DNA of 64,000 nucleotides. Source: Clostridiales bacterium (GTDB lineage: Bacteria; Bacillota; Clostridia; Oscillospirales; CAG-272). Position numbers and translations under genes: made by a program. This document shows, one piece after another, positions 1-64,000 of this stretch. Positions within the stretch are counted from its first letter, which is position 1, and the number at the start of each line of letters is the position of its first letter. The stretch spans positions 2,746 to 66,745 of the forward strand of contig JAEEYP010000105.1 of the NCBI GenBank assembly GCA_016288155.1, in the 5' to 3' direction. Below the pieces are notes generated by a model. The model did no database searches. It saw only the letters and a list, made by a program, of their open reading frames with translations, and had not been told where the DNA came from.

Positions 1-467
1 TCCTCATACCCTTTTTTCGTCCACGGATCGCTGAAATTCGCGTAGATGCCGTCCAGCGTCCCCGGCGCGAACCACTCTCCCAGCTCCTTCGCGTCGCCGG
101 AGAGAAAGCGCACGTTGCCCCGGAGGGAGAGCGGGATCTGCCAGACCGCGCCGCCGACGTAATTCGTCCCGTCCGGCGCGTCCCAGCCGCCGTGCACGCC
201 GAGGCGTCCGAGACCGCGGCGGGACGCGTACTTCTCCATGGCGGCGACGAGCACGTCGTCCACCTTCTCCATGGCGACGTAATCGTATTCCGGCTCCCGC
301 TCGGAAAGAGCGCAGATAAAATCGCCCTTTCCGCAGCCGATCTCAAGCCGCACGGGCGCCGTTCTCCCGAAAACCGCACGGGGATCCGTCCGCAGGGCGG
401 CCGCGTCGCGGCACAAAAGAGCGGACAGAGCAGAAAGTCTTTCGCTTCCGTGCTTTTTTTTTCGCAT
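1..467 (-). CDS. trmB: tRNA (guanine-N7)-methyltransferase TrmB; C-terminal end runs off the window
   Basis: Minus-strand ORF with ATG at 465-467. The translation contains the SAM loop LEIGCGKGDF and ANFSDPWTKK, matching the TrmB FSDPWPKK signature. Confidence 0.8.
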   Translation of the reverse strand, partial: MRKKKHGSERLSALSALLCRDAAALRTDPRAVFGRTAPVRLEIGCGKGDFICALSEREPEYDYVAMEKVDDVLVAAMEKYASRRGLGRLGVHGGWDAPDGTNYVGGAVWQIPLSLRGNVRFLSGDAKELGEWFAPGTLDGIYANFSDPWTKKGYE

Positions 468-628
468 TCTCATATTGATATTTCCCCGCATATTTGATAC
501 AATAATAGAGAGCGCTGCGCCCCGCCGTCCGTCTGAGGCAGGAATGCCGCCCGGACGCGGGTGCCGCCGTCTTCTACATTGTATCACAACGGAAGATAAA
601 AATCCATATCTGCCTGCGAAAAGAGGTG

Positions 629-1381
629 ATGAACCGCGTGCAGAAGGATGAATTTTTCCGCATATTGGCTGAGGAGCTGATCCGCCGCGGCGTTTCCGAG
701 GAATCCGCCGCCCGCAGCGTGCGCGCCATCGAGCACACGCTGGCTCCGGAGGATCTCGCCGATATCGAGCGTATCACGGACATCTCCGAGGTCGCCGAGC
801 TCGCCCAGTCTATCGTCTCCGTCAAGCGCCGCGAAGCAAAGGAAAGCACGCCCCCCGCCTCCTCCGACAAGGAACGGGAAACCCCGGAGGAAGAAGAGAA
901 CGACGTCGTCCAGTACGAAGCGTTCGTCAGCGACGACGACGAACTCGGCCGCGCCCCGACGGCCCGCGGCAAGCGCATATTCTGGATCGTGTTCCTCTGT
1001 ACGCTTCCGATCACGCTCGTACTGTTTTTGGCGTACGCCGCCGTTTTCGGCGCGATCTTCGCCGTGCTGTGCGGGCTGATCGTGCTCCTCGTCGGCGGGC
1101 TCATCGTCGGCGTCACCGCCGGTGCGCTCCTCTCGCTCATCGGTATGGTGTACGGCGTCACGCAGCTTCTGACCGCCGCCTCCCGCGCGCCGGGTCTGTA
1201 TGAGATCGGGCTCGGTCTCATCATCGCCGGGTGCGTCATGTTCGGCGGGATCCTCGTCTACAATCTCGCCGTGCGCCTCATCCCGCTCCTGATCCAGTGG
1301 CTCGGCGCTCTCTTCCGTTACTGCACCGGAAAGCTCAAGGATCTGTTCCACATGGCAAAGGAGGCGTGCTACAAGCTGTGA
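629..1381 (+). CDS. DUF1700-like membrane protein (soluble N-terminal helical part, acidic linker, C-terminal multi-TM block)
   Basis: ORF 626..1381. ATG at 629 gives MNRVQKDEFF..., similar to DUF1700 N-termini. The hydrophobic C-terminal half predicts several TM helices. The stop overlaps the next start. Confidence 0.55.
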   Translation: MNRVQKDEFFRILAEELIRRGVSEESAARSVRAIEHTLAPEDLADIERITDISEVAELAQSIVSVKRREAKESTPPASSDKERETPEEEENDVVQYEAFVSDDDELGRAPTARGKRIFWIVFLCTLPITLVLFLAYAAVFGAIFAVLCGLIVLLVGGLIVGVTAGALLSLIGMVYGVTQLLTAASRAPGLYEIGLGLIIAGCVMFGGILVYNLAVRLIPLLIQWLGALFRYCTGKLKDLFHMAKEACYKL

Positions 1382-2274
1382 AACCGACGTCCATCATTTT
1401 TCTTGTCGTCGCCGTCCTTCTTATCATCGGCGGCTGGATCGCCTGCTCCATCGCCAAGGATACCGCCGTGCTCGACGGGTACGATCTCTTCCGGACTGCC
1501 GAGGACGGCTCGAACACCGTCCGCCGGGACATTCCGGAGGGCATCGGCAAGATCGAGCTGATCTTCAAGAACGCCGACGTCCGCATCGTCGGCGGCGCCG
1601 AGGAATCCTATGCGGAATTCTCCAATTTCCGTGAAGGGCTGTACACGCTGTCCGTCGCCGGACAGATCTTCTCCTTCGACGATATGCCGAACATCAGCTC
1701 GATCCTCAGCTTCAGCGGCGGCTATTCCTTCTCCGGCGTCCGGTATCTGCTCCGCGGCGGCATCTTCAATTCCGAGCCCCGGCAGATCACGATCTATCTC
1801 TCGCCGGATTCCGAGCTGAAGGTCGTCTCCGTGGACTGCACCTCCTGTACTCTCGAGGCGGACAACACCGCCGCGAAATTCGATCTGATCGTCAAGGCGA
1901 GCAAGTCGGCGTCCGTATCGCTTAAGGAATACCGCACCGCGTGCGCCCTGGAGGTCACCGCGCCGAATACGGAGCTCACCTTTGAGGGCGGATATATCGA
2001 TTCTCTCAAACTGCACACGGAAAAGCTGAATCTGAACACAAACGCCGTCAGCATCTCCGGGATCGACGTGGAGGCGAAGTCCGGCACCGTCAGCATGCGC
2101 TTCCCCTCCGCGATCCGCGCGTACGGCTTCCACGTGGAGACGAGCGGCAGATTCCTCCTCTGCGGCGAGGAGGAGGACGTTCCCTATGAGAAATCCCCGA
2201 TGATCAGTGCGATCGGCACGTATTCGTTCATCGCGGGCAGCGCGGATATCGAGCTGGCCGAGATGACGGACTGA
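1378..2274 (+). CDS. DUF4097-like membrane-anchored beta-rich protein (usual partner of DUF1700)
   Basis: In-frame GTG at 1378 overlaps the upstream TGA (GTGA). It gives VKPTSIIFLVVAVLLIIGGW, an N-terminal TM anchor. The rest is repetitive and beta-strand-like. Confidence 0.5.
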   Translation: MKPTSIIFLVVAVLLIIGGWIACSIAKDTAVLDGYDLFRTAEDGSNTVRRDIPEGIGKIELIFKNADVRIVGGAEESYAEFSNFREGLYTLSVAGQIFSFDDMPNISSILSFSGGYSFSGVRYLLRGGIFNSEPRQITIYLSPDSELKVVSVDCTSCTLEADNTAAKFDLIVKASKSASVSLKEYRTACALEVTAPNTELTFEGGYIDSLKLHTEKLNLNTNAVSISGIDVEAKSGTVSMRFPSAIRAYGFHVETSGRFLLCGEEEDVPYEKSPMISAIGTYSFIAGSADIELAEMTD

Positions 2275-2300
2275 CTTCAAAATAACGGAAAGGACACGTC

Positions 2301-2555
2301 ATGCACTACACGTACAGAACGCGCGGCACCTGCTCCACCGCCATCGATTTCGACTGTGAGGACGGGATCGTTCACAACGTCCGCTTTACCGGCGGCTGCA
2401 ACGGGAACCTCAAAGCGATCTCCCTTCTCGTGGAGGGCAAGCCCGCCGAGGAGATCATCAGCCTGCTCTCCGGCAATACCTGCGGCTTCAAGAACACCTC
2501 CTGCGCCGATCAGCTGGCGCGGGCGCTGCGCGAAGCGGTCGGCTCCGCCTCGTGA
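2301..2555 (+). CDS. TIGR03905-type TSCPD domain protein (4-Cys)
   Basis: 84 aa. GTCS...RFTGGCNGN...GNTCG...TSCADQLA matches the small TSCPD family. Confidence 0.75.
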   Translation: MHYTYRTRGTCSTAIDFDCEDGIVHNVRFTGGCNGNLKAISLLVEGKPAEEIISLLSGNTCGFKNTSCADQLARALREAVGSAS

Positions 2556-2574
2556 CGAAAAAAGAAACACAACG

Positions 2575-2616
2575 AAAAACGCGGTCATTCCGTTCGGAAT
2601 GACCGCGTTTTTTTTT
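2575..2616. terminator. Bidirectional rho-independent terminator
   Basis: gcggtcattcc/ggaatgaccgc 11-bp stem with loop gttc, flanked by an A-run and a 9-T run, between convergent genes. Confidence 0.85.
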
Positions 2617-2623
2617 GTGTCCG

Positions 2624-4441
2624 TCAGCTCACAAGGAACGCGCCGATGCGCACCACGTTGCCCGGATCGTCCGGATCGCCGGCGTCCTCCGCGCGGATGT
2701 ACAGCGTGTGCTCGCCGGGCGTCAGGCCGGAGAACAGGATCATATAGTGGATGCGGTCGAAGTGCTTGGAATAGCTGTCCCGCGCCATGCGGCAGATCTC
2801 TTCCCCGCCGTCGACGGAGGCGTAGAATTTCCCGCCGTCGTGCGGGAGCGTATTCAGGATGCCGACCGTCGTCCCCGTAAAGGTGAAGCGCAGCGCGTCT
2901 CCCGGATGTCCCTCGAGGTAATGCTTGTACGGCCTCCACGGGAGCAGCGGCTGATCGATCTTTTCGAAGCCCTCCGTTTCGGCGTCGTACGCGTCCTCCA
3001 GATGCGCGCTCATCACGACGTGCTTCGCATTGAGCGGATCGGGACACGCATAGCGCGTCAGCATCCGGCTGTCGCCGCGCAGCGCCTCGTCGAGGAACGC
3101 CGTCATCTCCCGCGTGCAGTACGTATATCCCGTTTCGTTCGGATGGACGCAGTCGCCCTTCGTCAGCGGGATCCAGTCGCCGCCGTATTCATGCTTGACG
3201 GCGCGCCACATCGCGTCGCCGATATTCACGGTCGGCAGTCCGTAGACGCGCGCGAGCGCCGTCTGCGCGTCGCGGCTCGCGTACGGACGGTCGGAATCCA
3301 TGCCGTCCCGGATCGACTTGTTCAGCGTGAACGCGAGCACGATCTCCGTGTACGGCAGCTTCTCGCGGAGCTTGCGGACGATCGTCTCCGTGCACGCGCC
3401 GCTGACCGGCTCGCCGTCCGGGTAAAAATCGCCGCTGTCGTTGAGCGCGAATTCGATGAACACGAGATCCGGCGCGCCGGAGATGAGATCCCACTCGCAG
3501 CGGTACATGCCGAACTCGGAACCCGTCCCGCCGATCGCCGCCTGGATCTCCGTGATCTCCGCGTCCGGATAGTGCGTGCGCAGGTACTCCACGGCGCGCG
3601 GCCGCCAGCCGTAGCCGTTCGTCGTGTTGTCCGTGATGGAGCCGCCGATGAAGCCGACGGTCAGCCGCTTCTCCACCTTGAGGCGATACTGCGCGTTCGG
3701 AAGACGCGGCGCGAAATCCGTATGCTCCGCGATGAAGTCGGTGATCGGACGCGGATCCTCCAGACTGTGCGGATGGTGGTCGCAATCCGGCTTGACGATC
3801 GTCTCGATCACGCCGCCTGCGGCGCGGACGCGCGCGGCGAAGATCTCTCCGTTCTCGGAATACGGGACGCACTTGTCCGCTCCGCCCGCCACGATGATCA
3901 CGGGGATCCTGTTCTTGGCGATCCACTCCGCCTCCTTCATCGGACTTCCCTCAAAGGACGGCAGCGTTTCGGGCGTCACGCCGTACAGCTTCATGCACTC
4001 CGCGGCGCACTTCTCGTTCCCGCCGGGGCCGCAGGGCCAGGAGCGGATGTCGAGGACCGGTGCGTCCAGATAGATCGCCGCCGTCTCGTACGGATAGCGG
4101 GCGGCGTAATTGACGGCGTACATCCCGCCGCGGCTGAAGCCGAACAGAACGGTCTGCCGCGCCAGATCGAAGGTCTCGGTGACTTCCGTGTAGAATTCGT
4201 GCATCATTTCGACGGATTCCGGGCATCCGTACATATTGCTGACGCAATGATACGCGAGATGATACCCCATGCGGAGCAGCGCACGGTCCGCGGTATCGAA
4301 CGCGCCGAAGAATTCACAGCGCCATACCCACGGACGTCCCGGCGCCTCCGTCTTCGGACAGACGATGAAGCTGTCGCGGCCTCCCACGGTGAAATCCAGC
4401 TTGCGGTATCCGCCCCAATCGGTCGGCTTCAGATTTTCCAT
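2624..4441 (-). CDS. Multidomain carbohydrate esterase: alpha/beta hydrolase + SGNH/GDSL hydrolase + C-terminal beta-sandwich
   Basis: Start MENLKPTDWGG at 4441 with RBS gaaagggg. GFSRGG nucleophile elbow. Second domain has GGSIT block I and DCVHPN block V. The upstream 93 codons of the long ORF lack an RBS. Confidence 0.7.
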   Translation of the reverse strand: MENLKPTDWGGYRKLDFTVGGRDSFIVCPKTEAPGRPWVWRCEFFGAFDTADRALLRMGYHLAYHCVSNMYGCPESVEMMHEFYTEVTETFDLARQTVLFGFSRGGMYAVNYAARYPYETAAIYLDAPVLDIRSWPCGPGGNEKCAAECMKLYGVTPETLPSFEGSPMKEAEWIAKNRIPVIIVAGGADKCVPYSENGEIFAARVRAAGGVIETIVKPDCDHHPHSLEDPRPITDFIAEHTDFAPRLPNAQYRLKVEKRLTVGFIGGSITDNTTNGYGWRPRAVEYLRTHYPDAEITEIQAAIGGTGSEFGMYRCEWDLISGAPDLVFIEFALNDSGDFYPDGEPVSGACTETIVRKLREKLPYTEIVLAFTLNKSIRDGMDSDRPYASRDAQTALARVYGLPTVNIGDAMWRAVKHEYGGDWIPLTKGDCVHPNETGYTYCTREMTAFLDEALRGDSRMLTRYACPDPLNAKHVVMSAHLEDAYDAETEGFEKIDQPLLPWRPYKHYLEGHPGDALRFTFTGTTVGILNTLPHDGGKFYASVDGGEEICRMARDSYSKHFDRIHYMILFSGLTPGEHTLYIRAEDAGDPDDPGNVVRIGAFLVS

Positions 4442-4516
4442 AGTCAGTTGACCCCTTTCCTGCCGCCTGCGGGCGGCATGCGGGACGCGGCGGCGATCCG
4501 CGGCGTCTCCGTCCAT

Positions 4517-4545
4517 ATTATAACATACGTCCCCTGAAAATACAA
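4517..4545 (-). promoter_or_regulatory. Sigma-A-type promoter TTGTAT-17-TATAAT (TG-extended) for the esterase gene
   Basis: The reverse complement reads cTTGTATtttcaggggacgtatgtTATAAT. Confidence 0.55.
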
Positions 4546-4622
4546 GACGGAATCCAAGGTTTTTCTTCATTTGCCTCATCCCGGAAAATATGGCGGAATC
4601 GACGTACGCCCGAGGCGATTTG

Positions 4623-4748
4623 TTCACAAAACGTCCACAACTTGCGCGCTGATTTCCTGTATAATACAAGGAGAATCGACTCGCTTCGACAGAACGGAGA
4701 CAACAGCGCCCATGAAACACAGAACGCTTTTGTGCGCCGCCCTCGCGG
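4623..4748 (+). repeat. Copy A of a 126-bp dispersed repeat (promoter-like TATAAT + 5' leader + first 12 codons of a signal peptide)
   Basis: About 94% identical by eye to 6581..6706. Both begin ttcacaaaacgtccacaac and end gccgccctcgcgg. Confidence 0.9.
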
Positions 4749-4837
4749 AAATCGTTCTGCCGAAGGATCCTGTCCGGGCGATCCGCCGACCCGCGATCAA
4801 TACGGTCCGTTGCCGTTATCGGAGGTCAGTTCAATGA
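4712..4837 (+). other. 41-codon relic ORF created by repeat copy A (MKHRTLLCAALA...); its TGA overlaps the SBP start (ATGA)
   Basis: The ATG sits at the same offset (89) as the GH25 gene ATG in copy B. The sequence after codon 12 is unrelated and Arg-rich. Confidence 0.4.
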
Positions 4838-6297
4838 AAAATGCGCTTATTCTCTTTTTGATCGCAGTGCTTCTTCTGCCGCTCGCCGCATGCGGAAAGC
4901 CCGCCGATCCCGACGCCGACACGACGGCGCCGGCTGTTTCCGACACCGCCGGAGACACAGCGGAAACGGAAGCGCCGGAAACCGGCCTTGCCCCGAGGCT
5001 GCCCGCCGGGCTGACCTTTGACGGACGGGATTTCACCTTCCTCACCGGCGGCTACACCACCTACTGCTACGTCACCGTCGAAGAGCCGGTCGGAGAGATC
5101 CTGAACGATGCGCAGTATGATATGCAGCTCCGCACGGAAGAGCGGCTGAAAGTCAAGATCATCGAAGATCAGCGGGGGTATGAAGAAGCGAACACGATCG
5201 CGGAGAACACGGTATCCGCCGGGGACGCGGCGTTTGCGGCGATGAACCTGCTCGACCGCTTCTCCGTCAACATGATGCTGGAGAATTATCTCCTTCCGTT
5301 CGGTGGGGTGGAGTATATCGACCTGGAGGCGCCGTGGTGGCTCCCCGCCGTGAATAAGGAGCTGCAGATCGGCGGAAAGAATTTCGAGGCGAGCTCCGCG
5401 TCCAATCTGCTGATGTGGTCGAACACGATCGGGATCTTCATCAACACGGATCTTGCGAAGAACGTCGGCGTGGACCCGGATGAGATCTTCGCGTCCGTCC
5501 GCGAGGGCACGTGGACGCTCGATCAGATGATGGGGTACGCCGCGAAAGCCTCGATGGACCTGGACGGCGACGGGAAGTTCACCGCGAAGGCGGACCAATT
5601 CGGCCTGACCTTCTACTATCCGAGCACGTGGGAGACGTCCGTGGTCCGCGCGGGAGGCATGAACTCCGTGGGGAAGGACGAAAACGGACGTCTGACCGTC
5701 GCGTGGGGAAACGAGCAGTATGCGGCGCTTCTCGAAAAAGCGTATAACTATTTTCACACCGACGCCGTCTGGGCCGACGTTTTCAACACCACGACGCAGT
5801 TCGTCGAAGGACGCTCCTTGTTCCTGCACGGTTTCTTCCGCGCGGTGGATCAGATGAAGGATATGACGAACGATTACACTCTGGCACCGATGCCGAAAGC
5901 CGACGCGGCGCAGCCCTCCTACGAATGCGCCAACTACGATACGATGACCTACAACCTGCCGAAAACCGTCAGCGATACCGCGCTGTCCGGTGCGGTGCTC
6001 GAATGGCTGTCCTACGAGGGGTACGAGCTGGTGCGGCCCGCCTATATCGAGTCCACGATGAAATATAAGAACGCGCGGGACGAGCGCATGGCGGAAATGG
6101 TACAGATCTGCCTCGACTCTTCGATGATCGATATCGGCAGCATCTACTGTACCCAGCAGTGCTCGTACGACATAATGTACTATGAAGTCATTCTCAAGAA
6201 TTCCTTCAATTTCGCCTCGTACAGGCAAAAGGCGGACGAAATCATGACCCAAACGCTTGAAAAGCTGGAGGCCGCCGCCGCGGGCAAAACCGACTGA
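4834..6297 (+). CDS. Extracellular solute-binding lipoprotein (large family-1 ABC sugar SBP type), paralog 1 of 5
   Basis: GGAGG at 4821. MKNALILFLIAVLLLPLAAC lipobox. Shared paralog motifs are PWW/PWY, DLDGDGKFT and APMPK. Confidence 0.7.
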   Translation: MKNALILFLIAVLLLPLAACGKPADPDADTTAPAVSDTAGDTAETEAPETGLAPRLPAGLTFDGRDFTFLTGGYTTYCYVTVEEPVGEILNDAQYDMQLRTEERLKVKIIEDQRGYEEANTIAENTVSAGDAAFAAMNLLDRFSVNMMLENYLLPFGGVEYIDLEAPWWLPAVNKELQIGGKNFEASSASNLLMWSNTIGIFINTDLAKNVGVDPDEIFASVREGTWTLDQMMGYAAKASMDLDGDGKFTAKADQFGLTFYYPSTWETSVVRAGGMNSVGKDENGRLTVAWGNEQYAALLEKAYNYFHTDAVWADVFNTTTQFVEGRSLFLHGFFRAVDQMKDMTNDYTLAPMPKADAAQPSYECANYDTMTYNLPKTVSDTALSGAVLEWLSYEGYELVRPAYIESTMKYKNARDERMAEMVQICLDSSMIDIGSIYCTQQCSYDIMYYEVILKNSFNFASYRQKADEIMTQTLEKLEAAAAGKTD

Positions 6298-6378
6298 GAA
6301 AGGACCGCCGCCGTTTATTCCGTCAGGCGGTACGAGCGTTCTTTTTTCTGATGAGCCCGGCCCCCACGAAAAAGCCAT

Positions 6379-6402
6379 CCGTCCGTGAACGGGCGGTTTT
6401 TT
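6379..6402 (+). terminator. Rho-independent terminator after SBP paralog 1
   Basis: ccgtccg/cgggcgg stem (one G-U pair), loop tgaa, then TTTTTT. Confidence 0.5.
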
Positions 6403-6580
6403 CATACCGATCATCCCGGCGTCCGGTCTCTTCTTCCGGCGATCGGGGCGCCGGACGGCGTTTGCCGATCCCGCCGTAATGACGCCGGTCGCCGCCGCAC
6501 GGGCAGCGCGATCCATAGTCTTTCTCCCCTGCCGGATCCCGGAAGAAAGGCCTGAATCTGCACGCCCCCACGCCGAATCG

Positions 6581-6706
6581 TTCACAAAACGTCCACAACT
6601 CGCGCGCCGATTTCCTGTATAATATAAGCAGAATCGACTCGCTTCGACAGAACGGAGACAACAGCGCCCATGAAATACAGAACGCTTGTGTGCGCCGCCC
6701 TCGCGG
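6581..6706 (+). repeat. Copy B of the 126-bp repeat; here it supplies the real promoter, leader and start of the SLH-GH25 gene
   Basis: See copy A. Confidence 0.9.
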
Positions 6707-8361
6707 CCGCGCTCCTCTTCGGCACGATGCCTGCCGCCTCAGCGGAGGATGAGACCGCCCTACCGGAGGAAACCGCCCTCACGGAGACCGATCTGCCGGA
6801 GGATCCCGCGTCCGGTGATCCCGTCCCGGGGGATCCCCCGTCCGGTGATCCCGCGCCGGAAGACCCGACCCCGTTCCCGACGGAGCCGGTCGTCTTTTCC
6901 GACACGGAGGGGCACTGGGCGGAGGACGCCATCCGCCGTTTCAGCGAAGCGCTCATCGTCGTCGGCGAGGACGGGCGCTTCCGCCCGGACGATCCGCTGA
7001 CCCGCGCGGAGATGGCGGTGATCCTGTGTCGTGTCATGCGCTATGAAACGGTATCCGACGAGTTATTCGACGATCTGACGGAGGACTGGTACACGCCCGC
7101 GGTCCAGAAGCTGCGCGCCGCCGGCGTGATGCGCGGCGACGAGAACAACCGCGCCCTTCCCAACGATACGATCACCCGGGAGGAAGCCGTCGTCATGATC
7201 GCACGGGCGTTCGCCCTCGCCGATTCGGAGGAGCCGGCGCCGCTCGAGTACCCGGACGCGGATCGGATCTCCGACTGGACGTACGGTTCCGTCGAAGCGA
7301 TGACGGCGCACGGCTTCCTGCACGGAAGCGACGGCGGCTGCTTCTTCCCCGCCGATCCGCTGACCCGCGCGGAAGCGGTGACGGTGCTGAACAACATGAT
7401 CACCGCGTTCATGTATGCCCCCGGCGAATATGATTTCCGCCCCTACGAGGGACTGGCGGACTACGTCGTCATCGCGTCGAACGACGTCACGGTGCTCAAC
7501 TTCGACATCGGCGGGACGATCTTTCTGAGCGAGAGCGTCGACTACGACACGATCCGCCTCAAGGGCGTCAGCCACACGGGGATCGTCCTACAGTACACGC
7601 CGGAAGGCTACATACGCCGCCTCAAGGCGTCCACGCGGATCGTGCCGATCAATCCGGAGCTCCCGACCTGTTCGCACGACTCCTCCCTCTTCCGACTCGA
7701 CGAGCGGGGGATCATGCACTACGACGATCCGGACGTGACGACGTACCTCGGCGTCGACGTCTCCTCCTGGCAGTACGAGATCGATTGGACGCTCCTCAAG
7801 GCGCAGGGAGTGCATTTCGCCTTCATCCGCGCGGGCTACCGCGGCTATGAATCCGGCGATATCGTCGCGGACAAGTATTTCGATATCAATATGCAGGGCG
7901 CGCTGGACGCCGGGATTCACGTAGGCGTGTATTTCTTCTCGCAGGCGATCGATGCCGAGGAAGCGGAGGAGGAAGCGCGCTTCACGCTGGAGATGATCCG
8001 GGATTACAACGTGACCTATCCCGTCGTCTTCGACTGGGAGACGCTGAATTATCCGACCGCGCGCACGAACGATATCGCAACGGAAAAACTGTGCGAGGCG
8101 ACGAACGCCTTCTGCGCGACGGTCGCCTCCGCCGGATATCTGCCGATGGTGTACAGCAACCAGAGCGTTTCCCTGCTCTACTACGAGCTCGGCCGCATCC
8201 AGGAATACGATTTCTGGTACGCGGAGTACCGCGACCATCCGACGTTCTATTACGATTACGACATCTGGCAGTACGGCTCCTCGGCGCATCTGGAGGGCGT
8301 GCCGCTCGCGGAGATCGACGTCAACATCAGCTTCGTCGATTACGCGGCGCCTCGCCCGTGA
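6670..8361 (+). CDS. Secreted cell-wall hydrolase: signal peptide, Pro/Asp-rich linker, three SLH domains, C-terminal GH25 muramidase
   Basis: MKYRTLVCAALAAALLFGTMPAASA signal peptide. Repeated ...F.PDDPLTRAE... SLH motifs. GVDVSSWQYEIDW...FAFIRAGY...GVYFFS is a GH25 signature. Confidence 0.85.
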   Translation: MKYRTLVCAALAAALLFGTMPAASAEDETALPEETALTETDLPEDPASGDPVPGDPPSGDPAPEDPTPFPTEPVVFSDTEGHWAEDAIRRFSEALIVVGEDGRFRPDDPLTRAEMAVILCRVMRYETVSDELFDDLTEDWYTPAVQKLRAAGVMRGDENNRALPNDTITREEAVVMIARAFALADSEEPAPLEYPDADRISDWTYGSVEAMTAHGFLHGSDGGCFFPADPLTRAEAVTVLNNMITAFMYAPGEYDFRPYEGLADYVVIASNDVTVLNFDIGGTIFLSESVDYDTIRLKGVSHTGIVLQYTPEGYIRRLKASTRIVPINPELPTCSHDSSLFRLDERGIMHYDDPDVTTYLGVDVSSWQYEIDWTLLKAQGVHFAFIRAGYRGYESGDIVADKYFDINMQGALDAGIHVGVYFFSQAIDAEEAEEEARFTLEMIRDYNVTYPVVFDWETLNYPTARTNDIATEKLCEATNAFCATVASAGYLPMVYSNQSVSLLYYELGRIQEYDFWYAEYRDHPTFYYDYDIWQYGSSAHLEGVPLAEIDVNISFVDYAAPRP

Positions 8362-8384
8362 CGCGCAAAAGCGAAGAAAAGAGG

Positions 8385-8422
8385 AACCGGCGCCGCGTCC
8401 GAGGACGCAGCGCCGGTTTTTT
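8385..8422. terminator. Rho-independent terminator between convergent GH25 and ddh
   Basis: aaccggcgc...gcgccggtt stem with an inner cgcgtcc/ggacgc(a)g pairing, then TTTTTT. Confidence 0.8.
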
Positions 8423-8447
8423 ATTGTCCGGACGATCCCGTCCGCTC

Positions 8448-9434
8448 TCAGAGCATCGTATGCCGCAGCGTGTCGCCGTCCAGCGGACTGAGATACGCCA
8501 AAGCGACGTCGAACACCGTGCGGCAGCCGCTCATCCCCTCCGTACCGAGCCGGTACGCCGCGCGCGCATACGCGGTGAGCACGGAGCCGGTGAATTCCGG
8601 ATTCGAGTCGAGGTGCAGACTGAATTCGATCAGATGCCGGTTCTCCCCCTCCGCCCCCGTTCTGCCGGAACGGATCACCGATCCGCCGTGCGGGAGCCCG
8701 CTGTGATCGCGGCGCATCTCCTCCGCGGTGATGAAACGGACCGTCGTATCGAATTCGTCAAAGTAATGCGGCATCTCCTTGATCTCGCGCTCGATGCGCG
8801 CGCGGTCCGCACCTTCCTCGGCGACGACGTAGACCTCGCGCGTATGTTTCTCACGCGTCGTCAGTTCCGGCTCCTTCCCTTCCCGGACGGCGCTGAGCGC
8901 TTCGGGCACGGGGATCGTGTACTGCCGCGCATCCAGCACGCCTTCAATGCGGCGCACCGCGTCGGAATGCCCCTGGCTGACGCCCTTGCCCCAGAAGGTA
9001 TAGTCCCGCCCGTCGGGCAATACGGACGCGCCGATGAGCCGGTTCAGCGAGAAGAGCCCCGGATCCCAGCCGACGGAGATCACCGCGACGTGCCCGGAGG
9101 CGCGCGCCGCGCGGTCCACCGCCGCGAAATGCTCCGGGATGCACGCGTGCGTGTCGAAGCTGTCGATCACGTGGAAGTACTTCGCCATCTCCGGCGTCTG
9201 CCGCGGCAGATCCGTCGCGCTGCCGCCGCAGAGAATCATGACGTCGATCTCCCCCGCCATCTCCGGCGCCTGAGACGCCGGCAGCACCGGCACGTTCTCC
9301 GTGCGGATCCGAACGCTGCCCGGATCGCGGCGCGTGAACACCGCCGCCAACTCCATATCGGGCGCGCCGTGCACGGCGGCCTCTACCCCGCGTCCCAGAT
9401 TCCCGTATCCGTAAATCCCTGTCCGAATGCTCAT
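8448..9434 (-). CDS. ddh: meso-diaminopimelate D-dehydrogenase
   Basis: Start MSIRTGIYGYGNLGRG at 9434. The sequence is collinear with Corynebacterium Ddh: GWDPGLFS, FWG.G.SQGHSDA, MPHGG. Confidence 0.9.
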   Translation of the reverse strand: MSIRTGIYGYGNLGRGVEAAVHGAPDMELAAVFTRRDPGSVRIRTENVPVLPASQAPEMAGEIDVMILCGGSATDLPRQTPEMAKYFHVIDSFDTHACIPEHFAAVDRAARASGHVAVISVGWDPGLFSLNRLIGASVLPDGRDYTFWGKGVSQGHSDAVRRIEGVLDARQYTIPVPEALSAVREGKEPELTTREKHTREVYVVAEEGADRARIEREIKEMPHYFDEFDTTVRFITAEEMRRDHSGLPHGGSVIRSGRTGAEGENRHLIEFSLHLDSNPEFTGSVLTAYARAAYRLGTEGMSGCRTVFDVALAYLSPLDGDTLRHTML

Positions 9435-9572
9435 ATGAGCCTCCTTATCACCGGCGTCCGCCGCCTGATTGTACGCATATAGTATAGCACACGCTGAATA
9501 AAAATGCAAGATATTTCCTTTCGCCGCCGCCGATCCCCTCCTTTGCGCGCCGTATATTCTATACGATTTCAC

Positions 9573-9602
9573 TTGACACGGCGGCATATATTGTGTTATA
9601 AT
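9573..9602 (+). promoter_or_regulatory. Promoter TTGACA-18-TATAAT upstream of nrdR
   Basis: acTTGACAcggcggcatatattgtgtTATAATacg. Confidence 0.6.
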
Positions 9603-9645
9603 ACGAAAAAAGCGGTATTCCGTCAAAATACAAGGAGAGTTCTCC

Positions 9646-10134
9646 ATGACCATGAAATGCCCGATGTGCGGATACAACGACAGCAAAGTGATCGATTCCC
9701 GTCCGGTCGAAGAGAACGACAGCATCCGCCGCCGCCGGGAATGCCTGAAGTGCCAGCACCGTTTCACGACGTACGAGGTGATCGAGGCCTTCCAGCCGCT
9801 CATCATCAAAAAGGACGGCTCCAAAGAGTATTTCGACAAGAACAAGCTGCTCGTCGGTCTGCTGAAAGCGTGCGAGAAGCGCCCCGTGGACGCCGAAGCG
9901 ATCGCCGCCGAGATCGAGGCCGAGGTCATGAATTCGCTGCACCGCGAGATCTCCTCGCGGGAGATCGGCGAGATGGCGATGGAAAAGCTGCGCCGCTGCG
10001 ACGCCGTCGCCTACGTGCGCTTCGCTTCCGTGTACCGCGAATTCAAGGACGTGGAGACGTTTCTGCGCGAGCTCTCCGATCTGAAGGCGGATCAGCAGCG
10101 CACGGACGCCGCCGCGGATGCGGAGCCGCGCTGA
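9646..10134 (+). CDS. nrdR: Transcriptional repressor NrdR (zinc ribbon + ATP-cone)
   Basis: MTMKCPMCGYNDSKVIDSRP...RRRRECLKCQHRFTTYE. GGAGAG RBS 8 nt upstream. Confidence 0.92.
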   Translation: MTMKCPMCGYNDSKVIDSRPVEENDSIRRRRECLKCQHRFTTYEVIEAFQPLIIKKDGSKEYFDKNKLLVGLLKACEKRPVDAEAIAAEIEAEVMNSLHREISSREIGEMAMEKLRRCDAVAYVRFASVYREFKDVETFLRELSDLKADQQRTDAAADAEPR

Positions 10135-10145
10135 ACGGACAAACG

Positions 10146-10186
10146 AAAAAAGGATCCCGGAAGCCTCGGCTTCCGGGATCCTTTTT
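10146..10186. terminator. Bidirectional rho-independent terminator
   Basis: aaaaaggatcccggaagc / gcttccgggatccttttt perfect long stem, loop ctcg. Confidence 0.9.
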
Positions 10187-10199
10187 GCGTCGGGGGATA

Positions 10200-11201
10200 T
10201 CAGAAGAAGATCGTCCGTCCGGTCTCGATGGACTCGTTGCAGGCGAGCGTCAGCCGCAGGGACTTGACCGCCTCGCTGTAGTCCGCAAGGATCCGGGAGG
10301 TGTCGCCGGTGCGGACCGCGTGGATGAACGCCTCGTCCTGAATGCCGGTCTGTTCCTTGCCGCGCTGGAACTCCTGCACGCCGTTCTTATCGGTGATCTT
10401 CAGGCTGCTGCGGAGCTTGTACTCGAGCGTCGCGTCCGCGCAGTAGATGTTCATACCGCTCTGCATGCCGGGATCGCCGGTCTTGTAGCAGGCAGTGAAG
10501 ATCGTGCAGATCACGCCGCTCTTGAACTTGATGACCGCGGACGAGCAGTCGTGCACGTTGTAGCCGGGGACGCCGTACGCGTCGCCGTCCACGATGCCGC
10601 GCGTACCGGCGCAGTTGACGTACAGCGGCTCGCCGAAGAGATACCGCGCCTGGTCGAAGATGTGGATGTTCTGCTCCACGACCTGACCGCCGGAGGTCTC
10701 CATCCGTCTCCACCACCACACGCCGGGGATGCCGCCGTACCACGCGCCCGTTGCGAGGCCGACCTTCTTGTCCTTGATGTAGTCCTTCATGATCTGCGTC
10801 AGGTCCTGATACCGATCCTGGAATCCGGCGGCGGTGATGAGCCCCTTCGCCTTGATGAGGGACTCGATATGCTCCGCCGTCTTCATGTCGAGAGCGACCG
10901 GCTTCTCGATGAGGAACGGGATCCCCCGCTCGATGATCGCCGGCTCGATCTCACCGTGCACGTGCGGCGGGACGGCCATGAAGATGGCGTCCGGCTTCAC
11001 GCTCGCGAGCATGTCCCTGTAATCGCGGAAGATCTTCCCCGTCGGGTCGACCTGCACGCGTTCCGCGTACTTGTACGCCTTCTCTTCGTCGATATCGCAG
11101 AAGCCGACGTACTCGATGTTGTCGAGATTCTCCATGCATTTCTGGACGTGCGCGCCGTTGCGGCCGCCGCAGCCGATGAACGCAACCTTGGTTGTAGCCA
11201 T
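10200..11201 (-). CDS. Gfo/Idh/MocA family NAD(P)-dependent oxidoreductase
   Basis: VAFIGCGGRNG Rossmann motif, FLIEKP motif, RBS GGAGAGAGG. Confidence 0.85.
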   Translation of the reverse strand: MATTKVAFIGCGGRNGAHVQKCMENLDNIEYVGFCDIDEEKAYKYAERVQVDPTGKIFRDYRDMLASVKPDAIFMAVPPHVHGEIEPAIIERGIPFLIEKPVALDMKTAEHIESLIKAKGLITAAGFQDRYQDLTQIMKDYIKDKKVGLATGAWYGGIPGVWWWRRMETSGGQVVEQNIHIFDQARYLFGEPLYVNCAGTRGIVDGDAYGVPGYNVHDCSSAVIKFKSGVICTIFTACYKTGDPGMQSGMNIYCADATLEYKLRSSLKITDKNGVQEFQRGKEQTGIQDEAFIHAVRTGDTSRILADYSEAVKSLRLTLACNESIETGRTIFF

Positions 11202-11267
11202 AGTGTACCTCTCTCCTATTTTCCACCGGTCCGCCGGACCGGTTGATTCCTCAGGGCACGCGCCGCG

Positions 11268-13169
11268 TCAGAGCGAACGCAGGGTGTACAGTACGAAGCG
11301 GTCGGAGATCTCCTCGCGCGTCATGGGACGGCGGCGGAAGAGGATCCGGAAGCGGTAGGTGACGCTCTGCCCCGCCGGGATCGTGAAGCCGCCCTTGAAA
11401 TAGAGATTGTTCGCGGCGAACAGACCGTAGGCACGGATATGCCACGCCGTCGGGAAGCGCTCGTTCTTCTGCCAGTCGAAAACGGTGACGCCCATCGGAC
11501 CGACGCCCTCCGGCTCGCCGTAGTAGTCGCACCATTCCGCCGAACGGCTCCAGCACTCCGGCTCGCCGACGCCGCCCCAGGAATTGGACAGCTGACCGCA
11601 GCCGATGTCGGCGCGCAGCGGATCGCAGAGGCGGATGCCGAGCGGGCCGGCCTCCTTCGTCTTCCCGAAACGCACGTCGCCGTAGTCCGCCGTGAAGGTC
11701 ACGCACAGATCGAGCGCGCGGCACGCCTCGGACTGGTTATAGACGGTGTACTGCGTCGTCTCGGTGACGAGCGGATTCTCTTTCCCGTCCATCCAGCGGT
11801 TCCTGACGCGGAAGGTCGCGTAAGCGCTCGAGGAGAAGACCTCCTCCACTGCCTCGTTGCGCACGTATCCGAAATTGCCTTTCTCGTTCCAGCAGTCGAT
11901 CCCGTTCACGTCGCCGACGGCGATGAAGACGGAGCGCTGATGCGGATGCTCCTCGGTCCCCAGATCGAGGCGCGTGAAGGGATTCCCCTCGTCGTCCTTC
12001 ACCTGTCCGAAGAACGGCTTCGGCTGCGCTTCGCTGTACACGTAATCGGAGAAGCGGCAGCCGCCGATCGTGACTTCCAGTTTTTTCTCCTCCGGGCAGG
12101 CGCGCACGGACGGCGCTCCGGCGACCGTCTCCGTGCCGAGCGTCAGCGTCAGCGTCTCGCCCTTCTTCGCAGTAAGGACCGCAAGCAGACCCTCTTTATA
12201 CGGCGAGGCGGGGAACGTCCTGCCGCCGGCGGAGACGGAGGTCGTCTTCGGATCGACGCCGCCCCGCGCGGGGATGATATACGTCGGTTCCTCGATCAGA
12301 TCGCGGATCGGCGTGACCTCCGCCGTCTTCGCGTAGGAAAAGATCTCGCGCAGATAGACGAGCGACTTCTTTACCTCTTCCTTGAAATCGTCGAACCCGC
12401 ACTCGATGGAGACCGCGCCGTCGTATCCGCCGCGGAGGAGCGCCGACGCGAAACGGGGATTGTACGTGGGATCTCCGGCGTTCTCCCGTCCGGGAGAGGT
12501 GCGGTCCGGCGCGTCGGCGATATGGCAGTGACGGATGAGATCCATATACGGCGCGATGCCGCACGGCTTCGTCTTCTCGATCGCCATATGGAACGAATCG
12601 CAGAGCAGCAGCACGTTCGGGTGCCCCAGCGCGCGGATGCAGTCGCCGGATTCCGGAACGGTGTTGAACACGTTGCTCTCCATCTTCCGCAGCGGCTCGA
12701 TGAGCAGCGTCACGCCGTGCGCCGCCGCCGCGTCCGCCATCCGCCGCACGAAAGCGTACAGCGTCTCCCGGCTCTCTTCTTCTCTTCCCTCGACCAGGGA
12801 ACGCGCCTTGCCGCTGCCGAAGACCGCGTAGCGGACGCCGAGCTTTTCCATGATGGAAAAGAGTTTTTCCGCGCGCGCCAGATACGCGTCGTGCGGCGCG
12901 TCCGGATCGGCAAGCCGGTAATCTCCGGGGAACATGCTGTTCACGGCGCGCAGCTTCAGCGGAGACTTTGCGTTCTCCACGCACAGATACGCCACGTCCT
13001 CCTCCGTGAGATCCGCGAGCATGCCGCCCGCGCACTCCGTGCAGTCGTATCCGAGCTCAAGCAGATACCGACACTTCGCCACGATCTGCGCGGCGGGAGA
13101 TTCCGGCACGCTGCCGACGCCCTCCGGCATCAGCGACCCGCCCGGGATACAGCAACTGATCTGAATCAT
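11268..13169 (-). CDS. Fusion protein: xylose-isomerase-like TIM barrel (sugar phosphate isomerase/epimerase family) + C-terminal PmoA/DUF6807-like domain
   Basis: The N-terminal ~280 aa show the TIM-barrel pattern (LLIEPL..., HCHIAD, SIECGF). The C-terminal ~350 aa contain HPHQRS, DCWNE, WHIRAYGLFAANN and RFRILF, typical of PmoA-family proteins. Confidence 0.65.
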   Translation of the reverse strand: MIQISCCIPGGSLMPEGVGSVPESPAAQIVAKCRYLLELGYDCTECAGGMLADLTEEDVAYLCVENAKSPLKLRAVNSMFPGDYRLADPDAPHDAYLARAEKLFSIMEKLGVRYAVFGSGKARSLVEGREEESRETLYAFVRRMADAAAAHGVTLLIEPLRKMESNVFNTVPESGDCIRALGHPNVLLLCDSFHMAIEKTKPCGIAPYMDLIRHCHIADAPDRTSPGRENAGDPTYNPRFASALLRGGYDGAVSIECGFDDFKEEVKKSLVYLREIFSYAKTAEVTPIRDLIEEPTYIIPARGGVDPKTTSVSAGGRTFPASPYKEGLLAVLTAKKGETLTLTLGTETVAGAPSVRACPEEKKLEVTIGGCRFSDYVYSEAQPKPFFGQVKDDEGNPFTRLDLGTEEHPHQRSVFIAVGDVNGIDCWNEKGNFGYVRNEAVEEVFSSSAYATFRVRNRWMDGKENPLVTETTQYTVYNQSEACRALDLCVTFTADYGDVRFGKTKEAGPLGIRLCDPLRADIGCGQLSNSWGGVGEPECWSRSAEWCDYYGEPEGVGPMGVTVFDWQKNERFPTAWHIRAYGLFAANNLYFKGGFTIPAGQSVTYRFRILFRRRPMTREEISDRFVLYTLRSL

Positions 13170-13399
13170 ACAACCCTCCGAAATATAATCAAAATGCTGG
13201 AAACATTATAACATAGATGCGTCGAAAAACAAAGAGTTTTTTTGAAAAAACGATCCCGCAGCGGACACTTTTTTCACCGCCCGGCGCAAAGCGCGGTCCG
13301 CGTCAGACTGCGGCGGGCCGTCCGCCGTCGCCGCGGAACAGCGTCGTCTCGTCTGTTTCCCCCATGCTTTTCATTCGGCGTATCTCCTCCGCGTCCCGC

Positions 13400-14017
13400 T
13401 CAGAACGCCTTGCTTACGATGATCTCCACGCGGGGACCCAGGATCCGGACGCTGACGTCGTCGGCGATATTGGCGACGATGGACTTTTCGAGCTCGTCCC
13501 ACGCTTCGGCGGCGTCCTCTCCGTCGTTCTTCTTCTTTTTGACTTCGTCCCGGTATTTGTCCATCGACCAGAAGAACGCGCCCGCGCCGACGTCGCTTGC
13601 CGACGGGCTCGCCATGTTCATGAGCCCGAGCGAAAGCCCGTCAAGGAGCGCGGACTCCGACGAATCGTCCGCCATGAACTCGGCGATCATGATGCGGATC
13701 TTTCCCATGATGCCCTTCGCGGCGGCGTTCTCGCCGCTTGTGGAGGCGGAGAGGAACTGCTGCCGCATCTCGCCGGTCATTTTCAGATCGGATCTCAGAC
13801 GGAGGGAAAAGTTTCTCCCTTCATATTCCACCCGGTATTCCGCCTCTACCATGCCGGCGATGCTCCGCAGCATGCCGAACAGTTCTTCCGCCAGAAGACG
13901 GAGATGCAGAAGCGGCTTTCTCTCCAGTCCGCTCTCGGCGCCAAGCTTCTCCGTCGTGCACAGAGCCTCCTCCATGCCGCCGCCCCGGCTGTCCACGTAC
14001 ATTTTCTTCGTTTTCAT
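13400..14017 (-). CDS. Hypothetical protein (205 aa); weak resemblance to a GHKL/anti-sigma-kinase-like fold
   Basis: Start MKTKKMYVD at 14017 with RBS gaaaggaag. Codon usage matches the neighbours. The upstream part of the 345-aa ORF is Arg/Gly junk. Confidence 0.6.
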   Translation of the reverse strand: MKTKKMYVDSRGGGMEEALCTTEKLGAESGLERKPLLHLRLLAEELFGMLRSIAGMVEAEYRVEYEGRNFSLRLRSDLKMTGEMRQQFLSASTSGENAAAKGIMGKIRIMIAEFMADDSSESALLDGLSLGLMNMASPSASDVGAGAFFWSMDKYRDEVKKKKNDGEDAAEAWDELEKSIVANIADDVSVRILGPRVEIIVSKAF

Positions 14018-14082
14018 TGCCGTCTTCCTTTCCCGCGGCGTCCCCCGCGGCAGTCTCGACATCCGTCGTATCCACACTGTAT

Positions 14083-14112
14083 ATTGTACCCCGCGGCGCC
14101 CCCGTTTGTCAA
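14083..14112 (-). promoter_or_regulatory. Promoter TTGACA-18-TACAAT for 13400..14017
   Basis: The reverse complement reads cagTTGACAaacgggggcgccgcggggTACAATat. Confidence 0.5.
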
Positions 14113-14194
14113 CTGAAAAGCGAAAGAAAATCGCCCGCCGCGCCGGCACGCGCCGCTTTGCGCGGCATCTGCGGGCGGGAAGTTGGCGAAACCT

Positions 14195-14223
14195 ATTGCA
14201 AACGGAAACGGCGCGTGATATAA
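14195..14223 (+). promoter_or_regulatory. Promoter TTGCAA-17-TATAAT for the corrinoid methyltransferase operon
   Basis: ctaTTGCAAacggaaacggcgcgtgaTATAATtatg, about 78 nt upstream of the ATG. Confidence 0.65.
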
Positions 14224-14301
14224 TTATGAAAAGAGCGGCGGACAGAGCGGCAGCGCTCCCTGCCCGCCCCGCCGATCCGGCCCCATACCGCGGAGGACGC
14301 C

Positions 14302-15420
14302 ATGACGAACAGAGAGCGTGCGATGAACATCCTGCACTACAAGCCGGCCGACCGGCTCCCCGCCGTCCATTTCGGGTACTGGGGACAGCTCCTCGGCGAA
14401 TGGGCGGATCAGGGGAAGATCCCCCGGGAGCTGGCACAAGACAACCGCGACGGAAGCGAAAAGGAACGGGAGCTCGACCGTCTCATCGGATGGGACTTCA
14501 ACTGGTATCACTGCGTCGGCGCGAACTTCGGTCTCTCACCGCGTTTTGAGACGAAGGAACTGGAGATCCTGCCGGACGGCTCGCACCGTATCCTGAACGG
14601 CGACGGCGTCATCGAGAAGTACAAGCCCGGCGTGTCGTCCATCCCCTCGGAGGACGACTACCTTCTGAAGGACCGCGAGGCGTTCGAGACGCTGTACCGT
14701 CCGAAAATGCAGTATTCGCCGAAGCGGGTCGACTCGGAGTTCTTCCGGCATTTCAACGAAACGCGCCCGCAGGACGTCCCCGTGGGGCTCCATCTCGGCT
14801 CCGTCATGGGCGATATCCGCAACATGACCTCCGTTGTCGGCATGAGCTATCTCCTGTACGACGAGGACGAGGAATTGTTCGCCGATCTCGTCGACACGTA
14901 CGCCGAAATGCAGTACCGATGCGCCGAGGCGGTCCTCGGGTCGGGCGCGCGCTTCGATTTCGCGCATTTCTGGGAGGATATCTGCTTCAAGAACGGACCG
15001 CTCGTCGCCCCGGATTTCTTCGACGAGCTGACCGCGAAGCACTACAAAAAACGCTGCGACCTCTGCCATTCCTACGGCATAGACATCATCTCCCTCGACT
15101 GCGACGGCGTCACCGACAAGCTCCTCCCCACGTGGTTCGAGAACGGCGTCAACACGATGTTCCCCATCGAGGTCGGCGTGTGGGGCGACCAGTTCGAGGC
15201 GGCACGGAAGAGATTCGGTCCCGGCATGCGCGGCGTCGGCGGCATGGACAAAACGGCGCTCCGCGAGGACAGGGCGGCCGTCGACCGCGAGATCGAACGC
15301 ATGAAGCGGCTCGCGTCGCTCGGCGGATTCATCCCCTGCCCCGACCACCGGCTCATGCCCGGTACGAAATTCGAGCTCGTCCAGTACTACGCCGAGGAAA
15401 TCAAGAAGATCAGGATCTGA
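14302..15420 (+). CDS. Uroporphyrinogen-decarboxylase (URO-D/MtaA-CmuA) family methyltransferase
   Basis: 372 aa. The C-terminal pattern GGMDK...GGFIPCPDH and the overall layout are typical of URO-D-family corrinoid-dependent methyltransferases. Confidence 0.7.
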   Translation: MTNRERAMNILHYKPADRLPAVHFGYWGQLLGEWADQGKIPRELAQDNRDGSEKERELDRLIGWDFNWYHCVGANFGLSPRFETKELEILPDGSHRILNGDGVIEKYKPGVSSIPSEDDYLLKDREAFETLYRPKMQYSPKRVDSEFFRHFNETRPQDVPVGLHLGSVMGDIRNMTSVVGMSYLLYDEDEELFADLVDTYAEMQYRCAEAVLGSGARFDFAHFWEDICFKNGPLVAPDFFDELTAKHYKKRCDLCHSYGIDIISLDCDGVTDKLLPTWFENGVNTMFPIEVGVWGDQFEAARKRFGPGMRGVGGMDKTALREDRAAVDREIERMKRLASLGGFIPCPDHRLMPGTKFELVQYYAEEIKKIRI

Positions 15421-15471
15421 CGGCGGCGCACAGCCAGCCGATAAAGGACGATAAAGGAAAGGAAGATCGAC

Positions 15472-16122
15472 ATGAACACCGAACTGCTGAATGAGATCTC
15501 CGAAAATCTCCAGCACGGCAAAGCCAAGGTCGTAAAGGAACTCGTCCAGAAGGCCGTGGACGAGGGCATCGCGCCGGACGTCATCCTGAACGAAGGTCTG
15601 CTCTCCGGCATGAATATCATCGGCGAAAAGTTCAAGAACAACGAGGTCTACGTCCCCGAGGTGCTCGTCGCGGCGCGTGCCATGAACATGGGCGTCGGCG
15701 TCCTCAAGCCCCTGCTCGCCGAGGCGGGCGTCAAGGCGAAGGGCCGCGTCTGCATCGGGACCGTGCAGGGGGATCTGCACGATATCGGCAAAAACCTCGT
15801 AAAGCTGATGTTCGAGGGCAAGGGACTCGAGGTCATCGATCTCGGCACGGACGTCGCCCCGGAGACCTTCGTGCAGACCGCCATCGAGCAGGACTGCCAG
15901 ATCATCGCCTGCTCCGCGCTCCTGACGACGACGATGGGCGTCATGGAGGAGGTCGTGAAGAAGGCGGAGGAGGCCGGCATCCGCGATAAGGTCAAGATCA
16001 TGGTCGGCGGCGCGCCGGTGGACGAGGCGTTCTGCAAAAAGATCGGCGCGGACGCCTACACGCCGGACGCGGCGAGCGCAGCGGACAAGGCCGTCGAGTT
16101 CTGCCTCGCGGCTGCAGGCTGA
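15472..16122 (+). CDS. Corrinoid (cobalamin-binding) protein, MtaC/MtbC-like
   Basis: B12-binding cap followed by the DxHxxG motif (GDLHDIGKN) and ...GGAP.... Confidence 0.9.
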   Translation: MNTELLNEISENLQHGKAKVVKELVQKAVDEGIAPDVILNEGLLSGMNIIGEKFKNNEVYVPEVLVAARAMNMGVGVLKPLLAEAGVKAKGRVCIGTVQGDLHDIGKNLVKLMFEGKGLEVIDLGTDVAPETFVQTAIEQDCQIIACSALLTTTMGVMEEVVKKAEEAGIRDKVKIMVGGAPVDEAFCKKIGADAYTPDAASAADKAVEFCLAAAG

Positions 16123-16140
16123 GCACCGGGCGGACGATCT

Positions 16141-16716
16141 ATGGAAAACGACGCGTTGTTCGGCCGCCTGTGCGGCGAAGCCGGAGCGCTCGGCGCGTAC
16201 CGCGCGGCGGTGATCCCCGCCTCCGAGGTAGAAACGGACGCCTCTTTCCGGGATCTGTGCAAAGCGAACGTCTGCGGAAATTACGGAAAATGCTGGACCT
16301 GTCCGCCCTCCGCCGGAGAGATCGAAGAGCTCATGGCGAAGGTGCATTCCTTTTCCTTCATCCTCGTCTATCAGACGGTGAGCGATCTCGAAGACAGTTA
16401 CGATTTCGAGGGCATGGCGGCGGCGGGCGAGCGCCACGGCAGGCTGATGACCGCGCTGCGGGAAAAACTGGATCGGATAGAACTTCCGCGCCGTCTCTAC
16501 CTCGGCGCGGGCGGCTGCCGGATCTGTCCGGTCTGCGCGAAAAAGACGGACGAGCCGTGCCGGCATCCCGAAGCGGCGATCGCGTCGCTTGAGACGTACG
16601 GCGTCAACGTCTCTTCTCTGGCGAAGGCCGCCGGCATGAAGTATATCAACGGGCAGAATACCGTCACCTATTTCGGCGGGATGCTTTTCGATCTGCCCGA
16701 CGGGATACAGCCGTGA
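16141..16716 (+). CDS. DUF2284 metal-binding protein
   Basis: CKANVCGNYGKCWTCPP and CRICPVC...C Cys clusters, characteristic of DUF2284. Confidence 0.65.
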   Translation: MENDALFGRLCGEAGALGAYRAAVIPASEVETDASFRDLCKANVCGNYGKCWTCPPSAGEIEELMAKVHSFSFILVYQTVSDLEDSYDFEGMAAAGERHGRLMTALREKLDRIELPRRLYLGAGGCRICPVCAKKTDEPCRHPEAAIASLETYGVNVSSLAKAAGMKYINGQNTVTYFGGMLFDLPDGIQP

Positions 16717-16736
16717 GGTGCGGCGCGGAGTGAAGG

Positions 16737-18245
16737 ATGGCTGAGAGAACGGTAACGGTCGACGGGGTCCCGTATCCGTGCGGCGAAGGAACGCGGCTGG
16801 GCGAGCTTCTCGCCCGGATCGGCGCGCTTCCCATGCCCTGCGGAGGACACGGACGGTGCGGCAAATGCCGCGTGTGCGTCACGGGGGACGTTCTGCCGCC
16901 GGACGACCATGAAAAAAAACTCCTCGGCGCGGCAGAGACGGCGGCGGGCATCCGCCTCGCCTGCCGCGTCACGGTCACGGGGGACTGCGCGGTCACCGTC
17001 CCGCGGGAAGCGGGAGACGCGCGGATCCGCACGGACGGTACACTGCCGGATCTCACGCCGGATCCGGCTTTTTTCCGTGTCGGCGCCGCCGTAGATATCG
17101 GTACGACGACGCTGGCGGCGCGGCTTCTCGGACGGAACGGAGAAATCTTAGCGGAGACCAGCCGTCTGAATCCGCAGTCCGCCTGGGGCGCGGACGTGAT
17201 CACCCGCATGGAAGCGGCGCTCGCCGGACACGCCGGAGAACTCGCCTCCTCCGTCCGTGAAGCCGTGAACGGGATGATCCTCTCCCTGACGCGGGAGGCC
17301 GGTCTCCCGGACGGCGCCGCGGACGGCGCCGTCGTCACGGGCAACACCGCCATGCTCAGCCTGATGACGGAGACCGATACGGAACCGCTCACGCACGCGC
17401 CCTTTCTCGCGGCGCGTCTTTTCGGAGAGACCGTCCCGGCGTCCTCGCTCGGGTTCGGCTCGCTCTCGCCGGACGCATCCGTGTATTTCCCGCCCTGCGC
17501 CGGGGCGTTCGTCGGCGCGGACATGATGTGTTCTCTTCTGGCGTCGGATATCCCGCATCGGTCCGGGACGCGGCTGCTCACCGATATCGGTACGAACGGC
17601 GAGATGATCCTCTCTCACCAAGGCCGCCTCCTCGCCGCCTCGACCGCCGCCGGACCGGCATTTGAAGGCGCGGGCATCTCCATGGGGATGGGCGGACGCG
17701 GCGGCGCGATCGACCGCGTGCGGGCGGAGGACGGACGTCTGAGTGCCCGCGTGATCGGCGGCGGTGAGCCCGTCGGTATCTGCGGGAGCGGGATCGTCGA
17801 CGCCGTGGCGGCGCTGCTCGAGATCGGGGCGCTCGACGAGACCGGTTATCTGGAGAACGATCCCGCGCCGATCGCGGGGCCCGTTTCTCTGACGCAGGAC
17901 GATATCCGCATGGTGCAACTGGCGAAAAGCGCGATCCACGCCGGACTGCGGACGCTGCTCCGCACGGTCGGCGCGGGATGCGAGGAGGTCGAAGAGCTCG
18001 CCGTGGCGGGCGGCTTCGGCAGTTATCTCGATATCGGGAACGCGGGCGCGATCGGGCTTCTGCCCGCGGAGCTCCTGACGAAGGTGCGCATCCTCGGCAA
18101 CGCCGCGCTCTCCGGCGCGTCGATGCTCCTTTTGTCGGTACCGCTGCGGGGGGAGATCGAGGTCCTCGCGCGGCGCACGGAGACGGTCTCCCTCGCCGCC
18201 AATCCCACCTTCGCCGAGGAATACATGGAGCGGATGCTCTTCTGA
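16737..18245 (+). CDS. Corrinoid activation/regeneration protein (RACE/RACo-type: 2Fe-2S ferredoxin + ASKHA ATPase)
   Basis: CGGHGRCGKCRV 2Fe-2S motif. DIGTTT and TDIGTNGE are ASKHA phosphate motifs. Confidence 0.85.
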   Translation: MAERTVTVDGVPYPCGEGTRLGELLARIGALPMPCGGHGRCGKCRVCVTGDVLPPDDHEKKLLGAAETAAGIRLACRVTVTGDCAVTVPREAGDARIRTDGTLPDLTPDPAFFRVGAAVDIGTTTLAARLLGRNGEILAETSRLNPQSAWGADVITRMEAALAGHAGELASSVREAVNGMILSLTREAGLPDGAADGAVVTGNTAMLSLMTETDTEPLTHAPFLAARLFGETVPASSLGFGSLSPDASVYFPPCAGAFVGADMMCSLLASDIPHRSGTRLLTDIGTNGEMILSHQGRLLAASTAAGPAFEGAGISMGMGGRGGAIDRVRAEDGRLSARVIGGGEPVGICGSGIVDAVAALLEIGALDETGYLENDPAPIAGPVSLTQDDIRMVQLAKSAIHAGLRTLLRTVGAGCEEVEELAVAGGFGSYLDIGNAGAIGLLPAELLTKVRILGNAALSGASMLLLSVPLRGEIEVLARRTETVSLAANPTFAEEYMERMLF

Positions 18246-18305
18246 CGCGGCGGATCGGCCGCTGATAACGAAAGTCCCAAGAATTCAAGAAGTAAGGAAG
18301 ATCGT

Positions 18306-18854
18306 ATGGAACCGCCGGACGTCATGATCCTGATCGGTCAGATCCTCGGCGTGATCGCCGTGATCCTCGGGTTCGTCTCTTTCCAAATGAAGACCGCGAA
18401 GCAGGTCGTTTTCATGCAGTGCGCGGTCGCCGCCGTTTTCTGCGCGCACTATCTGTTTCTCGGAGCGATCTCGGGAGGCATTCTGAACGCGGTCTGCTTC
18501 GTGCGGAACGTCGCCTATTCCTTCAGGGACAAAAAGTTCCTGTCGGGGGTATGGGTGACCGTCTTCTTCGTCGTTCTGATGACGTGCCTGGGGATCGGGT
18601 CATGGCAGGGATGGCCTTCCCTGTTCGTGATCGTCGGCCTCGTGCTCAATACCGTTGCCATGCGGTTCAAGGATCCGCAGAACATCCGGCGCAGCATCCT
18701 CGTCACCTCGCCGCTCGTGATCATCTACGACCTGATCGTCCGCTCGTACGGCGGGATCGTCTACGAATCGGTCGTCATCGTCTCATCGATCATCGGGCTG
18801 ATCCGCGCCCGCAGAAGCGCGGGTGAGGAGACCGCCCACGCCGAAGAACAATAA
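18306..18854 (+). CDS. YgjV-family inner membrane protein
   Basis: 182 aa with about 5 TM segments. The FQMK...Q..AA..F..HY.LLGA..G..LN pattern matches the YgjV family. RBS AAGGAAG. Confidence 0.6.
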   Translation: MEPPDVMILIGQILGVIAVILGFVSFQMKTAKQVVFMQCAVAAVFCAHYLFLGAISGGILNAVCFVRNVAYSFRDKKFLSGVWVTVFFVVLMTCLGIGSWQGWPSLFVIVGLVLNTVAMRFKDPQNIRRSILVTSPLVIIYDLIVRSYGGIVYESVVIVSSIIGLIRARRSAGEETAHAEEQ

Positions 18855-18863
18855 AGCGTACAA

Positions 18864-18906
18864 GACCGCCCGAAGCATGTTCCATAGGGAAATGCTCCGG
18901 GCGGTC
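18864..18906. terminator. Long hairpin between convergent genes (probable bidirectional terminator; weak U-tracts)
   Basis: gaccgcccgaagcat / atgctccgggcggtc, a 15-bp stem with one mismatch. Confidence 0.45.
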
Positions 18907-18943
18907 TCGTTGGCTTTCCTGCCGTGTGCGTTCCGGCGCCGCG

Positions 18944-20575
18944 TCAGCCGATCTCATACAGCGCCATCTCACCGGCGTGCAGGACCTGCCGCTCCGGCTC
19001 CCGGCGATACAGCGCCTCCCCCGCAAGAGGAATCGCGCGCGGCGTTCCCCCGCCGCGAAGCGTCAGGGAGAACGGGACCGCCGCCGCCGCGTTCTGCGTC
19101 TCGCCGTCCCGCGGCGTTTTGGTAACGCCCTTGTGATTGTACAGCGCAAGATACCGGTGCGCCCCGGCTGAAAACAGCTGATAATCGAGCGCCCCGCCGT
19201 CCTCCAGCGAAAACGGGAGCGCGGCGGCGACGCGCCCGATCGCCGCGTCGGCGGCCTGCCGATCGAAGCCGTCGGCGACGTTCTCTCCGCACAGCCGCCC
19301 CGAAAAGTCGATCAGCAGCTCGTATTCCTTCTGCGGCGAGGGGTAGGAGTCGTCGTAGATCACGTCGAACAAACTTCCCCAACCGCCCGCCGCCATGATA
19401 TAGTCTTCCCCGCCGAGCTGCCGTCCGTCGTCGAAATACGCGTGGATGCGGTGCGCGAGATCCTTGAATTTTTCGTCGGCGACATCGTTCGGATAATCGG
19501 GATACCCGTCGCTGACGGAGAACATGGCGAACTCCCGCGGGATCACCGCGGCGATCGGCACGTACGGTCTCACGCCGCCGAAGCGGCGGAGATCCGCAAG
19601 AAAATCCCGCTTGATCTCCCCGTACGGACTGAGCGTGAAACTCTCCCATTCGTAAAACGTATTCGCCTGCCCCCACTCCTCCGAGAAATAGTCCGCGCCG
19701 GCGAAGAGCGAATAATACATGATCCTGCGCGCGAGCGACAGGGAGCTCCCGCCGCTGCCGTCCGTCGCCTGAAAGAGAAAATTCGAGGCGTCGAGATACC
19801 ACTCGTTGGAGCGGTCGCGCATGAACAGATAGGCGGTGCACGGAGAGCGCGCCCACGGCTCCAGATAGACGCCCCAGCGCTTGCCCCTCGATCGGGAGAC
19901 GCCGCGCCGCAGAGCGAACTGCGTCCGCGCAAAACCCGTCTGCGCGCCGACCTCGATGAACGAGGTCTCCACGTCCGCTTCCTTTTCGAGCCCGCAGAGC
20001 ATCGGTCCCGCGTCGCAGTTCAGGATCCGTCCCGCCAAGCGCCTCTGGCGATCCTTCCACATACCGAGCAGATCGCCGACGTACTCCGAGCGCGTGGTCG
20101 GCGGCGTCAGAGCGGCGTATTCCTCCGGGTACCCGTTTGAAAAATGGGGATACTCCTTATTTTTGGAAACGAGCCGGACGGCGTACAAGATATTCTCCGC
20201 CGTTCGGGACAGTCCCGTCGCGGCGAGCTGCTTTTCGATCCTCTTGTGATCGAGCGCGCGCGTCGTGCCGGATTCGTGCAGCTGAAAACCGAGGAAGCCC
20301 CCGTCCGTGATCCGGTCGTATTCGTCGGCGAGCGAAAGATCGAACGGGTACCGGGAGATGAACGTCCCGCCCTGCAGCCGGTCCACGTAAAAGCAGCCCA
20401 CCGTCTCCCTCGCCAGCTCGTACAGCGCGCCGCCGCGCCGCGCGACGGTATTGAAGCGCATCTCCTCCGGCGTCGCGAAGTGCTGGGTGATCTTGAGGCC
20501 GTCGCCCCGTCGGAGCATCCCCCGCTCTTTCAGCCCCCGGACGTACCGCGGGTTGTAGTTATGGATCCACGTCAT
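18944..20575 (-). CDS. Hypothetical 543-aa cytoplasmic protein, possibly a glycoside-hydrolase-like TIM barrel
   Basis: Long ORF with native codon bias and a perfect consensus promoter upstream. I recognise no family. Confidence 0.75.
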   Translation of the reverse strand: MTWIHNYNPRYVRGLKERGMLRRGDGLKITQHFATPEEMRFNTVARRGGALYELARETVGCFYVDRLQGGTFISRYPFDLSLADEYDRITDGGFLGFQLHESGTTRALDHKRIEKQLAATGLSRTAENILYAVRLVSKNKEYPHFSNGYPEEYAALTPPTTRSEYVGDLLGMWKDRQRRLAGRILNCDAGPMLCGLEKEADVETSFIEVGAQTGFARTQFALRRGVSRSRGKRWGVYLEPWARSPCTAYLFMRDRSNEWYLDASNFLFQATDGSGGSSLSLARRIMYYSLFAGADYFSEEWGQANTFYEWESFTLSPYGEIKRDFLADLRRFGGVRPYVPIAAVIPREFAMFSVSDGYPDYPNDVADEKFKDLAHRIHAYFDDGRQLGGEDYIMAAGGWGSLFDVIYDDSYPSPQKEYELLIDFSGRLCGENVADGFDRQAADAAIGRVAAALPFSLEDGGALDYQLFSAGAHRYLALYNHKGVTKTPRDGETQNAAAAVPFSLTLRGGGTPRAIPLAGEALYRREPERQVLHAGEMALYEIG

Positions 20576-20641
20576 CGCCGCCGTCCCTCCGTCTCATCGT
20601 TCTGCCCCGTCCGTTCTCCGTTTTCATTCCTGCCGCTTTCC

Positions 20642-20670
20642 ATTATAACCGACCGTGCCCGGTCTGTCAA
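20642..20670 (-). promoter_or_regulatory. Perfect consensus promoter TTGACA-17-TATAAT for 18944..20575
   Basis: The reverse complement reads cTTGACAgaccgggcacggtcggtTATAATgg. Confidence 0.7.
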
Positions 20671-20675
20671 GCGCT

Positions 20676-20719
20676 CGGACGATTTTGCCCGGCGTTATCG
20701 CCCCGGACGATTTGCCCGC
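20676..20719 (+). repeat. Two exact 16-bp direct repeats cggacgattttgcccg (20676-20691, 20704-20719) between divergent promoters
   Basis: Exact match read from the sequence. The period is 28 bp. Each copy lies 5-7 bp outside a -35 hexamer. Confidence 0.9.
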
Positions 20720-20726
20720 GCCGTCT

Positions 20727-20755
20727 TGTAATCCCGCGGGGAATGTGTTATAATT
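20727..20755 (+). promoter_or_regulatory. Promoter TTGTAA-17-TATAAT (TG-extended) for the homocysteine methyltransferase operon
   Basis: cTTGTAAtcccgcggggaatgtgtTATAATtac. Confidence 0.65.
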
Positions 20756-20793
20756 ACTTAAAATCATGAAGCGCGGAGCGAGGCGATTATCCG

Positions 20794-21083
20794 ATGCTCC
20801 TGCCGCACGCCGCAAAAGATCCGTTTGAAGAAGCGGACGCCGGATGGCATCTGCTCTCCTATGATAAGGCGGTCCGCGCGTCCGCTGGGAGGCGGTCGAC
20901 GGCGCGGCGGGCTATATCGTGCGCTTCGGCATCCGTCCGGGCGAGCGGCACACGCACCGGCAGGTGATCGGGAATACGGAAGCGGTCATCCGCTGCCTCA
21001 CGCGCGGCGCGACGTATTACGTGAGCGTCGATGCGTACAACGCCGGCGGCACAATCCGCGGAACGGACGTCGCGCGCATATGA
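20794..21083 (+). pseudogene. Relic of the C-terminal Fn3-like module of a larger (probably CAZyme) gene, with a +2 frameshift near 20878
   Basis: Frame 1 reads MLLPHAAKDPFEEADAGWHLLSYDKAVRA. Frame 3 continues VRWEAVDGAAGYIVRFGIRPGE...ATYYVSVDAYNAGGT..., a classic Fn3 pattern. The junction gcggtccgcGCgtccgctgg looks like a 2-nt insertion. Confidence 0.55.
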
Positions 21084-21123
21084 ACGCACCCGAATGAAAA
21101 AATACGTATACGGAGGAAATACC

Positions 21124-21975
21124 ATGAAGCAAGGCATCACCCTGATGGACGGCGCGGTCGGCACCTCGCTCTGGGCAAAAGCGGAGGCGCGCGGCTGGAA
21201 GAAGGATCCCGTGTGGCGCTACAACATCGAGCACCCGGAGATCGTGGCGGAGCTCGCCCTCGAATACGCCGACGCCGGAGCGGAGATCATTCTCGCCAAC
21301 ACCTTCGGCGCGAACGGTCCGGCGGTGAAGCGCTCCTCGTCCTTCGATCCCGCCGACGTCGTCGCCCACGGCGTGCGCACCGTCCGGGAAGCACTGCGCG
21401 GGCGCGGCGTGAAGATCGCCCTCTCCGCCGGACCGCTGTCCGCCCTCATGGAGCCCTACGGCGATCTGACCGAGGAAGATACGGCACAGATCTACCGCGG
21501 CATGCTCTCCGCGGGCGTGAAGGAAGGACCGGATATCATCCTGCTCCAGACCTTCATGGATCTCGCCATGCTCCGCGTCGCGGCGGCGGAGGCGAAGCGC
21601 TTCGATCTCCCCGTCTTCTGCTGCCTGACCTTCGAGCGGCGCGGCAAAACGATGATGGGCAACTCGGTCGGAGACATGATCGAAGAACTGACGCCGCTCG
21701 GCGTCGACGCCGTCGGCATGAACTGCTCCCTCGGCCCGGATCTGGCGCTCCCCGTCATCCGCGAATTCGCCGAGGCGACGGATCTGCCGCTCGTCTTCAA
21801 GCCGAACGCCGGCAAGCCGATCCTCTCCGCCGACGGCGGCACGACCACGGCGTACAGCGCCGAGACCTTCGCCGAAGAGATCGCCCCCGCGCTCGATATC
21901 GTCGATTACGCGGGCGGCTGCTGCGGCAGCGATCCGTCCTATATCCGCGCGCTCGCAGCCCGGATGGGAAAATGA
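21124..21975 (+). CDS. Homocysteine S-methyltransferase domain protein (stand-alone MetH-N/MmuM-like)
   Basis: MKQGITLMDGAVGTSL, ANTFGAN, and the zinc ligands GMNCS and GGCCGS. GGAGG lies 7 nt upstream. Confidence 0.85.
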   Translation: MKQGITLMDGAVGTSLWAKAEARGWKKDPVWRYNIEHPEIVAELALEYADAGAEIILANTFGANGPAVKRSSSFDPADVVAHGVRTVREALRGRGVKIALSAGPLSALMEPYGDLTEEDTAQIYRGMLSAGVKEGPDIILLQTFMDLAMLRVAAAEAKRFDLPVFCCLTFERRGKTMMGNSVGDMIEELTPLGVDAVGMNCSLGPDLALPVIREFAEATDLPLVFKPNAGKPILSADGGTTTAYSAETFAEEIAPALDIVDYAGGCCGSDPSYIRALAARMGK

Positions 21976-22006
21976 CCGTCCCCGAAACACAAAGGAGGAA
22001 AGCGGT

Positions 22007-23248
22007 ATGAACAAAAGAATGCCGAAAAACAAACTCGTCACGGGAGCGTATATCCTGCAGCCCTACGCGCAGACCGAGAAGCATATAAAAGAACTGGCGG
22101 AATGCGGCGTCGACATGGTCGTCTGTCTCCACCCGAAGGATCGGGGCGTCCTCGATCTGCTTGAAAAATATCACGTCGGCTGCGTTGTGACCGGCATCCT
22201 GCCCGGCTGGTGGGGCGGGGACGGCGCGAACGCCGGCACGATGCATGAAAAGCGTCCGCTCGCCGCCTACGAGGAAGCGGCGCGCGCCTTCGCCGATCAC
22301 CCGGCGGTCTGGGGCGTCGACATCGGCGACGAGCCGAGCGCGCTCGATTTCGACCATTACGGAAAGATCGCGCGCACGACGGAGAACGCCTTCGCCAACC
22401 AGTTCGCCTACCTCAACCTGTATCCGAGCTACGCCTCCGTCGCCTCGAATACGGAGGAGCAGACGTACTGCCAGCTCGGCACCGCGACGTACGCCGAGTA
22501 TATCGAGCGGTATATCGAAAAGATCGACCTGCCGTATCTCTGCTACGATTTCTATCCCTATCCGCTGCCGGAGCCGACAGGGATCGGGCAGATGTTCGAG
22601 AACTATCACATCGCCGCGAACGCGTGCCGCCGCACCGGGCGCGATCTCTGGTACGTTCCGCAGGTGAACGGACGCGGGGAAACGGACTTCACCTCGCTCA
22701 ACATGCTCCGCTTTCAGGCGTATACGGCGCTGTGCTACGGCGCGGCGGCGATCTTCTGGGCGTGCTATACGGGCGGCTGGTGGCACAACAACGTGCTCGA
22801 TACGGAAGGAAACAAAACCGAACAGTACGACAAACTCAAGACCGTGAACGCGGAACTGCACGCGATCGGCGGCGCGTACATGAAGTACAGAAACGTCTCC
22901 ACCCATCTCCTCGGGTACGAAGCCGATGAGTGGATGCCCTCCGCCCTCCGGGCGCTGTCGAAGCCCTCCCTCGACGCGGGGTTCGTGCGCGATCTGAAAG
23001 CCGGGGGAGCCCGGCTCGTAATCGGCGAGATGGTCGGCCGGACGGACGCGGAGGAGCGGGCGCTGTTTCTCTGCAACGCCTCGGATCCCTATGACAGGAC
23101 GCCGTCGTGCGCGGAGATCACGTTCACGTCCTTAAAGCGCAGCGTGACGATCCGCAGCGGCGACGGGGCTGCACGGCTGAGCAAAAACGGCGATGCGTAT
23201 TCCCTCTCCCTTCCCGCCGGCAGCGGCGTCCTGATCACGTTCGACTGA
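22007..23248 (+). CDS. Hypothetical protein, clan GH-A-like TIM-barrel glycoside hydrolase candidate
   Basis: 413 aa. IGDEPS (an NEP-like acid/base strand) and an aromatic-rich barrel pattern. RBS AAAGGAGG. It lies 31 nt after the preceding gene. Confidence 0.7.
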   Translation: MNKRMPKNKLVTGAYILQPYAQTEKHIKELAECGVDMVVCLHPKDRGVLDLLEKYHVGCVVTGILPGWWGGDGANAGTMHEKRPLAAYEEAARAFADHPAVWGVDIGDEPSALDFDHYGKIARTTENAFANQFAYLNLYPSYASVASNTEEQTYCQLGTATYAEYIERYIEKIDLPYLCYDFYPYPLPEPTGIGQMFENYHIAANACRRTGRDLWYVPQVNGRGETDFTSLNMLRFQAYTALCYGAAAIFWACYTGGWWHNNVLDTEGNKTEQYDKLKTVNAELHAIGGAYMKYRNVSTHLLGYEADEWMPSALRALSKPSLDAGFVRDLKAGGARLVIGEMVGRTDAEERALFLCNASDPYDRTPSCAEITFTSLKRSVTIRSGDGAARLSKNGDAYSLSLPAGSGVLITFD

Positions 23249-23275
23249 ACGCGGGATCACAGCAGAATACCGAAC

Positions 23276-23313
23276 GCCGCCGCAGGGATATGCGTCCCTG
23301 CGGCGGTCTTTTT
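23276..23313 (+). terminator. Rho-independent terminator
   Basis: gccgccgcaggga / tccctgcggcgg stem, then tcTTTTT. Confidence 0.8.
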
Positions 23314-23369
23314 GCGTCCTCCCTCCCGCGGCCGGATCAACCGTAAGCGGACGCTCCTTCAACTTGCAG

Positions 23370-23398
23370 TTGACATACTTCCGCAAAAATGCTATAAT
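23370..23398 (+). promoter_or_regulatory. Perfect consensus promoter TTGACA-17-TATAAT (TG-extended)
   Basis: gTTGACAtacttccgcaaaaatgcTATAATgg. Confidence 0.75.
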
Positions 23399-23444
23399 GG
23401 AAAAAAACTTCCCAACAGATCCATATTGTCAACGGAGGCACACC

Positions 23445-24932
23445 ATGAAAAAAGCTCTGCTCTTTTTCCTCGCCGCGGCGATGCTTCTGCCGCTGTTTGT
23501 TGCCTGCTCAGATAAGCCGAGCTCCGGCACGTCCGACAAATCCGGCACTTCGACCGGCAGCGGAACGCCTTCCGTTACGGAACCGGAGGAAACGGAATAC
23601 ATCTTCCCCGACGCCGTCCCGGCCCTCGATTTCGACGGTGCGGATTTCAACATTCTCGAATCAAGCGAAAGAAACTGGTTTTACACGGACGATCTGAACG
23701 GCGAAAAGCTCAATGACGCCGTGTTCGAGCGCAACAGAAAGCTCGAGGAGCGCTTCCATATCAAGATCGCCGAGCCGGCCACCGTCGGATGGTCGGAGGT
23801 CATCAATCTCGCTTCGACGCTCGTACCGGCCGGCGACGACCAGTACGACATGGTCTCCCATCTCATGCAGCGGACGTGGAACCTCATGTCCAACGACGTG
23901 CTGCGGAACGTGCTCACGCTCCCGTACATCGACATCGACAACCCGTGGTACACGCAGGGGCTGGACGAAGCGATCATCGACGGAAAGCTGCTCTTTCTGA
24001 CGAGCGACTACACGCTCAGCTATACGGCCGCGACGGTCGTCATGTATTTCAACAAGACGAAGTGGATCGACTATATCCACTCGACAGAGGATCTGTACCA
24101 GATCGTCCGGGACGGCAAGTGGACGATCGACCGCGTGATGGAGTATTCCGTCGATCTCTACAACGACCTGAACGGCGATTCCAGAAGGGATGAGGACGAC
24201 TTCTACGGCTTCGCCGCGAACTACATCTCCAGCGTGAACGCGTGGGTCTACGGTGCAAACATGCGCCGGATCAAAATCGTCGGCGACGAGTATCTCATCG
24301 AGCAGGATATGATGAACGAGCAGCTCATTGATCTGTACACGAAACTCCGCTATCTCATGACCGAATCGAAGGGAGCCGCCGCCTTCCTCATCAGTGAACG
24401 CAACGACACCGACAACAGCGTCTTCTTCCTCAGCGGCCACGCGCTGTTCTCGTCGTTCAGCGTGGGCACGATGACGACGCCGGAGATGGTCGCCATGGAG
24501 GACGACTTCGGCGTCCTGCCGGTACCGAAATGGAACGAGGATCAGCAGGAATATTACACGAACGTCGACAACGGGACCGCCGATGTCATCGGCGTCCTGA
24601 AGACCGTAAAGGACGTCGAGCTGGTCGGCGCGGTGATCGAGTCGATGAGCGCGCTGAGCTACGAGGAGGTCGTTCCGCTCTACTGTCAGTCCGTGCTCGA
24701 GCTGCGCGGCGCGCGCGACCCGGAATCCTCCGAGATGCTCCGCATGGTCATCAACACGCGCGTGATGGACTGGGAAACGCTCTACGCCGGTTATGACGGA
24801 TGGACGACGCGCCAGAGAAAATTCGTGAACACCGCCGACTGCCCCGAGCTCGTTTCCGGCATCGTCTCGCGGCTCCAGGAGGTTCTGAACATCTACGACA
24901 GGACGATCGAGACGCTTCTCGATCTGGAATGA
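23445..24932 (+). CDS. Extracellular solute-binding lipoprotein, paralog 2 of 5
   Basis: GGAGG at 23434. MKKALLFFLAAAMLLPLFVAC lipobox. NPWY, DLNGDS and GVLPVPKW motifs are shared with the paralogs. Confidence 0.7.
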   Translation: MKKALLFFLAAAMLLPLFVACSDKPSSGTSDKSGTSTGSGTPSVTEPEETEYIFPDAVPALDFDGADFNILESSERNWFYTDDLNGEKLNDAVFERNRKLEERFHIKIAEPATVGWSEVINLASTLVPAGDDQYDMVSHLMQRTWNLMSNDVLRNVLTLPYIDIDNPWYTQGLDEAIIDGKLLFLTSDYTLSYTAATVVMYFNKTKWIDYIHSTEDLYQIVRDGKWTIDRVMEYSVDLYNDLNGDSRRDEDDFYGFAANYISSVNAWVYGANMRRIKIVGDEYLIEQDMMNEQLIDLYTKLRYLMTESKGAAAFLISERNDTDNSVFFLSGHALFSSFSVGTMTTPEMVAMEDDFGVLPVPKWNEDQQEYYTNVDNGTADVIGVLKTVKDVELVGAVIESMSALSYEEVVPLYCQSVLELRGARDPESSEMLRMVINTRVMDWETLYAGYDGWTTRQRKFVNTADCPELVSGIVSRLQEVLNIYDRTIETLLDLE

Positions 24933-24967
24933 CCGCCGCCGGCCGCCGCACGAAAGGAAAACAAGAA

Positions 24968-25007
24968 CAGCACCGCAAGGGACACCCCCCTGCGGTGCTG
25001 TTTTTTT
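24968..25007. terminator. Rho-independent terminator between convergent genes
   Basis: cagcaccgca / tgcggtgctg stem, then TTTTTTT. Confidence 0.8.
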
Positions 25008-25050
25008 ATTTGGGATCGGACGTTTCCGGCGGGGAACTCCCCTTCCCCGT

Positions 25051-26508
25051 TCACTCCTCCGAGACGCGTCCGACGGGCGTCAGGTTTTCGTTCGGGCACA
25101 GCTTTCCCTTCGCGCCGCGGAGCGTCTCCACACAGCGGATCTTCAATTCGCGGCACGGCGCGAGCGGATAGGGCGCTCTGAACGTGTCCCTGTTCTCCGC
25201 GTTGACGAGCGGATTATAATCGCTGAACCAATAGAATCCTCCGTCTCCGGGCGTCTCGGTATCGTCCACGGTCAGCCCGTCTACGGTGATCGTATCCGGC
25301 ATGGCGCAGTCGTAGCCGAAATCGTGCTGGCCGTCGTTGGAGAAGCGGAAGGCGCACGGCGAACCGGTCCGGCCCGGACGCCAGAGAACGTTGCGGATCA
25401 CGACGTCGCCGTGCCAGGTGGAGCCGTAGTCGGAACGGAAGCCGATGAGCCTGCCGCAGCAGATCACGCTGTCCTCGATCGTCAGCCGGCCGAAGCCGAT
25501 CGCGTTCACCCCCATATGCCCGAGCGTGCAGCGGCGGACCGTATAATTGTACATGCCCTGATGCGCGTCGGTGCGGGAGAAGGTACAGCCGTCGAAGGTG
25601 ACGTATTTGCAGAAGTTGGAGCCGACGATCCCCCAGCGGGACGAGTCGAGGATGCCGTCCTGATAACAGTCCTTGAACAGGATATCGCAGCCGGAGAAGA
25701 TATTGATATCGTACGAACCCATCGACACGGACTTTCCGGCGGAACCGATCGTGTAGTACGTCTTGTGGGAGGCGAGGAAGCAGTCGCGCACGGTGACGCG
25801 GGCGCAGCCGGAGATGCTGATGAAGCCTCTGTACGGCGCGCCGGTCTCGCCCTCGCCGGTCACCTCGTGGCGGATATCGCGCAGTTCCGTGTTCGAGCGG
25901 GAGACGACGATATCGCGCTCGTAGTAGTTGTAGGCGGACGGCTCGCCGTTGGCGATCGTCGTGAAGTGCCCGCCGCGGATAAAAAGCGTCTTCTCCTCGA
26001 TGGGGCAGGCGGAGACGGAATCGATCGCGTCGAAATCCCACAAAAGCTCGTGGACAATCGTACCGTCCGCCTTCACCTCGAAGCAGTCCGTCTGCGGCGT
26101 TCCGTCGTTCTGATTGAGTCCGCGCCGGATATAGCGGCGGATACTCGACTGCCGGACGACGACGTAGCAGTCCGCGCCGGGCGCAAATCCGATGTTCTTC
26201 TGTCCCCGGTGCAGAGACGTGATCACCAGCTCCAGCGGCGCGAGGCGGCTGACGGCGCGGAAGACCGGCGCTCTTCGGTCCTCGACGGCGCGGTCGTCGA
26301 TCACGAAGCGGGAATTGCCCCAATCCGTATCGGTGGCGATCTCCGCCGTCAGCGCGCGTCCGCCGATATAGTATCGCGCGTCCGGCGCGGTGCGGACGGG
26401 GAGATCGTGCTCGTTGGCGTAGGCGTGCGCGGCGGCGACGGCGGGCATGTCATCCGTGACGCCGTCCCCCTTCGCGCCGAACTGCTCGTAGGTCACAAAC
26501 GGGATCAT
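25051..26508 (-). CDS. Right-handed beta-helix protein (pectate-lyase-superfamily/GH28-related fold)
   Basis: Start MIPFVTYEQFGAKGDGVTDD (Pectate_lyase_3-type N-terminus) with GGAGG 7 nt upstream. Repetitive Cys/Gly-rich coil pattern. Confidence 0.6.
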   Translation of the reverse strand: MIPFVTYEQFGAKGDGVTDDMPAVAAAHAYANEHDLPVRTAPDARYYIGGRALTAEIATDTDWGNSRFVIDDRAVEDRRAPVFRAVSRLAPLELVITSLHRGQKNIGFAPGADCYVVVRQSSIRRYIRRGLNQNDGTPQTDCFEVKADGTIVHELLWDFDAIDSVSACPIEEKTLFIRGGHFTTIANGEPSAYNYYERDIVVSRSNTELRDIRHEVTGEGETGAPYRGFISISGCARVTVRDCFLASHKTYYTIGSAGKSVSMGSYDINIFSGCDILFKDCYQDGILDSSRWGIVGSNFCKYVTFDGCTFSRTDAHQGMYNYTVRRCTLGHMGVNAIGFGRLTIEDSVICCGRLIGFRSDYGSTWHGDVVIRNVLWRPGRTGSPCAFRFSNDGQHDFGYDCAMPDTITVDGLTVDDTETPGDGGFYWFSDYNPLVNAENRDTFRAPYPLAPCRELKIRCVETLRGAKGKLCPNENLTPVGRVSEE

Positions 26509-26530
26509 GCTCGATCCTCCTGTATTCTCT

Positions 26531-27583
26531 TTATTCATCCGTCAGCAGCGTATCGGACAGTACCTTCAGCTCCTCCTCCGTCAGCCCGATGTCGAGGAAA
26601 TAACGCCGCACCTGCGTCTGCAGATCCGCGCCGTCCGCGCCGTACTCGCGCCGCAAGGCCTCCCGGGTATCGGCAAATTCCGGATAATTGCGGGAGCGCT
26701 CGCCCCACACGGAGAGCGACGTCGCCTCGTAATCGAGCACGCAGTTCTCCTCCGGCACGCCGAGGAAGCCGAGGATGAGATACGCCATCGTCCCGGTGCG
26801 GTCCGCGCCCGCCCAGCAGTGGAAGTACAGCGGATAGATCGACGGATCGCACAAAAGCCGGAAGATATCGCACGCCTCCTGCCGGCGCTCCTCCACGCGG
26901 ACGTCCGGCACGACGACGCCGCGGTACGCGCCGAACGGCGCGTAGATCCGCTTCACGCCCCAGGGGGCGAGGACGCCCTCCTCGCTCGTGCCTCCGCCTC
27001 CGCGCAGATCGAAATCGCTTCTCAGGCAGAGCTCCTCGGCCATGATGCGCATGCCGTCTTGTGTCAGATGGAAATTCGGCTCCAGCTCCGTGCCGCGGAA
27101 CATCATGCCCTGCTTCACGCGCCGTCCGTCCGTCGTTTTCCAGCCGCCGATGTCGCGGACGTTGGAGACGTTCGGCGCGTACACGAAGCGCGGCTGCTCG
27201 TCCGCCGTCGTGAACGGGACGTCGTCGGACACGGCGATGACTTCCCCGTCCCGGTACGCGGTGACGCGGCAGACGTACGCGCACGCGGTATGGAGGTACG
27301 GCATCCGGATAGAAGTCTCCTCCGTGCGGCGCGAAAGCACGTTCCCGTCCCGGCGGATGAATTGCGCGACGTAGTACTCCGCGCCGGCCTCGGCGGTCCA
27401 CGCCATGAAGAGCGGCGCGGAGGCGGAGCGATCCAAGCCTTCGCCGTACAGTTTTTCATACTCGAGCGTCCTGTCCACGATCGACAGGCGGTATGCGAGA
27501 TCTCCCTCGACGAACTTTTTCTGCACGTCGGTGAAGAAGGAGATCTCCTCGTTTTCGTGCGGTGTCAGGATCTGCAGCTGCAT
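26531..27583 (-). CDS. Protein-tyrosine-phosphatase-like (CX5R) phosphatase with an N-terminal Fn3/beta-sandwich domain
   Basis: HCWAGADRTG P-loop. N-terminal AWTAEAGAEYYVAQF...YVCRVTAY is Fn3-like. Confidence 0.7.
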   Translation of the reverse strand: MQLQILTPHENEEISFFTDVQKKFVEGDLAYRLSIVDRTLEYEKLYGEGLDRSASAPLFMAWTAEAGAEYYVAQFIRRDGNVLSRRTEETSIRMPYLHTACAYVCRVTAYRDGEVIAVSDDVPFTTADEQPRFVYAPNVSNVRDIGGWKTTDGRRVKQGMMFRGTELEPNFHLTQDGMRIMAEELCLRSDFDLRGGGGTSEEGVLAPWGVKRIYAPFGAYRGVVVPDVRVEERRQEACDIFRLLCDPSIYPLYFHCWAGADRTGTMAYLILGFLGVPEENCVLDYEATSLSVWGERSRNYPEFADTREALRREYGADGADLQTQVRRYFLDIGLTEEELKVLSDTLLTDE

Positions 27584-27648
27584 GACGGTATACCTCGGTT
27601 TTCCGCCGATCTGTCGGCTGAATATTTATAATAAGAATACGGCCGCGG

Positions 27649-27680
27649 AAAAGGCAGGAACCAGACGGCCCCTGCCTCCG
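27649..27680 (-). terminator. Probable terminator after SBP paralog 3
   Basis: On the minus strand, aggcagg...cctgcct stem followed by TTTTCC. Confidence 0.45.
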
Positions 27681-27689
27681 GGCGAAAAT

Positions 27690-29183
27690 TCAATGCACGC
27701 TCTGCATGTTCAGAATGCCGTCGACGATCGCGTCCATCGCCTCGATGATGGCGTCCGCCTTGCCGGAAAGCCGCGACACGATCTTGGTGTGATTGTTCTT
27801 GTCCACAAAGATCTCGCGGACGGCGCGTTCCGGCTCCTTGGCGATCGCCACGCCGAGGTCGAAGACGCGGTTGGACATGATGATGTCGAACATCTCGCCG
27901 GACTCCTGGTCGCGGGCGTACTTCGTCTTCAGGCGGATCTCGTAGTATTCGGGGATCGTGTAGCGGATCGCGTAGCTGCTCATCGCCTCGAGCACCGCCG
28001 CCATGCGGTTCACCGATTCGAGCGACGCCGGGCTCGGGAACATGCTCAGAGCGAGGTCGAGGATACGGCAGTCATACGCCTGCTGATCCTCCGAATACTT
28101 CGGATACGGGAGCACGCCGAAATCGGCGTCCATCTCGCGCATCTTGTCGATAGAGTAGAACGTGCAGTCGAGCATCAGCGCGCGGTTTTCCTGCAGCGCC
28201 GCGACGCCGGACTCGGAGATATCCCCGTCGTCCCAGTGCTTCCAGAAGGGATCGCCGTCGTACATCATCTTGATGGCGCGGTCGAGGACGTTGATGAACT
28301 CCTCGTTCATGTCGAGATCGAAGTACGGGATATCGTCCGCGTCTTTGTAGACGAGCAGCTGTCCCGCGGAGATGATGAGATCCTGCACGACCTGTCTGCC
28401 CTGTCCGTAGTAGCCCCACGCGTCGTCGTCCTTCGTCATGGCGCCGTCGCCGTTCAGATCGAAGGTGGCCTTATGACCGAACTCCGCGAATTTGTCCCAC
28501 GTCCATTTTCCGCTCCGGACGAGCTCGTACGGATCCTCGAGCGCGTAGTCCTCGATCAGCTTCTTGTTGAAGAGGATGACCGTCGTGTTGGCGTAGGAGT
28601 TGATGTTGGCGGCGCTGACGGCGGTGACGACCCTGTTGCCGACCGTCAGCTTTTCGTTGATATAATCGAACCAGTAATCCTTCGTGAAATCAAGATAATC
28701 GAGATCCGTCCAGAGGTACGCGAGCCCCTCCGCCGAATATTCGTAAATATATACGCTTCGGGTACTGCAGTACTGATACGTATCGTCGTTCGCGCGGACT
28801 GCGGCGGTCCAGTTGGCGAGGCTCGTGAAGACCTCTTCGATCTTGACGTTCAGCCGCTCGGCAACGTAAAGCTGCCGCTCATACACGGCGGACTCGTACC
28901 GGTCGGCGCTGTCCTCCTCCATCGTCATCCGCATGTCCTTGAGACCCGCGAACGTAACGGACGCGCCGCCGAAGTTGAGATCCTTCGGCAGATCGTCGAC
29001 CCATCCGGGATCGAACTCCGGCTCCGTCTCGGCGGGCTCCGTGTCGGGCGCCGCCGTTCCGGGATCGGAGGGCGTCCCGGTGCCGGAGGAGGTATCCGCG
29101 GGCGTCGACGGCTTGTCCGACGAGCACGCCGCGAGCGGGATCAGCATAAGAAGTGCCAGCATCAGCGCGAGAATGCGTTTCAT
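27690..29183 (-). CDS. Extracellular solute-binding lipoprotein, paralog 3 (tandem copy A)
   Basis: MKRILALMLALLMLIPLAAC lipobox (second ATG, 8 nt after GGAG). About two-thirds identical by eye to paralog 4. Confidence 0.75.
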   Translation of the reverse strand: MKRILALMLALLMLIPLAACSSDKPSTPADTSSGTGTPSDPGTAAPDTEPAETEPEFDPGWVDDLPKDLNFGGASVTFAGLKDMRMTMEEDSADRYESAVYERQLYVAERLNVKIEEVFTSLANWTAAVRANDDTYQYCSTRSVYIYEYSAEGLAYLWTDLDYLDFTKDYWFDYINEKLTVGNRVVTAVSAANINSYANTTVILFNKKLIEDYALEDPYELVRSGKWTWDKFAEFGHKATFDLNGDGAMTKDDDAWGYYGQGRQVVQDLIISAGQLLVYKDADDIPYFDLDMNEEFINVLDRAIKMMYDGDPFWKHWDDGDISESGVAALQENRALMLDCTFYSIDKMREMDADFGVLPYPKYSEDQQAYDCRILDLALSMFPSPASLESVNRMAAVLEAMSSYAIRYTIPEYYEIRLKTKYARDQESGEMFDIIMSNRVFDLGVAIAKEPERAVREIFVDKNNHTKIVSRLSGKADAIIEAMDAIVDGILNMQSVH

Positions 29184-29242
29184 CGTCATATCTCCTTTGA
29201 ATACGGCAGGATCCGCCGTTTTTTCTTCAATGCGCCGCCGTC

Positions 29243-30715
29243 TCAGTGGATGCTGTGCAGGTTGTCCTCGAAGCCGTAGATGATCGTATCCATCGCTTCC
29301 TCGACGGCGCCCGCCTGCCCGGCGAGCGTGGAAACGAGCTTGGACTGCTTGTTGCCGCCGAAGATCTCGCGCAGCACCTGCTCCGGCTTCTTGGCGATCG
29401 CCACGCCGAGGTCGAAGACGCGGTTCGCCATGATGATATCGAACATCTCGCCGGACTCCTGGTCGCGGGCGTACTTCGTCTTCAGACGGACCTCGTAGTA
29501 TTCGGGGATCGTGTAGCGGATCCCGTAGCTGCTCAAAGCCTCGAGAACCGCCGCCATCCGGTTCGCTTCCTCCACGGTGCACGTGACCGGGATCATCGAC
29601 AGCGAGATATCCTCGATGCGGGTCAGATAATTCTCCTGCTCCTCCGTGTATTTCGGATACGGGAGCACGCCGAAGTCGGCGTCCATGTCGCGCAGGCTGT
29701 TGATCGCGCTGAAGGTGACGTCGATCATGAGTCCGCGGTCCTCCTGGAAATTCCTCAGCCCCGTCTCGGAGATATCCCCGTCGTTCCAGTTGTTCCAGAA
29801 GCCTTCGCCGTACATCATCTTCAGCATCCTGTCGTACATCGAGATGAACGGCTCGTTCATATCGAGGTCGAAGTACGGGATGTCGTCCTCATCCTTGGAG
29901 ATGATCGTGAATCCGGCGGAAATGAGGAGCTGCTGCGGGAGCTCCTTCATACCCGCGTAGAAGCCCCACGCGTCCTCCGCCGTCATGGCGCCGTCGCCGT
30001 CCACGTCGTAGGTGCCGCGGCGGCCGAATTCCGTGAACTTGTCCCACGTCCACTGACCGGAGCGGACGAGCCCGTACGGATCCTCGAGCGTATAGTTCTC
30101 GATCAGCCGCTTATTGAACAGGATGACGTGCGTATAGTCGTAGGAGGTGATATTGTACGCGCCGACGGCGGTGCACAGCTTCCCGCCGATCGTCAGGTTC
30201 TCGTTGATGAAATCGAACCAGTAATTCTTTGAGAAGTCCAGATAATCGAGATCCGTCCAGAGGTACGCCAGCCCCTCCGCCGCGTACTCGTAGATATACA
30301 CGCAGCGCGTGCTGCAGAGCTGAAAGGCGTCGTCCTGCGCGCGGATCGTATTGACCCAGTTCCCGCCGGAGACCTCTTCGAGTTTGACGTTCAGCCGCTC
30401 GGACACGGCGAGCTGCCGCTCGTACACGGCGGATTCGTACCGGTCCGGACTGTCCTCTTCCCTGGTCAGCCCCAGCTTCGTCATCCTAACGGCCGCGCCG
30501 CCGAAATCGAGACCGGCGGGCAAGTCGTCGACGTCGCCCGGATCGAAGGCTGGTTCCGTCTCGGCGGGCTCCGTGTCGGGCGCCGCCGTTCCGGGATCGG
30601 CGGGCGTCCCGGTGCCGGAGGAGATATCCGCGGGCGTCGACGGCTTGTCCGACGAGCACGCCGCGAGCGGCAAAAGCATAAGAAATGCAAGAATCAGGGC
30701 GAAAATGCGTTTCAT
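29243..30715 (-). CDS. Extracellular solute-binding lipoprotein, paralog 4 (tandem copy B)
   Basis: MKRIFALILAFLMLLPLAAC lipobox. The linker ACSSDKPSTPAD.SSGTGTP.DPGTAAPDTEPAETEP is nearly identical to copy A. Confidence 0.75.
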   Translation of the reverse strand: MKRIFALILAFLMLLPLAACSSDKPSTPADISSGTGTPADPGTAAPDTEPAETEPAFDPGDVDDLPAGLDFGGAAVRMTKLGLTREEDSPDRYESAVYERQLAVSERLNVKLEEVSGGNWVNTIRAQDDAFQLCSTRCVYIYEYAAEGLAYLWTDLDYLDFSKNYWFDFINENLTIGGKLCTAVGAYNITSYDYTHVILFNKRLIENYTLEDPYGLVRSGQWTWDKFTEFGRRGTYDVDGDGAMTAEDAWGFYAGMKELPQQLLISAGFTIISKDEDDIPYFDLDMNEPFISMYDRMLKMMYGEGFWNNWNDGDISETGLRNFQEDRGLMIDVTFSAINSLRDMDADFGVLPYPKYTEEQENYLTRIEDISLSMIPVTCTVEEANRMAAVLEALSSYGIRYTIPEYYEVRLKTKYARDQESGEMFDIIMANRVFDLGVAIAKKPEQVLREIFGGNKQSKLVSTLAGQAGAVEEAMDTIIYGFEDNLHSIH

Positions 30716-30820
30716 GGGATATCCCCTTTTCATAAACAAAATGGAAATGGAGATCGTATGCGCTCTCCGCGCGGCGCCGGGGAAACGGCAAAAGCGCATA
30801 CGGCGCATAAATACACGTTT

Positions 30821-30849
30821 ATTATACCGCCGTACCGCCGTCCTGTCAA
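30821..30849 (-). promoter_or_regulatory. Perfect consensus promoter TTGACA-17-TATAAT for the tandem SBP genes (about 100-nt leader)
   Basis: The reverse complement reads aacTTGACAggacggcggtacggcggTATAATaaa. Confidence 0.7.
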
Positions 30850-30893
30850 GTTTTTTCGCATCGTCCGCGCGGGTATTTCGGCGGGATCGGCAG

Positions 30894-30929
30894 CAAAAAA
30901 GGCGGAGCAGGGTCGCTCCCTGCTCCGCC
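30894..30929 (-). terminator. Rho-independent terminator after 30951..31595
   Basis: ggcggagcaggg / ccctgctccgcc stem, followed on the minus strand by TTTTTT. Confidence 0.85.
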
Positions 30930-30950
30930 GGCAATGCAAACGGATCCGTC

Positions 30951-31595
30951 TTACTCCTTGCGCGCCTTCAGGCTCCGCCGGATCTCGCCGTTCAGCTCCT
31001 TGAACGCGCCCTTCGGGCTCACCTCGTCGAGCAGCTCGGCCATCTTCATCGCCTGCTCGTCCGACAGCTTTTTGTTCCCGGTGACGGCACGGAATTTCGC
31101 CGAGACGACGTAGCGGCTGATCTCCTTCTGCTTTCCGCCCTCGTCCAGCATTTGACGGACGACGCGGCTCGCATGCGCGAACCGGATCAGATCCTTGTTC
31201 AGAAGCGCATAGGAAAGCTTGCCGTCCTTGTCCGTATATTTCTCCACGATCTTCTCGTACTCGGCGCTGTCTACGACGACCTGTTCGGGTACGGCTTCTT
31301 CCGGCGCGGCCTCCGTCTCGGAGACGGTCTCGCCCTTCCACTGGACGCCGCCCAGCTTTCTGTAGGGCAGACCGGCCGTGAGAGCGATCGCCTCCTTGAA
31401 AGCCTCCTCTGGGAACAGATCCTTCGGCATATTGGCGGCGGGGATGGCTTCTCCCGACGTCTTGCTGATGGAAGCGATACCCGGCTGGGCACACCCCTCG
31501 CGGATGATGACGATCCCGGAGCCGCCGGACGGAAGCTTCTGACGGTAAGCGATCCCCTTGAGCACGCTCAGGTACACGACGTTCGTTCTGATCAT
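30951..31595 (-). CDS. Hypothetical protein (214 aa)
   Basis: GGGAGG RBS 7 nt upstream, native codon bias, own terminator. No family recognised. Confidence 0.7.
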   Translation of the reverse strand: MIRTNVVYLSVLKGIAYRQKLPSGGSGIVIIREGCAQPGIASISKTSGEAIPAANMPKDLFPEEAFKEAIALTAGLPYRKLGGVQWKGETVSETEAAPEEAVPEQVVVDSAEYEKIVEKYTDKDGKLSYALLNKDLIRFAHASRVVRQMLDEGGKQKEISRYVVSAKFRAVTGNKKLSDEQAMKMAELLDEVSPKGAFKELNGEIRRSLKARKE

Positions 31596-31696
31596 ATGGA
31601 TACCTCCCTTTTTGGGTTGCTCTATTGTACATCAAAAGTGAAAAAAAGTCAATGTTTTTCCGCGAATCGGACGCCTCGGAAATCAAAAAACGGCGC

Positions 31697-31725
31697 TTGA
31701 CAGGCGCCGGGAGCTTTGCTATAAT
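31697..31725 (+). promoter_or_regulatory. Perfect consensus promoter TTGACA-17-TATAAT
   Basis: gcTTGACAggcgccgggagctttgcTATAATaaa. Confidence 0.7.
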
Positions 31726-31780
31726 AAAAAACGTTCCCGGCGCGATCAAAGCGGACGGATACGAAAGGCGAGGTGATCCC

Positions 31781-32350
31781 ATGGACGAAAAGAAGATCCT
31801 TTTCTGCACCGACCGCCGGCAGTGGCGGCAATGGCTTGCAGATCATTTTGAGACCGAGACCGAGGTATGGTTCGTGTTCCCCTCGTCGGACGCGGAGGAG
31901 ACCGGCGTCTCCTACAACGACGCGGTCGAGGAAGCGCTGTGCTTCGGATGGATCGACGGGCGCGCGGGAACGCTCGACGGGACGCATCAGCTGCGCCGCT
32001 TCACGCCGCGGCGGAAAGGCAGCGCGTATTCCCAGCCCAATATCGAACGTCTGACCGCCCTCTGCGCGCAGGGGCTGATCCACCCGAAGATCCTGCCGTC
32101 GGTCGAGGAGATCATCCGCGCGCCCTTCGTCTTTCCCGAGGACATCCTCGACGCGATCCGGCGGGACGAGGACGCGTGGCACAATTATCAGTCCTTTCCG
32201 GAGCCGTACAAAAGGATCCGCGTCGCCTATATCGACGCCGCGAGAAAACGCCCCGCGGAGTTTGAGAAAAGGCTGACGAGCTTTATCCGGAAAACGCGGG
32301 AGGGCAAACGGATCGTCGGCTACGGCGGCGTGGACAAGTATTACCGGTAA
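31781..32350 (+). CDS. YdeI/OmpD-associated family protein
   Basis: MDEKKILFC...WRQWLADH...VWFVF...YNDAVEEALCFGWIDG...RFTPRRKGS.YS..N matches the YdeI family pattern. Confidence 0.75.
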   Translation: MDEKKILFCTDRRQWRQWLADHFETETEVWFVFPSSDAEETGVSYNDAVEEALCFGWIDGRAGTLDGTHQLRRFTPRRKGSAYSQPNIERLTALCAQGLIHPKILPSVEEIIRAPFVFPEDILDAIRRDEDAWHNYQSFPEPYKRIRVAYIDAARKRPAEFEKRLTSFIRKTREGKRIVGYGGVDKYYR

Positions 32351-32359
32351 GCGGCGGCT

Positions 32360-32992
32360 TCATGCGCGCCGGATCGGATGGCGGATCACCGTCCTCCATT
32401 TCTCCGACGGGACCTTCCGCGCGTCCGAAAGGTAGATCTCGTGGTGGAGGCGGCTGTCCGAAAAATCGTTTTCGTACCCGTTTTCCGCGGCGTACCTGTC
32501 CATGAGCGCCACGGTCGCCGGCTCGTCGTCAAACGGACCGACGTGCATGATCTGTACGCAGAGCCCCTCGTCGACCGTCAGAAACTCGACGCCCGAGCAG
32601 TCGAGTTTTTTCTTTTTCTCCGCCGTATCCGCCGCCCATGCCAGATCCTTCTCCGTGATGAAATCCGGGAGGCGGATGACGGAGATCCAATGAAAGGACG
32701 ACTTATCGGAACGATCGATCCCGCAAGCGCCTTCCTGCCGCCAGAAGCCCTCCAGCGGCGGCACGACGTAATCATAAAATCCCTCGATGCGGTAGTCCGT
32801 CCTGCAGCTCATTTTCAGCGTGTACGCCGCCGCGTACAGTACGCCGATCGCCCGCTGATACGCGCCGCCCGCTTCGTTCGGATCTCCTTTTCCGCGGACG
32901 GCGATATAATTCGCGCTCGGTACCCGCACGATCCGCGGCTCGCTCTTCGGCAGATAGAATTCCTTATACTCTTTTTTGAAGTCAAACGCCAT
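32360..32992 (-). CDS. GyrI-like small-molecule-binding domain protein
   Basis: MAFDFKKEYKEFY.PK..P.IV.VP...YI.V.G.GDPN...Y..A...LY is a canonical GyrI-like N-terminus. Confidence 0.8.
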   Translation of the reverse strand: MAFDFKKEYKEFYLPKSEPRIVRVPSANYIAVRGKGDPNEAGGAYQRAIGVLYAAAYTLKMSCRTDYRIEGFYDYVVPPLEGFWRQEGACGIDRSDKSSFHWISVIRLPDFITEKDLAWAADTAEKKKKLDCSGVEFLTVDEGLCVQIMHVGPFDDEPATVALMDRYAAENGYENDFSDSRLHHEIYLSDARKVPSEKWRTVIRHPIRRA

Positions 32993-33473
32993 GCGTTCCT
33001 CCTCCCGCCGCCGGATCGGTCCGTCTTTTCACGAAGCGCGGACCTTCCTCGCCGACGGTCCCGGTCGGGACAAAACCGCATTTTTCAAGGACGCGCTGCG
33101 ACGCCCGGTTGTCCGGCGCCGTTTCCGCCTCCACGCGCGTCACGCCCTCCTGCCGCAGCGCCCACGCCGCGGCGGCGGCGACCGCTTCCGCGGCGTAGCC
33201 CCGTCCGCGGTATCCTTCGTCGATGCCGTAGCCGATCTCGACCGCGCCGTCCGCGCCGAATCCCTTGAAGGAAAGATCTCCCGCGTGCGCGCCGTCTTTC
33301 TGCTCGATCGTCCAGATCGCGTACCACACCCACTGATCCGGGTGCGCGAGGGCTCCCTCCAGCATCTCTTTATACGCCTGCGCCAGCTCCGCGTCGGTCT
33401 CCGCCCCGATATACCGCTCCATCTCGTCCCGCGACGCGACGATAAGCCGCAGCCGCTTCGTTTCGAGCGTCAT
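32982..33473 (-). CDS. GNAT family N-acetyltransferase (RimJ/RimL-like)
   Basis: ATG at 33473 (MTLETKRLRL) with GGGGAG 6 nt upstream. EIGYGIDEGYRGRGYA and NRASQRVLEKCGF motifs. Confidence 0.75.
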   Translation of the reverse strand: MTLETKRLRLIVASRDEMERYIGAETDAELAQAYKEMLEGALAHPDQWVWYAIWTIEQKDGAHAGDLSFKGFGADGAVEIGYGIDEGYRGRGYAAEAVAAAAAWALRQEGVTRVEAETAPDNRASQRVLEKCGFVPTGTVGEEGPRFVKRRTDPAAGGGTHGV

Positions 33474-33495
33474 CCGCCGCTCCCCGCCGATCGCG

Positions 33496-34125
33496 TCAGT
33501 CAAAGAGCTGTCCCGGAAGCTTCTGCTTCTCCTTCGGCGGGAAACCCCGATCGAACGCCTCGACGTCTTCGTCCTTGACGTAATAACCCTGCGGCGTCTG
33601 ATACACGCCGGTGACGCCGTTCAGATATCCCGGGATCAGCTCCCGGCAGAGGAAGAACGAATCGTCCGCTCCCTCGGGCAGGTCGTGATACCGGATGCCG
33701 AATCGTCGCGCGTAGTCGAATCCGCACTTTCCGTAAAAGCGGATATTCCCCTCGAACAGCACCGCGCCGAACCCCATCTCCGTCGCTTTGACGAGCGAGT
33801 GATCGAGCAGCGCCTTCCCGTAGCCCTGCCGCTTCAGCGGCGGCGTGATGCAGATCGGTCCCATCGTCAAAACGGGGATCACGCGGCCGTCGTCCGCTTC
33901 GATGATCGTCTTCATGAACATGTTCTGTCCGATCAGGGTCCCGTTTTGCTCCATGACGAAATCCAGCTCGCGCACGAACGCCGGATCGTCCCGGAGCACG
34001 TGGATCACGTAATGCTCGCTGCACCCCGGGCGGTATACGTTCCAGAACGATTCGCGGATCAGGTTCTCGACCTCTCGGTACTCTTCTTTTCTCTCCGGAC
34101 GAATGATATTTTTTTTTGTCTCCAA
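33496..34125 (-). CDS. GNAT family N-acetyltransferase (YhbS-like)
   Basis: RPERKEEYREVENLIRESFW...PP.KRQGYGKALL.... Confidence 0.7.
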   Translation of the reverse strand: METKKNIIRPERKEEYREVENLIRESFWNVYRPGCSEHYVIHVLRDDPAFVRELDFVMEQNGTLIGQNMFMKTIIEADDGRVIPVLTMGPICITPPLKRQGYGKALLDHSLVKATEMGFGAVLFEGNIRFYGKCGFDYARRFGIRYHDLPEGADDSFFLCRELIPGYLNGVTGVYQTPQGYYVKDEDVEAFDRGFPPKEKQKLPGQLFD

Positions 34126-34168
34126 CGTTTTTTCCTCCCAATGATGTTGTGTGGTCTGATCTGCTCCC

Positions 34169-34702
34169 TCAGCGGATCCACTTGTCGGCGATCGTCGGCT
34201 GACCGTAGCCCCAGTCTTCCCCGACCGCGTGCGCGACGAGGGGAAATCCGTTCTTGGTCAGGACCCTGGCGGACGCCTGATTTTCGATCATCGTGCTGGC
34301 GGTGATGATCTCGATATCCGTCTCGCCGTACAGATAGTCGATCATCATGCCGAGCGCCTCGCTGGCGATCCCCTGCCCCCAGCAGCGTTCGAGCAAGCGA
34401 TAACCGACGCTGATCTTATGGATCGGATCGCGGTATCCGTACATCTCCGCAAGGCTGCAGAAGCCGCCGTCGAGGAACACGCCGAGAATGATCTATTCTT
34501 TCCAGCACTCGTCGTAGAGACGGCGGATCACATAGGGCGCGTCCGCATATCTGCGCTCAAACAGAAAGGTGGGGAGATAGCGGTACACCGCCTCGCTTCC
34601 GGCGAGCTCCCGCAGGTCCTGTGCGTGATCCTGCGTCAGCCGCTTCATGCACAGCCGCCGTCCGCTGAGCTCCGGTATCCCCGAAAACAGCTTCTTCTTC
34701 AT
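34169..34702 (-). pseudogene. GNAT acetyltransferase interrupted by a single in-frame TAG (plus-strand cta at 34493-34495); pseudogene or read-through candidate
   Basis: ORFs 34493..34702 and 34169..34480 are in the same frame: ...RLYDECWKE*IILGVFLDGGFC.... The joined product is a full-length RimJ-type GNAT (GYRLLERCWGQGIASEA, NQASARVLTKNGF). Confidence 0.6.
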
Positions 34703-34723
34703 TTCTTCTCTCGCCGCCGAGCG

Positions 34724-35596
34724 TCACTCCAGTGGCGGCAGCTCGTGGATGTCGTAATTGTCGAAGTAGATCTCGTACGCCGTCTCCGCGTCGCCGGAAA
34801 GCTCGATCAGCGCCCCCGCCTGGAACATGCGGGAGAGCGTGCCGGAAGGCGCCTTCCACGCGGCGTTCGATACGACCTCGACCGTCTCCTCGCCGACTTT
34901 CTCCGCGCGCAGGATCGCCTCGGCGCCGAAGAGCAGCGTCCCGGTGGCGATGTGGTAATCGCTGGAAACGATGACGAGCTTCTTCACCTGCGGATACCGC
35001 TCTGCGAGGATATCGCAGGTATAGATCGCGTTCTGCGCCGTGGTGCGGGACTTGTCCTCCACGATCACCCGGTCGGCGGAAACGCCGTTTTCGATCAGCC
35101 ACTCCGCCATCCTCCCGGCCTCCGTTGCCGATTCGTTTTCCGACGCCGTGCCGCCGCCGGTACAGACGATGAGCGCCTGCGGATACTGCGACGCGCAGCG
35201 CAATGCGACCGCGAGCCGCTCGATCAGCTCTTCGCGCATGGAGCCGTCCGGCGCAAGCTGGAAGCCGAGCACGACAAAGCACAGCTCATCCGTATCGGGA
35301 AGCCTCTCGACCGGCGCGTCGTAATGGATATGTGTCCCCGTGCCCGACGACTGCCACAGCGCCATGATGCGGTCCCAGCGCCCGGCGGCGTCCTTGTCCA
35401 CGCCTTTCAGTTCGCCGAACAGCTTCGTGATATGATCGTTCGCCTCGTCGCCGTACGTACCGTAATCGACGACCATCTCCTCGATGATCTCCTGCGCGCT
35501 CCGCGTCTCGGCTTTCTTCCCGCACCCGACGCACAGACACGCCAGAGCGGCGGCAAGCGCCGCCGCCGCAATCCGGATCCACACATATTTCTTCAT
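34724..35596 (-). CDS. YdcF/DUF218 (ElyC/SanA) family lipoprotein
   Basis: MKKYVWIRIAAAALAAALACLCVGCGK lipobox. VVLG...CTGGG...TA.NA...IVSSDYH is the DUF218 pattern. Confidence 0.7.
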   Translation of the reverse strand: MKKYVWIRIAAAALAAALACLCVGCGKKAETRSAQEIIEEMVVDYGTYGDEANDHITKLFGELKGVDKDAAGRWDRIMALWQSSGTGTHIHYDAPVERLPDTDELCFVVLGFQLAPDGSMREELIERLAVALRCASQYPQALIVCTGGGTASENESATEAGRMAEWLIENGVSADRVIVEDKSRTTAQNAIYTCDILAERYPQVKKLVIVSSDYHIATGTLLFGAEAILRAEKVGEETVEVVSNAAWKAPSGTLSRMFQAGALIELSGDAETAYEIYFDNYDIHELPPLE

Positions 35597-35727
35597 AAAC
35601 CAGTACCCTCCCGGATCATGTATCGAACTAATTATACCACAGAAATCGGATCGTGTAAATACCGTTCGCATACGCAGAACGACCGCCGCTGTCCCGAAGG
35701 ACCGCGGCGGCGTTGCGCTGACGGCGT

Positions 35728-36615
35728 TCAGAGCTTCAGCAGCCGGTACGCGTTGCGGCGGGCGATGTCGTCGAACATATCCTGCGTGATGCTCCCGTTG
35801 TCCAGGAGAGTGAACAGGATCTTCGGCTGAGGGACCTTCTGATCGGGATAACAGATATCCGTCCCGAACAGGATCCGGTCGCTGAATTCCCGCATGAACT
35901 GCCCGGCGTACGTCATGTCGCGCATCATCGCGTTGGCGCCGCTGCCCGCCGACAGATCCACCCACAGATTTTTATAACGGCGCATCAGGTACGCCACCCT
36001 GCCCTCGGCGATGATCGGGTAATTCGGGTGATACTTCCTTCTGTCGCTTTCCTCGCGGAGCGTCGATATCTCCGCCCAGAACGCCGGGCCGTGACCGATG
36101 AAGATGAGATCCGGGAACCGGTCGAGGCACGCCTCCAGCTGCGGCATGCCGGGATCGTCGTAGATCCCGTACTCACAGCCGAGGCACGCCGTCATATCGA
36201 ACAAAAGCGGGAGCCCCGCCTTCTCCGCGCACCGCAGCAGGTTCTGCATCTTGGGATCCTTCCACTCCATATTGGGCATCACTTCGCCGATTCCCTTGCA
36301 GCCCTGCTCGACGTACTGGTCGAACAGGATGCCGAGCGGCGCGTCCGAGGAGTTGGTCAGGGCGCGCGGATCGACGTTGCAGAACGCGACGTACTTTCCG
36401 CCGGACGCGTCCGCGATGTCGATCAGCTCGCCGACCGACTGCGGAACGTACAGCTCCGGCCCGAGAACGGGCAAAAGCGCCGCGCCGGTGATGTTCAGCT
36501 CCGCATGGCGGACCGCAAGCTGTTCCGGCGTCGGCATGACGTATCTCGTGCCGCCCGCTCCGTCCGGGACCCTGTAGGGATATTTGTAAACGTGCGCGTG
36601 GATGTCGAAAAACAT
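35728..36615 (-). CDS. Amidohydrolase-2 / metal-dependent TIM-barrel hydrolase
   Basis: MFFDIHAHVY metal motif, ...GHG..., FGTD near the C-terminus. Confidence 0.7.
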   Translation of the reverse strand: MFFDIHAHVYKYPYRVPDGAGGTRYVMPTPEQLAVRHAELNITGAALLPVLGPELYVPQSVGELIDIADASGGKYVAFCNVDPRALTNSSDAPLGILFDQYVEQGCKGIGEVMPNMEWKDPKMQNLLRCAEKAGLPLLFDMTACLGCEYGIYDDPGMPQLEACLDRFPDLIFIGHGPAFWAEISTLREESDRRKYHPNYPIIAEGRVAYLMRRYKNLWVDLSAGSGANAMMRDMTYAGQFMREFSDRILFGTDICYPDQKVPQPKILFTLLDNGSITQDMFDDIARRNAYRLLKL

Positions 36616-36675
36616 GATGCACCCTCCGTTTTTTTCGTATATTCAGAATTATTGCGCGATACTGCCCGGAACCGT

Positions 36676-36704
36676 TTGACATCCGGCGTCCCGGGTGGTA
36701 CAAT
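36676..36704 (+). promoter_or_regulatory. Promoter TTGACA-17-TACAAT
   Basis: gtTTGACAtccggcgtcccgggtggTACAATaat. Confidence 0.65.
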
Positions 36705-36737
36705 AATGGCGACAAACGACCACGCGGGAGGCACGGA

Positions 36738-37607
36738 ATGGAAAACGGGAACAAGGAAAGAACGTATAAGATCACCTCGGACTGGCACATGCACACGGAG
36801 CACAGCTGCGACGAGGCCTGCATGAAAACGTCCGATCTGCCCGCCGAACAGCGGGCGAACGGCATCACCGATTTCGGCGTCACGGATCATCTCCACACGC
36901 ACTTGCAGGACGCCGATATCGCCCGGTCGCGCAAGGCGTACGACGAGGTGCTCGCCGCGCATCCGGAGCTGCGCGGCCGTTTCCACTTCGGCGTCGAAGC
37001 CTCCGTCATGTCCGAGTGGGAGGCCGATCGGATCGCCCGCGGCGACTACGTCGGATCCCCGATCTACGGCATACGCGAGGGATGCCCGAAAAACGCCAGG
37101 CCCTGGATCGGCGCGGACGCGGGATTCTGCGAAAAATACGGCGTCGAATACGTCGTCACCGGCGTCCACTGGCCGCTGTACGTCGGACACGACGCCGGGT
37201 ACGTCGTCGGCGAGTATTTCCGACAGTATCTCTTCGCCGCCGCCTTCCCGCAGACCGATATCCTGGCGCATTTTCTGTGGTGGAACCCGCTCGTCGGCGA
37301 CGTGGAGGCAAACCCCTTCTTCGACTTTCCCGCCGTCGTCAGTGAAAAGATGCGCGGGGAGCTGCAGGCGGCGCTTCTGGAGAACAACGTCGCGTTCGAG
37401 CTGAATCTCGGCGCCGTGATCCTGCCGTATCCGGAAAGCTTCCGCGACAGTTATCTCGGCTGGTGCGCGGATCTGCAGAACGCGGGCGTCACGCTCTCCG
37501 TCGGCAGCGACAACCACGATCTCCACGCCGACGGGCGCGTCTACCGTGAAGCGGAGGAGCATTTCAGGCATTACGGCATCGACGCCGGAAAATTCTTCTG
37601 CCTGTAA
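36738..37607 (+). CDS. PHP (histidinol-phosphatase-like) domain protein
   Basis: DWHMHTEHSCDE and VTDHLH PHP metal motifs. Confidence 0.7.
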   Translation: MENGNKERTYKITSDWHMHTEHSCDEACMKTSDLPAEQRANGITDFGVTDHLHTHLQDADIARSRKAYDEVLAAHPELRGRFHFGVEASVMSEWEADRIARGDYVGSPIYGIREGCPKNARPWIGADAGFCEKYGVEYVVTGVHWPLYVGHDAGYVVGEYFRQYLFAAAFPQTDILAHFLWWNPLVGDVEANPFFDFPAVVSEKMRGELQAALLENNVAFELNLGAVILPYPESFRDSYLGWCADLQNAGVTLSVGSDNHDLHADGRVYREAEEHFRHYGIDAGKFFCL

Positions 37608-37633
37608 AGGCGCGGATCGGAGAGAATACAAGG

Positions 37634-37663
37634 AAAACGCCGGGGGAACGCCCCCGGCGTTTT
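37634..37663. terminator. Bidirectional rho-independent terminator
   Basis: aaaacgccggggg / cccccggcgtttt. Confidence 0.85.
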
Positions 37664-37667
37664 CCCG

Positions 37668-39428
37668 TTACAGAACGAGAGTAAGGTTGTTCAGCCCCAG
37701 CGAATTGACGTAGTCCGCGTTCTTGACCATCTTCATGACCGTGCGGATCCCGAAATGCGCGCTCGGATCGTCCGACTTGTGCAGCTCCAGATAGCCGATC
37801 GGGTCGAAGTTCACGCAGTTGTCGCGGATACGGATCATCCGCTGACCGTTTTTGAAGAGCAGGCGGATATCGATCGTATGCTCGCGGTTGTCCTTCGTGA
37901 ACCCGTGCTTGACGATGTTCTCCGTCATTTCCTCGATGCAGATCGAGATCATCGAGCTGTTCCGCGGCGATTCGCCGTGGGCGAGGCAGAACGCCTGCGC
38001 CTTCTGCGACGCCTCGACCGCCTGGTAGGCGTTCCGTACGGTCATTTCCAGATAGTCCCCTTCTCTTGCGCCGAAATCCGTCCCAAGAAGGGAAAATGCC
38101 GCCGGCGTCAGCGAGACGGAACGGTTCTTTATCCACACGACGGCGCAGATGATGAGAAACGTCAGCGTTTCCCCGCACAGATAGCCGAGCCATACGCCGG
38201 TCGTGCCGAGGACGCGGCTGAGAAGGAACGCGGACAGCGCCGTGAAAGCGAAATTCTGCATCACGGAGATCGCTTCGGAGAAAGCGGTCCTATTCACGCC
38301 CTGGTAGTAATTCTTGAAGGTGGTGTTGAGGGCGCTGGGCAGAAGAGAGAGCGAGAACAGCCGCACGCCGAAGACCGCCATGGCGTACGCCTCCGGATTG
38401 TCGGTCAGGAACAGGCGGACGAGGAGCGGCGCCGACGCGAGCACGGCGGCGATGACCGCCAGATCCAGCACGACGGCGTAGAACGTCATCGTCCGTATGA
38501 GCGTATACAGCGCCGTCCGGTCCTCGTCGCCGTAGAAGATGGAGGACAAAAGCAGCGCGACGGAGGCGACGCCGGAGCCGAAGCAGTAGCAGATGTTGCC
38601 GACGGTGGAAACGACCGAGAACGCCGCCACGGCGAGATTCTGCCCGACCTGCAGAAGGATCTTGTTCAGAACGAACACCAGAAGCACGAGACTGATCTGG
38701 TTGACGACCGTGGGAACGCCGTACCGGAGAAGCGCCGCGCAGGTCCCGGCGTCGACCAGACGGGGACGGAGGCGGAACGTGCAGGCGCGCCGCACGAAGA
38801 ACAATAGCCCGATAACGAACGCGATATAGTAGCTCAGGCTGGATGCGAGCCCCATGCCGAAGGTGCCGCCGTGAAAGGCAAAGACGTTCAGGATATCGAA
38901 CAGGACGTCCGCCGCCGTCATCATGCCGACCGCCGCCACGACGCGCGCCCGGTTGCCGGAAAGCTGCAGGTAGGGCACCATGATCTGCGCGAAGAGAAAC
39001 GCGGGCGCGCCGATGATGAAGCCGCGGATATAATCCCGCGTCAGCCGGAACACCTCGTTTCCCGCCTCCGCCGTCCCGGCGCCGAGCATCGTGCAGATCG
39101 GATCGAGAAACAGAAGGACGGCGCTCAGGCCGACCGCGGACACGGCCGCCGCAAGGATGACCGACGCCGAATAGCAGGCGTTCGCCGCGTCCTTGTCGCC
39201 GCTGCCCATCGCCTTGCCGCACAGCACCTGTACGCCGGCGGAAAGCATGCTGCCGAACGCGGCGAACACGAGCAAAACCGGCGCCGCCAGCCCGTACGCG
39301 CTCATGGCGCCGACGCCGAGGAAGCGCCCGATCATGATGCTGTCGATCAGCATGCAGAGCATGACCGTCATGGAAGAAACGATCTGCGTCAGCAGCATTT
39401 GCCTGAATACTTTCCGAATCATCGTCAT
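37668..39428 (-). CDS. MATE family efflux transporter fused to a C-terminal GHKL (SpoIIAB/anti-sigma-kinase-like) ATPase-fold domain
   Basis: About 12 TM MATE core (MIRKVFRQMLLTQIVSS...DSIMIGRFLG). The last ~135 aa are soluble: ...ISICIEEMTENIVKHGF...IDIRLLF...IRIRDNCVNFDP.... The start is uncertain (39428 or 39422). Confidence 0.7.
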   Translation of the reverse strand: MTMIRKVFRQMLLTQIVSSMTVMLCMLIDSIMIGRFLGVGAMSAYGLAAPVLLVFAAFGSMLSAGVQVLCGKAMGSGDKDAANACYSASVILAAAVSAVGLSAVLLFLDPICTMLGAGTAEAGNEVFRLTRDYIRGFIIGAPAFLFAQIMVPYLQLSGNRARVVAAVGMMTAADVLFDILNVFAFHGGTFGMGLASSLSYYIAFVIGLLFFVRRACTFRLRPRLVDAGTCAALLRYGVPTVVNQISLVLLVFVLNKILLQVGQNLAVAAFSVVSTVGNICYCFGSGVASVALLLSSIFYGDEDRTALYTLIRTMTFYAVVLDLAVIAAVLASAPLLVRLFLTDNPEAYAMAVFGVRLFSLSLLPSALNTTFKNYYQGVNRTAFSEAISVMQNFAFTALSAFLLSRVLGTTGVWLGYLCGETLTFLIICAVVWIKNRSVSLTPAAFSLLGTDFGAREGDYLEMTVRNAYQAVEASQKAQAFCLAHGESPRNSSMISICIEEMTENIVKHGFTKDNREHTIDIRLLFKNGQRMIRIRDNCVNFDPIGYLELHKSDDPSAHFGIRTVMKMVKNADYVNSLGLNNLTLVL

Positions 39429-39520
39429 ACCTGTCGTCACGGATTTGCGCGGACCGAGCCGCACGCGGGGGGAACGTCTATATTATATCATTTTTCGACC
39501 CGTTTGTACAGATGTTTTTT

Positions 39521-40345
39521 TTACCGCTTCGCCGCGCGGCGGCTCTCCTCCGGCGCTTTCAGGATCGCGCGGATCACGGCGAACCGCGCGCGCATCGGCA
39601 GCATATCGAACAGAACGAGCCACGGACTGCGGTTCACGGAGTACGCAAAGCGCGGATCCTTCGCCCGCATGATGCGCCAGAGCTTTTGTGCGATCCGCTC
39701 GGGCGGCACGCGGCGCGCCTCGACCGAGCGCACGATGCGCGAGAAGCGCGCCGCGCTGACGGAGTACAGCGCCGTGCCGCGGCAGAACGCGTCGAGCTGC
39801 CGCTCGGATTCCCCGAGCATCCCCGTGTCGACGGCGCCCGCCCGGAGCACGGAAACCCGGATGCCGAGCAGCTGCAGCTCCATGCGCAGAGAGTAGGCGT
39901 ATTTGTCGAGCGCCGTTTTCGTGATCCCGTACAGACCGGTGAACGGGAGCGGATCCCGCACGGCGAGCTCGCTCGTCACGTGGATCACGCGCGCCCCCTG
40001 CTTGAGCAGCGGAAGAAACGTCCGGTTCACCAGATACGCGCCGCCGAGATTCACGGCGAACGCGCGCCCGAACCGCTCCGGCGGGATCTCGGCGAGCGAG
40101 TCGAGCAGATAGATCCCCGCCAGATGCAGAATCCCGGACAGCTCCCCCGCCTCGGCGCGCACGGCGTCCGCGGCGGCGGCGACGCTCTCCGCGTCGGTCA
40201 CGTCCGCCCGGAGCGGGACGACGTTCTCCCGCGCGGGGCATTCCTCCCGGTCGAGGGCGAACACGCGGTACCCGCGCGACGCGAAAAGCCCGACGGCAGC
40301 CTGCCCCATGCCGCCGCCCGCGCCCGTGATGAGTATCGATTCCAC
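39521..40345 (-). CDS. SDR family short-chain dehydrogenase/reductase
   Basis: GTG start at 40345 (VESILITGAGGGMG) with GGAAGGAGGG 6 nt upstream. Y..TK catalytic motif (YGITKTAL). Confidence 0.8.
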   Translation of the reverse strand: MESILITGAGGGMGQAAVGLFASRGYRVFALDREECPARENVVPLRADVTDAESVAAAADAVRAEAGELSGILHLAGIYLLDSLAEIPPERFGRAFAVNLGGAYLVNRTFLPLLKQGARVIHVTSELAVRDPLPFTGLYGITKTALDKYAYSLRMELQLLGIRVSVLRAGAVDTGMLGESERQLDAFCRGTALYSVSAARFSRIVRSVEARRVPPERIAQKLWRIMRAKDPRFAYSVNRSPWLVLFDMLPMRARFAVIRAILKAPEESRRAAKR

Positions 40346-40391
40346 CGGCGTTCCCTCCTTCCTCCCGCCGTCCGGCGGGAGTCTTTGTGCC

Positions 40392-40420
40392 ATTATAGCA
40401 GACCGGGCGCGATTTTGCAA
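40392..40420 (-). promoter_or_regulatory. Promoter TTGCAA-17-TATAAT for the SDR gene
   Basis: The reverse complement reads cTTGCAAaatcgcgcccggtctgcTATAATgg. Confidence 0.65.
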
Positions 40421-40535
40421 GAGGGCGGCGCGAAATGTTCCGCCGAAGGGACGGCGCCCCCCCGTCCCGCGGCGTCCGGATACAATATATTGAGGCAAAG
40501 CGCCCCACCTCCGCGTCAACCCCGCGCGGAGGCCG

Positions 40536-40551
40536 GATAACGCGCGTTATC
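40536..40551. repeat. Perfect 16-bp palindrome GATAACGCGCGTTATC at the high-GC/low-GC boundary
   Basis: Read directly; it is its own reverse complement. Confidence 0.9.
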
Positions 40552-40645
40552 GTTCCCGGCGGCGGCTCATATATATAATGAAAAGAACGGACCGTCCGTC
40601 CGCAAAAAAAACTCGAAACAGTATGAACTTTTTTTTGAAAAACTC

Positions 40646-40673
40646 TTGCAATTCCGCGATTATGTGGTATAAT
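40646..40673 (+). promoter_or_regulatory. Promoter TTGCAA-16-TATAAT (TG-extended) for the LRR gene
   Basis: cTTGCAAttccgcgattatgtggTATAATata. Confidence 0.6.
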
Positions 40674-40733
40674 ATAGGCGTATGTATATGGGGACATATA
40701 TGTATCCACAATTTTACGGAGGTTTTTACAGCG

Positions 40734-42113
40734 ATGAAAAAGAGAATTCTCAGCATTTGCCTGGCGCTGGTAATGGTGCTGGGACTGACGCCGGTGGTGA
40801 TTGCCGAATCAGGAACTGGTTGGTCATATAGTGGTGGAACACTAGAGATCGAACAAGATGGCTATAACCCGGATGACTTCGCAAGTTTTGCAAGCAGTGT
40901 TACTACAGTAAAGATCGATCAGGGCGTCAATACAATCGTAGCGTATTCTTTCAAGAATATGAAGAATCTTACCACCGTTACGTGGGGTGCACACGGCAAC
41001 GGCAACTCTCAGCATATTGTAAATATCGGCGATGGCGCTTTTGAAGGCTGCACGAATCTTACGTCCTTTGTTCTGCCTGGTAAAACTTCAACACTAGAAA
41101 CGGTTGGAGAAAACGCTTTCAGTGGTTGCTCGAGCCTTACTACGGTTGATCTGAAAAAATCAAATAATGTTTCGTTCGGTCCCGGCGCGTTTGACGGCTG
41201 CTCCAGCCTCACGACGTTTAACTACAATGGGAGCAATGGTCCGGATGTGAACAACCTCCTTCCCGCGGTCATGGGCGATCATAGGCTCATGCTTTCCGAT
41301 ATGATCGGCGTGATGTTCCATATCAGTATTCCGGCTTGTATCGAAGATCCGTCTACCGTCAGCGTTAAGTTCACTGTCGGTCCTGATGATACAGTCAATA
41401 GGGAAGTCACCGTATCTGCAACTCCGAATATTCCGGGTTCCAGCGCACGTGAGGCTTATTTTAACTGCGAGATCAACCCGCTTGAGATGGGCGATACGAT
41501 CACCGCGCATATCATCGTCGGCACCGAGGAAAAGGGAACGGCCAAGTCTTATACCGCGCTGAAGGCCATCATGGATTATAAGTTGGCATATCCCAGCGGA
41601 GATATTTATGATCTCGTCGACGCGCTTCACGCTTACGGTTACTTCATTTATCAGGCAAGAAACGATATCAACGACGGCAAACAGCATGCGGAGATTTCTG
41701 ATGTGATTGTTGACGGAGATACCAGCGTGGGTTTGACTTTGTCTTCCATTGATCTTGATGAAGTTAAGTCTGCGGTTGCGCAGTATGCACCTATCCGTTC
41801 GGTTCCGGATGGTGTTACCGCTCGCTGCGTGCTCAACCTGAACCTCTATGCCAGAACCAATCTGGTAGTCAAAGTCAATGATGTTGTCAAGTCTCGTGGT
41901 GATATCGGCCCCGGTGATCTTGATGATTTTTCCAGTAACGCTGCGTTGTTTACTTTTGACGACGAGGTCACGGTGAGAGCTTGCGTCCTGTCTTACGTTT
42001 ACATCTCACTTGCTAATCCCAACAATGCAAACAAGACTGATAAGTTGACGGCTATTGCGGCATTGTATTATTACAATCAGGCTGCTAATACCTATCTCGC
42101 GAACAATCCGTAA
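40734..42113 (+). CDS. Secreted BspA-type leucine-rich-repeat protein with an uncharacterised C-terminal domain
   Basis: GGAGG at 40718. Signal peptide MKKRILSICLALVMVLGLTPVVIA. Repeats IGDGAFEGCTNLTS / VGENAFSGCSSLTT / GPGAFDGCSSLTT. GC content and codon usage are clearly lower than in the flanks. Confidence 0.75.
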   Translation: MKKRILSICLALVMVLGLTPVVIAESGTGWSYSGGTLEIEQDGYNPDDFASFASSVTTVKIDQGVNTIVAYSFKNMKNLTTVTWGAHGNGNSQHIVNIGDGAFEGCTNLTSFVLPGKTSTLETVGENAFSGCSSLTTVDLKKSNNVSFGPGAFDGCSSLTTFNYNGSNGPDVNNLLPAVMGDHRLMLSDMIGVMFHISIPACIEDPSTVSVKFTVGPDDTVNREVTVSATPNIPGSSAREAYFNCEINPLEMGDTITAHIIVGTEEKGTAKSYTALKAIMDYKLAYPSGDIYDLVDALHAYGYFIYQARNDINDGKQHAEISDVIVDGDTSVGLTLSSIDLDEVKSAVAQYAPIRSVPDGVTARCVLNLNLYARTNLVVKVNDVVKSRGDIGPGDLDDFSSNAALFTFDDEVTVRACVLSYVYISLANPNNANKTDKLTAIAALYYYNQAANTYLANNP

Positions 42114-42152
42114 GGTTTACGTTTCAGTATATTTCTGAAAGGAGAAATCACA

Positions 42153-42254
42153 ATGGAAAAGTACGAAAGTCTTGTTTTGGAGATCCTCTATATTGAAACC
42201 GACGATATTATCATTACTTCTGGTGATATGGATCCCGGTGATGAGGAGTTCTGA
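42153..42254 (+). CDS. Mini-ORF 1 (33 aa): MEKYESLVLEILYIETDDIIITSGDMDPGDEEF
   Basis: RBS gaaaGGAGaaatcaca precedes the ATG. The N-terminal 24 aa are homologous to mini-ORF 2. Too short for the ORF track. Confidence 0.55.
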   Translation: MEKYESLVLEILYIETDDIIITSGDMDPGDEEF

Positions 42255-42305
42255 GGAAACCCTCATAAACAACGATCCGTAAACCGATCAAGCAAACTTG
42301 AAATG

Positions 42306-42340
42306 CCAGTCAGGTTTAACCATAATCTGACTGGTGTTTC
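42306..42340 (+). other. Hairpin between the two mini-ORFs (possible partial terminator/attenuator)
   Basis: ccagtcag / ctgactgg 8-bp stem, 13-nt loop, then tgtttcatt. Confidence 0.35.
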
Positions 42341-42386
42341 ATTACAGAGACAGCGCACCCATACCGATAGGAAAGGGGTTCAGACC

Positions 42387-42572
42387 TTGGAAGAATATGA
42401 AGTTCTTAATATCGAGATCATAAGTTTTGACTCGGCTGATATGATCCTGACAAGCGGATACACATACGTCAGCGGGGACGAAAGCGATACCACTGCCGAA
42501 ACCACCGGCGGCAGCGGCGGCGGCACCGGCACCGGCGGCGGGAACGGAACGATTATTCTTCCGCCTGTCTGA
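42387..42572 (+). CDS. Mini-ORF 2 (61 aa, TTG start): MEEYEVLNIEIISFDSADMILTSG... with a Gly/Thr-rich tail GGSGGGTGTGGGNGTIILPPV
   Basis: RBS aGGAAAGGGG lies 8 nt before the TTG. The start was chosen by alignment to mini-ORF 1 and is in frame within ORF 42303..42572. Confidence 0.5.
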   Translation: MEEYEVLNIEIISFDSADMILTSGYTYVSGDESDTTAETTGGSGGGTGTGGGNGTIILPPV

Positions 42573-42655
42573 CGCTTGCCCCTCTTCCTCACTGTCCTTT
42601 CATACCGTCGTCAGCCGCACTCCGCGTTATCCATTCACGCGCTGCGATCCGACGC

Positions 42656-42688
42656 GCCGGTCAGGCAGCAACGCCTGACCGGCTTTTT
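42656..42688 (+). terminator. Rho-independent terminator closing the LRR/mini-ORF unit
   Basis: gccggtcaggc / gcctgaccggc stem, then TTTTT. Confidence 0.85.
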
Positions 42689-42717
42689 CCTTCCTTCCCT
42701 GCCCGTCCGCCCCGCGG

Positions 42718-42764
42718 CAAAAAGATCCGCCGGGAGAAGGCGTCGCCTTCTCCCGGCGGTTTTC
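42718..42764. terminator. Bidirectional terminator (serves the minus-strand GH35 operon)
   Basis: ccgccgggagaagg / ccttctcccggcgg stem, flanked by aaaaa and tttt. Confidence 0.85.
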
Positions 42765-42804
42765 GCTTGCGTCCTTCCCTGCCCGGCGTCCGCCCGGCGC
42801 GCTC

Positions 42805-44910
42805 TTACACGACGCGGTAGATCTGACAGTTCTTGCGGTCGATATCGAGCGAGACGCGCCCGTCCTTCACGTCCGCGTCCGATTCCTCCGTGAGGCAGAT
42901 CAGCTTTTTGCAGGGGACGGAGAACGTCAACTCGAACGAGTGCGCGTCCGGGTAATGGTTGAGCACGAACAGGATCCTCTCGCCCGTCTCCTCACTGACC
43001 TGCAGCACGGCGGAGCCGAGCATCCGGTCCTGCCGGTACACGCCGAGGCCGCCGCCGGACTTCCAGTCGACCCACTGCTGTCCCTCGCACGTGATCCGCA
43101 CGGCGGGCGTCACGCCCGCGTCTGCGAGGATCTTCCCGAAGGCTTCGATGGTCTCCGGCGGATCCTCCTCGCACGCCGCCTGCGCCATGTAATCGCCGAC
43201 CACGACGACGCGCCCGCCGCCGAGCGGATTCTCACCGCGCCGCAGACCGCCGAGGAAGCGGCACGCCTCCCCCGTCTCATACTGCGTCGGGAGAGGTCCG
43301 GTGACGACGAGGATGCCGCCGCTCTGCACGTACCGCCGCAGCTTATCCTCCGTTTCCGCCGCGATCACGGGGGAGCCGGGATATACGGCGAGCGGCGTCT
43401 TGTACAGCGCCGCGTCCCCGTGCAGGATATCCACCGCCGCCGCCTGCACGCCGTTGTGCTCCGCCAGGCGGAACAGCCCCATGTATTCGAGCGACGCCTT
43501 GCCGCACGGCACGCCGTCGATAGACGGCTTTCCCACGGGGAAGGTGGAGTCGTTGCAGGGCATCGGATCGCCGATGGTCGTATGGATGTGGGCGGTCAGA
43601 TCGTAGATGACGGCGATGTCGTTCACCGGCTTCATGCTCTCCCAGCCTTTGATCTTGTCAAAAAGGATCACCGGCGTCTCAGAAAGCACGTCCAGGCTGG
43701 GACGCTTATGTCCGAAGAGCGACACGGGGGAATCGTTCCACACGTCGCGGTCGTGGAACATATACCACTGGATCGCCTTGCACCCGTGCGCCAGCGCGCA
43801 TCTCGCCATGAACCGCATGTGGTCGTCGGACACTCTGCCGCCGAGGACTTTGTTCCACGTACCCGCCATGAATTCGGCGCTGTAGGGGAAGCGCAGCGTA
43901 TCGGTCATCAGCTTCATGACGCGCGCCATCGACTGATACCCGGAATAGCTCATGAAGGTGCCGCGGTAAAAATCGTACCCCGTGATCCCGCGGGTCGCCG
44001 CCTCGAAATCGGGCATGCGGGTGGGCACGCCCTCCGGCAGGTGCGGGTCGTAATTCGTCATGAAGATACAGTTGTCCGGCGTGATGCCGTTCGCCTCGTG
44101 CATGCCGCGCAGTTCTTCGATAAAGCGGCACATGATCCACGTCTGGAACTTCACCCAGTCCGCGTAATAGGCAAAGTCGCCGTCGATGCTCTCCGGCACG
44201 GAACGCGGCGCGGGGACGTCCTCGAACGCCTTATATTTCGCGGCGTAGGGCAGCTTCTCCGGCGTGCCGTAGATCATTTTCAGATACTGATGATAGTATC
44301 CGCCCGGCGCCACGTTGACGGGGTTGTAGTCCGAGTCCAGAAAAGAATCACGGCAGATATAGGAGATCTCGTTGTCCAGATTGATCATCGTGATGCAGCC
44401 GCCGTTGACTTTCAGATGCGGATAGATGATCTTATCGACCTCGTTGATCCACTTCCGGCACCAGTCCAGATAGACGGGGTGCATGTACGACGGCTGCCAG
44501 CTTCCGCCCGGCTTGGCGATCCAGTATCCCTGCGTCGGCTCATCCTGCGCGTTCAGCGCGAAGATCTCCTTTACCTCCGTCACGAGAAATTCCGGGCATC
44601 CGCCATACGGGAGCTCCGCGCAGCAGAACGGTCCGCAGCGGAAATTCATGTTCAGCCCGTATTTCTCGATCAGCTCCAGAAAATACAGCAGATTCAGTTT
44701 CGGATCGGTCTCTCCCGTAAAATCCAGCACACCGGCGGGATGCGCTTCATCCGGCGGTCCGACGATATGCTTCTCCCACGGTACGTACGCGTTGACCGTC
44801 CGCAGACCGGACTCCGCGAAAGTACGGACGATGCGTTCCCAATGCTTCGGCGCCACGTGGAAATACTGGATCTCCGCGCCGAATATTTCTTTAGCCCGAA
44901 TGTCCATCAT
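42805..44910 (-). CDS. Glycoside hydrolase family 35 beta-galactosidase-like enzyme
   Basis: EIQYFHV..KHWE...GLRTVNAYVPWEKH...G..DF.G..D...FL....KYGL....R.GPF.CAE...GG.P.. matches the GH35 N-terminal signature. The start is 44910 or 44907. Confidence 0.7.
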   Translation of the reverse strand: MMDIRAKEIFGAEIQYFHVAPKHWERIVRTFAESGLRTVNAYVPWEKHIVGPPDEAHPAGVLDFTGETDPKLNLLYFLELIEKYGLNMNFRCGPFCCAELPYGGCPEFLVTEVKEIFALNAQDEPTQGYWIAKPGGSWQPSYMHPVYLDWCRKWINEVDKIIYPHLKVNGGCITMINLDNEISYICRDSFLDSDYNPVNVAPGGYYHQYLKMIYGTPEKLPYAAKYKAFEDVPAPRSVPESIDGDFAYYADWVKFQTWIMCRFIEELRGMHEANGITPDNCIFMTNYDPHLPEGVPTRMPDFEAATRGITGYDFYRGTFMSYSGYQSMARVMKLMTDTLRFPYSAEFMAGTWNKVLGGRVSDDHMRFMARCALAHGCKAIQWYMFHDRDVWNDSPVSLFGHKRPSLDVLSETPVILFDKIKGWESMKPVNDIAVIYDLTAHIHTTIGDPMPCNDSTFPVGKPSIDGVPCGKASLEYMGLFRLAEHNGVQAAAVDILHGDAALYKTPLAVYPGSPVIAAETEDKLRRYVQSGGILVVTGPLPTQYETGEACRFLGGLRRGENPLGGGRVVVVGDYMAQAACEEDPPETIEAFGKILADAGVTPAVRITCEGQQWVDWKSGGGLGVYRQDRMLGSAVLQVSEETGERILFVLNHYPDAHSFELTFSVPCKKLICLTEESDADVKDGRVSLDIDRKNCQIYRVV

Positions 44911-44978
44911 TTTCCTCCCGGATGGTCTTTCCGTTTTCCGTATGATCCCGCGGCCGTCTCCCCGACCGCTATGACGGA

Positions 44979-45644
44979 TCAAAGATTCAGCAAAAAGTGA
45001 TACAGCAGGTTCGCGATCCGCTCGTGCCCGGCGTCGTTCGGATGGAGTCCGTCCGGGCAGTACGCCTCGGCGAGCAGCGGGACGCGCGGCTGGATGCCGC
45101 TCAGCGTATGCAGATCCAGCACGGGCAGAGCATACCATGCCGCCGCCGCTTTGATGATGTCCACGTAGGTGGACAGGGTGACGACCCGGTCTCCGTTCTC
45201 TTCGATGACTTTATGATTGTCCTCGGAGGAGCAGTGGAGCGGGGTCATGATGACGATCGTCTTGCCGAGAAAACGCTCCAGCAGACGGTTCATCAGATAA
45301 TGGCAGGCGCCCCAGAAGGTATCCGGGGTACGGTCGTCCGGCGTGCCGAGCGGTGCGTCCCCGTGCCCGAAGTCGTTGGTGCCGCCGAAGACCACGATGA
45401 TGTCAGCGTCCCCGTCGATGTCCTCGACACGTTTGCAGAAATCGTCGTCCCAGTACGAAAATTCCGGCGGCGACGGCTTGCGCTGCCGGGCGATGCGCGT
45501 CCCGCACAGACCGCAGTTCTGTACCTCGGACAGTCCGGCCATCTCTTCCAGCCGGAACATATACAATTTTCTCCAATCGGAGACGCCGACGCCGTGCGTG
45601 ATGCTGTCTCCGATAAACGCGGCTTTTTTCCCCTGAAGTTCCAT
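44979..45644 (-). CDS. SGNH/GDSL hydrolase (esterase)
   Basis: AAFIGDSITHG block I, GGTND block III, DGLHPN block V. Confidence 0.8.
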   Translation of the reverse strand: MELQGKKAAFIGDSITHGVGVSDWRKLYMFRLEEMAGLSEVQNCGLCGTRIARQRKPSPPEFSYWDDDFCKRVEDIDGDADIIVVFGGTNDFGHGDAPLGTPDDRTPDTFWGACHYLMNRLLERFLGKTIVIMTPLHCSSEDNHKVIEENGDRVVTLSTYVDIIKAAAAWYALPVLDLHTLSGIQPRVPLLAEAYCPDGLHPNDAGHERIANLLYHFLLNL

Positions 45645-45735
45645 TGCTTACTCTCCTTTTCTTCGCCCGCGGAAACGCGGCGGTCTTTTATGATTTTTAT
45701 AACTGAACTGATCCGTTCCCCGTTCCGACGACGGT

Positions 45736-46428
45736 TCAGTCCGCGTCTCCCTTGAGCAGCACGTCGAAGAGCATCTCCGCGAACAGCTCGTGCATCTCCC
45801 GGACGGGATGGTTGATCCGGTTGGCGAGGAGCATGGTGACATCCTCCGTTTCGGCGCGCTTTTTCCACGCCGCATAGCAGTCGCAGACCGTGACGCCGCA
45901 CGTCCGGGCGAGCGCGCACGCCTCCTTCATGTAGAGATCCATCCGTCCGCCGTTCTGGTATTCCGCGGTAACGGCGGCGTAGGAGCGGTAATCCGGGATC
46001 GTATCCGGCGCGACGCGCGTGTTGAGCATGTTCGGCGTCATGAACACCGTATCCCTCTCCCCGCTCCGGCAGGCGGTGAAGATCTCCTTGAGGGAAGCGA
46101 GATACTCGTCGAGCGGACCGTTGACGTCGTTCAGCCCGAAGCAGACGATCACGAGGTCGGGACGATGAGACAGTACGTCGCGCTCGATCCGTCCGACGGA
46201 GGCCTTCGCCGTGATCCCGTTGATCCCGGCGTCGACGGCGTTGACCGGCATGGACGGATTGACGGCGTTCAGCTTCCGCCGCAGGCGGTTCCAGTACACG
46301 CTTTCATAATCGTACTCTCCCGGAGCGACGCAGCCGTGGGTGACGCTGTCGCCGAAGGCGACGAGGTTGACGGGACCGTGCTCGATCAGTCCGGAAAGGT
46401 CCAGCGATATCTTATCTTTTATACGCAT
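45736..46428 (-). CDS. SGNH/GDSL hydrolase (esterase)
   Basis: ATG at 46428 with GGAG 8 nt upstream. VAFGDSVTHG and GLNDV motifs. Confidence 0.75.
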   Translation of the reverse strand: MRIKDKISLDLSGLIEHGPVNLVAFGDSVTHGCVAPGEYDYESVYWNRLRRKLNAVNPSMPVNAVDAGINGITAKASVGRIERDVLSHRPDLVIVCFGLNDVNGPLDEYLASLKEIFTACRSGERDTVFMTPNMLNTRVAPDTIPDYRSYAAVTAEYQNGGRMDLYMKEACALARTCGVTVCDCYAAWKKRAETEDVTMLLANRINHPVREMHELFAEMLFDVLLKGDAD

Positions 46429-46433
46429 GGCAG

Positions 46434-47003
46434 TCACTCCGGTTTCGTTTCGAGCTTCAGCGGATAATCGCCGAGATGTTCGAGCTTGAAGCCGTTTTTC
46501 TTATACGTCTCGTAGTCGAACGCGTCGAGCTCGTCCATCGCCAGCTTGTGAAATTCATAGAAATTGTGCCACCACTCGTAGCCGGAGCCGAGCTCGGCGC
46601 CGAGATACGCGTCCGCGATGTCGCAGCCCATCTGCGGGGCGACGTAGAACGCGCCCATCGCGAGCACGTTCACCCCGTTGCCGGTGATCGCCCGGAGCGC
46701 GGCGGGAACGCTTTCCACTACGCCCGCGTGGATCCCGGGACATTTGCTCGCGGCGATGTGGATGCCCATGCCCGTCCCGCAGAAGAGGAGCGCGCGCTCG
46801 AAGTTCCCCTCCGATACCTGTGCCGCGACCCGCAGTCCGACGCGGTGAAACATGTTTTCCGTGTCGTCGGAGTCCGGATCGGTCACGCCGAGGTCGGTGA
46901 TCTTCCATCCCTTCGCGCGCAGATGCGCGCAGACGGCTTCCTTCAGCGGATACCCCGCGAAGTCCGCGCCGACGACGAGATACTTGTCCTTGATCGTTTT
47001 CAT
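46434..47003 (-). CDS. RpiB/LacA/LacB family sugar-phosphate isomerase with a ~40-aa C-terminal extension
   Basis: MKTIKDKYLVVGADFAGYPLK..., LLFCGTGMGIHIAASK active-site Cys loop. GGGAGG RBS. Confidence 0.75.
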   Translation of the reverse strand: MKTIKDKYLVVGADFAGYPLKEAVCAHLRAKGWKITDLGVTDPDSDDTENMFHRVGLRVAAQVSEGNFERALLFCGTGMGIHIAASKCPGIHAGVVESVPAALRAITGNGVNVLAMGAFYVAPQMGCDIADAYLGAELGSGYEWWHNFYEFHKLAMDELDAFDYETYKKNGFKLEHLGDYPLKLETKPE

Positions 47004-47074
47004 GCCGTGCCTCCCGTTTTGATGATCGTTGGATATATTTTGCCGACCTGCGTCGGTTTCTTTTGCGGCGGAGA

Positions 47075-48043
47075 TCATAAGAGCCGCTCCAGTTCTTCCG
47101 GCGGGATCGCCGTATCCCACGCTTTCATGGCGTCCTGCAGCTGTTCCATGCCGTGCGGTCCGAACAACGGAACGCAGGGAAACGGCTGTACCCACAAGAA
47201 CGCCAGAAGGAGCTGCGTCACGGTGACGTCGTACCGGCGCGTCAGGTCCCTGATCCTCCCGGCGATCCGGACGTTGCCCTCCGTGCAGTACGGACTGCCG
47301 GAGACCGCCTGCGGTCCCCCGCTCAGGAAGCGGTGGAAGAACCCACCCGCGACGCTCGTGAAAGCGATCGCCAGGATCCTTTCATTCTTCACGTGATAGT
47401 CCCGCAGATCTCCGCGGATCGCCCTGAGCGTATCGTCCGCGGGCGGCTTCATGTACTTGACTCCCGCGTTCAGCAGCGCTTCGTCGCAGACGAAGCCCCG
47501 GTACCCCATCCTCCGGGCATAGCCGTCCGCCGCGGCGATCCGATCGGCATCCCAGTTGGAACAGCCGTAATACCGGATCTTCCCTTCCCTTCGGAGTTTT
47601 TCCATCGTCTCGATCTCTTCTTCCACGCTCTGCGTCCGATCGTCCCGATGGTACAGATAGACGTCGATCGTATCGACTCCCATCGCTTTCAGGGATGCTT
47701 CGACGTCATGCCGCATATCGTTTTCGGTCATGCGGGAAACGTGGACGTCGGCGCCCGGTCCGCGCGCCTCCGGATGCCCGCCCTTCGTGACGAGCACGAC
47801 CCTGCCGCGCTTCTTCTCCCGCCGGAACCAATCCCCCAGCACGCGCTCGCTGCGCCCGATCTCCGGAGGGATCCAGTCCGAGTACACCCGCGCGGTGTCG
47901 ATGAGATTGCCGCCCGCATCGAGAAATGCATCGAATATCCGGTCGGCTTCGGTACCGTCCCAGTGGATCCCCGCCATTGCCGTTCCCAAACCGATCGCGG
48001 ATACCGACAGATCCGTGTCGGCGATCCGTACGCGCTTTTCCAT
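47075..48043 (-). CDS. Aldo/keto reductase
   Basis: LSVSAIGLGT, NLIDTARVY, YLYHRDD, YYGCSNW motifs. Confidence 0.85.
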   Translation of the reverse strand: MEKRVRIADTDLSVSAIGLGTAMAGIHWDGTEADRIFDAFLDAGGNLIDTARVYSDWIPPEIGRSERVLGDWFRREKKRGRVVLVTKGGHPEARGPGADVHVSRMTENDMRHDVEASLKAMGVDTIDVYLYHRDDRTQSVEEEIETMEKLRREGKIRYYGCSNWDADRIAAADGYARRMGYRGFVCDEALLNAGVKYMKPPADDTLRAIRGDLRDYHVKNERILAIAFTSVAGGFFHRFLSGGPQAVSGSPYCTEGNVRIAGRIRDLTRRYDVTVTQLLLAFLWVQPFPCVPLFGPHGMEQLQDAMKAWDTAIPPEELERLL

Positions 48044-48075
48044 GTCGTCCCTCCCGATGCCGCGGTAACGATTCT

Positions 48076-48104
48076 ATCTTAACACAATTATCATGACAAG
48101 TCAA
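48076..48104 (-). promoter_or_regulatory. Promoter TTGACT-17-TAAGAT for the AKR-RpiB-SGNH-SGNH-GH35 operon
   Basis: The reverse complement reads tcTTGACTtgtcatgataattgtgtTAAGATag. Confidence 0.45.
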
Positions 48105-48319
48105 GACGGCATCGTGATATTTTCCGCCTCCCGACGGATCCCGTACTGGATACCGCCGCACGGCGCACAAACAGCACGGTCCGCCCGCACTTTTCAGCGC
48201 CGGGTGCTTGCATTCACGCGGAATCTATGGTAATATAATATGGTAATGTAAATGGAGACCGGACTGCGCGCAGGCGCGCCGTCCGTCTCCCATGATCCGT
48301 ATGAAAGGCGGTATTTCCC

Positions 48320-49123
48320 ATGACGTCACGCAAAACGTGGCCGCTCGCTCTCTCCGTCCGTCCCGAAGCGATGAAGGCGGAAACGCTCTCCGCGCTTGCC
48401 GCGGCCGGCATCCGCGAGCTCGAACTCTCCTCCGGCGCCGCCGCGCCCTTCTTCGACGAACTCGACTTTCCGCACAAAGCCCGCGCGATCGCCGCGCTCG
48501 CCGACTCCTGCGGCGTGACGATCTCCTCCGTCCATCTTCCCTTCGCTCCCTTTTCCGAGATCGATCCCGCCGACCGGGACGCCGCCGTCCGGGAGCACGC
48601 CGTCCGTCTTCAGACCGAGCTGCTCGACGCCGCCGGCGACGCAGGGATCCGCCTGGCGGTGATCCATCCCTCCGGCGAGCCGTACCGGGAAGAGGAGCGC
48701 GCCGAACGGCTGGCGCTCGCCGCGGATACCGTCGCCCGCCTGACGGATGCCGCCGGGGGAGCCGGCGTAACGCTGTGCCTCGAGAACCTGCCCCGCACCT
48801 GCCTCTGCCGTACCTCCGACGAAATGCTGTATTTCCTCAGCCGGATCCCGGCGCTGCGGGTAGTCTTCGATACGAACCACAGCCTCACGGAGGACAACGT
48901 CCATTATATCCGCGCGGTCGGCGACAGGATCGTCACCCTGCACGTGTCGGATTACGATTTCATCGACGAGAAGCACTGGCTCCCGCTCGAAGGAAAGAAC
49001 GATTGGGGAGCCATCGTCTCCGCGCTCGAGGAGGTAGGATACGCCGGGCGGTTCCTCTATGAACTGAAGCCCGGACACACCTATGCACAGATCGCGGAAA
49101 ACTACAAAAAGCTGCTCGGCTGA
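48320..49123 (+). CDS. Xylose-isomerase-like TIM-barrel protein (sugar phosphate isomerase/epimerase family)
   Basis: SSVHLPF, LAVIHPSGE, LCLENL, DTNH, HVSDY metal/strand pattern. Confidence 0.7.
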   Translation: MTSRKTWPLALSVRPEAMKAETLSALAAAGIRELELSSGAAAPFFDELDFPHKARAIAALADSCGVTISSVHLPFAPFSEIDPADRDAAVREHAVRLQTELLDAAGDAGIRLAVIHPSGEPYREEERAERLALAADTVARLTDAAGGAGVTLCLENLPRTCLCRTSDEMLYFLSRIPALRVVFDTNHSLTEDNVHYIRAVGDRIVTLHVSDYDFIDEKHWLPLEGKNDWGAIVSALEEVGYAGRFLYELKPGHTYAQIAENYKKLLG

Positions 49124-49155
49124 GCGGGCTGCCGGTTTGAAAGGAGCGACGTTCC

Positions 49156-51222
49156 ATGAAGCAGCGGATCCTCTCGTTTGCCCTGACCCTCGTTCTTCTT
49201 TTGAGTTCCCTTCTCAGCGGATGCGGCATTCTGCCGGGCGGCAGTCCGAGTACGGACACGGCCGCCGGTCCCGTCACGACCGATCCCCCGTCCGCCGATA
49301 GCGGCACGGAACAGACCGCGGCGCCGATCCCCGAAACGGAACCTCCGTCCACACCCTACTATGCGGAGATCATGGAAAACGGCTTCGGGATGTTCCCCGC
49401 GTTCCCGTTCGATCTGGACGACTTCACCTTCTGCACCGGCGGCAAAGCGGCCGCCGTACATACCGTTCCGGACAATTCCGTCTGTCAGCTTGCCCTGCTC
49501 GACGTGACGAGCGGCGAGTGCCTCACGGCGGAATACGTCTTTCCCGCCTCGGAGGACCCGGACGCCTGGAACTACGCGGACGTCTTTCAGCTCGGCGGAT
49601 ATACGGTATTGTGCGATATGAGGAACGGCCACTATATCTCTTACGACGACACCCTGTCCCCGGTCTGTACCGTGGACGCGCCGATCGAGCTGTATACGGC
49701 GAGCCAGCTCTCCGACGACACGCTCTTCATCATCAGCAGCTACGGGAACTGCATGCTTCTGCGCGTAGGAGAGGACGGTACGCTGGACATGCAGACCGTC
49801 GACGTCGGCACCGGCGAGGAGCTGTGGCTGTACGGCGCGCGCGGCATGCTCCCGGACGGCCGCATCCTCCTCGTCGGAAGCGATACGACGGACTGGGAAC
49901 AGGTCTTCGGCTTCTATGACGCGCAGGCATCCGTTTTCACACCGCTGTGCGTCGATCCGTCCGCCTTGGACGTGAGGATCCTCGGCGATACGGTCGCGCT
50001 TCTTTCCGGCAATCCGCCCGCCGTTACGCTGTACGACGCCGCCACACCGCATATGGTCCGCACGATGTACACGGCGGGTGGCGCGACGCCGGTCGAGACG
50101 CGGTACGACACGCGGTACCTCTACTATTATTCGGCGACCGACAGCGCGCTGGAGCTGATGCGGTATTCCACGGAGGACGGGGCGCTGTCCGCCTCCGTTC
50201 TGATGCCGCGGGACGATCCGTTCCTCTTCGCCTCCCGCGTCAGCGAGGAAAACGGACTCGTGTATTTCTACTTCTACGACGGCGACGGATACCGTCTCTG
50301 CGTATGGGAGCCGACGCCGACGGAGCACGCCGACGAGGATCCTTACGCGCTCCTGAAGGAGAACAGCTCCTCCGTCACGCGGGACAACTCCCGTCTTGCC
50401 GCCCGTCTGTCGGCTGAAACGGGGATCACGATCCGCTACGGCGTCGACGCGGACGTCTTCTTCTCCGGCTACGCGGTGCGCGCGGAAAACGATCCGTACC
50501 TGATCCGCGACGCGCTCGGAACGCTGGAAAGATTCTTTGACCGCCTGCCGGACGGCTTCCTTGCGGAGTTGCTCGACGAGTTTTATACCATGTCGATCTA
50601 CCTGACCGGGCGGCTGATGCCGGACACCTACTCGTCTTCCTCGATCGGCGACGCCGCGGCGTTCACCACGGAGTCGAACCGATACGCGTACATCGTCATC
50701 GACATCACCACGAGCTCCCTCGACCGGACGGTAGCGCACGAATTCATGCACCTGATCGACCACGCCGTATGGTACATGAAGTACGAGGACGGCAGGGATG
50801 ATCTGGAGGCTTTCGCCCGCTGGCCGCTGCTCAATCCGTCCGATTTCCGCTACAGCGAAAGCTACAAGGACGGCGACGGACGGACGCTCGATTACCTGGA
50901 TTCGCCGTACACGGCGAGTTTCGCGGGAGAGGACGCGGACATCGACGAGCTGTACTTCGTCGACGGGTACGCCACGACCTACATGAAAGAGGATATGGCG
51001 CGCTTCTTCGAGTATCTGTGCACCTGCGGCGACGAGCTGCCCTCGTATTTCTACGGGAAAGGGATGCAGACCAAAGCGGCGTACCTCTGCCTCTGCCTCC
51101 GTCAGGCGTTCCGTTCCCTTGACGGCTGTGAGACGGCGCCGTGGGAGGAAGGCATCCATACGGACGCGACGCTGGAGGACTATATAGGATCCTATGACCT
51201 GAGTCTCCTCGCCGCCGGCTGA
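49156..51222 (+). CDS. Lipoprotein with a C-terminal HEXXH (zincin-like) domain; function unknown
   Basis: MKQRILSFALTLVLLLSSLLSGC lipobox, Pro/Thr linker, VAHEFMHLIDH motif near residue 520. Confidence 0.7.
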   Translation: MKQRILSFALTLVLLLSSLLSGCGILPGGSPSTDTAAGPVTTDPPSADSGTEQTAAPIPETEPPSTPYYAEIMENGFGMFPAFPFDLDDFTFCTGGKAAAVHTVPDNSVCQLALLDVTSGECLTAEYVFPASEDPDAWNYADVFQLGGYTVLCDMRNGHYISYDDTLSPVCTVDAPIELYTASQLSDDTLFIISSYGNCMLLRVGEDGTLDMQTVDVGTGEELWLYGARGMLPDGRILLVGSDTTDWEQVFGFYDAQASVFTPLCVDPSALDVRILGDTVALLSGNPPAVTLYDAATPHMVRTMYTAGGATPVETRYDTRYLYYYSATDSALELMRYSTEDGALSASVLMPRDDPFLFASRVSEENGLVYFYFYDGDGYRLCVWEPTPTEHADEDPYALLKENSSSVTRDNSRLAARLSAETGITIRYGVDADVFFSGYAVRAENDPYLIRDALGTLERFFDRLPDGFLAELLDEFYTMSIYLTGRLMPDTYSSSSIGDAAAFTTESNRYAYIVIDITTSSLDRTVAHEFMHLIDHAVWYMKYEDGRDDLEAFARWPLLNPSDFRYSESYKDGDGRTLDYLDSPYTASFAGEDADIDELYFVDGYATTYMKEDMARFFEYLCTCGDELPSYFYGKGMQTKAAYLCLCLRQAFRSLDGCETAPWEEGIHTDATLEDYIGSYDLSLLAAG

Positions 51223-51254
51223 AGCGCCGCGGCGATGGTACCCGATCCGAAATC

Positions 51255-51287
51255 AAAACGGCTGTGCTTTTGCGCACAGCCGTTTTT
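51255..51287. terminator. Bidirectional rho-independent terminator
   Basis: aaaacggctgtgc / gcacagccgttttt. Confidence 0.85.
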
Positions 51288-51303
51288 CGTTATCCTCTGT
51301 CCG

Positions 51304-52944
51304 TCAGCCGCCGTAGCCTTCCGGCAGGCGGAGCTCCACGCGGATGCTGTTCACTTCCTCGGCGGAATACAGCCGCCCGTAGACGAGGCAGTACCAGTAC
51401 CTTCCCGCTTCCCAACGGTGTTTGTAGCTGGTGACGCCGATACCGTCGACTTGCTCGCCGTTGATCCACACGCGCAGCGTCTGCCGCGCAAGAGACTTTC
51501 CGTACTGTCCCGAACGCAGGATCCCCGCCGCGTTCGAGTCGATCGAGCCGTAATGCCGATAGTACTCCGGATACAATATCTTCCCGCCCGGAGATTGCGT
51601 TACATATCCGATGCCATCGGCCCAGAAATACCAGTAATCCTTTTCCGATTCGGTGAAGGCTGCGATCGGATACCGCGGTTCAAACTTCAAATTCGGATCG
51701 TATGCCCCGCCCAGCGGCACCGTCGTCGGGTACTCGACCGAATAATACATCATGTCCGCGCTGAAGCCGAGGCTGGGCGTGAAGCCGACCGCGCCCTCGC
51801 TGTACGTCAGCGCAAGCTCACCCGTCGCGTTCTTCTGGAACTCCCAGACGGCGTAGTCGCCCTCCGTCGGCGCGTCGACGCCGTAGCCGGGCGTTTCGTA
51901 CACATAATTCCACTGCTGCTCCTCGGGAACAAAACCGTACGTGCGCAGTTCGATATCGCCGACGGACTTATAGTAACACCGCGCAAGGCCTGTACGCGCC
52001 AACTCGTCGATCGGGACGCACGTCCATCCGTCCATGTTGTACGCCGTCACCTGCACGCTGCCGATCCACGTCGTGATGCGCGTGTCATAATAGGGACCGA
52101 CCGGCTTTCCCGCCGGCGCCGTCCGTACCCATTCGCTGATTTCCGCAGTACGGGCGCTGGCGGCGTAGTCGATGGGGAAGGCGGTGCGCTCCGTGCAGAT
52201 GACGAGCCGCGCCGTTTCCGGCTGCCATTCGACGGCGAAGCCGTACTGTGCCAGATCCTCCGCGGAGACGCAGAGCTTCCCCTCGATCTCGTAAGCGGGG
52301 ATAGGCTGATTGTCGACGTACACCGTCTTTTTTGTGTAGTACGCCTGACCGGGCGCGCCGTTCTCTGCCGGGACGTCGGTCCATTGTCCGGGCGCGCCGT
52401 TCTCTGCCAGGACATCGATTCCCTGTCCGGTCACGCCTTCCGTGATGAGGGCGATGCGTCCGCCGTACTCGTTATAGGCGCTGGCGACGCCGGTACGTAC
52501 CAGCTCGCTGATTGGGACGCACGTGCGGCCGCCGATGTTGTAACCCGTCACCTGCTCACTGCCGACCCACGTCGTAGCGAGGGTGTAGAGATACTGATAC
52601 GCCTTCCCGCCCGCCGGGACCAGATGCACCATATTGTACGTTTCCGCGTAATGGGAATTGATGGCGTAGTTTTCGGGGGAGGCGGTGCGCTCCGTGCGGA
52701 TGATGAGGCGCGCCGTATCCGACTTCCATTCGAGGGCAAAGCCGTACTCCGCCAGATCCTCCGCGATGACGCAGAGCTTTCCTTCGATTTTTAAGGCAGG
52801 GATGTAGTAACTGTCGAGCGTCACCGTGTTTTCTGGGAAATACGCCCAGCCGATCGCGTCGCCCGGCTGCAGCGCCGCCGCCTGCGGCACGCAAAACAGC
52901 GCGAAGACCAGCGTCATCGCCAATACGATCCCAAGTTTTTTCAT
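51304..52944 (-). CDS. Secreted protein with two tandem ~165-aa repeats (copper-amine-oxidase-N-like stalk motif) and a unique C-terminal domain
   Basis: Signal peptide MKKLGIVLAMTLVFALFCVPQAAA. The repeats are IPALKIEGKLCVIAEDLAEYGFALEW... and IPAYEIEGKLCVSAEDLAQYGFAVEW.... Confidence 0.75.
   Translation of the reverse strand: MKKLGIVLAMTLVFALFCVPQAAALQPGDAIGWAYFPENTVTLDSYYIPALKIEGKLCVIAEDLAEYGFALEWKSDTARLIIRTERTASPENYAINSHYAETYNMVHLVPAGGKAYQYLYTLATTWVGSEQVTGYNIGGRTCVPISELVRTGVASAYNEYGGRIALITEGVTGQGIDVLAENGAPGQWTDVPAENGAPGQAYYTKKTVYVDNQPIPAYEIEGKLCVSAEDLAQYGFAVEWQPETARLVICTERTAFPIDYAASARTAEISEWVRTAPAGKPVGPYYDTRITTWIGSVQVTAYNMDGWTCVPIDELARTGLARCYYKSVGDIELRTYGFVPEEQQWNYVYETPGYGVDAPTEGDYAVWEFQKNATGELALTYSEGAVGFTPSLGFSADMMYYSVEYPTTVPLGGAYDPNLKFEPRYPIAAFTESEKDYWYFWADGIGYVTQSPGGKILYPEYYRHYGSIDSNAAGILRSGQYGKSLARQTLRVWINGEQVDGIGVTSYKHRWEAGRYWYCLVYGRLYSAEEVNSIRVELRLPEGYGG
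52349..52408. repeat. Two exact 21-bp copies (ccgggcgcgccgttctctgcc) 39 bp apart inside the CDS; they encode ENGAPGQ twice
   Basis: Read directly at 52349-52369 and 52388-52408. Confidence 0.85.
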
Positions 52945-52994
52945 CGTCTTTCTCCTTTTTTGATTCCGGATTCATTATAATGCAGACGCGCGGG
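52925..52994. repeat. Copy 1 of a 70-bp repeat: first codons (MKKLGIV), RBS and -10 region of a secreted-protein gene
   Basis: Differs from 54354..54423 at one position. Confidence 0.9.
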
Positions 52995-53002
52995 GCTGTC
53001 AA
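52974..53002 (-). promoter_or_regulatory. Perfect consensus promoter TTGACA-17-TATAAT for 51304..52944
   Basis: The reverse complement reads cTTGACAgccccgcgcgtctgcatTATAATgaa. Confidence 0.7.
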
Positions 53003-53091
53003 GAGCGGATCCGCTTTCCGCGTGCGTATATTGCTGTGCGGATGTCCTCTCCCCGGCGCGTCGGGGATCCTTTTTCTATTTTAGACAACAA

Positions 53092-53147
53092 AAACGTGAA
53101 AATGTGCCGATAAATCGAAAATGTTCAAAATATATTTACATTCTCGC
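53092..53147. promoter_or_regulatory. Copy 1 of a 56-bp upstream element with GAAAATGT / GAAAATGT / ACATTcTC half-sites
   Basis: Half-sites at 53098, 53117 and 53138 (spacing 19 and 21 bp). Paralogous to 54469..54524. Confidence 0.5.
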
Positions 53148-53155
53148 GCCGACCG

Positions 53156-54373
53156 TCACTTCTCCTCCCACGAGACCCCGCCGTCCGTCGAAATCCATTC
53201 AAACACGCCGCCCTCGCGGTCGTTCAGCGAGAGCCGCAGTCCGCCCGACTCCCCATTCAGACGGACAAGGCAGAATCCGCTCTCAAACCATCCGCTCTCC
53301 GAGGAGGCACAGGGGAGATCCCCCCGATAGAGGATCCGCCAACTTTGCCCGCCGTCAGAGGTGAACTGTCCGACGATGTCCTCCGCCCCGCCGGTCCAGT
53401 GCTCGGCGATCACGTTCTCGTACACAAGGAGCCCGATCCGTTCGCTCACCCAGCAGCTGTACGCATACCCGTCCCTCCATCCGGTCGGCTCCGGACGCGC
53501 ATCCGTTTCCACCCACGTGATCCCGCCGTCCGAAGTGAACAGCACGTTCGTTTTGGTATACCACGAATGGAAGACGAGCACGCCCGTGCTCTCGCCGATG
53601 CGCTGTAAGCTGCAGTTGTACACCGCGTCCTCGAGCGGGGAGAGATCGTAATACCACGCCTGCCAGTTTTCGTCGCCGTCGCTGCCCGGCGATGACACAA
53701 GAGACAACTTCCGCTCACAACTCGTGAATAGGCAGTCCGGGGAAACGAGCGGCTCCCCCGGGAAAACGGCGTCCGCGTACTTCTCACGGTAAAACGGCGC
53801 GACGGTCGGGTCTATTTTTACGTCTGTTATCGCCGAGGGCTGCCGGAAACCGTAAAACACGTGACACCCCTCGGGGATATAACCGTCGGTCGCCTGCCGG
53901 CAGCAGGCAAAGGCACCAAAGTCGATGAACCGCACGCTGTCCGGCAGAAGGACGCTTTCGATTTCCGTCTGATAAAAGGCGAAGCACCCGACGTAGCGCA
54001 GCGCGGTATTGAACTGTACGTTCCGGATCGTGCTCTCCTCGAACGCGCCCGGCGCGATAAAGAGGACGTTTTCGGGCAAAATGAACGTATCGGCGGCGCC
54101 GCCCCAGCGGTACAGCGTCCTGCCGTCCGCCGAGTACGTCGTGCCGTCGACGACGATCCAGCCGTCGGCGGGCCGCGCCGCATCGAGCGGGACGAACGCG
54201 CCGTCGTCGCCCTTCTGCACGATCTCCGCGCGCGTGACGCCGTCCCGTTCCGTATACCGGTAGGTGAACTCCGCCGACGGATCGGCGTATTCGGTCTTGT
54301 CGGAACGGGAACAGGAGAGCAGCAGACACGCGAGTGCGGCGGACAGAACGAAAACGATCCCAAGTTTTTTCAT
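53156..54373 (-). CDS. Lipoprotein with BspA-like LRR segment and BNR/Asp-box repeats
   Basis: MKKLGIVFVLSAALACLLLSC lipobox. APGAFEES...VGCFAFYQ...DFGAFACC is LRR-like. Asp-boxes TSDGGITW, TSDGGQSW and STDGGVSW. Confidence 0.75.
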   Translation of the reverse strand: MKKLGIVFVLSAALACLLLSCSRSDKTEYADPSAEFTYRYTERDGVTRAEIVQKGDDGAFVPLDAARPADGWIVVDGTTYSADGRTLYRWGGAADTFILPENVLFIAPGAFEESTIRNVQFNTALRYVGCFAFYQTEIESVLLPDSVRFIDFGAFACCRQATDGYIPEGCHVFYGFRQPSAITDVKIDPTVAPFYREKYADAVFPGEPLVSPDCLFTSCERKLSLVSSPGSDGDENWQAWYYDLSPLEDAVYNCSLQRIGESTGVLVFHSWYTKTNVLFTSDGGITWVETDARPEPTGWRDGYAYSCWVSERIGLLVYENVIAEHWTGGAEDIVGQFTSDGGQSWRILYRGDLPCASSESGWFESGFCLVRLNGESGGLRLSLNDREGGVFEWISTDGGVSWEEK

Positions 54374-54423
54374 CGTCTTTCTCCTTTTTTGATTCCGGAT
54401 TTATTATAATGCAGACGCGCGGG
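54354..54423. repeat. Copy 2 of the 70-bp start/RBS/-10 repeat
   Basis: See copy 1. Confidence 0.9.
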
Positions 54424-54431
54424 AAAATCAA
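54403..54431 (-). promoter_or_regulatory. Promoter TTGATT-17-TATAAT for 53156..54373
   Basis: The reverse complement reads cTTGATTttcccgcgcgtctgcatTATAATaaa. Confidence 0.65.
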
Positions 54432-54468
54432 GCGCTCTCACAAGTACTCTCATATATATAAACAATTG

Positions 54469-54524
54469 AAACGTGAGAATGTGCCGAAAAACCGAAAATG
54501 TTCAAAGAATGTTAACATTTTCGC
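54469..54524. promoter_or_regulatory. Copy 2 of the 56-bp upstream element (GAgAATGT / GAAAATGT / ACATTTTC)
   Basis: Half-sites at 54475, 54494 and 54515. GAAAATGTT and AACATTTTC form an exact 9-bp inverted repeat. Confidence 0.5.
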
Positions 54525-54576
54525 TTGCCGCCGCGGGGCGGCGTGAGCGGAACGCCGTCCGTCCCTCCCGCTGTTC

Positions 54577-54602
54577 ATACTATTTTATACTACTTTATAC
54601 TA
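54577..54602 (+). promoter_or_regulatory. Three ATACTA boxes phased exactly 10 bp apart upstream of the RHH gene (operator candidate)
   Basis: tcATACTAttttATACTActttATACTActtg. Boxes at 54577, 54587 and 54597. Confidence 0.5.
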
Positions 54603-54672
54603 CTTGTCAATACCAAATGCTACAAAAGGCTATAATAATACGTGTAACCTGTGGAAAGAACGGGATGGGAAA

Positions 54673-54831
54673 ATGAAACCGTTAAAGGAAAAAATCAGCA
54701 TTACGATCGACGGCGATATCCTGGAAGCCGCGAAAGCGGCGGCCGAGGCGGACGACCGGTCTTTATCGCAGTTCATAAACATTGCGATCCGGACCTATCT
54801 GGCGGGTATCCGTCCCGAAAAGAAGTTCTGA
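54673..54831 (+). CDS. Ribbon-helix-helix (CopG/antitoxin-like) DNA-binding protein, 52 aa
   Basis: MKPLKEKISITIDGDILEAAKAAAEADDRSLSQFINIAIRTYL shows the beta-strand/helix/helix RHH pattern. The ORF extends to 54604, so the start is uncertain. Confidence 0.6.
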   Translation: MKPLKEKISITIDGDILEAAKAAAEADDRSLSQFINIAIRTYLAGIRPEKKF

Positions 54832-54916
54832 CGCTCCGGACGGACGAAAGCAGGACGCGGGATCCGTCAAAAGAAAACGGGGGCGTTTCGGGGGATGAGG
54901 GCGGCTCCATTGCATG

Positions 54917-54965
54917 AAAAGCGGGACACTTGCTTGATCGCAAGTGTCCCGCGTGCTCGTTTTTT
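54917..54965. terminator. Bidirectional rho-independent terminator
   Basis: gcgggacacttgc / gcaagtgtcccgc stem, with aaaa before and a T-run after. Confidence 0.8.
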
Positions 54966-54980
54966 CCGCCGATGCGGGGA

Positions 54981-56780
54981 TCATTCGCCGAAGATCGAGA
55001 GCGTCGGAAGCGCGCCCTCCTCCGTCTTCCAGATGCCGCCGAAGTCGAAGCCCTCGAAGGAGCACTCCGCGCCGTCTCTCAGATCGTAGCAGTAATACGT
55101 GCCGTACTTGACGTGGTTCTCGGCACAGAACGCCTCGAAATCTCCGTCCGGGAACGCCAGGGCGATCCATTGTGACAGGGCAGCGTACTCCCGCGGTTTG
55201 AGATCGGGATCGAGCTGCCAGAAGACCCCGCCATCGACGTCCTCAAGATAGAAATCCTGAACGTCGATGTCTCTTTCTTCGTATTCATTTCTGCTGTAGA
55301 AGACAATGAATCTTTCCGAACACCAGCCGAGGCGTGCGTCGCCGCTGATGTCCGGGATCTCTGCCGAACAGATCTCCGTAAACCGTTTCCGGCATTCTTT
55401 ATACCATTCCTCGTCCCCGACCTGTGCGGGCTTCGGAGCGTTCATCGTTTCTTTCCACGCCTTTCGGACGGCGTCCGTGATCCGCTCGGCGTCTTCCGCG
55501 TTCACGTATGCTTTGGTCGATGAGTACATAGGGTACAAACGCGCATAGATCTCGCAGAAGACGGAATCGGGAAGCACGTAGGGCACGTCGTTCTCACGGA
55601 TGAAGCTCACGCCCGCGTCCATCGCAGGATCGCAGGAGATCTCCCCGCTGAAGTACGAGGTCACGCACGCCGAGGAGAACCCGGCGACGCCGCCGACCCG
55701 CGTCACGCACACGACGTCTCCCATCACCGTCTCGCACACCGCGTCCGCCGAGCCGTCCACGGTGATGCGCGCGTCCGACGTGCAGGAGTCCGCGAGATAG
55801 GCGCCGCCCGCCGCGCCGCCGACGCCGAGTTCCGCGGACAGGCCCCTGCCGCAGGTGTCGACTGCAAGGCTGACCTTGATCTCCGCGTTTTTCACGTAAC
55901 AGCCGAGCAGGTAGTCCGCGTACCCGGCGATCGCGCCGACGTAGCCGTTCGTACTCATGCTCGCCTCGATCACCGCGTCCTCCAGGCCGAGGTTCTTGAT
56001 GACGCCGCCTTTGCCCCACAGCATCCGCTGGTATTCCGAGTTTTCGCTCAGGGATCCCAGCGCCACGAGCTCGCCCGCCTCGTTTCTGAGAGTGTCCGGG
56101 ATGCCGTCGCCGTTGAGGTCATACAGATCTTCAGGGTCAACGCCGTCGGGGATCGTCGGCACTGTGCCCGGCTCTTCAAGGAAGAAATTCTCAATTCTCA
56201 GAGAGAAGGCAGACTGACAGCGCCCGAAAAGCCCGACGTATTCCGTATCCTCCGCCCGGATCCTGAGCCCGCGCACGACGTATCCGTTGCCGTTGAACGA
56301 GCCGATAAACGGCTGCTTTCTCGTGCCGATCGGTACCCAGCCGCCCTCGAACGCGCCGCCCTCGGCAAAATCCGCTTCGGTGAACTCGATGTCGTTCATC
56401 AGGATATAGTTGAAGGCGATCTTGTCCCGTATCCGGTCGAGATCCTCCGCCGTATAGATGCCGATCCATCCCTCGGGCACCTCGTCGAGGCGTTTCAGGT
56501 TCTGCGCCGAAAGCGCGCCGACGTTGAGGAATTTCTTCACGAGCGGTGCGGCGACGGTACAGGCTCCGAGCAGCAAGAGGATCGCGGCGGCCGCCATGAC
56601 CACCTTCCACCGGATTTTTCTTCCCGTGGGAACCTTCTCTTCCCTTCCCGTCCCCGACAGGGTCGCCGAGACCCGCGCGTCGAGCGAGGGAGAACAGAGT
56701 TCGCCCGTGTCCTGCGCGGCGGGCTCGGCGTACCGCTTTGCCGCCGCTTCCAGTTCACGATCAAACGTTTTCATTTTCAT
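54981..56780 (-). CDS. Anti-sigma-factor-like single-pass membrane protein with a large extracellular domain carrying GLUG-like Gly-rich repeats
   Basis: Overlaps the sigma gene stop by 20 nt. Cytoplasmic N-terminus of ~60 aa, TM segment WKVVMAAAAILLLLGACTVAAPL, then YVGLFG / YVGAIAGY / VGGVAGF motifs. Confidence 0.65.
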   Translation of the reverse strand: MKMKTFDRELEAAAKRYAEPAAQDTGELCSPSLDARVSATLSGTGREEKVPTGRKIRWKVVMAAAAILLLLGACTVAAPLVKKFLNVGALSAQNLKRLDEVPEGWIGIYTAEDLDRIRDKIAFNYILMNDIEFTEADFAEGGAFEGGWVPIGTRKQPFIGSFNGNGYVVRGLRIRAEDTEYVGLFGRCQSAFSLRIENFFLEEPGTVPTIPDGVDPEDLYDLNGDGIPDTLRNEAGELVALGSLSENSEYQRMLWGKGGVIKNLGLEDAVIEASMSTNGYVGAIAGYADYLLGCYVKNAEIKVSLAVDTCGRGLSAELGVGGAAGGAYLADSCTSDARITVDGSADAVCETVMGDVVCVTRVGGVAGFSSACVTSYFSGEISCDPAMDAGVSFIRENDVPYVLPDSVFCEIYARLYPMYSSTKAYVNAEDAERITDAVRKAWKETMNAPKPAQVGDEEWYKECRKRFTEICSAEIPDISGDARLGWCSERFIVFYSRNEYEERDIDVQDFYLEDVDGGVFWQLDPDLKPREYAALSQWIALAFPDGDFEAFCAENHVKYGTYYCYDLRDGAECSFEGFDFGGIWKTEEGALPTLSIFGE

Positions 56781-57297
56781 CGCTCCAATCCTTTCTGTGT
56801 TCTTTCAGCCAGTTTTTTGCCCGAGACAGTCTGGTGCGCACCGTTCCTCTCTCAAGTCCGAGAAACGCCGCGATCTCCCCCGTACCGTACCCGAACCGCG
56901 CCTTAAGCAAAAGCACGTCCCGGTAGGACGGCGGCATGACGCGCACAAGCGCGAGCAGCCGATCCGCTCCGTCCCGTGCCGCGGCGATATCCTCCGGATC
57001 CATTTCCCGCAGCGGATCCTCCGGGAGCGTCTCGACGGGCAGGGGGCGTTTTTGATTTGCGCGGTACAGATCGATCGCGGTGTTTCTGACATATATAACC
57101 GCGAGCGCGACCGAATCGTTACATACGAGTCCGGAAAACTTGCGCTCGTTTTTCACGATGCGTTCCATCGCGTCCATCACGGCGTCTTCCGCGTCCGCGC
57201 GGTTCTGCAGGATGCGGAACGCTTCGCGGTACATGGCGTGCTTCGCCCGATCCCATACGAGCGCTGCCGGTCGTTTCTCTTCCGTCAAATCCATCAC
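56761..57297 (-). CDS. ECF-type RNA polymerase sigma-70 family factor
   Basis: Region 2 (AEDAVMDAMERIV...YVRNTAIDLYR) and region 4 HTH (YGTGEIAAFLGLERGTVRTRLSRAKNWL). ATG at 57294, GTG at 57297. Confidence 0.8.
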   Translation of the reverse strand: MMDLTEEKRPAALVWDRAKHAMYREAFRILQNRADAEDAVMDAMERIVKNERKFSGLVCNDSVALAVIYVRNTAIDLYRANQKRPLPVETLPEDPLREMDPEDIAAARDGADRLLALVRVMPPSYRDVLLLKARFGYGTGEIAAFLGLERGTVRTRLSRAKNWLKEHRKDWSDENENV

Positions 57298-57318
57298 CCC
57301 TTCCCCCTATATAACCTC

Positions 57319-57367
57319 TCAGAGCGGCAAAACGTTACATGTTCCGACAAATATTCCGAATATTCCG
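57319..57367 (-). promoter_or_regulatory. ECF-like promoter GGAAC-17-TCTGA, preceded by tandem CGGAATATT x2
   Basis: The reverse complement reads CGGAATATTCGGAATATTtgtcGGAACatgtaacgttttgccgcTCTGAgagg. Confidence 0.45.
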
Positions 57368-57405
57368 TTTTCCGGATGCGTATCCGCCGCGCGGCAAGCG
57401 GCGCG

Positions 57406-58227
57406 TCACCGATTGCCGCGGTATTCCGAGGGGGAACATCCCGTACGTTCCCTGAACAGCTTGTTGAAATTGCGCAGCGTCCCGCAGCCGACCGTATCCG
57501 CGATCTCCCCGATCCGCATGTCCGTCTCGGTCAACAGTTCCGCGGCATGCTTTACGCGGATGCCGCTTAAGAATTTCGTGAACGTATTGCACTCTTTGGG
57601 CAGTCCGCGCGAAATGAGGCGGCACAGGTATTCGTCGCTGAGCCCGAACCGTTTGGCGACGCCGTGCAGCGTCAGTTTGTCCGTGTGATTGTTGATGACG
57701 TACGTCAGGACCTGATTCAACAGAGGATTGTACGCGCCCCTGAGCGGTTGTCCGGCCGTCTCCGTGCCGGGCGGGAGCCGTTTGCACATTTCCGAGAGCA
57801 AAAGGAAGACCGGCATGTCGGTAAATATCTTCTCATTGTCGTACGTTACGGTATCCAGGTCCCGGATATTCTCTTTCAGATAGGCAAGAACCGGAGGCGA
57901 GAGCGTGAAGACCGCGTGCTCCAGCGGGATATTCTGTACGTGCAGCCTGCTGAACGCCAGATGGGAATGCTGCACGAAAACGACCGCCGCGTCGAGGGGC
58001 GCCGCGTTCTCGTATTTGTGCGGCACCATCATCGGGACGAATACGCACTGCCCCGCCGTAATCTGCCTCGTCTGACTCCCCAGATGACAAACGGCGTCCC
58101 CTTCCCACAATACGATGAACTCGCAGTAGTCGTGGATGTGGAGATCGCAGTGCAGCGAAACGCACGGCCGGATCCTCATATACTTTTCATATTCCGGCTG
58201 TGTGGAAATGAACTCGACCATTTTCAT
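57406..58227 (-). CDS. AraC family transcriptional regulator (cupin sensor + HTH)
   Basis: C-terminal ...LHGVAKRFGLSDEYLCRLI... and IGEIADTVGCGTLRNFNKLFRERTGCSPSEYR. Confidence 0.85.
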   Translation of the reverse strand: MKMVEFISTQPEYEKYMRIRPCVSLHCDLHIHDYCEFIVLWEGDAVCHLGSQTRQITAGQCVFVPMMVPHKYENAAPLDAAVVFVQHSHLAFSRLHVQNIPLEHAVFTLSPPVLAYLKENIRDLDTVTYDNEKIFTDMPVFLLLSEMCKRLPPGTETAGQPLRGAYNPLLNQVLTYVINNHTDKLTLHGVAKRFGLSDEYLCRLISRGLPKECNTFTKFLSGIRVKHAAELLTETDMRIGEIADTVGCGTLRNFNKLFRERTGCSPSEYRGNR

Positions 58228-58280
58228 GCAGGCGCCCTCCGAAAGATCAATTTTGTTCCTGTTTAAGACAAAATCCGTAC

Positions 58281-58320
58281 TTGTTATTATACTATAAACG
58301 TGTTACAATAAGTACAATAA
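58281..58320 (+). promoter_or_regulatory. Promoter TTGTTA-17-TACAAT, with TACAATAA repeated 9 bp downstream
   Basis: acTTGTTAttatactataaacgtgtTACAATAAgTACAATAAatt. Confidence 0.5.
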
Positions 58321-58375
58321 ATTGTTAAAACTGTATCGCCTGCCATACGCATCCGCACCGGATCGGAGGACGACC

Positions 58376-60181
58376 ATGAAGAACGTGTCTTTCTGGAACC
58401 GCGCCGTACGTTTTGACGACGGTCCTTTCCCTGCCCGCATGGAGATCGGCGGGCGGGATATCCTCACTTCCCCCATGCGGTTGCTCGTCGTCCGCGAGGG
58501 CAGCGCCCTGCCGTGGGCGACCGATCTCCCGATCCCGCAGAGCACGACGGACCGCGGCGAAACGTACGTGCTCCCGGCGGAGGTCCCGGACGCCAAACTG
58601 ATCTGCGATACGGCGGTACGGATCGAGAACGACGGATTTTTCTGGTTCGACGTGACCTTGATCCCGCGTACAGGTCAGTATCCGCAATTCGATTCGGTCT
58701 GCCTGGAGATCCCGCTGTGCTCGGATATCTGCGACCTCATGCACGTCTTCGCGCTGGAGACCGAGATCCCGATCCCCTGCCCCGTGAGCGGTCCCTTCCC
58801 CGCGGAAAGCGTCTCGCTTCCGTTCGTTCCCTCGCTCTGGATCGGCACGGAAGAGCGCGGGTTCTCTCTCATGATGGAAAGCCCCGCCGGATGCTGGCTG
58901 CGCGATCCGCATACGATGATCGAGTGTATCCCGGAGGGAGAAACGATGCGGCTCCGGCTGCACCTGCTCGATGAGAAGCCGCCGTTCTGGTGTCCGCCGG
59001 ACGACTGGGGAAACGCTCACGAGCCCGTCACGTTTTCTTTCGGCTTCATCCTGACGCCGGTCAAGCCGTACGCGAAAGTAAAAGGCTTCGATCGGGCGGT
59101 ACACGTATACCTTTCCAACTTTTCGATGGAAACCATAGAAGAGTATTATAAGCTCGGGGCAAAGTATCTGGTGTTCCACGAATGCTGGTCGCTCATACAG
59201 AATTACAACTGCTGCTGTGATCCCGACAAGCTGCGCGCCGTCGTGGACTACTGTCACAGCCACGGCATGAAGGTGCTCGTCTATTTCGGATACGAGTTCT
59301 CCTCTCTGATGCCGGATTTTGCCAAAGTATTCAGGGAGTACGTCAATCAGTTCGCGCACGAAGAGGAACATTTCCGGGGGCACTGGCTGCGTTCGCCGGC
59401 GCAGAAGGACTACGTCTGCTGCTACAAAAGCGGGTATTCCCGCGTCATGCTGGAGCAGGTGGAGAACGCGATGGATACGTACTGTCTGGACGGGATCTAT
59501 ACGGACGGCACCGTGATCCCGCAGTGCTGCGCCAACGTCCGTCACGGATGCGGCTGGCGCGACGAGTCCGGGAAGCTCCGCGCATCGTACCCGCTCCTCG
59601 CCTATCGGGAGCACGCGAGAAAGCTGAACGATATCGTCAAAGCGAGAGGCGGGATGTGGGACGCGCATAATGGCGGCTGCTGCATCCCGGCGATCCTCGG
59701 CTTCGCCGATTCCTACTGGGACGGAGAGGCGCAGCAGGCCGTGTTCCACGACGATACGGCCGCCGTTTCCTTTGAGAATATCCGGGCGCAGTATACGGGG
59801 AAAAACTGGGGCGTTCCGTCGCAGTTCATCGCCTACGGCGACGAAAACGCGACGTTTATGAATATCAGCGCTTTCCTTCTGGTGTGCGGAGTCCCCACCC
59901 GTCCGATCGGGCTTGACGCATTGCGGGAGATCGCTCCGGTCTGGAAACGGATGGACGAGTTCGATACGGATCACGCCGTTTTTTACCCGCCGTGGGACCC
60001 GCAGGGGAAGATCCGTACCGACCGCGCGGACGTGTACGCGGGATGCTGGATCAAAGAAGGCCGCGCGCTGGCGGTGCTGTTCAACAAGAGCCGCGAGCAG
60101 GTGACCGTCGCCGTCACCTGCATGGGGCAGACCATGACCGCAAAAGCGGCGCCCCGATCCCCCGTTTTGCTTTCGTTCTGA
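58376..60181 (+). CDS. Hypothetical 601-aa protein, putative glycoside hydrolase (beta-sandwich + TIM barrel, GH123/DUF4091-like by layout only)
   Basis: GGAGG 6 nt upstream of MKNVSFWNR. Cys- and aromatic-rich barrel region. Sits between AraC and an SBP. The family assignment is tentative. Confidence 0.7.
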   Translation: MKNVSFWNRAVRFDDGPFPARMEIGGRDILTSPMRLLVVREGSALPWATDLPIPQSTTDRGETYVLPAEVPDAKLICDTAVRIENDGFFWFDVTLIPRTGQYPQFDSVCLEIPLCSDICDLMHVFALETEIPIPCPVSGPFPAESVSLPFVPSLWIGTEERGFSLMMESPAGCWLRDPHTMIECIPEGETMRLRLHLLDEKPPFWCPPDDWGNAHEPVTFSFGFILTPVKPYAKVKGFDRAVHVYLSNFSMETIEEYYKLGAKYLVFHECWSLIQNYNCCCDPDKLRAVVDYCHSHGMKVLVYFGYEFSSLMPDFAKVFREYVNQFAHEEEHFRGHWLRSPAQKDYVCCYKSGYSRVMLEQVENAMDTYCLDGIYTDGTVIPQCCANVRHGCGWRDESGKLRASYPLLAYREHARKLNDIVKARGGMWDAHNGGCCIPAILGFADSYWDGEAQQAVFHDDTAAVSFENIRAQYTGKNWGVPSQFIAYGDENATFMNISAFLLVCGVPTRPIGLDALREIAPVWKRMDEFDTDHAVFYPPWDPQGKIRTDRADVYAGCWIKEGRALAVLFNKSREQVTVAVTCMGQTMTAKAAPRSPVLLSF

Positions 60182-60207
60182 ATTATTATAAAAAAGGAGA
60201 ATCAACC

Positions 60208-61731
60208 ATGAAAACGACACTGTGCAAGCGCCTCATCGCCGCTCTCGCGGTCTTCGCGCTCTGCGCCGGCATGCTCGCGGGATGCGGCGGCGGCGAAGCG
60301 CGCGATACGGAAACGGCGCCGGCCGTCCCGACGGATCAGGTGACCGCCGCCCCCGAGCCGGATGAACCCGCCATCACCTTCATAGACAGGATCCGCCTCG
60401 CCAACGCAGCGGTGGAGGACGATCTGCCGGAATACGACGGAAACGGGCAGACGTTCATCATCGGCGGCATGGGAAGCTACAATTCCAAATATATCGACGA
60501 TGAAGGCATTAACGGGGAACCGATCAACGACGCCCGATACAATCAGATCCTGGACGTGGAGAGCCGTCTCGGACTGAATATCGAACTCCAGACCTACCCG
60601 GATCCGGATTACAGCATTTCCCTGCAGGCCTTCCGGCAGCTGGTATTCGCAAACGATTCTTCCGCAATGCACCTGTTCCAGACGTGGAACACCTCCGCGG
60701 CGGAGCTGGTGGCGGACGGCTGCTTTTACGAGCTCTCGGAACTGAATAATCTGGATATCACAAAGCCGTGGTACTTCAAGGAAGAGATCGCCGAGTACGG
60801 GTACAAAGGAAACTATTGGCTTGCCACGGGATTTATCCTGCCGGACACGGTGATCGGATCCATGAGCTGCGTTTTCTTCAACAAGGATCTCGCGTCTGAC
60901 AAAGGACTGGACAATTTCTACTCCGTCGTCCGGGACGGGAAATGGACCATCGATTATTTTTACAATGCGATGTCGAGCGCTTATCAGGATCTGGACGGTG
61001 ACGGCAAGTACTCGGAGGGAGACGTTTACGGCGCCTATTTCCCGATTTACTCGCCTTCCCAATGGATCCTGACGTGCCTTGAGCTGCCTCAGATGTATCT
61101 GGAGAACGGCGAGCCGAAGGTGACTGTATTCGAGAAGACCGAGCAGGCGGAGATCATCTGGAACAAGCTGCGGAAGATTTACCGGGATCCTTCCCAGATA
61201 CAGAAAAACTGGGATGATTCAGGCACCATCGATCCCAATCCGTGGCGTAACGGAAGAGCGCTGTTCAGCATCGGCACGCTGGCCGGTACGTCGTCGTTCC
61301 GGGATTCCGATTATCACATCGGCGTGCTGCCGGTCTTCAAGGCGGACGAATCGCAGCAGGAATACCACGCCAGTTATCTGCCGAGCCCGTTTGCGATCCC
61401 GGTTTTCGTGCAGGACGCGGAACAGTCCGCGCTCGTGATGAGCGCGATGGCCGTGGAAGGCTATAAGGACGCCGTTCCGGTCGTTTACGAACAGGTGATC
61501 AAACATAAGAACGCCGACGACTACGAATCCGGCGAAATGATCGATCTGATGCTGAACAGCGTCCGCGGCGACACCATGTTCTCCTACGGCAACAGCAGAT
61601 ACATATACAATCTGATGTGGTTCTGCGTCAATGAAAGAGCGGAATTCGCCTCGTACTGGGCGGAAAAGAGGGATGAAGTGCTCTCCGACATGGACGGTCT
61701 GATCGCCAAGTACAAGGATCTTCTCCCGTGA
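60208..61731 (+). CDS. Extracellular solute-binding lipoprotein, paralog 5 of 5
   Basis: AAGGAGA RBS. MKTTLCKRLIAALAVFALCAGMLAGC lipobox. KPWY, DLDGDGKYS and GVLPVFK motifs. Confidence 0.7.
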   Translation: MKTTLCKRLIAALAVFALCAGMLAGCGGGEARDTETAPAVPTDQVTAAPEPDEPAITFIDRIRLANAAVEDDLPEYDGNGQTFIIGGMGSYNSKYIDDEGINGEPINDARYNQILDVESRLGLNIELQTYPDPDYSISLQAFRQLVFANDSSAMHLFQTWNTSAAELVADGCFYELSELNNLDITKPWYFKEEIAEYGYKGNYWLATGFILPDTVIGSMSCVFFNKDLASDKGLDNFYSVVRDGKWTIDYFYNAMSSAYQDLDGDGKYSEGDVYGAYFPIYSPSQWILTCLELPQMYLENGEPKVTVFEKTEQAEIIWNKLRKIYRDPSQIQKNWDDSGTIDPNPWRNGRALFSIGTLAGTSSFRDSDYHIGVLPVFKADESQQEYHASYLPSPFAIPVFVQDAEQSALVMSAMAVEGYKDAVPVVYEQVIKHKNADDYESGEMIDLMLNSVRGDTMFSYGNSRYIYNLMWFCVNERAEFASYWAEKRDEVLSDMDGLIAKYKDLLP

Positions 61732-61782
61732 CGGTATCCGACGAACGCGGCGCACCGTGCAGAGCGCGGACCGAATAAAACG

Positions 61783-61816
61783 AAAGTCCCGGAAACGACG
61801 TTTCCGGGACTTTTTT
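61783..61816. terminator. Rho-independent terminator between convergent genes
   Basis: gtcccggaaa / tttccgggac stem, then TTTTTT. Confidence 0.85.
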
Positions 61817-61861
61817 GAATGCGGGGCACCGCTTTCACTAAGCGGACGGCGGGGCTTTCGT

Positions 61862-63664
61862 TCAGCCCTGCTTCCAGCGTTCAATGACGCAGGTCGCTCT
61901 TCCGCCTTCTTCGTTCACGATCTCATAATCGCCGAACGAAGCGGGAACGACGAGCGTCTGGAATTTATCGCATTCCGCTTTATACTCGGGATTCTTCTTG
62001 GACACGAGGGTGACCTTCGATCCCACCGTGAGCGTTACCATATGCATGAACTTGCCCTCGGTGGAGTATTCGCCCTTCTTCTCGAAATGGATCCGTTCGA
62101 TGTGATACGGCATCACCGAATAGCTCTTGTATCGGTCGATGTAGTATTCGGGCGTCCACTTCACTACCTCGGGCGTCGAGAGCAGGTGATCCTTCACCCA
62201 CGATTCACGGCGGGTCTTTTCCATGTTCCTGCCGTGCTCCAGATGCATCTTGAGCGGCTTGCCCGTCATCGACTTCTTCTCGTCGTCCCAGGAGTGGCGC
62301 GCAAAGTCATATTCGAAGAAAGAGTACTCCGTGCCGTTGATGCTCGGGTTCGTATCCATTTCGAGGACCATCTGGTTTCCGCCGTGTCCGTGCATCGTTC
62401 CCGGCGGGATGAGATACAAGTCGCCTTCCTTGCTCTTCCAGTTCGAGATGAAGTCTTTCCAGTTCTCGATCGGCGTGACGTTCTGCGATTTCTCGCAGAG
62501 CCGTTCCCACTCTTCGGTGTCGGCGTCGTCCTTGAAGCCCATCCACGTATTCGCGCCTTCGTATGCCTCAGCGATGTAATACGTTTCGTAACGGCCGAGC
62601 GGCTCGTTGAAGTGGTCCTCCACGTACTTGCTCGACGGATGGATGTGCATGGGCATGGAGATCCGCTCCGCCGGCTGCGGCGTCGGATGCCAGCCGTCGT
62701 CCAGCCAGATATCGAGCGGGAACAGCCCCGGATACTGCCGGTCGATCAATTCGCCGACGAGTTCCCGGCCGTACTGCATCGCGTTCAGCATCGGCATGGA
62801 GATGCTTCTTTCCCCGCCGAAGTCGATCAGGATGCGGAGCTCCGGTCCGGCGATCTTGTTCCAGGCGTTGTTGGATAAGCCTTCCACGCCGTAGTCCATC
62901 TGCAGAAAGCGGTACGCGCCCCAGGGACCGGGGCTGAAGATCTTCACTTCGTGGATCGGATACTTCACAAGCGTGCGCATGATCTCGTCGTACGCTTTCT
63001 TCGGGACGAGCACCAGATCGCCCTCGAAGAAGTTCTCGACGTAGTAGTCCATGGCGCCGTACATAAAATCTTTCTGCCGCTTCAGCATGTAATAGTCGGA
63101 ATAATGGTATTCCTTCCAGTTATAGTTTTCCGTCGGTTTTTTGCTGCCGAAGCTCGCCAGCTTGCCCGTCCACATATCCCACTGCACCTTCTGGTGCGTG
63201 TTGTCGACGTAGCATTTCACTTTGTAATACTTTTCCAGTTCTTTTATGCACGCCGCGACGCCGTAAACGATCACCGTCTCGCCCGAGGCGAGGACCTTTT
63301 TGAATTCCTCCACCCGTGCGGCGTCAATGATATCTTCGAGGACGCCTTTGTCGTTGACCCAGCCGAAGCCCGGATCGTCGGTGATGTACCGCGCGTTGTA
63401 CGCGAGGATCGCTTCTCTCGAAACGAAAAGATCCGTCGCGGACAGAAGAGTGACTTTTCCCCCGATCCTGTCCTTCAGGGCAAGAGCGATCCTTTCATAG
63501 TCGATCCCGTACCAGCCGTCGATCGCGACGGTCTTCGCGCCGGCTTTCACCTTGTCCGCAAGGGTCCCGATCACCTTGTCCCAACCGAAGATCACCGAGT
63601 TTTTATTCTCCTCGGAGATCTTGATCCTGTTGTCCGCGTGTTTGGTCGATTCATAAACAGGCAT
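61862..63664 (-). CDS. Long-form class I mannose-6-phosphate-isomerase-like cupin protein
   Basis: ATG at 63664 (MPVYES) 8 nt after AAAGGAG. MPMHIHPS and IPPGTMHGHGGNQMVLEM resemble PMI zinc/cupin motifs. Confidence 0.6.
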   Translation of the reverse strand: MPVYESTKHADNRIKISEENKNSVIFGWDKVIGTLADKVKAGAKTVAIDGWYGIDYERIALALKDRIGGKVTLLSATDLFVSREAILAYNARYITDDPGFGWVNDKGVLEDIIDAARVEEFKKVLASGETVIVYGVAACIKELEKYYKVKCYVDNTHQKVQWDMWTGKLASFGSKKPTENYNWKEYHYSDYYMLKRQKDFMYGAMDYYVENFFEGDLVLVPKKAYDEIMRTLVKYPIHEVKIFSPGPWGAYRFLQMDYGVEGLSNNAWNKIAGPELRILIDFGGERSISMPMLNAMQYGRELVGELIDRQYPGLFPLDIWLDDGWHPTPQPAERISMPMHIHPSSKYVEDHFNEPLGRYETYYIAEAYEGANTWMGFKDDADTEEWERLCEKSQNVTPIENWKDFISNWKSKEGDLYLIPPGTMHGHGGNQMVLEMDTNPSINGTEYSFFEYDFARHSWDDEKKSMTGKPLKMHLEHGRNMEKTRRESWVKDHLLSTPEVVKWTPEYYIDRYKSYSVMPYHIERIHFEKKGEYSTEGKFMHMVTLTVGSKVTLVSKKNPEYKAECDKFQTLVVPASFGDYEIVNEEGGRATCVIERWKQG

Positions 63665-63848
63665 GATTTCCACTCCTTTTAATGTGAGACCGCAGCGGGG
63701 CGGTCCCGTATGTCCCGGTACGGGCCGGATCGCGCCGACACCGCAGGCAAGGCCGGGAACATCCCGAACCTCACCTAATTATACCACGCAGGGAGCATCT
63801 TGTAAAGTGCAAATCCGAAATCCGCCGGGACTCTTCCGGCGCGAGCCG

Positions 63849-63877
63849 TTGACTTTCTTCTTTGGCGGTGTTATAAT
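63849..63877 (+). promoter_or_regulatory. Promoter TTGACT-17-TATAAT (TG-extended)
   Basis: gTTGACTttcttctttggcggtgtTATAATaac. Confidence 0.65.
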
Positions 63878-63911
63878 AACAGATAACGAACCATCCGAGG
63901 GAGGCCGCATC

Positions 63912-64000
63912 ATGAGAAACCGTATCGTCGTCGCCGGCAACATCGTCGTTGACCGGCTCTACCCCATTTCGGGCTATCCCGACCGGGGACAGCTCACCAC
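63912..64000 (+). CDS. PfkB/ribokinase-family carbohydrate kinase, N-terminal fragment (runs off window)
   Basis: GGGAGG RBS. MRNRIVVAGNIVVDRLYPISGYPDRGQLT matches the PfkB N-terminal strand/GE-T motif. Confidence 0.55.
   Translation, partial: MRNRIVVAGNIVVDRLYPISGYPDRGQLT

Follow-up and report, generated by a model that had tools for sequence, protein, structure and literature searches.

A putative corrinoid-dependent demethylase next to a stand-alone MetH-type homocysteine methyltransferase in Clostridia

A 64,000-nucleotide stretch of DNA from a Clostridiales bacterium (contig JAEEYP010000105.1; hereafter the window) encodes what may be a multi-component corrinoid-dependent demethylase, from which the methyl group would be passed to homocysteine via a MetH-type barrel. 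Judging from the sequence, we give this reading a probability of about 0.5. In the proposed route, a 372-aa UroD-type protein (MT1) would move the methyl group of a donor, most likely an O-methyl ether, onto a 216-aa corrinoid protein in the cob(I) state, RACo would re-reduce oxidised Co(II) in an ATP-driven manner, and DUF2284 is probably a metal or iron-sulfur accessory of RACo. The second methyltransferase (MT2) would be an MtaA-like His-Cys-Cys enzyme in most related species, and a stand-alone MetH-type homocysteine barrel instead in the window lineage. With such a stand-alone homocysteine domain as the final step, demethylated groups would end as methionine, the net reaction being R-O-CH3 + homocysteine -> R-OH + methionine, without folate. 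We infer the direction of transfer, the homocysteine acceptor and the O-methyl donor, for which methoxylated plant phenolics and O-methylated plant sugars are candidates. If true, methyl groups from a dietary compound would become methionine in gut Clostridia.

The locus comprises two separately transcribed operons; the 3 kb between them hold a gene on the opposite strand (Table 1). Open reading frames and profile searches confirmed each gene given by an earlier sequence-only reading of the window, and its motifs, promoters and terminator likewise stand where that reading put them. A domain scan of ~60 open reading frames in the window bore out the absence of pterin-binding, MttB, MtaB and MetH-activation domains. 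There is also no metH or metE gene within the window. The YgjV protein shows no conservation in related modules, and the 543-aa minus-strand protein is kept in the syntenic relative L174 (90% identity). The solute-binding-protein-like lipoprotein belongs to a set of several paralogues within the window.

Table 1. Features of the two operons and their surroundings (positions within the window).
Feature	Position	Strand	Basis or details
Promoter-like site of the corrinoid operon	14196..14224	+	TTGCAA, 17 nt spacer, TATAAT, extended TG; consensus match only
372-aa divergent UroD-superfamily protein, predicted substrate:corrinoid methyltransferase (MT1)	14302..15420	+	profile, fold, motif
216-aa corrinoid protein, B12 cap and Rossmann domain, DxHxxG motif	15472..16122	+	profile search
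DUF2284, Cys-rich metal-binding protein	16141..16716	+	profile E=9e-45
RACo/RamA-type reductive activase for corrinoid proteins, ATP-dependent	16737..18245	+	2Fe-2S, middle and ASKHA domains
YgjV-family membrane protein, final gene of the corrinoid operon	18306..18854	+	profile E=1e-34
543-aa protein between the two operons, without family match	18944..20575	-	profile search
Promoter-like site of the GH43/homocysteine-methyltransferase operon	20726..20754	+	TTGTAA, 17 nt spacer, TATAAT, TG
GH43 gene remnant, frameshifted and internally deleted	20779..21080	+	comparison with L174
283-aa stand-alone MetH-type homocysteine barrel, Cys3 zinc site, predicted MT2	21124..21975	+	PF02574
413-aa clan-GH-A-like TIM barrel and beta-sandwich protein	22007..23248	+	structure model
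Intrinsic-terminator-like hairpin, 14 pairs then T run	23276..23307	+	sequence scan
Solute-binding-protein-like lipoprotein, ~497 aa	23439..24932	+	own promoter-like site at 23370

The match of the UroD-type protein to PF01208 (E=6e-8) is confined to its C-terminal half, NCBIfam gave no match, and a structure model of moderate confidence (pLDDT 71) has the MtaA/UROD fold. It is part of a large, as yet uncharacterised family of gut and rumen Clostridia, with 75-85% identity throughout. Its metal site is Asp266-x-Asp268...Asp348-His349, the MtaA counterpart being His-x-Cys...Cys; in the family-wide alignment D266, D268, E290, D348 and H349 are conserved and there is no conserved Cys. In the motif columns, D-x-D...D-H of the UroD-type protein corresponds to H-x-D in Dhaf4610 and to H-x-C...C in MtaA-like proteins. 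Carboxylate/His in place of Cys is a published mark of UroD-type O-methyltransferases (PMC10418091), and the 372-aa protein combines, like an O-demethylase MT I, membership of the UroD superfamily with carboxylate for Cys. It has neither the His-Cys-Cys zinc site nor the ~30% identity to CoM methyltransferases typical of MtaA, MtbA and type 1 Mlp; His-Cys-Cys is found solely in the 329-339-aa MtaA-like partner of its relatives. We predict that the UroD-type protein is a donor-side methyltransferase whose metal site has the O-demethylase pattern. With respect to the characterised aromatic O-demethylases, it proved to be a distant relative only, with 24% identity to Dhaf4610 restricted to the C-terminal half (E=2e-6 in a small database); given this identity to an aromatic O-demethylase, an aromatic substrate would be no less likely than a sugar.

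The corrinoid protein presents the B12 cap, Rossmann domain and DxHxxG motif (here GDLHDIG) of its O-demethylase counterparts (B12-binding_2, PF02607, E=1e-20; B12-binding, PF02310, E=3e-26), and is 49% identical to Dhaf4611, the O-demethylase corrinoid protein of D. hafniense. The ATP-dependent reductive activase (RACE/RACo) of O-demethylases is also present, with Fer2, Raco_middle and RACo_C_ter (E=2e-63) domains and the motifs CGGHGRCGKC and DIGTTT, and DUF2284 is co-conserved with RACo in related modules. Their pterin-binding MT II is absent from the ~60 open reading frames scanned in the window, and Pterin_bind is not one of the 25 commonest Pfam families in a set of 120 neighbour proteins.

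The 283-aa homocysteine S-methyltransferase matches PF02574 (E=3e-49), and its GMNCS and GGCCGS motifs line up with the cysteines that bind zinc in T. maritima MetH (3/3 Cys conserved), giving it the barrel and Cys3 zinc site of MetH. Among solved structures, it matches the T. maritima MetH homocysteine domain with E=1.4e-38 and the E. coli-type HMT 5dml with E=4.5e-9; in NCBIfam the YitJ-type N-terminal model is best (5e-49, below cut-off), and PRK09485 scores 5.8e-19. On these structure-sequence and NCBIfam scores, the protein shows much greater similarity to the homocysteine domain of MetH than to MmuM and would fall outside MmuM/YbgG, a result in keeping with the sequence-only reading. Concerning the other modules of MetH, B12 binding resides in a protein of its own, of 216 aa, encoded 5 kb upstream of the homocysteine gene, the pterin-binding (methyl-tetrahydrofolate) module is missing within the window, and in place of the AdoMet reactivation domain (PF02965) there is RACo. 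The suggestion that RACE/RACo replaces AdoMet reactivation has a published precedent, namely the split MetH of Phaeobacter, which is served by a RamA-like activase replacing the AdoMet domain (PMC5764234). The homocysteine gene has no SAM, T-box or cobalamin riboswitch that would point to a role in methionine biosynthesis.

We surveyed 80 species loci bearing an orthologue of the UroD-type protein. Of the 80, 63 have a corrinoid protein or, instead, an AraC::B12 fusion, 53 have DUF2284, 48 RACo and 50 an MtaA-like His-Cys-Cys methyltransferase, while 14 orthologues are orphans. Each module has 0 to 4 extra O-type paralogues, and at most one S-type methyltransferase. The modules come from bacteria of the herbivore gut. 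The seven modules with a linked homocysteine gene (window included) all lack an MtaA-like gene, and the 50 that have an MtaA-like gene all lack the 283-aa homocysteine gene; the two genes are mutually exclusive in modules, and this exclusivity of the two MT2 candidates is a direct observation, as are the domain identities, fold, motifs and neighbourhoods. Seven RACo-containing modules have neither candidate within the available flank. The homocysteine gene lies near corrinoid-protein/DUF2284/RACo genes in seven different arrangements: within the corrinoid operon in L096, L109 and L015 (in L015 and L096 it adjoins the corrinoid-protein gene, in one operon), and 0.1-3 kb from the module in the window, L099, L101 and L009. 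Of its ~15 orthologues for which the flanks could be used, about eight lack corrinoid genes in the vicinity. This pattern of MtaA-like and homocysteine genes, together with the likeness to MetH, therefore supports, on the basis of gene context, a split, MetH-like route to homocysteine. What stands of the route as first proposed is the MetH-type barrel, its co-location with corrinoid genes (three of the seven arrangements in-operon) and its exclusivity with the MtaA-like MT2 of 50 modules; linkage across genomes fails for about half of the orthologues. Methionine as a stoichiometric methyl sink would also be awkward for this route if the substrate were a bulk carbon source.

Among the closest known systems, the aromatic O-demethylases of Desulfitobacterium hafniense and Acetobacterium dehalogenans consist of an MT I (Dhaf4610/OdmB/VdmB), a corrinoid protein (Dhaf4611), an MT II and an ATP-dependent activating enzyme. 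As in these systems, the MT1 of the window module is a UroD-superfamily protein whose metal site contains carboxylate, the corrinoid protein is small and His-on (49% to Dhaf4611), the activase is of the RACE type, and there are several MT1 paralogues per system. The module differs in its MT1 (24% to Dhaf4610, Asp for the site-1 His), in the lack of a pterin-type MT II, in the inclusion of DUF2284, and in the acceptor enzyme, a MetH-type homocysteine barrel in the window and MtaA-like His-Cys-Cys in relatives; its hosts, unlike theirs, belong to the Oscillospiraceae, Acutalibacteraceae and Lachnospiraceae of the gut and are not model organisms. The split MetH/MtgBCDE of Phaeobacter inhibens and Ruegeria pomeroyi resembles it in the stand-alone homocysteine subunit and RamA-like activase (PMC5764234, PMC12478193), and in a stand-alone corrinoid protein that also serves a demethylation route. 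The idea that one corrinoid protein supplies demethylation as well as methionine synthesis is not new, having been described in roseobacters (PMC12478193). However, these aerobic Alphaproteobacteria employ a pterin subunit (MtgD), an MttB-family MT1 for glycine betaine and a DUF1638 accessory, whereas the window module, in strict anaerobes, has no pterin module, a UroD-type MT1 and a DUF2284 accessory.

The core methionine synthases MesA/MesB/MesC are folate-independent and fed by corrinoid proteins (PMC7857596), a direct methylation of homocysteine from a methylated corrinoid protein, bypassing folate, that we also propose here. Their barrels are of the MetE type and are supplied by MtrA or by the Wood-Ljungdahl corrinoid iron-sulfur protein, whereas the window barrel is MetH-type (PF02574) and its proposed donor is the corrinoid protein of a demethylase. 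Like the window module, type 1 mlp clusters (Kountz and Balskus preprint, PMC10418091) are without a folate methyltransferase. Mlp proteins have ~30% identity to methanogen CoM methyltransferases, retain His-Cys-Cys and have been placed in methyl-sulfur or methyl-selenium metabolism (PMC10418091); unlike these, the UroD-type protein of the window has no Cys ligands, and only the MtaA-like partner of its relatives resembles Mlps.

It is quite possible that the locus encodes an ordinary aromatic O-demethylase of the Desulfitobacterium/Acetobacterium type, acting on phenyl methyl ethers such as lignin or flavonoid methoxy groups, with the glycan context being incidental. Although the corrinoid protein is close to Dhaf4611 (49%), and the UroD-type protein, like its paralogues, is a homologue of Dhaf4610, its homology amounts to 24% identity in the C-terminal half only, with Asp at the site-1 His. 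The several MT1 paralogues per corrinoid protein and activase recall known O-demethylase gene sets, but the window has no pterin-type MT II, and on the acceptor side the enzymes are of the thiol type (His-Cys-Cys or Cys3 zinc), in contrast to those of described bacterial O-demethylases. Herbivore gut hosts and module flanks with no consistent glycan genes would also suit aromatic substrates.

It appears rather doubtful that the two units are unrelated, the 283-aa protein being an S-methylmethionine/AdoMet-dependent MmuM/YbgG-like scavenger of plant S-methylmethionine and the corrinoid module using an MT2 encoded elsewhere. The protein is indeed stand-alone and of MmuM-like size, and its best NCBIfam model, the YitJ-type N-terminal domain, is below cut-off; yet it scores E=1e-38 with MetH against 4e-9 with HMT/MmuM, and only 5.8e-19 with PRK09485. 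Likewise, its gene is part of a glycoside-hydrolase operon and not of the corrinoid operon, and about half of the orthologues are away from corrinoid genes, but it is found in corrinoid operons of three lineages and beside them in four more, and never together with the MtaA-like MT2. Very improbable, finally, is a housekeeping split methionine synthase, in which the UroD-type protein would take the role of the pterin module, from methyl-tetrahydrofolate to the corrinoid protein, and the homocysteine barrel would complete the reaction. The presence of the UroD-type orthologue with an MtaA-like partner and without a homocysteine domain in 50 of the 80 loci, the several O-type paralogues per module, which fit varied donors and not a single folate, the lack of a methionine-type riboswitch, and a literature that, as far as examined, gave no UroD-superfamily methyl-folate:corrinoid methyltransferase all count against it, whereas its parts do mirror the split MetH of Phaeobacter/Ruegeria (homocysteine subunit, corrinoid protein, RamA-like activase; PMC5764234, PMC12478193) and the window is without metH or metE.

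The glycan link of the corrinoid module put forward earlier is weak: its flanks are highly heterogeneous between species, not consistently glycan-related and not conserved. The homocysteine gene of the window lineage does lie in a glycoside-hydrolase operon, after a decayed GH43 gene and before the clan-GH-A-like protein. The GH43 gene, with F5/8-type-C and FN3-like domains, is intact in L174 (557 aa) and decayed in the window, and a ~365-nt "leader" 5' of the homocysteine gene was rejected, its sequence being the GH43 remnant. The gene for the 413-aa protein starts 31 nt after the homocysteine gene, with which co-transcription is predicted; the model of this protein (TIM barrel and beta-sandwich, pLDDT 91.5) has its best structural matches in clan GH-A hydrolases of families GH30, GH66, GH35 and GH2.

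ORF calling and profile searches bear out every gene that the sequence-only reading had named in the window (G+C ~62%, clostridial-looking), and its statement that pterin-binding, MttB, MtaB and MetH-activation domains are absent holds among the ~60 window ORFs scanned. The 372-aa URO-D-family protein matches Pfam over its C-terminal half only (E=6e-8), while RACo is full-length, with 2Fe-2S, middle and ASKHA domains. YgjV was rejected as a module component, having no homologue in 80 related loci.

Features of the window and of related loci from other genomes (L handles)
Locus	Position (strand)	Feature
Window	10200-13169 (-)	Gfo/Idh/MocA oxidoreductase; 633-aa xylose-isomerase-like TIM barrel::DUF6807 fusion
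Window	14196	Promoter-like site of corrinoid operon
Window	14302-18245 (+)	Corrinoid module, in order: URO-D (372 aa), corrinoid protein (216 aa, GDLHDIG), DUF2284, RACo; followed in the operon by YgjV membrane protein
Window	(opposite strand)	543-aa gene without family match, between corrinoid operon and second promoter-like site
Window	20726	Second promoter-like site, ahead of homocysteine gene
Window	20779-21080 (+)	GH43 remnant
Window	21124-21975 (+)	283-aa homocysteine S-methyltransferase domain (E=3e-49); 3' of module, beyond YgjV and opposite-strand gene
Window		413-aa gene, starting 31 nt after homocysteine gene
Window	23276-23307	Terminator; then solute-binding lipoprotein gene with its own promoter
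Window	4642-6297; 23439-24932; 27690-29300; 29243-30934; 59992-61731	Solute-binding-protein-like lipoproteins
Window	39500-42100	Low-G+C region
Window	40578-42113	511-aa ORF
L101		Homocysteine gene downstream of module, beyond two other opposite-strand genes
L099		Homocysteine gene convergent with module, ~100 nt apart
L009		Homocysteine gene 2.2 kb from module
L096		Homocysteine gene in operon, between URO-D and corrinoid-protein genes
L109		Homocysteine gene in operon, directly after RACo
L015		458-aa protein, homocysteine methyltransferase, corrinoid protein, DUF2284, RACo; 4-nt overlap at first junction
L015	8628-10004	Member of ~410-460-aa family
L001	7318-8892	AraC::B12 fusion
L006 (= L028:4338-5516)	5524-6705	393-aa homocysteine methyltransferase variant
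L069	15216-15815	TlpA/redoxin-type lipoprotein
L174	1715-3388	Intact 557-aa GH43 gene

More than 5,000 protein clusters are homologous to the URO-D protein, and matches fall in at least 581 stretches of the species-representative genomes. The top 120 clusters (77-85% identity) are spread across Oscillospiraceae, Acutalibacteraceae and Lachnospiraceae and come from rumen, goat, sheep, deer, mouse and human samples. At the 50% clustering level the wider family counts 1,935 representatives. A sequence search against solved structures gave no match at E<=10, and the family profile found weak matches to UROD, MtaA and CdmB and nothing else; the predicted model (pLDDT 71, moderate confidence) is nearest to M. 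mazei MtaA and to uroporphyrinogen decarboxylases. The residues conserved in the family (R142, E225, D226, D266, D268-G269, E290 and D348-H349) include no cysteine. It was aligned with MtaA-like proteins, the N-terminal domain of CmuA and Dhaf4610, the MT I of a D. hafniense aromatic O-demethylase (sequence taken from the PMC9930637 supplement); at the zinc site, H-x-C...C in MtaA, the URO-D protein has D-x-D...D-H and Dhaf4610 has H-x-D. In the UroD superfamily, S/Se-methyltransferases retain His-Cys-Cys and O-methyltransferases have carboxylates or non-ligands instead of the cysteines (Kountz and Balskus, PMC10418091). By this published pattern, its cysteine-free metal site makes the URO-D protein look like a donor-side O-demethylase methyltransferase, though an unusual one, with no more than 24% identity to Dhaf4610 across 187 residues, and the same signature suggests a donor of O-methyl nature. 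The corrinoid protein shares 49% identity with Dhaf4611, the corrinoid protein of the D. hafniense system. On DUF2284, a literature search gave nothing functional.

Window proteins and their paralogues were mapped onto the 80 loci, fetched from species-representative genomes. The URO-D orthologue is accompanied by the corrinoid protein in 35 of them and in 29 by an AraC::B12-binding fusion that fills this slot, so that 63 carry one or the other and a single locus carries both; DUF2284 occurs in 53 loci, RACo in 48. A canonical URO-D protein of 329-339 aa, which keeps H-x-C...C and has methylcobalamin:CoM methyltransferase as its best NCBIfam match (hereafter MtaA-like), occurs in 50/80. Across these loci each module also holds between zero and four additional O-type URO-D paralogues, and in some there is a 458-aa protein that matches no family. 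On the simplest reading, several donor-side methyltransferases, among them the 372-aa protein, share a single corrinoid protein, a single activase and a single acceptor-side methyltransferase of thiol type. What does not fit a strictly modular operon is that 14 of the 80 URO-D orthologues (L021, L050, L090, L095 and ten others) are orphans, with no gene for corrinoid protein, DUF2284 or RACo in the surrounding DNA available, which reaches 10 kb on both sides in only 3/14; several contigs are short.

The fusion combines a regulator of AraC type (cupin plus HTH) with a complete B12 cap and a B12-binding domain, and is found in L001, L031, L035, L055, L058, L059, L062, L080 and others; it may be a methyl carrier and also a regulator sensing corrinoid state. 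A family of ~410-460 aa, without Pfam or NCBIfam match, recurs within modules (L015, L025, L032, L045, L047, L064 and L094) and is a candidate for a further substrate methyltransferase family. Its L015 member lies directly 5' of the homocysteine methyltransferase gene, and this 458-aa protein shows no homology to the 413-aa and 543-aa proteins of the window.

The solved structure that the 283-aa protein resembles most is the T. maritima MetH homocysteine domain (E=1.4e-38), and the three zinc cysteines all line up; BHMT (E ~1e-12) and the S-methylmethionine enzyme of E. coli type (4.5e-9) are distant. Because the MetH match is so much the stronger, this comparison does not place it with MmuM/YbgG, an assignment that the sequence-only reading had named, together with a lack of co-conservation with the corrinoid genes, as fatal to its proposal. 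Its family consists of stand-alone proteins of 281-285 aa in Clostridia metagenome-assembled genomes. Neither riboswitch nor T-box was found upstream of the gene in the window or in 11 related loci. The variant encoded in L006 is 33% identical to the window protein and has ~100 extra C-terminal residues; its gene overlaps the end of a GH13 amylase gene and lies 4.5 kb from an orphan URO-D orthologue.

The proposal was that of a split MetH-like route, in which the corrinoid module hands its methyl group to the homocysteine domain. Linkage to an orthologue of the 283-aa protein occurs in seven modules, with a different arrangement in each. The MtaA-like gene, the other candidate second methyltransferase (MT2), is present in none of these seven, and the homocysteine gene in none of the 50 modules that have an MtaA-like gene (Fisher's test p ~1e-4, a figure only indicative given the mixed sampling). 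That one gene displaces the other from a shared functional slot is what chiefly supports the coupling. Against it count about eight homocysteine-gene orthologues that have usable flanks and no corrinoid genes nearby, seven RACo-containing modules of the 80 loci with neither MT2 candidate in the flank available, and the 14 orphan URO-D orthologues. In one metagenome-assembled genome the module and the homocysteine gene are on different contigs (L020 and L012), each near a contig end. The proposal is partly supported: gene context speaks well for the predicted coupling between corrinoid module and homocysteine domain, to which we give a probability of roughly 0.5-0.55.

Among the orthologues not linked to a module (L102, L103, L104, L105, L108, L111, L112, L113 and L012), one is near the cobalamin lower-ligand genes CobT/DBI_PRT and CobS, and several others sit amid oxidative-stress genes (glutathione peroxidase, rubrerythrin, AhpC).

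The embedding among glycan-utilisation genes, also claimed earlier, is not conserved for the corrinoid module and stands for the homocysteine gene in this lineage. The 362 flanking proteins of the module fall into 254 clusters; 120 flank representatives match 153 Pfam families, to which GH32, GH116, GH13, GH2 and GH16 contribute a modest share. Deducing the donor from conserved neighbours was rejected, as no glycoside-hydrolase family or transporter recurs among the 362 proteins. The commonest non-core neighbour is a TlpA/redoxin-type thioredoxin-like lipoprotein, in nine loci (L069 and eight others).

As for the homocysteine gene, the syntenic relative L174 (87-88% DNA identity) has an intact GH43 gene directly upstream in the same orientation, of which only frameshifted fragments survive in the window (residues ~300-335 and 490-557 of 557); the decayed gene also carries F5/8-type-C and FN3-like domains. 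The apparent long leader is rejected as such, being this pseudogene. The intact gene and the fragments together mean that the ancestral operon was GH43, homocysteine methyltransferase and a clan-GH-A-like protein. For the last of these, the 413-aa protein, neither Pfam nor NCBIfam nor PDB gave a sequence match; its model (pLDDT 91.5, high confidence) is a TIM barrel plus beta-sandwich whose best structural neighbours are clan GH-A hydrolases, for which reason the earlier label "GH-like" was right. It was rejected as a constant partner of the homocysteine gene, since the pairing holds only in the closest relative, L174, and the two are unlinked in L175 and L176.

Because of this operon and the amylase-overlapping variant of L006, an O-methyl-sugar donor is possible, and is not favoured over methoxylated aromatics; a glycan origin of the donor is speculative. 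We think it improbable that gut and rumen Oscillospiraceae possess a folate-free "core MetH", in which the homocysteine barrel would make methionine from methyls stripped by a new Asp-Asp-His UroD-type methyltransferase off O-methylated plant sugars (for example 4-O-methyl-glucuronate or 2-O-methyl-xylose/fucose) released by co-transcribed glycoside hydrolases. If true, it would be the first anaerobic, corrinoid-dependent sugar demethylation. A non-exhaustive literature search found no corrinoid-dependent case, and only aerobic P450-based systems turned up.

The predicted coupling has several known relatives. A split MetH with stand-alone homocysteine subunit, stand-alone corrinoid protein and RamA-like activase was shown genetically in Phaeobacter (PMC5764234), and in Ruegeria glycine-betaine demethylation and methionine synthesis rely on one and the same corrinoid protein (PMC12478193). 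For MetE-type core methionine synthases, the prediction is that corrinoid proteins supply their methyl groups directly (PMC7857596), and type 1 mlp clusters combine several UroD-type methyltransferases with a corrinoid protein and activase and no folate enzyme (PMC10418091). The window system differs from each of these by its lack of a pterin module, its O-type UroD donor enzyme, DUF2284, its anaerobic gut Clostridia hosts and a MetH-type barrel interchangeable with an MtaA-like enzyme, a combination for which a non-exhaustive search found no description.

Should the coupling be real, non-acetogenic Clostridia common in gut and rumen would convert dietary methoxy groups straight into methionine, the MtaA-like version of the module would yield another methylated thiol, and plant-fibre or polyphenol breakdown would be tied to sulfur amino-acid supply and gut B12 demand. 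The locus brings to notice a very large, highly conserved and unstudied UroD-type methyltransferase family, and offers a defined five-protein set for reconstitution.

Elsewhere in the window, the pairing of Gfo/Idh/MocA oxidoreductase and DUF6807 fusion just upstream of the corrinoid operon is reminiscent of 3-keto-glycoside or C-glycoside cleavage pathways. In L009, a similar AP_endonuc_2 gene lies beside the homocysteine gene as well. The window ORFs scanned include no ABC permease gene; the solute-binding-protein-like lipoproteins number at least five paralogues of ~500 aa, and L004 and L021 likewise carry several copies of this family near orphan URO-D genes. Finally, the block 40001-42000 has a G+C of 0.535, against 0.56-0.67 in all other blocks, and the 511-aa ORF in this low-G+C region encodes a BspA-type leucine-rich-repeat protein.

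Follow-up and report, generated by a model that had tools for sequence, protein, structure and literature searches.

The two short open reading frames (ORFs) downstream of a secreted protein gene in the window (the whole 64,000-nt stretch of Clostridiales DNA analysed here) encode genuine members of a large, unnamed mini-peptide family of Clostridia. On the comparison of related loci, the genetic partner of these peptides, pep1 and pep2, is the unnamed C-terminal domain of the upstream protein, and not its LRR. We favor the reading that the peptides are RiPP-type precursors residing in a satellite module with a surface protein, with the enzymes supplied in trans and the tail acting outside the cell. 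The roles of leader and core, the cleavage site, the modification, the export, the dependence on a cassette, and the contact with the surface protein are what we infer in this reading.

The segment carrying these genes has the following features.

40536-40551, no strand: perfect palindrome of 16 bp, GATAACGCGCGTTATC, which bounds the low-GC segment on the left, read directly
40646-40673, plus strand: putative sigma-70-type promoter, TTGCAA-16 nt-TATAAT with a TG extension, a consensus match only (10 of 12 positions)
40734-42113, plus strand: gene of the secreted protein (459 aa), with a GGAGG ribosome-binding site
40734-40805, plus strand: Sec-type signal peptide MKKRILSICLALVMVLGLTPVVIA/E (aa 1-24)
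41010-41228, plus strand: BspA-type LRR (aa 93-165; PF13306 LRR_5, E = 8e-18, 65 bits against a cut-off of 27.7)
41241-42110, plus strand: conserved unnamed C-terminal domain of ~290 aa (aa ~170-459), from alignment with ~30 proteins that precede family peptides elsewhere
42153-42254, plus strand: pep1 (33 aa), MEKYESLVLEILYIETDDIIITS followed by GDMDPGDEEF, with an ATG start and AGGAG 8 nt upstream
42299-42341, plus strand: hairpin between pep1 and pep2, an 18-bp stem and then a weak U-tract, from folding
42387-42572, plus strand: pep2 (61 aa), (M)EEYEVLNIEIISFDSADMILTS followed by GYTYVSGDESDTTAETTGGSGGGTGTGGGNGTIILPPV, with a TTG start
42656-42688, plus strand: intrinsic terminator closing the module, an 11-bp stem (42656-42683) with 9 G-C pairs and then TTTTT

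The segment is best explained as a single transcription unit, which runs from the promoter through the protein gene, pep1, the hairpin, and pep2 to the terminator. It is flanked by ordinary metabolic genes (MatE, SDR, GH35/42, and GDSL lipases). A preliminary description of this DNA had reported the palindrome, the TG-extended promoter, and the terminator, along with a drop in base composition and A/T-ending codons against GC3-rich flanks. All of these are present, and the segment lies clearly outside the host range in both GC and codon usage. The GC content of positions 40566-42655 is 0.472, as compared to 0.613 ± 0.022 (minimum 0.548) in all other intervals of the same size (z = −6.3), and the GC3 of the LRR gene is 0.51, as compared to 0.77-0.91 in the neighbouring host genes. 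The palindrome half-site recurs at 42623-42632 and forms a 10-nt inverted repeat (40535-40544 / 42623-42632), a length at which chance matches are expected in 2.6 kb. In the related locus L006, the 5′ arm of the terminator stem is kept as far as the contig end. The next element in the window, at 42727-42759, is a bidirectional terminator of the host.

From its composition and codon usage, the module was probably acquired laterally, as had been proposed from the start, and the GC deviation speaks strongly in favor of this origin. In most other genomes, the composition of the module fits that of its own host. The segment contains no integrase or transposase, and the search for a mobility gene, an empty site, or a second genomic context of the islet found none. 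A look-up of the flanking SDR and two metagenome scans gave no match, and the consensus peptide matched no plasmid and one viral contig. The other contigs bearing the islet are at most 2.6 kb long; either end of the longest one, L001, carries a short piece of a gene on the minus strand, which may correspond to the SDR and GH flanks of the window.

Both peptides start with the N-block of the family, which is the putative leader. In pep1 it is followed by a 10-aa acidic tail, the putative core, and in pep2 by a long tail ending in the “LPxV”-type motif of the family. The initial account of two ORFs of 33 and 61 aa (the latter with TTG), each with a good ribosome-binding site, identical at 12 of the first 24 residues, and separated by a hairpin, is accurate in every respect; Y4, E5, E10, D18, I20, T22, and S23 are common to both. 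The spacer between the protein gene and pep1 is 39 nt long, and neither peptide sequence contains a Cys residue or a signal peptide. Metagenome gene callers call both ORFs and name them hypothetical, pep2 being called as an 89-aa version. The exact pep1 peptide is called on five other metagenome contigs, while the pep2 orthologues P0001 and P0002 are 97% and 66% identical, respectively. When a profile built from 11 family members of other organisms, with no window sequence in it, was run against 1,349 six-frame segments of the window, it retrieved only pep1 (E = 4.3e-10) and pep2 (E = 2.3e-8), the next best segment having an E-value of 0.29.

The ORFs are under coding constraint, on the evidence of the dN/dS of the pep1 N-block (0.13) and the in-frame indels in the comparison with L006, and of the ribosome-binding sites. 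The dN/dS of pep1 as a whole is 0.23, and its L006 orthologue has S in place of G at the TS/G junction. The divergent L006 copy of pep2 keeps the TTG start and the C-terminal IILPPV, and a 15-nt indel in it is in frame. For pep2, the dN/dS of 0.62 (N-block 0.97), obtained from one orthologue with 12 substitutions only, indicates weak purifying selection. The 136-nt spacer between the two ORFs folds at −36.3 kcal/mol (z = −2.9), and 0 of 200 shuffles fold as well. In L006 the hairpin stem is kept with a different loop, and two wobble pairs are changed to Watson-Crick pairs. The hairpin matches no Rfam family, and is probably a leaky terminator or a transcript-stabilizing 3′ end.

An exhaustive HMMER search with a three-sequence profile (E ≤ 1e-3) yielded at least 210 sequence clusters across several Clostridia families, almost all of them 30-60-aa peptides with the block at the N-terminus. 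In a one-genome-per-species collection, at least 249 family sites were confirmed by tblastn. The hosts are gut and rumen Clostridia (Oscillospiraceae, Ruminococcus, Lachnospiraceae, and Faecalibacterium). The N-block is acidic and nearly invariant, with the 23-24-residue consensus MEKYExLEMEVIxFxxEDVIxTS, usually followed by G, whereas the tails are short, hypervariable, unalignable, and rich in Asp, Glu, Gly, and Pro. The conserved N-terminus and divergent tails first noticed in the two window peptides are thus a family-wide property. In the AF2 prediction with the family alignment, the N-block is extended (pLDDT 88-93) and the tail is floppy (56). Tandem arrays of peptide genes occur, with six copies in L019 and five in L031. 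The family has no Pfam or NCBIfam model, and our literature search found no paper on it and none reporting the modification, cleavage, or export of any member.

How are the peptides related to the protein encoded upstream? Against the domain profile, in which the window sequence is itself included, the C-terminal domain of the window protein reaches E = 2e-58; it has no match in Pfam, in the PDB, or among toxin families. In the AF2 model of the window protein, the LRR part is confident and residues 167-459 have a pLDDT below 50, with no structural hint of a peptide-binding site. The N-terminal “passenger” of the proteins with this C-terminal domain varies among LRR, GH88, InlB-B repeats, and GLUG. 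Conversely, 3,111 LRR relatives of the window protein were found, and the C-terminal domain is present in none of the 120 best-scoring ones that were checked. By clustering, the window protein groups with the surface proteins encoded upstream of the peptide, on the same strand, in 40 of the 80 related loci, with a median gap of 28 nt. A family peptide comes directly after 33 of the 35 C-terminal-domain proteins, although this rate is biased upward because the loci were fetched through the peptide. The protein-peptide spacers are 3-60 nt long in all but two of these 33 loci, with a ribosome-binding site in nearly every spacer, and the peptide is in frame with the upstream protein in 18 of the 33. 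The earlier suggestion of the LRR protein as a possible partner of the peptides stands with a correction: the genetic link is very strong, but the partner is the C-terminal domain, the LRR being interchangeable.

We surveyed the context of the 80 related loci by clustering the neighbouring genes, and counted the arrangements on the 30 loci with enough flank. Downstream of the peptides, ~30 of the 80 loci have a cassette of same-strand genes whose order is fixed, composed of genes for an HPr-kinase-like protein, PqqD, a signal-peptidase-like S26 protein, an ABC exporter, and a PF14907 nucleotidyltransferase. The HPr-kinase-like gene neighbours the peptide in 34 loci, the S26-like and/or PF14907 genes in 31, the ABC exporter in 30, a radical SAM/SPASM gene in 11, and PqqD in 11 or more. 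Catalytic motifs are kept in the S26-like protein (GdSMlP, LHR, and GDN; Ser/His type), as is the Walker A motif in the kinase-like protein. The radical-SAM maturase joins the cassette where the tails are Cys-rich: cores beside radical-SAM genes have a median length of 23 aa and 2.27 Cys each, whereas those beside a surface protein have a median length of 12 aa, 0 Cys, 24% D+E, and 1% K+R.

Among the 30 well-flanked loci, the commonest arrangement is the protein plus peptide alone (12), while 7 loci have the cassette without a surface protein, and in 6 a single operon comprises the protein, the peptide, and the cassette. The genes downstream of the protein-plus-peptide-only loci are not conserved, and neither these 12 loci nor the window contain processing genes within 6-10 kb. 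The whole window contains no homologue of the family cassette genes, the radical-SAM maturase included (tblastn, E < 1e-3), which confirms, for the enzymes used by this peptide family, the initial remark that a maturase and a transporter are missing here. Of the traits of RiPP precursors, the window peptides have the two-part build, and the adjacent recognition element, tailoring enzyme, protease, and exporter are found in ~30 relatives but not in the window. The conservation of the N-block, the PqqD/S26/ABC cassettes, and the match of tail chemistry to enzyme support the early proposal that a leader with a variable core marks RiPP, bacteriocin, or signalling precursors.

The module recurs across gut and rumen Clostridia and encodes a Sec-secreted surface protein with an interchangeable passenger and, directly downstream, one peptide of 30-60 aa or two, every peptide gene having a ribosome-binding site of its own. 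We propose the following mechanism. The N-block may serve as a leader bound by a PqqD-type recognition protein. The tail would be the core, tailored by the HPr-kinase-like enzyme and the PF14907 nucleotidyltransferase, and by the radical-SAM enzyme in the Cys-rich relatives. The Ser/His signal-peptidase-like S26 protease could then free the core near the TS/G junction, and the ABC transporter would export it. The released short, acidic peptide would act extracellularly, its most plausible target being the C-terminal domain of the surface protein encoded with it. Since the enzymes are absent from the window, the module would be a satellite precursor module, with peptides that need a cassette at another site in the genome for their processing. 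If the genome had no such cassette, the peptide, which lacks a signal sequence, would stay in the cytoplasm while the protein is secreted, and the idea of a ligand would fail.

The main competitor, which we consider unlikely although its chance is appreciable, holds that the peptides of the protein-plus-peptide loci are small, unmodified, acidic cytoplasmic proteins serving the upstream gene, for instance by regulating its expression or by acting on the C-terminal domain as a chaperone or export-competence factor translated along with it, and that the cassette loci represent a separate use of the N-block. Such a helper would suit the window and the 12 of 30 well-flanked loci with no cassette nearby, the 3-60-nt spacers, which suggest tight co-translation, and the absence of a signal peptide; that the peptide is in frame with the protein in 18 of 33 loci may also point to coupling or to a common origin. 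However, the N-block is almost unchanged in the 7 of 30 loci that have the cassette and no surface protein, the protein, peptide, and cassette share one operon in six loci, and a block that stays constant while the tail is hypervariable, together with the tandem arrays, is more in keeping with precursors than with a chaperone. It is far less probable that the two genes are a toxin-antidote-like pair, with the C-terminal domain as an effector from which the acidic peptide would protect the producer by neutralizing it, in the manner of polymorphic toxin systems. A small gene that starts only tens of nucleotides after the gene of a large, secreted protein with several domains and variable N-terminal parts recalls these systems, but polymorphic toxins vary at the C-terminal tip and have unrelated immunity proteins, whereas here the C-terminal domain is one family, matching no toxin family, and the peptides share a constant block. 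Moreover, family peptides are found beside PqqD, radical-SAM, and ABC genes in loci where no such protein is encoded.

A 10-aa core, as in pep1, is too short for a lasso ring and a threaded tail, and we give slimmer odds still to the idea that the peptides are lasso precursors of the Firmicutes (paeninodin) type. The likeness is nevertheless a detailed one: a cut at TS/G would place Thr at −2 and Gly at +1, with pep1 reading G1...D7/E8/E9 and pep2 G1...D8/E9, and PqqD, the HPr-kinase-like protein, the nucleotidyltransferase, and the ABC exporter are common to the cassette and the paeninodin-type clusters. In addition, the N-block follows the leader pattern of rumen lasso peptides, M-K-x-[WY]-x-x-P-x-hydrophobic-E (PMC7533575, Table 3). 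Against this, an asparagine-synthetase-like cyclase or a transglutaminase-like B2 protease is recurrent in none of the 80 loci, where every recurrent same-strand gene cluster has another identity, and neither is among the genes flanking the segment in the window. A comparison by hhalign with six rumen and Bacillus lasso precursors gave a probability of 4.5% (P = 0.009), the match keeping the expected register and spanning 14 columns. Acidic residues at core positions 7-9 are only weakly specific for lasso peptides, because the cores are 24% acidic, and are expected by chance in about half of the cores. The possibility that the mini-ORFs arose by chance within 3′ untranslated sequence and are alike through local DNA duplication is negligible. 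Their shortness and the TTG start needed for pep2 might suggest it, but it is refuted by the hundreds of family members and the independent profile (E = 4e-10 and 2e-8), and it also disagrees with the ribosome-binding sites, the conserved start, and the in-frame indels.

The RiPP-type reading could be extended, with considerable doubt, to a more specific proposal: the peptide may be the cognate partner of the C-terminal domain, within an undescribed RiPP class dedicated to the surface proteins of gut and rumen Clostridia. Its products would be linear, acidic, Pro-containing peptides, tailored by the HPr-kinase-like and PF14907 proteins, released by the signal-peptidase-like protein, and exported by the ABC transporter, and they might bind, anchor, activate, or mark the domain common to passengers as different as LRR adhesins, a GH88 hydrolase, and InlB-repeat proteins, as a peptide-based sorting or docking system. 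If the RiPP-type reading is true, then a few hundred “hypothetical” mini-genes of abundant bacteria of the gut and rumen (Ruminococcus, Faecalibacterium, Lachnospiraceae, and Oscillospiraceae) constitute one precursor family with an uncharacterized peptide pathway. The constant pairing with a shared end domain on otherwise unrelated surface proteins would then favor a role at the cell surface over plain antibiosis, and the link would matter for the attachment of bacteria to fibre, mucus, and one another. The 24-aa leader profile offers a simple sequence handle on the genes of this family, including those in the many enzyme-less loci, such as this one, that current rules would miss. For the window, the gain in annotation is two real genes and one new protein domain.

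Among known systems, the N-terminal part of the window protein clearly belongs to the BspA-type LRR proteins (PF13306, E = 8e-18), but the LRR is a passenger only, and other proteins with the C-terminal domain carry different ones. The double-glycine-leader (class II) bacteriocins differ in the junction, which is T-S-G in our family, with no GG. The match of the family ABC exporter to bacteriocin exporters begins only at model position 143, so that it lacks the N-terminal C39 peptidase domain, and neither the exporter nor the junction fits this class. The SynChlorMet (Scm) cassette of TIGRFAMs (HPr-kinase-like ScmC, a PqqD-like protein, and two radical SAM proteins) likewise combines its kinase-like protein with PqqD and SPASM enzymes, and ScmC is the best NCBIfam match of the kinase-like protein of our family, but at 30.2 bits against a cut-off of 125, and the gene content, the host range, and the precursors differ. 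The radical SAM/SPASM Cys-rich RiPPs (ranthipeptides and sactipeptides; TIGR04463, TIGR04334 “Clo7bot”, CefB, and PapB) resemble the Cys-rich relatives, which adjoin PqqD and a radical SAM/SPASM enzyme of 452 aa; as many as five peptide genes stand in tandem in some of them. This enzyme falls into no named maturase family, since it reaches at most 129 bits in NCBIfam, where the cut-off is 525. Unlike sactipeptides and ranthipeptides, pep1 and pep2 are free of Cys, and no such radical-SAM gene is present in the window.

A survey of the Hungate1000 rumen genomes reported 153 BGCs detected only by a RiPP recognition element (antiSMASH “RRE-containing”), as the second largest class and with no further characterization (PMC13289728); it makes no mention of this precursor family, of its cassette, or of a link to surface proteins. 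The cassette loci hold a PqqD-type RRE, and hence would probably fall into this bin, whereas RRE-based rules would miss the window module, which has none. A close parallel is with the paeninodin/pseudomycoidin-type lasso clusters of Firmicutes, which share a short precursor, a leader with an aromatic residue at position 4, often Pro at 7, alternating hydrophobic and Glu residues, and Thr near the junction followed by Gly, as well as PqqD, the HPr-kinase-like protein, a PF14907-type nucleotidyltransferase, and an ABC exporter. Our family has the Ser/His S26-like protein instead of the cyclase and B2 protease, a leader ~4 residues longer with no significant profile similarity, cores that are often too short for a lasso, and a link to a surface protein, which the lasso clusters lack.

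The two mini-ORFs at the 3′ end of the low-GC islet (40566-42655) belong to a family of short peptides that is genetically tied to an otherwise variable class of secreted proteins. The islet is arranged as follows, and every sequence feature listed in the preliminary description was found in its place.

Features of the islet and its edges (positions in the window)
40536-40551: perfect 16-bp palindrome, GATAACGCGCGTTATC, read in the sequence
40646-40673: promoter-like site, TG-extended, TTGCAA-16-TATAAT, by consensus match
40734-42113: gene for a 459-aa protein, with GGAGG upstream of the start
42153-42254: pep1, 33 aa, ATG start
42299-42341: 18-bp hairpin between pep1 and pep2 (z = -2.9)
42387-42572: pep2, 61 aa, TTG start
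42656-42683: strong intrinsic terminator
42727-42759: bidirectional terminator of the host, serving the convergent GH35/42 gene

The 459-aa protein has a typical Sec signal peptide and a BspA-type LRR (PF13306) at residues 93-165 (E = 8e-18). The peptides pep1 and pep2 are identical at 12 of their first 24 residues. The hairpin between them keeps its stem in L006—a contig with a divergent orthologous islet—where the loop differs and two wobble pairs are changed to Watson-Crick pairs; it probably sets the pep1/pep2 ratio or stabilises the upstream transcript. The low-GC segment has no match in Rfam. The palindrome half-site (GGATAACGCG / CGCGTTATCC) occurs at 40535-40551 and at 42623-42632, the latter just 5′ of the terminator, and this 9-10-nt repeat, of a length at the chance level for 2.6 kb, brackets the low-GC segment. 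A target-site duplication at the islet edges (CGCGTTATC at 40543 and 42623) was set aside, because the sequence holding the right copy is partly conserved in the L006 islet and a match of this length is expected by chance.

A word-indexed protein search with pep1 and pep2 retrieved only three proteins, near-identical copies plus a 66%-identical orthologue (P0002) on the 801-bp contig L006, where the order is the same: the protein gene's end, a peptide of 33 aa (MEKYESPVFEILYFESADIVTSSSTDMEPDWEE), the hairpin, and the pep2 orthologue. An exhaustive HMMER search with a three-sequence profile yielded 210 clusters (E <= 1e-3), nearly all of 30-60 aa, with the N-terminal sequence MEKYExLEMEVIxFxxEDVIxTSG followed by a short variable tail. 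A pattern scan covering a single genome for each species confirmed at least 249 sites, and 80 loci were obtained from hosts including Oscillospiraceae, Ruminococcus (with R. flavefaciens isolates), Lachnospiraceae, Faecalibacterium, Blautia, Oribacterium, and Solobacterium. Of the window's 1,349 six-frame segments, a profile of 11 members from other organisms recognised just two, pep1 (E = 4.3e-10) and pep2 (E = 2.3e-8), with the next best segment at 0.29. The proposal that the mini-ORFs form a peptide family with homologues elsewhere is thus borne out, and chance ORFs are excluded. Purifying selection, expected of such a family in the preliminary description, is evident relative to L006 for pep1 (dN/dS 0.23 for the whole peptide and 0.13 for its conserved N-terminal block), and the value for the whole of pep2, 0.62, rests on few changes; the end of the protein gene gives 0.38. 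Within the ORFs, the indels that distinguish the two islets have lengths divisible by three.

The family peptides are named “hypothetical protein” in public records, and neither the window peptides nor consensus-like members match Pfam or NCBIfam, even at E = 10. No description of the peptides or of the C-terminal domain discussed below was found in the full-text literature. One 1,947-aa match (P0144) is a cadherin-like repeat protein and was rejected as spurious. All hosts are Bacillota except that of L080 (JBJFGK010000030.1), a MAG labelled Prevotella sp. with a complete protein-plus-two-peptide module, probably reflecting a binning error or cross-phylum transfer. The locus L081 (886-10153) encodes four peptides of a divergent subfamily (MKKYIAPEMNITKFDVEDVITASV...), whose tails are 25 aa long and finish with DF..IFK. 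The two at 6846-6995 and 10001-10153 each lie directly 3′ of secreted proteins of 256-281 aa, which lack the usual C-terminal domain and look, as judged by eye, like cohesin-type beta-sandwiches.

The preliminary description read the peptides as a conserved leader with a variable core, as in RiPP precursors, and this reading is supported by the nearly invariant N-terminal block, the unalignable tails, and a tail chemistry that tracks the neighbouring enzyme. In the block, Y4, D18, and S23 are invariant, and E5, E10, F14, I20, and T22 are conserved in at least 90% of members. Tails encoded beside a radical-SAM gene have a median length of 23 aa and 2.27 Cys per tail. Those encoded beside a surface-protein gene have a median of 12 aa, no Cys, 24% Asp+Glu, and 1% Lys+Arg, 45% of them contain Pro-Asp/Glu, and many, pep2 included (IILPPV), end in hydrophobic-Pro-x-x. 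Precursor genes also occur in tandem, six in the locus L019 and five in L031. AlphaFold2 with the family alignment predicts an extended N-terminal block (pLDDT 88-93) and a floppy tail (56), a model that would fit a leader turning into a strand on binding.

In about 30 of the 80 loci, the peptide genes are followed by a cassette of fixed order.

Genes of the downstream cassette, in order
1: HPr-kinase-like protein, Walker A conserved; best NCBIfam match ScmC, far below the cut-off
2: PqqD (PF05402, E = 3.5e-13)
3: 143-aa S26-like peptidase, with a weak match to ER/archaeal-type signal peptidase; GdSMlP, LHR, and GDN conserved
4: ABC exporter, without a peptidase domain
5: 378-aa nucleotidyltransferase (PF14907, E = 5.6e-39)

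PqqD is the classical leader-binding element in RiPP pathways, and the junction has the small residues T-S-G, which would suit an S26-type peptidase. The cassette of 11 loci also includes a radical SAM/SPASM enzyme of 452 aa that scores below the cut-off of all named maturase families. The kinase-like, S26-like, and nucleotidyltransferase proteins match no PDB sequence. To judge from sequence, the peptides would be RiPP-like precursors served by a PqqD-dependent cassette, with an unusual conserved coupling to surface proteins.

Arrangements in the 30 loci whose flanks reach at least 3 kb upstream and 6 kb downstream
Protein plus peptide only: 12 of 30
Protein and cassette both: 6 of 30
Cassette only: 7 of 30
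Neither: 5 of 30, two of them with a large unclustered upstream protein

The window is of the protein-plus-peptide type, the commonest arrangement, and the genes 3′ of such loci are mutually unrelated. The earlier remark that it holds neither maturase nor transporter was confirmed, for the enzymes this family uses, by tblastn with all cassette representatives, which found no cassette gene across the 64 kb. In six loci (L028, L037, L041, L054, L056, and L063; e.g., L054 10189-11151), the peptide is directly followed by a protein of about 320 aa, which in the last three lies between the peptide and the kinase-like gene. This protein, which combines a signal peptide with a single LRR-like unit, a long low-complexity acidic stalk, and a membrane anchor at the C-terminus, may be a surface anchor belonging to the system. 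A Pro-rich 269-aa protein occupies its position in L018.

ORFs were called in the 80 loci and clustered, and the recurrent clusters were identified. In 40 of the 80, the gene immediately preceding the peptide, on the same strand, encodes a secreted protein of 430-3,300 aa, the median gap being 28 nt. These proteins have only their last ~290 residues in common: the N-terminal passengers vary (LRR_5, GH88 plus InlB-B repeats, GLUG), while the C-terminal domain shares the motifs SLxLxGxIGxNFY, YxFTCxV...M...ITA, YSVxxY, LxxAxxxYGxxAxxY, and SxxSYxYxxL and ends in a helix, ALYxYxxAAxxY. The domain is complete in the LRR protein of the window (E = 2e-58 against a profile that includes this sequence). 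Alone it matches nothing in Pfam, no weak Pfam match recurs across 35 members, and a protein search returned only the query itself. Its profile has only weak, chance-level matches to PDB sequences (best E = 0.19), and a single-sequence structure model gave no usable fold for residues 167-459. The search with the whole LRR protein gave 3,111 matches, all via the LRR repeat, and the genome-collection and metagenome scans gave none; P0025, the one match at 70% coverage, was rejected as a full relative, sharing the LRR only and having no peptide nearby.

Of 35 domain-bearing ORFs in the loci obtained, 33 have a family peptide after them; each of the other two is a second copy in its locus. The suggestion that the peptides are partners of the LRR protein therefore holds as a genetic tie, but the partner is the unnamed C-terminal domain, the LRR being interchangeable. 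In L076 (7012-17233), two paralogous surface proteins (977 and 2,355 aa), whose C-terminal domains are much alike, lie on either side of one peptide gene, and the second protein has no peptide of its own. In the 982-aa upstream protein of L023 (6953-9901), the match to the domain profile is N-terminal (residues 80-321, E = 1e-13), so that the domain is not always terminal.

The spacer between protein and peptide is 3-60 nt in all but two loci. In the window, pep1 is in the frame of the protein gene (42111-42155), with a single TAA and 13 sense codons between them. Among related loci, many of them interrelated, 18 of 33 have the peptide in frame, against one third expected. We rejected readthrough fusion as a general mechanism, because the in-frame arrangement is limited to this fraction and a separate ribosome-binding site is present in almost all spacers. 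A 39-nt segment of the domain (41880-41918, DVVKSRGDIGPGD) is 74% identical to the pep1 junction (42204-42242, DIIITSGDMDPGD); the resemblance, weaker in the L006 orthologue, could reflect chance, a small gene conversion, or a peptide mimicking the domain segment.

On the minus strand, the stretch 53156-57297 of the window encodes another BspA-type LRR protein, a lipoprotein of 405 aa (PF13306, E = 3e-11). Upstream of it are genes for an ECF-type sigma factor (56761-57297) and for a membrane protein of 599 aa without a Pfam match, which may be the corresponding anti-sigma factor. The protein-plus-peptide module of R. flavefaciens SAb67 (L025) is immediately followed by an ECF sigma gene. A 598-aa protein of the window (37668-39464, minus strand) has the unusual combination of a MatE efflux domain and a C-terminal HATPase_c_2 domain of the anti-sigma-factor-kinase type.

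The GC content of 40566-42655 is 0.472, compared with 0.613 +/- 0.022 (minimum 0.548) in all remaining same-length stretches of the 64 kb (z = -6.3), and the GC3 of the protein gene is 0.51, compared with 0.77-0.91 in surrounding genes, in agreement with the compositional contrast noted before. The flanks are ordinary genes: the MatE/HATPase fusion and a short-chain dehydrogenase (SDR) on the left, and a GH35/42 beta-galactosidase and GDSL lipases on the right. Since the module matches the GC of its host in most other genomes, with few outliers (-0.12, -0.10, +0.09), it appears to be a recent import in the window, with a Clostridium-class donor of about 47% GC as the probable source. The horizontal acquisition suggested earlier thus stands on composition; a look-up with the flanking SDR and metagenome scans found no mobility gene, empty site, or second genomic context. 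The SDR (predicted GTG start) has no recorded match, and the exact 32-nt pep2 pattern has none in the JGI metagenomes. The pep2 DNA is conserved far better relative to L006 (dS 0.27) than that of pep1 (0.95) or the protein gene (0.86), and its GC rises from 0.375 in the N-terminal block to 0.65 in the Gly-rich tail; recent recombination or nucleotide-level constraint may be involved.

Of all the results, the coupling of the peptide to the C-terminal domain stands out most and is explained least. Export of the protein is via Sec, and the peptide, lacking a signal peptide, would need an ABC exporter, which is absent from the window. We prefer a reading that requires a cassette elsewhere in the host genomes: the tail, once exported, could then dock on the C-terminal domain. 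The explanation as a whole, with the peptides as precursors and the islet as a satellite module, appears fairly probable; physical contact of the exported tail with the domain is a more tentative part of it. If no cassette exists elsewhere, the peptide would act inside the cell as an unprocessed partner, an arrangement we consider rather improbable, and it is unlikely that the coupled genes form a toxin-antidote pair. The hedged interpretation in the preliminary description, precursor or partner, survives with the C-terminal domain in place of the LRR.

How does the family relate to known systems? The window peptides are not sacti- or ranthipeptides, because they contain no Cys, nor double-glycine bacteriocins, because there is neither a GG motif nor a C39 exporter; membership in the SynChlorMet cassette was rejected at 30 bits against a cut-off of 125. 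The closest described systems are the Firmicutes lasso clusters of the paeninodin/pseudomycoidin type, which share PqqD, the HPr-kinase-like protein, the nucleotidyltransferase, and the ABC gene with the family cassette. The leader of a rumen Butyrivibrio lasso peptide, MKAWNTPVIETLEINETAA|G, has a pattern similar to the family N-terminal block (PMC7533575). Comparison of the family and lasso leader profiles was not significant (probability 4.5%). Lasso identity is unlikely: the 80 loci show no recurrent lasso cyclase or B2 protease, and the 10-aa core of pep1 cannot form a threaded lasso. A 2026 survey of rumen isolates listed 153 uncharacterised “RRE-containing” clusters (PMC13289728), a bin into which the cassette loci probably fall. 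By analogy with the lasso clusters, the peptides may partly follow a lasso-type pathway of leader recognition, phosphorylation or nucleotidylation, and export.
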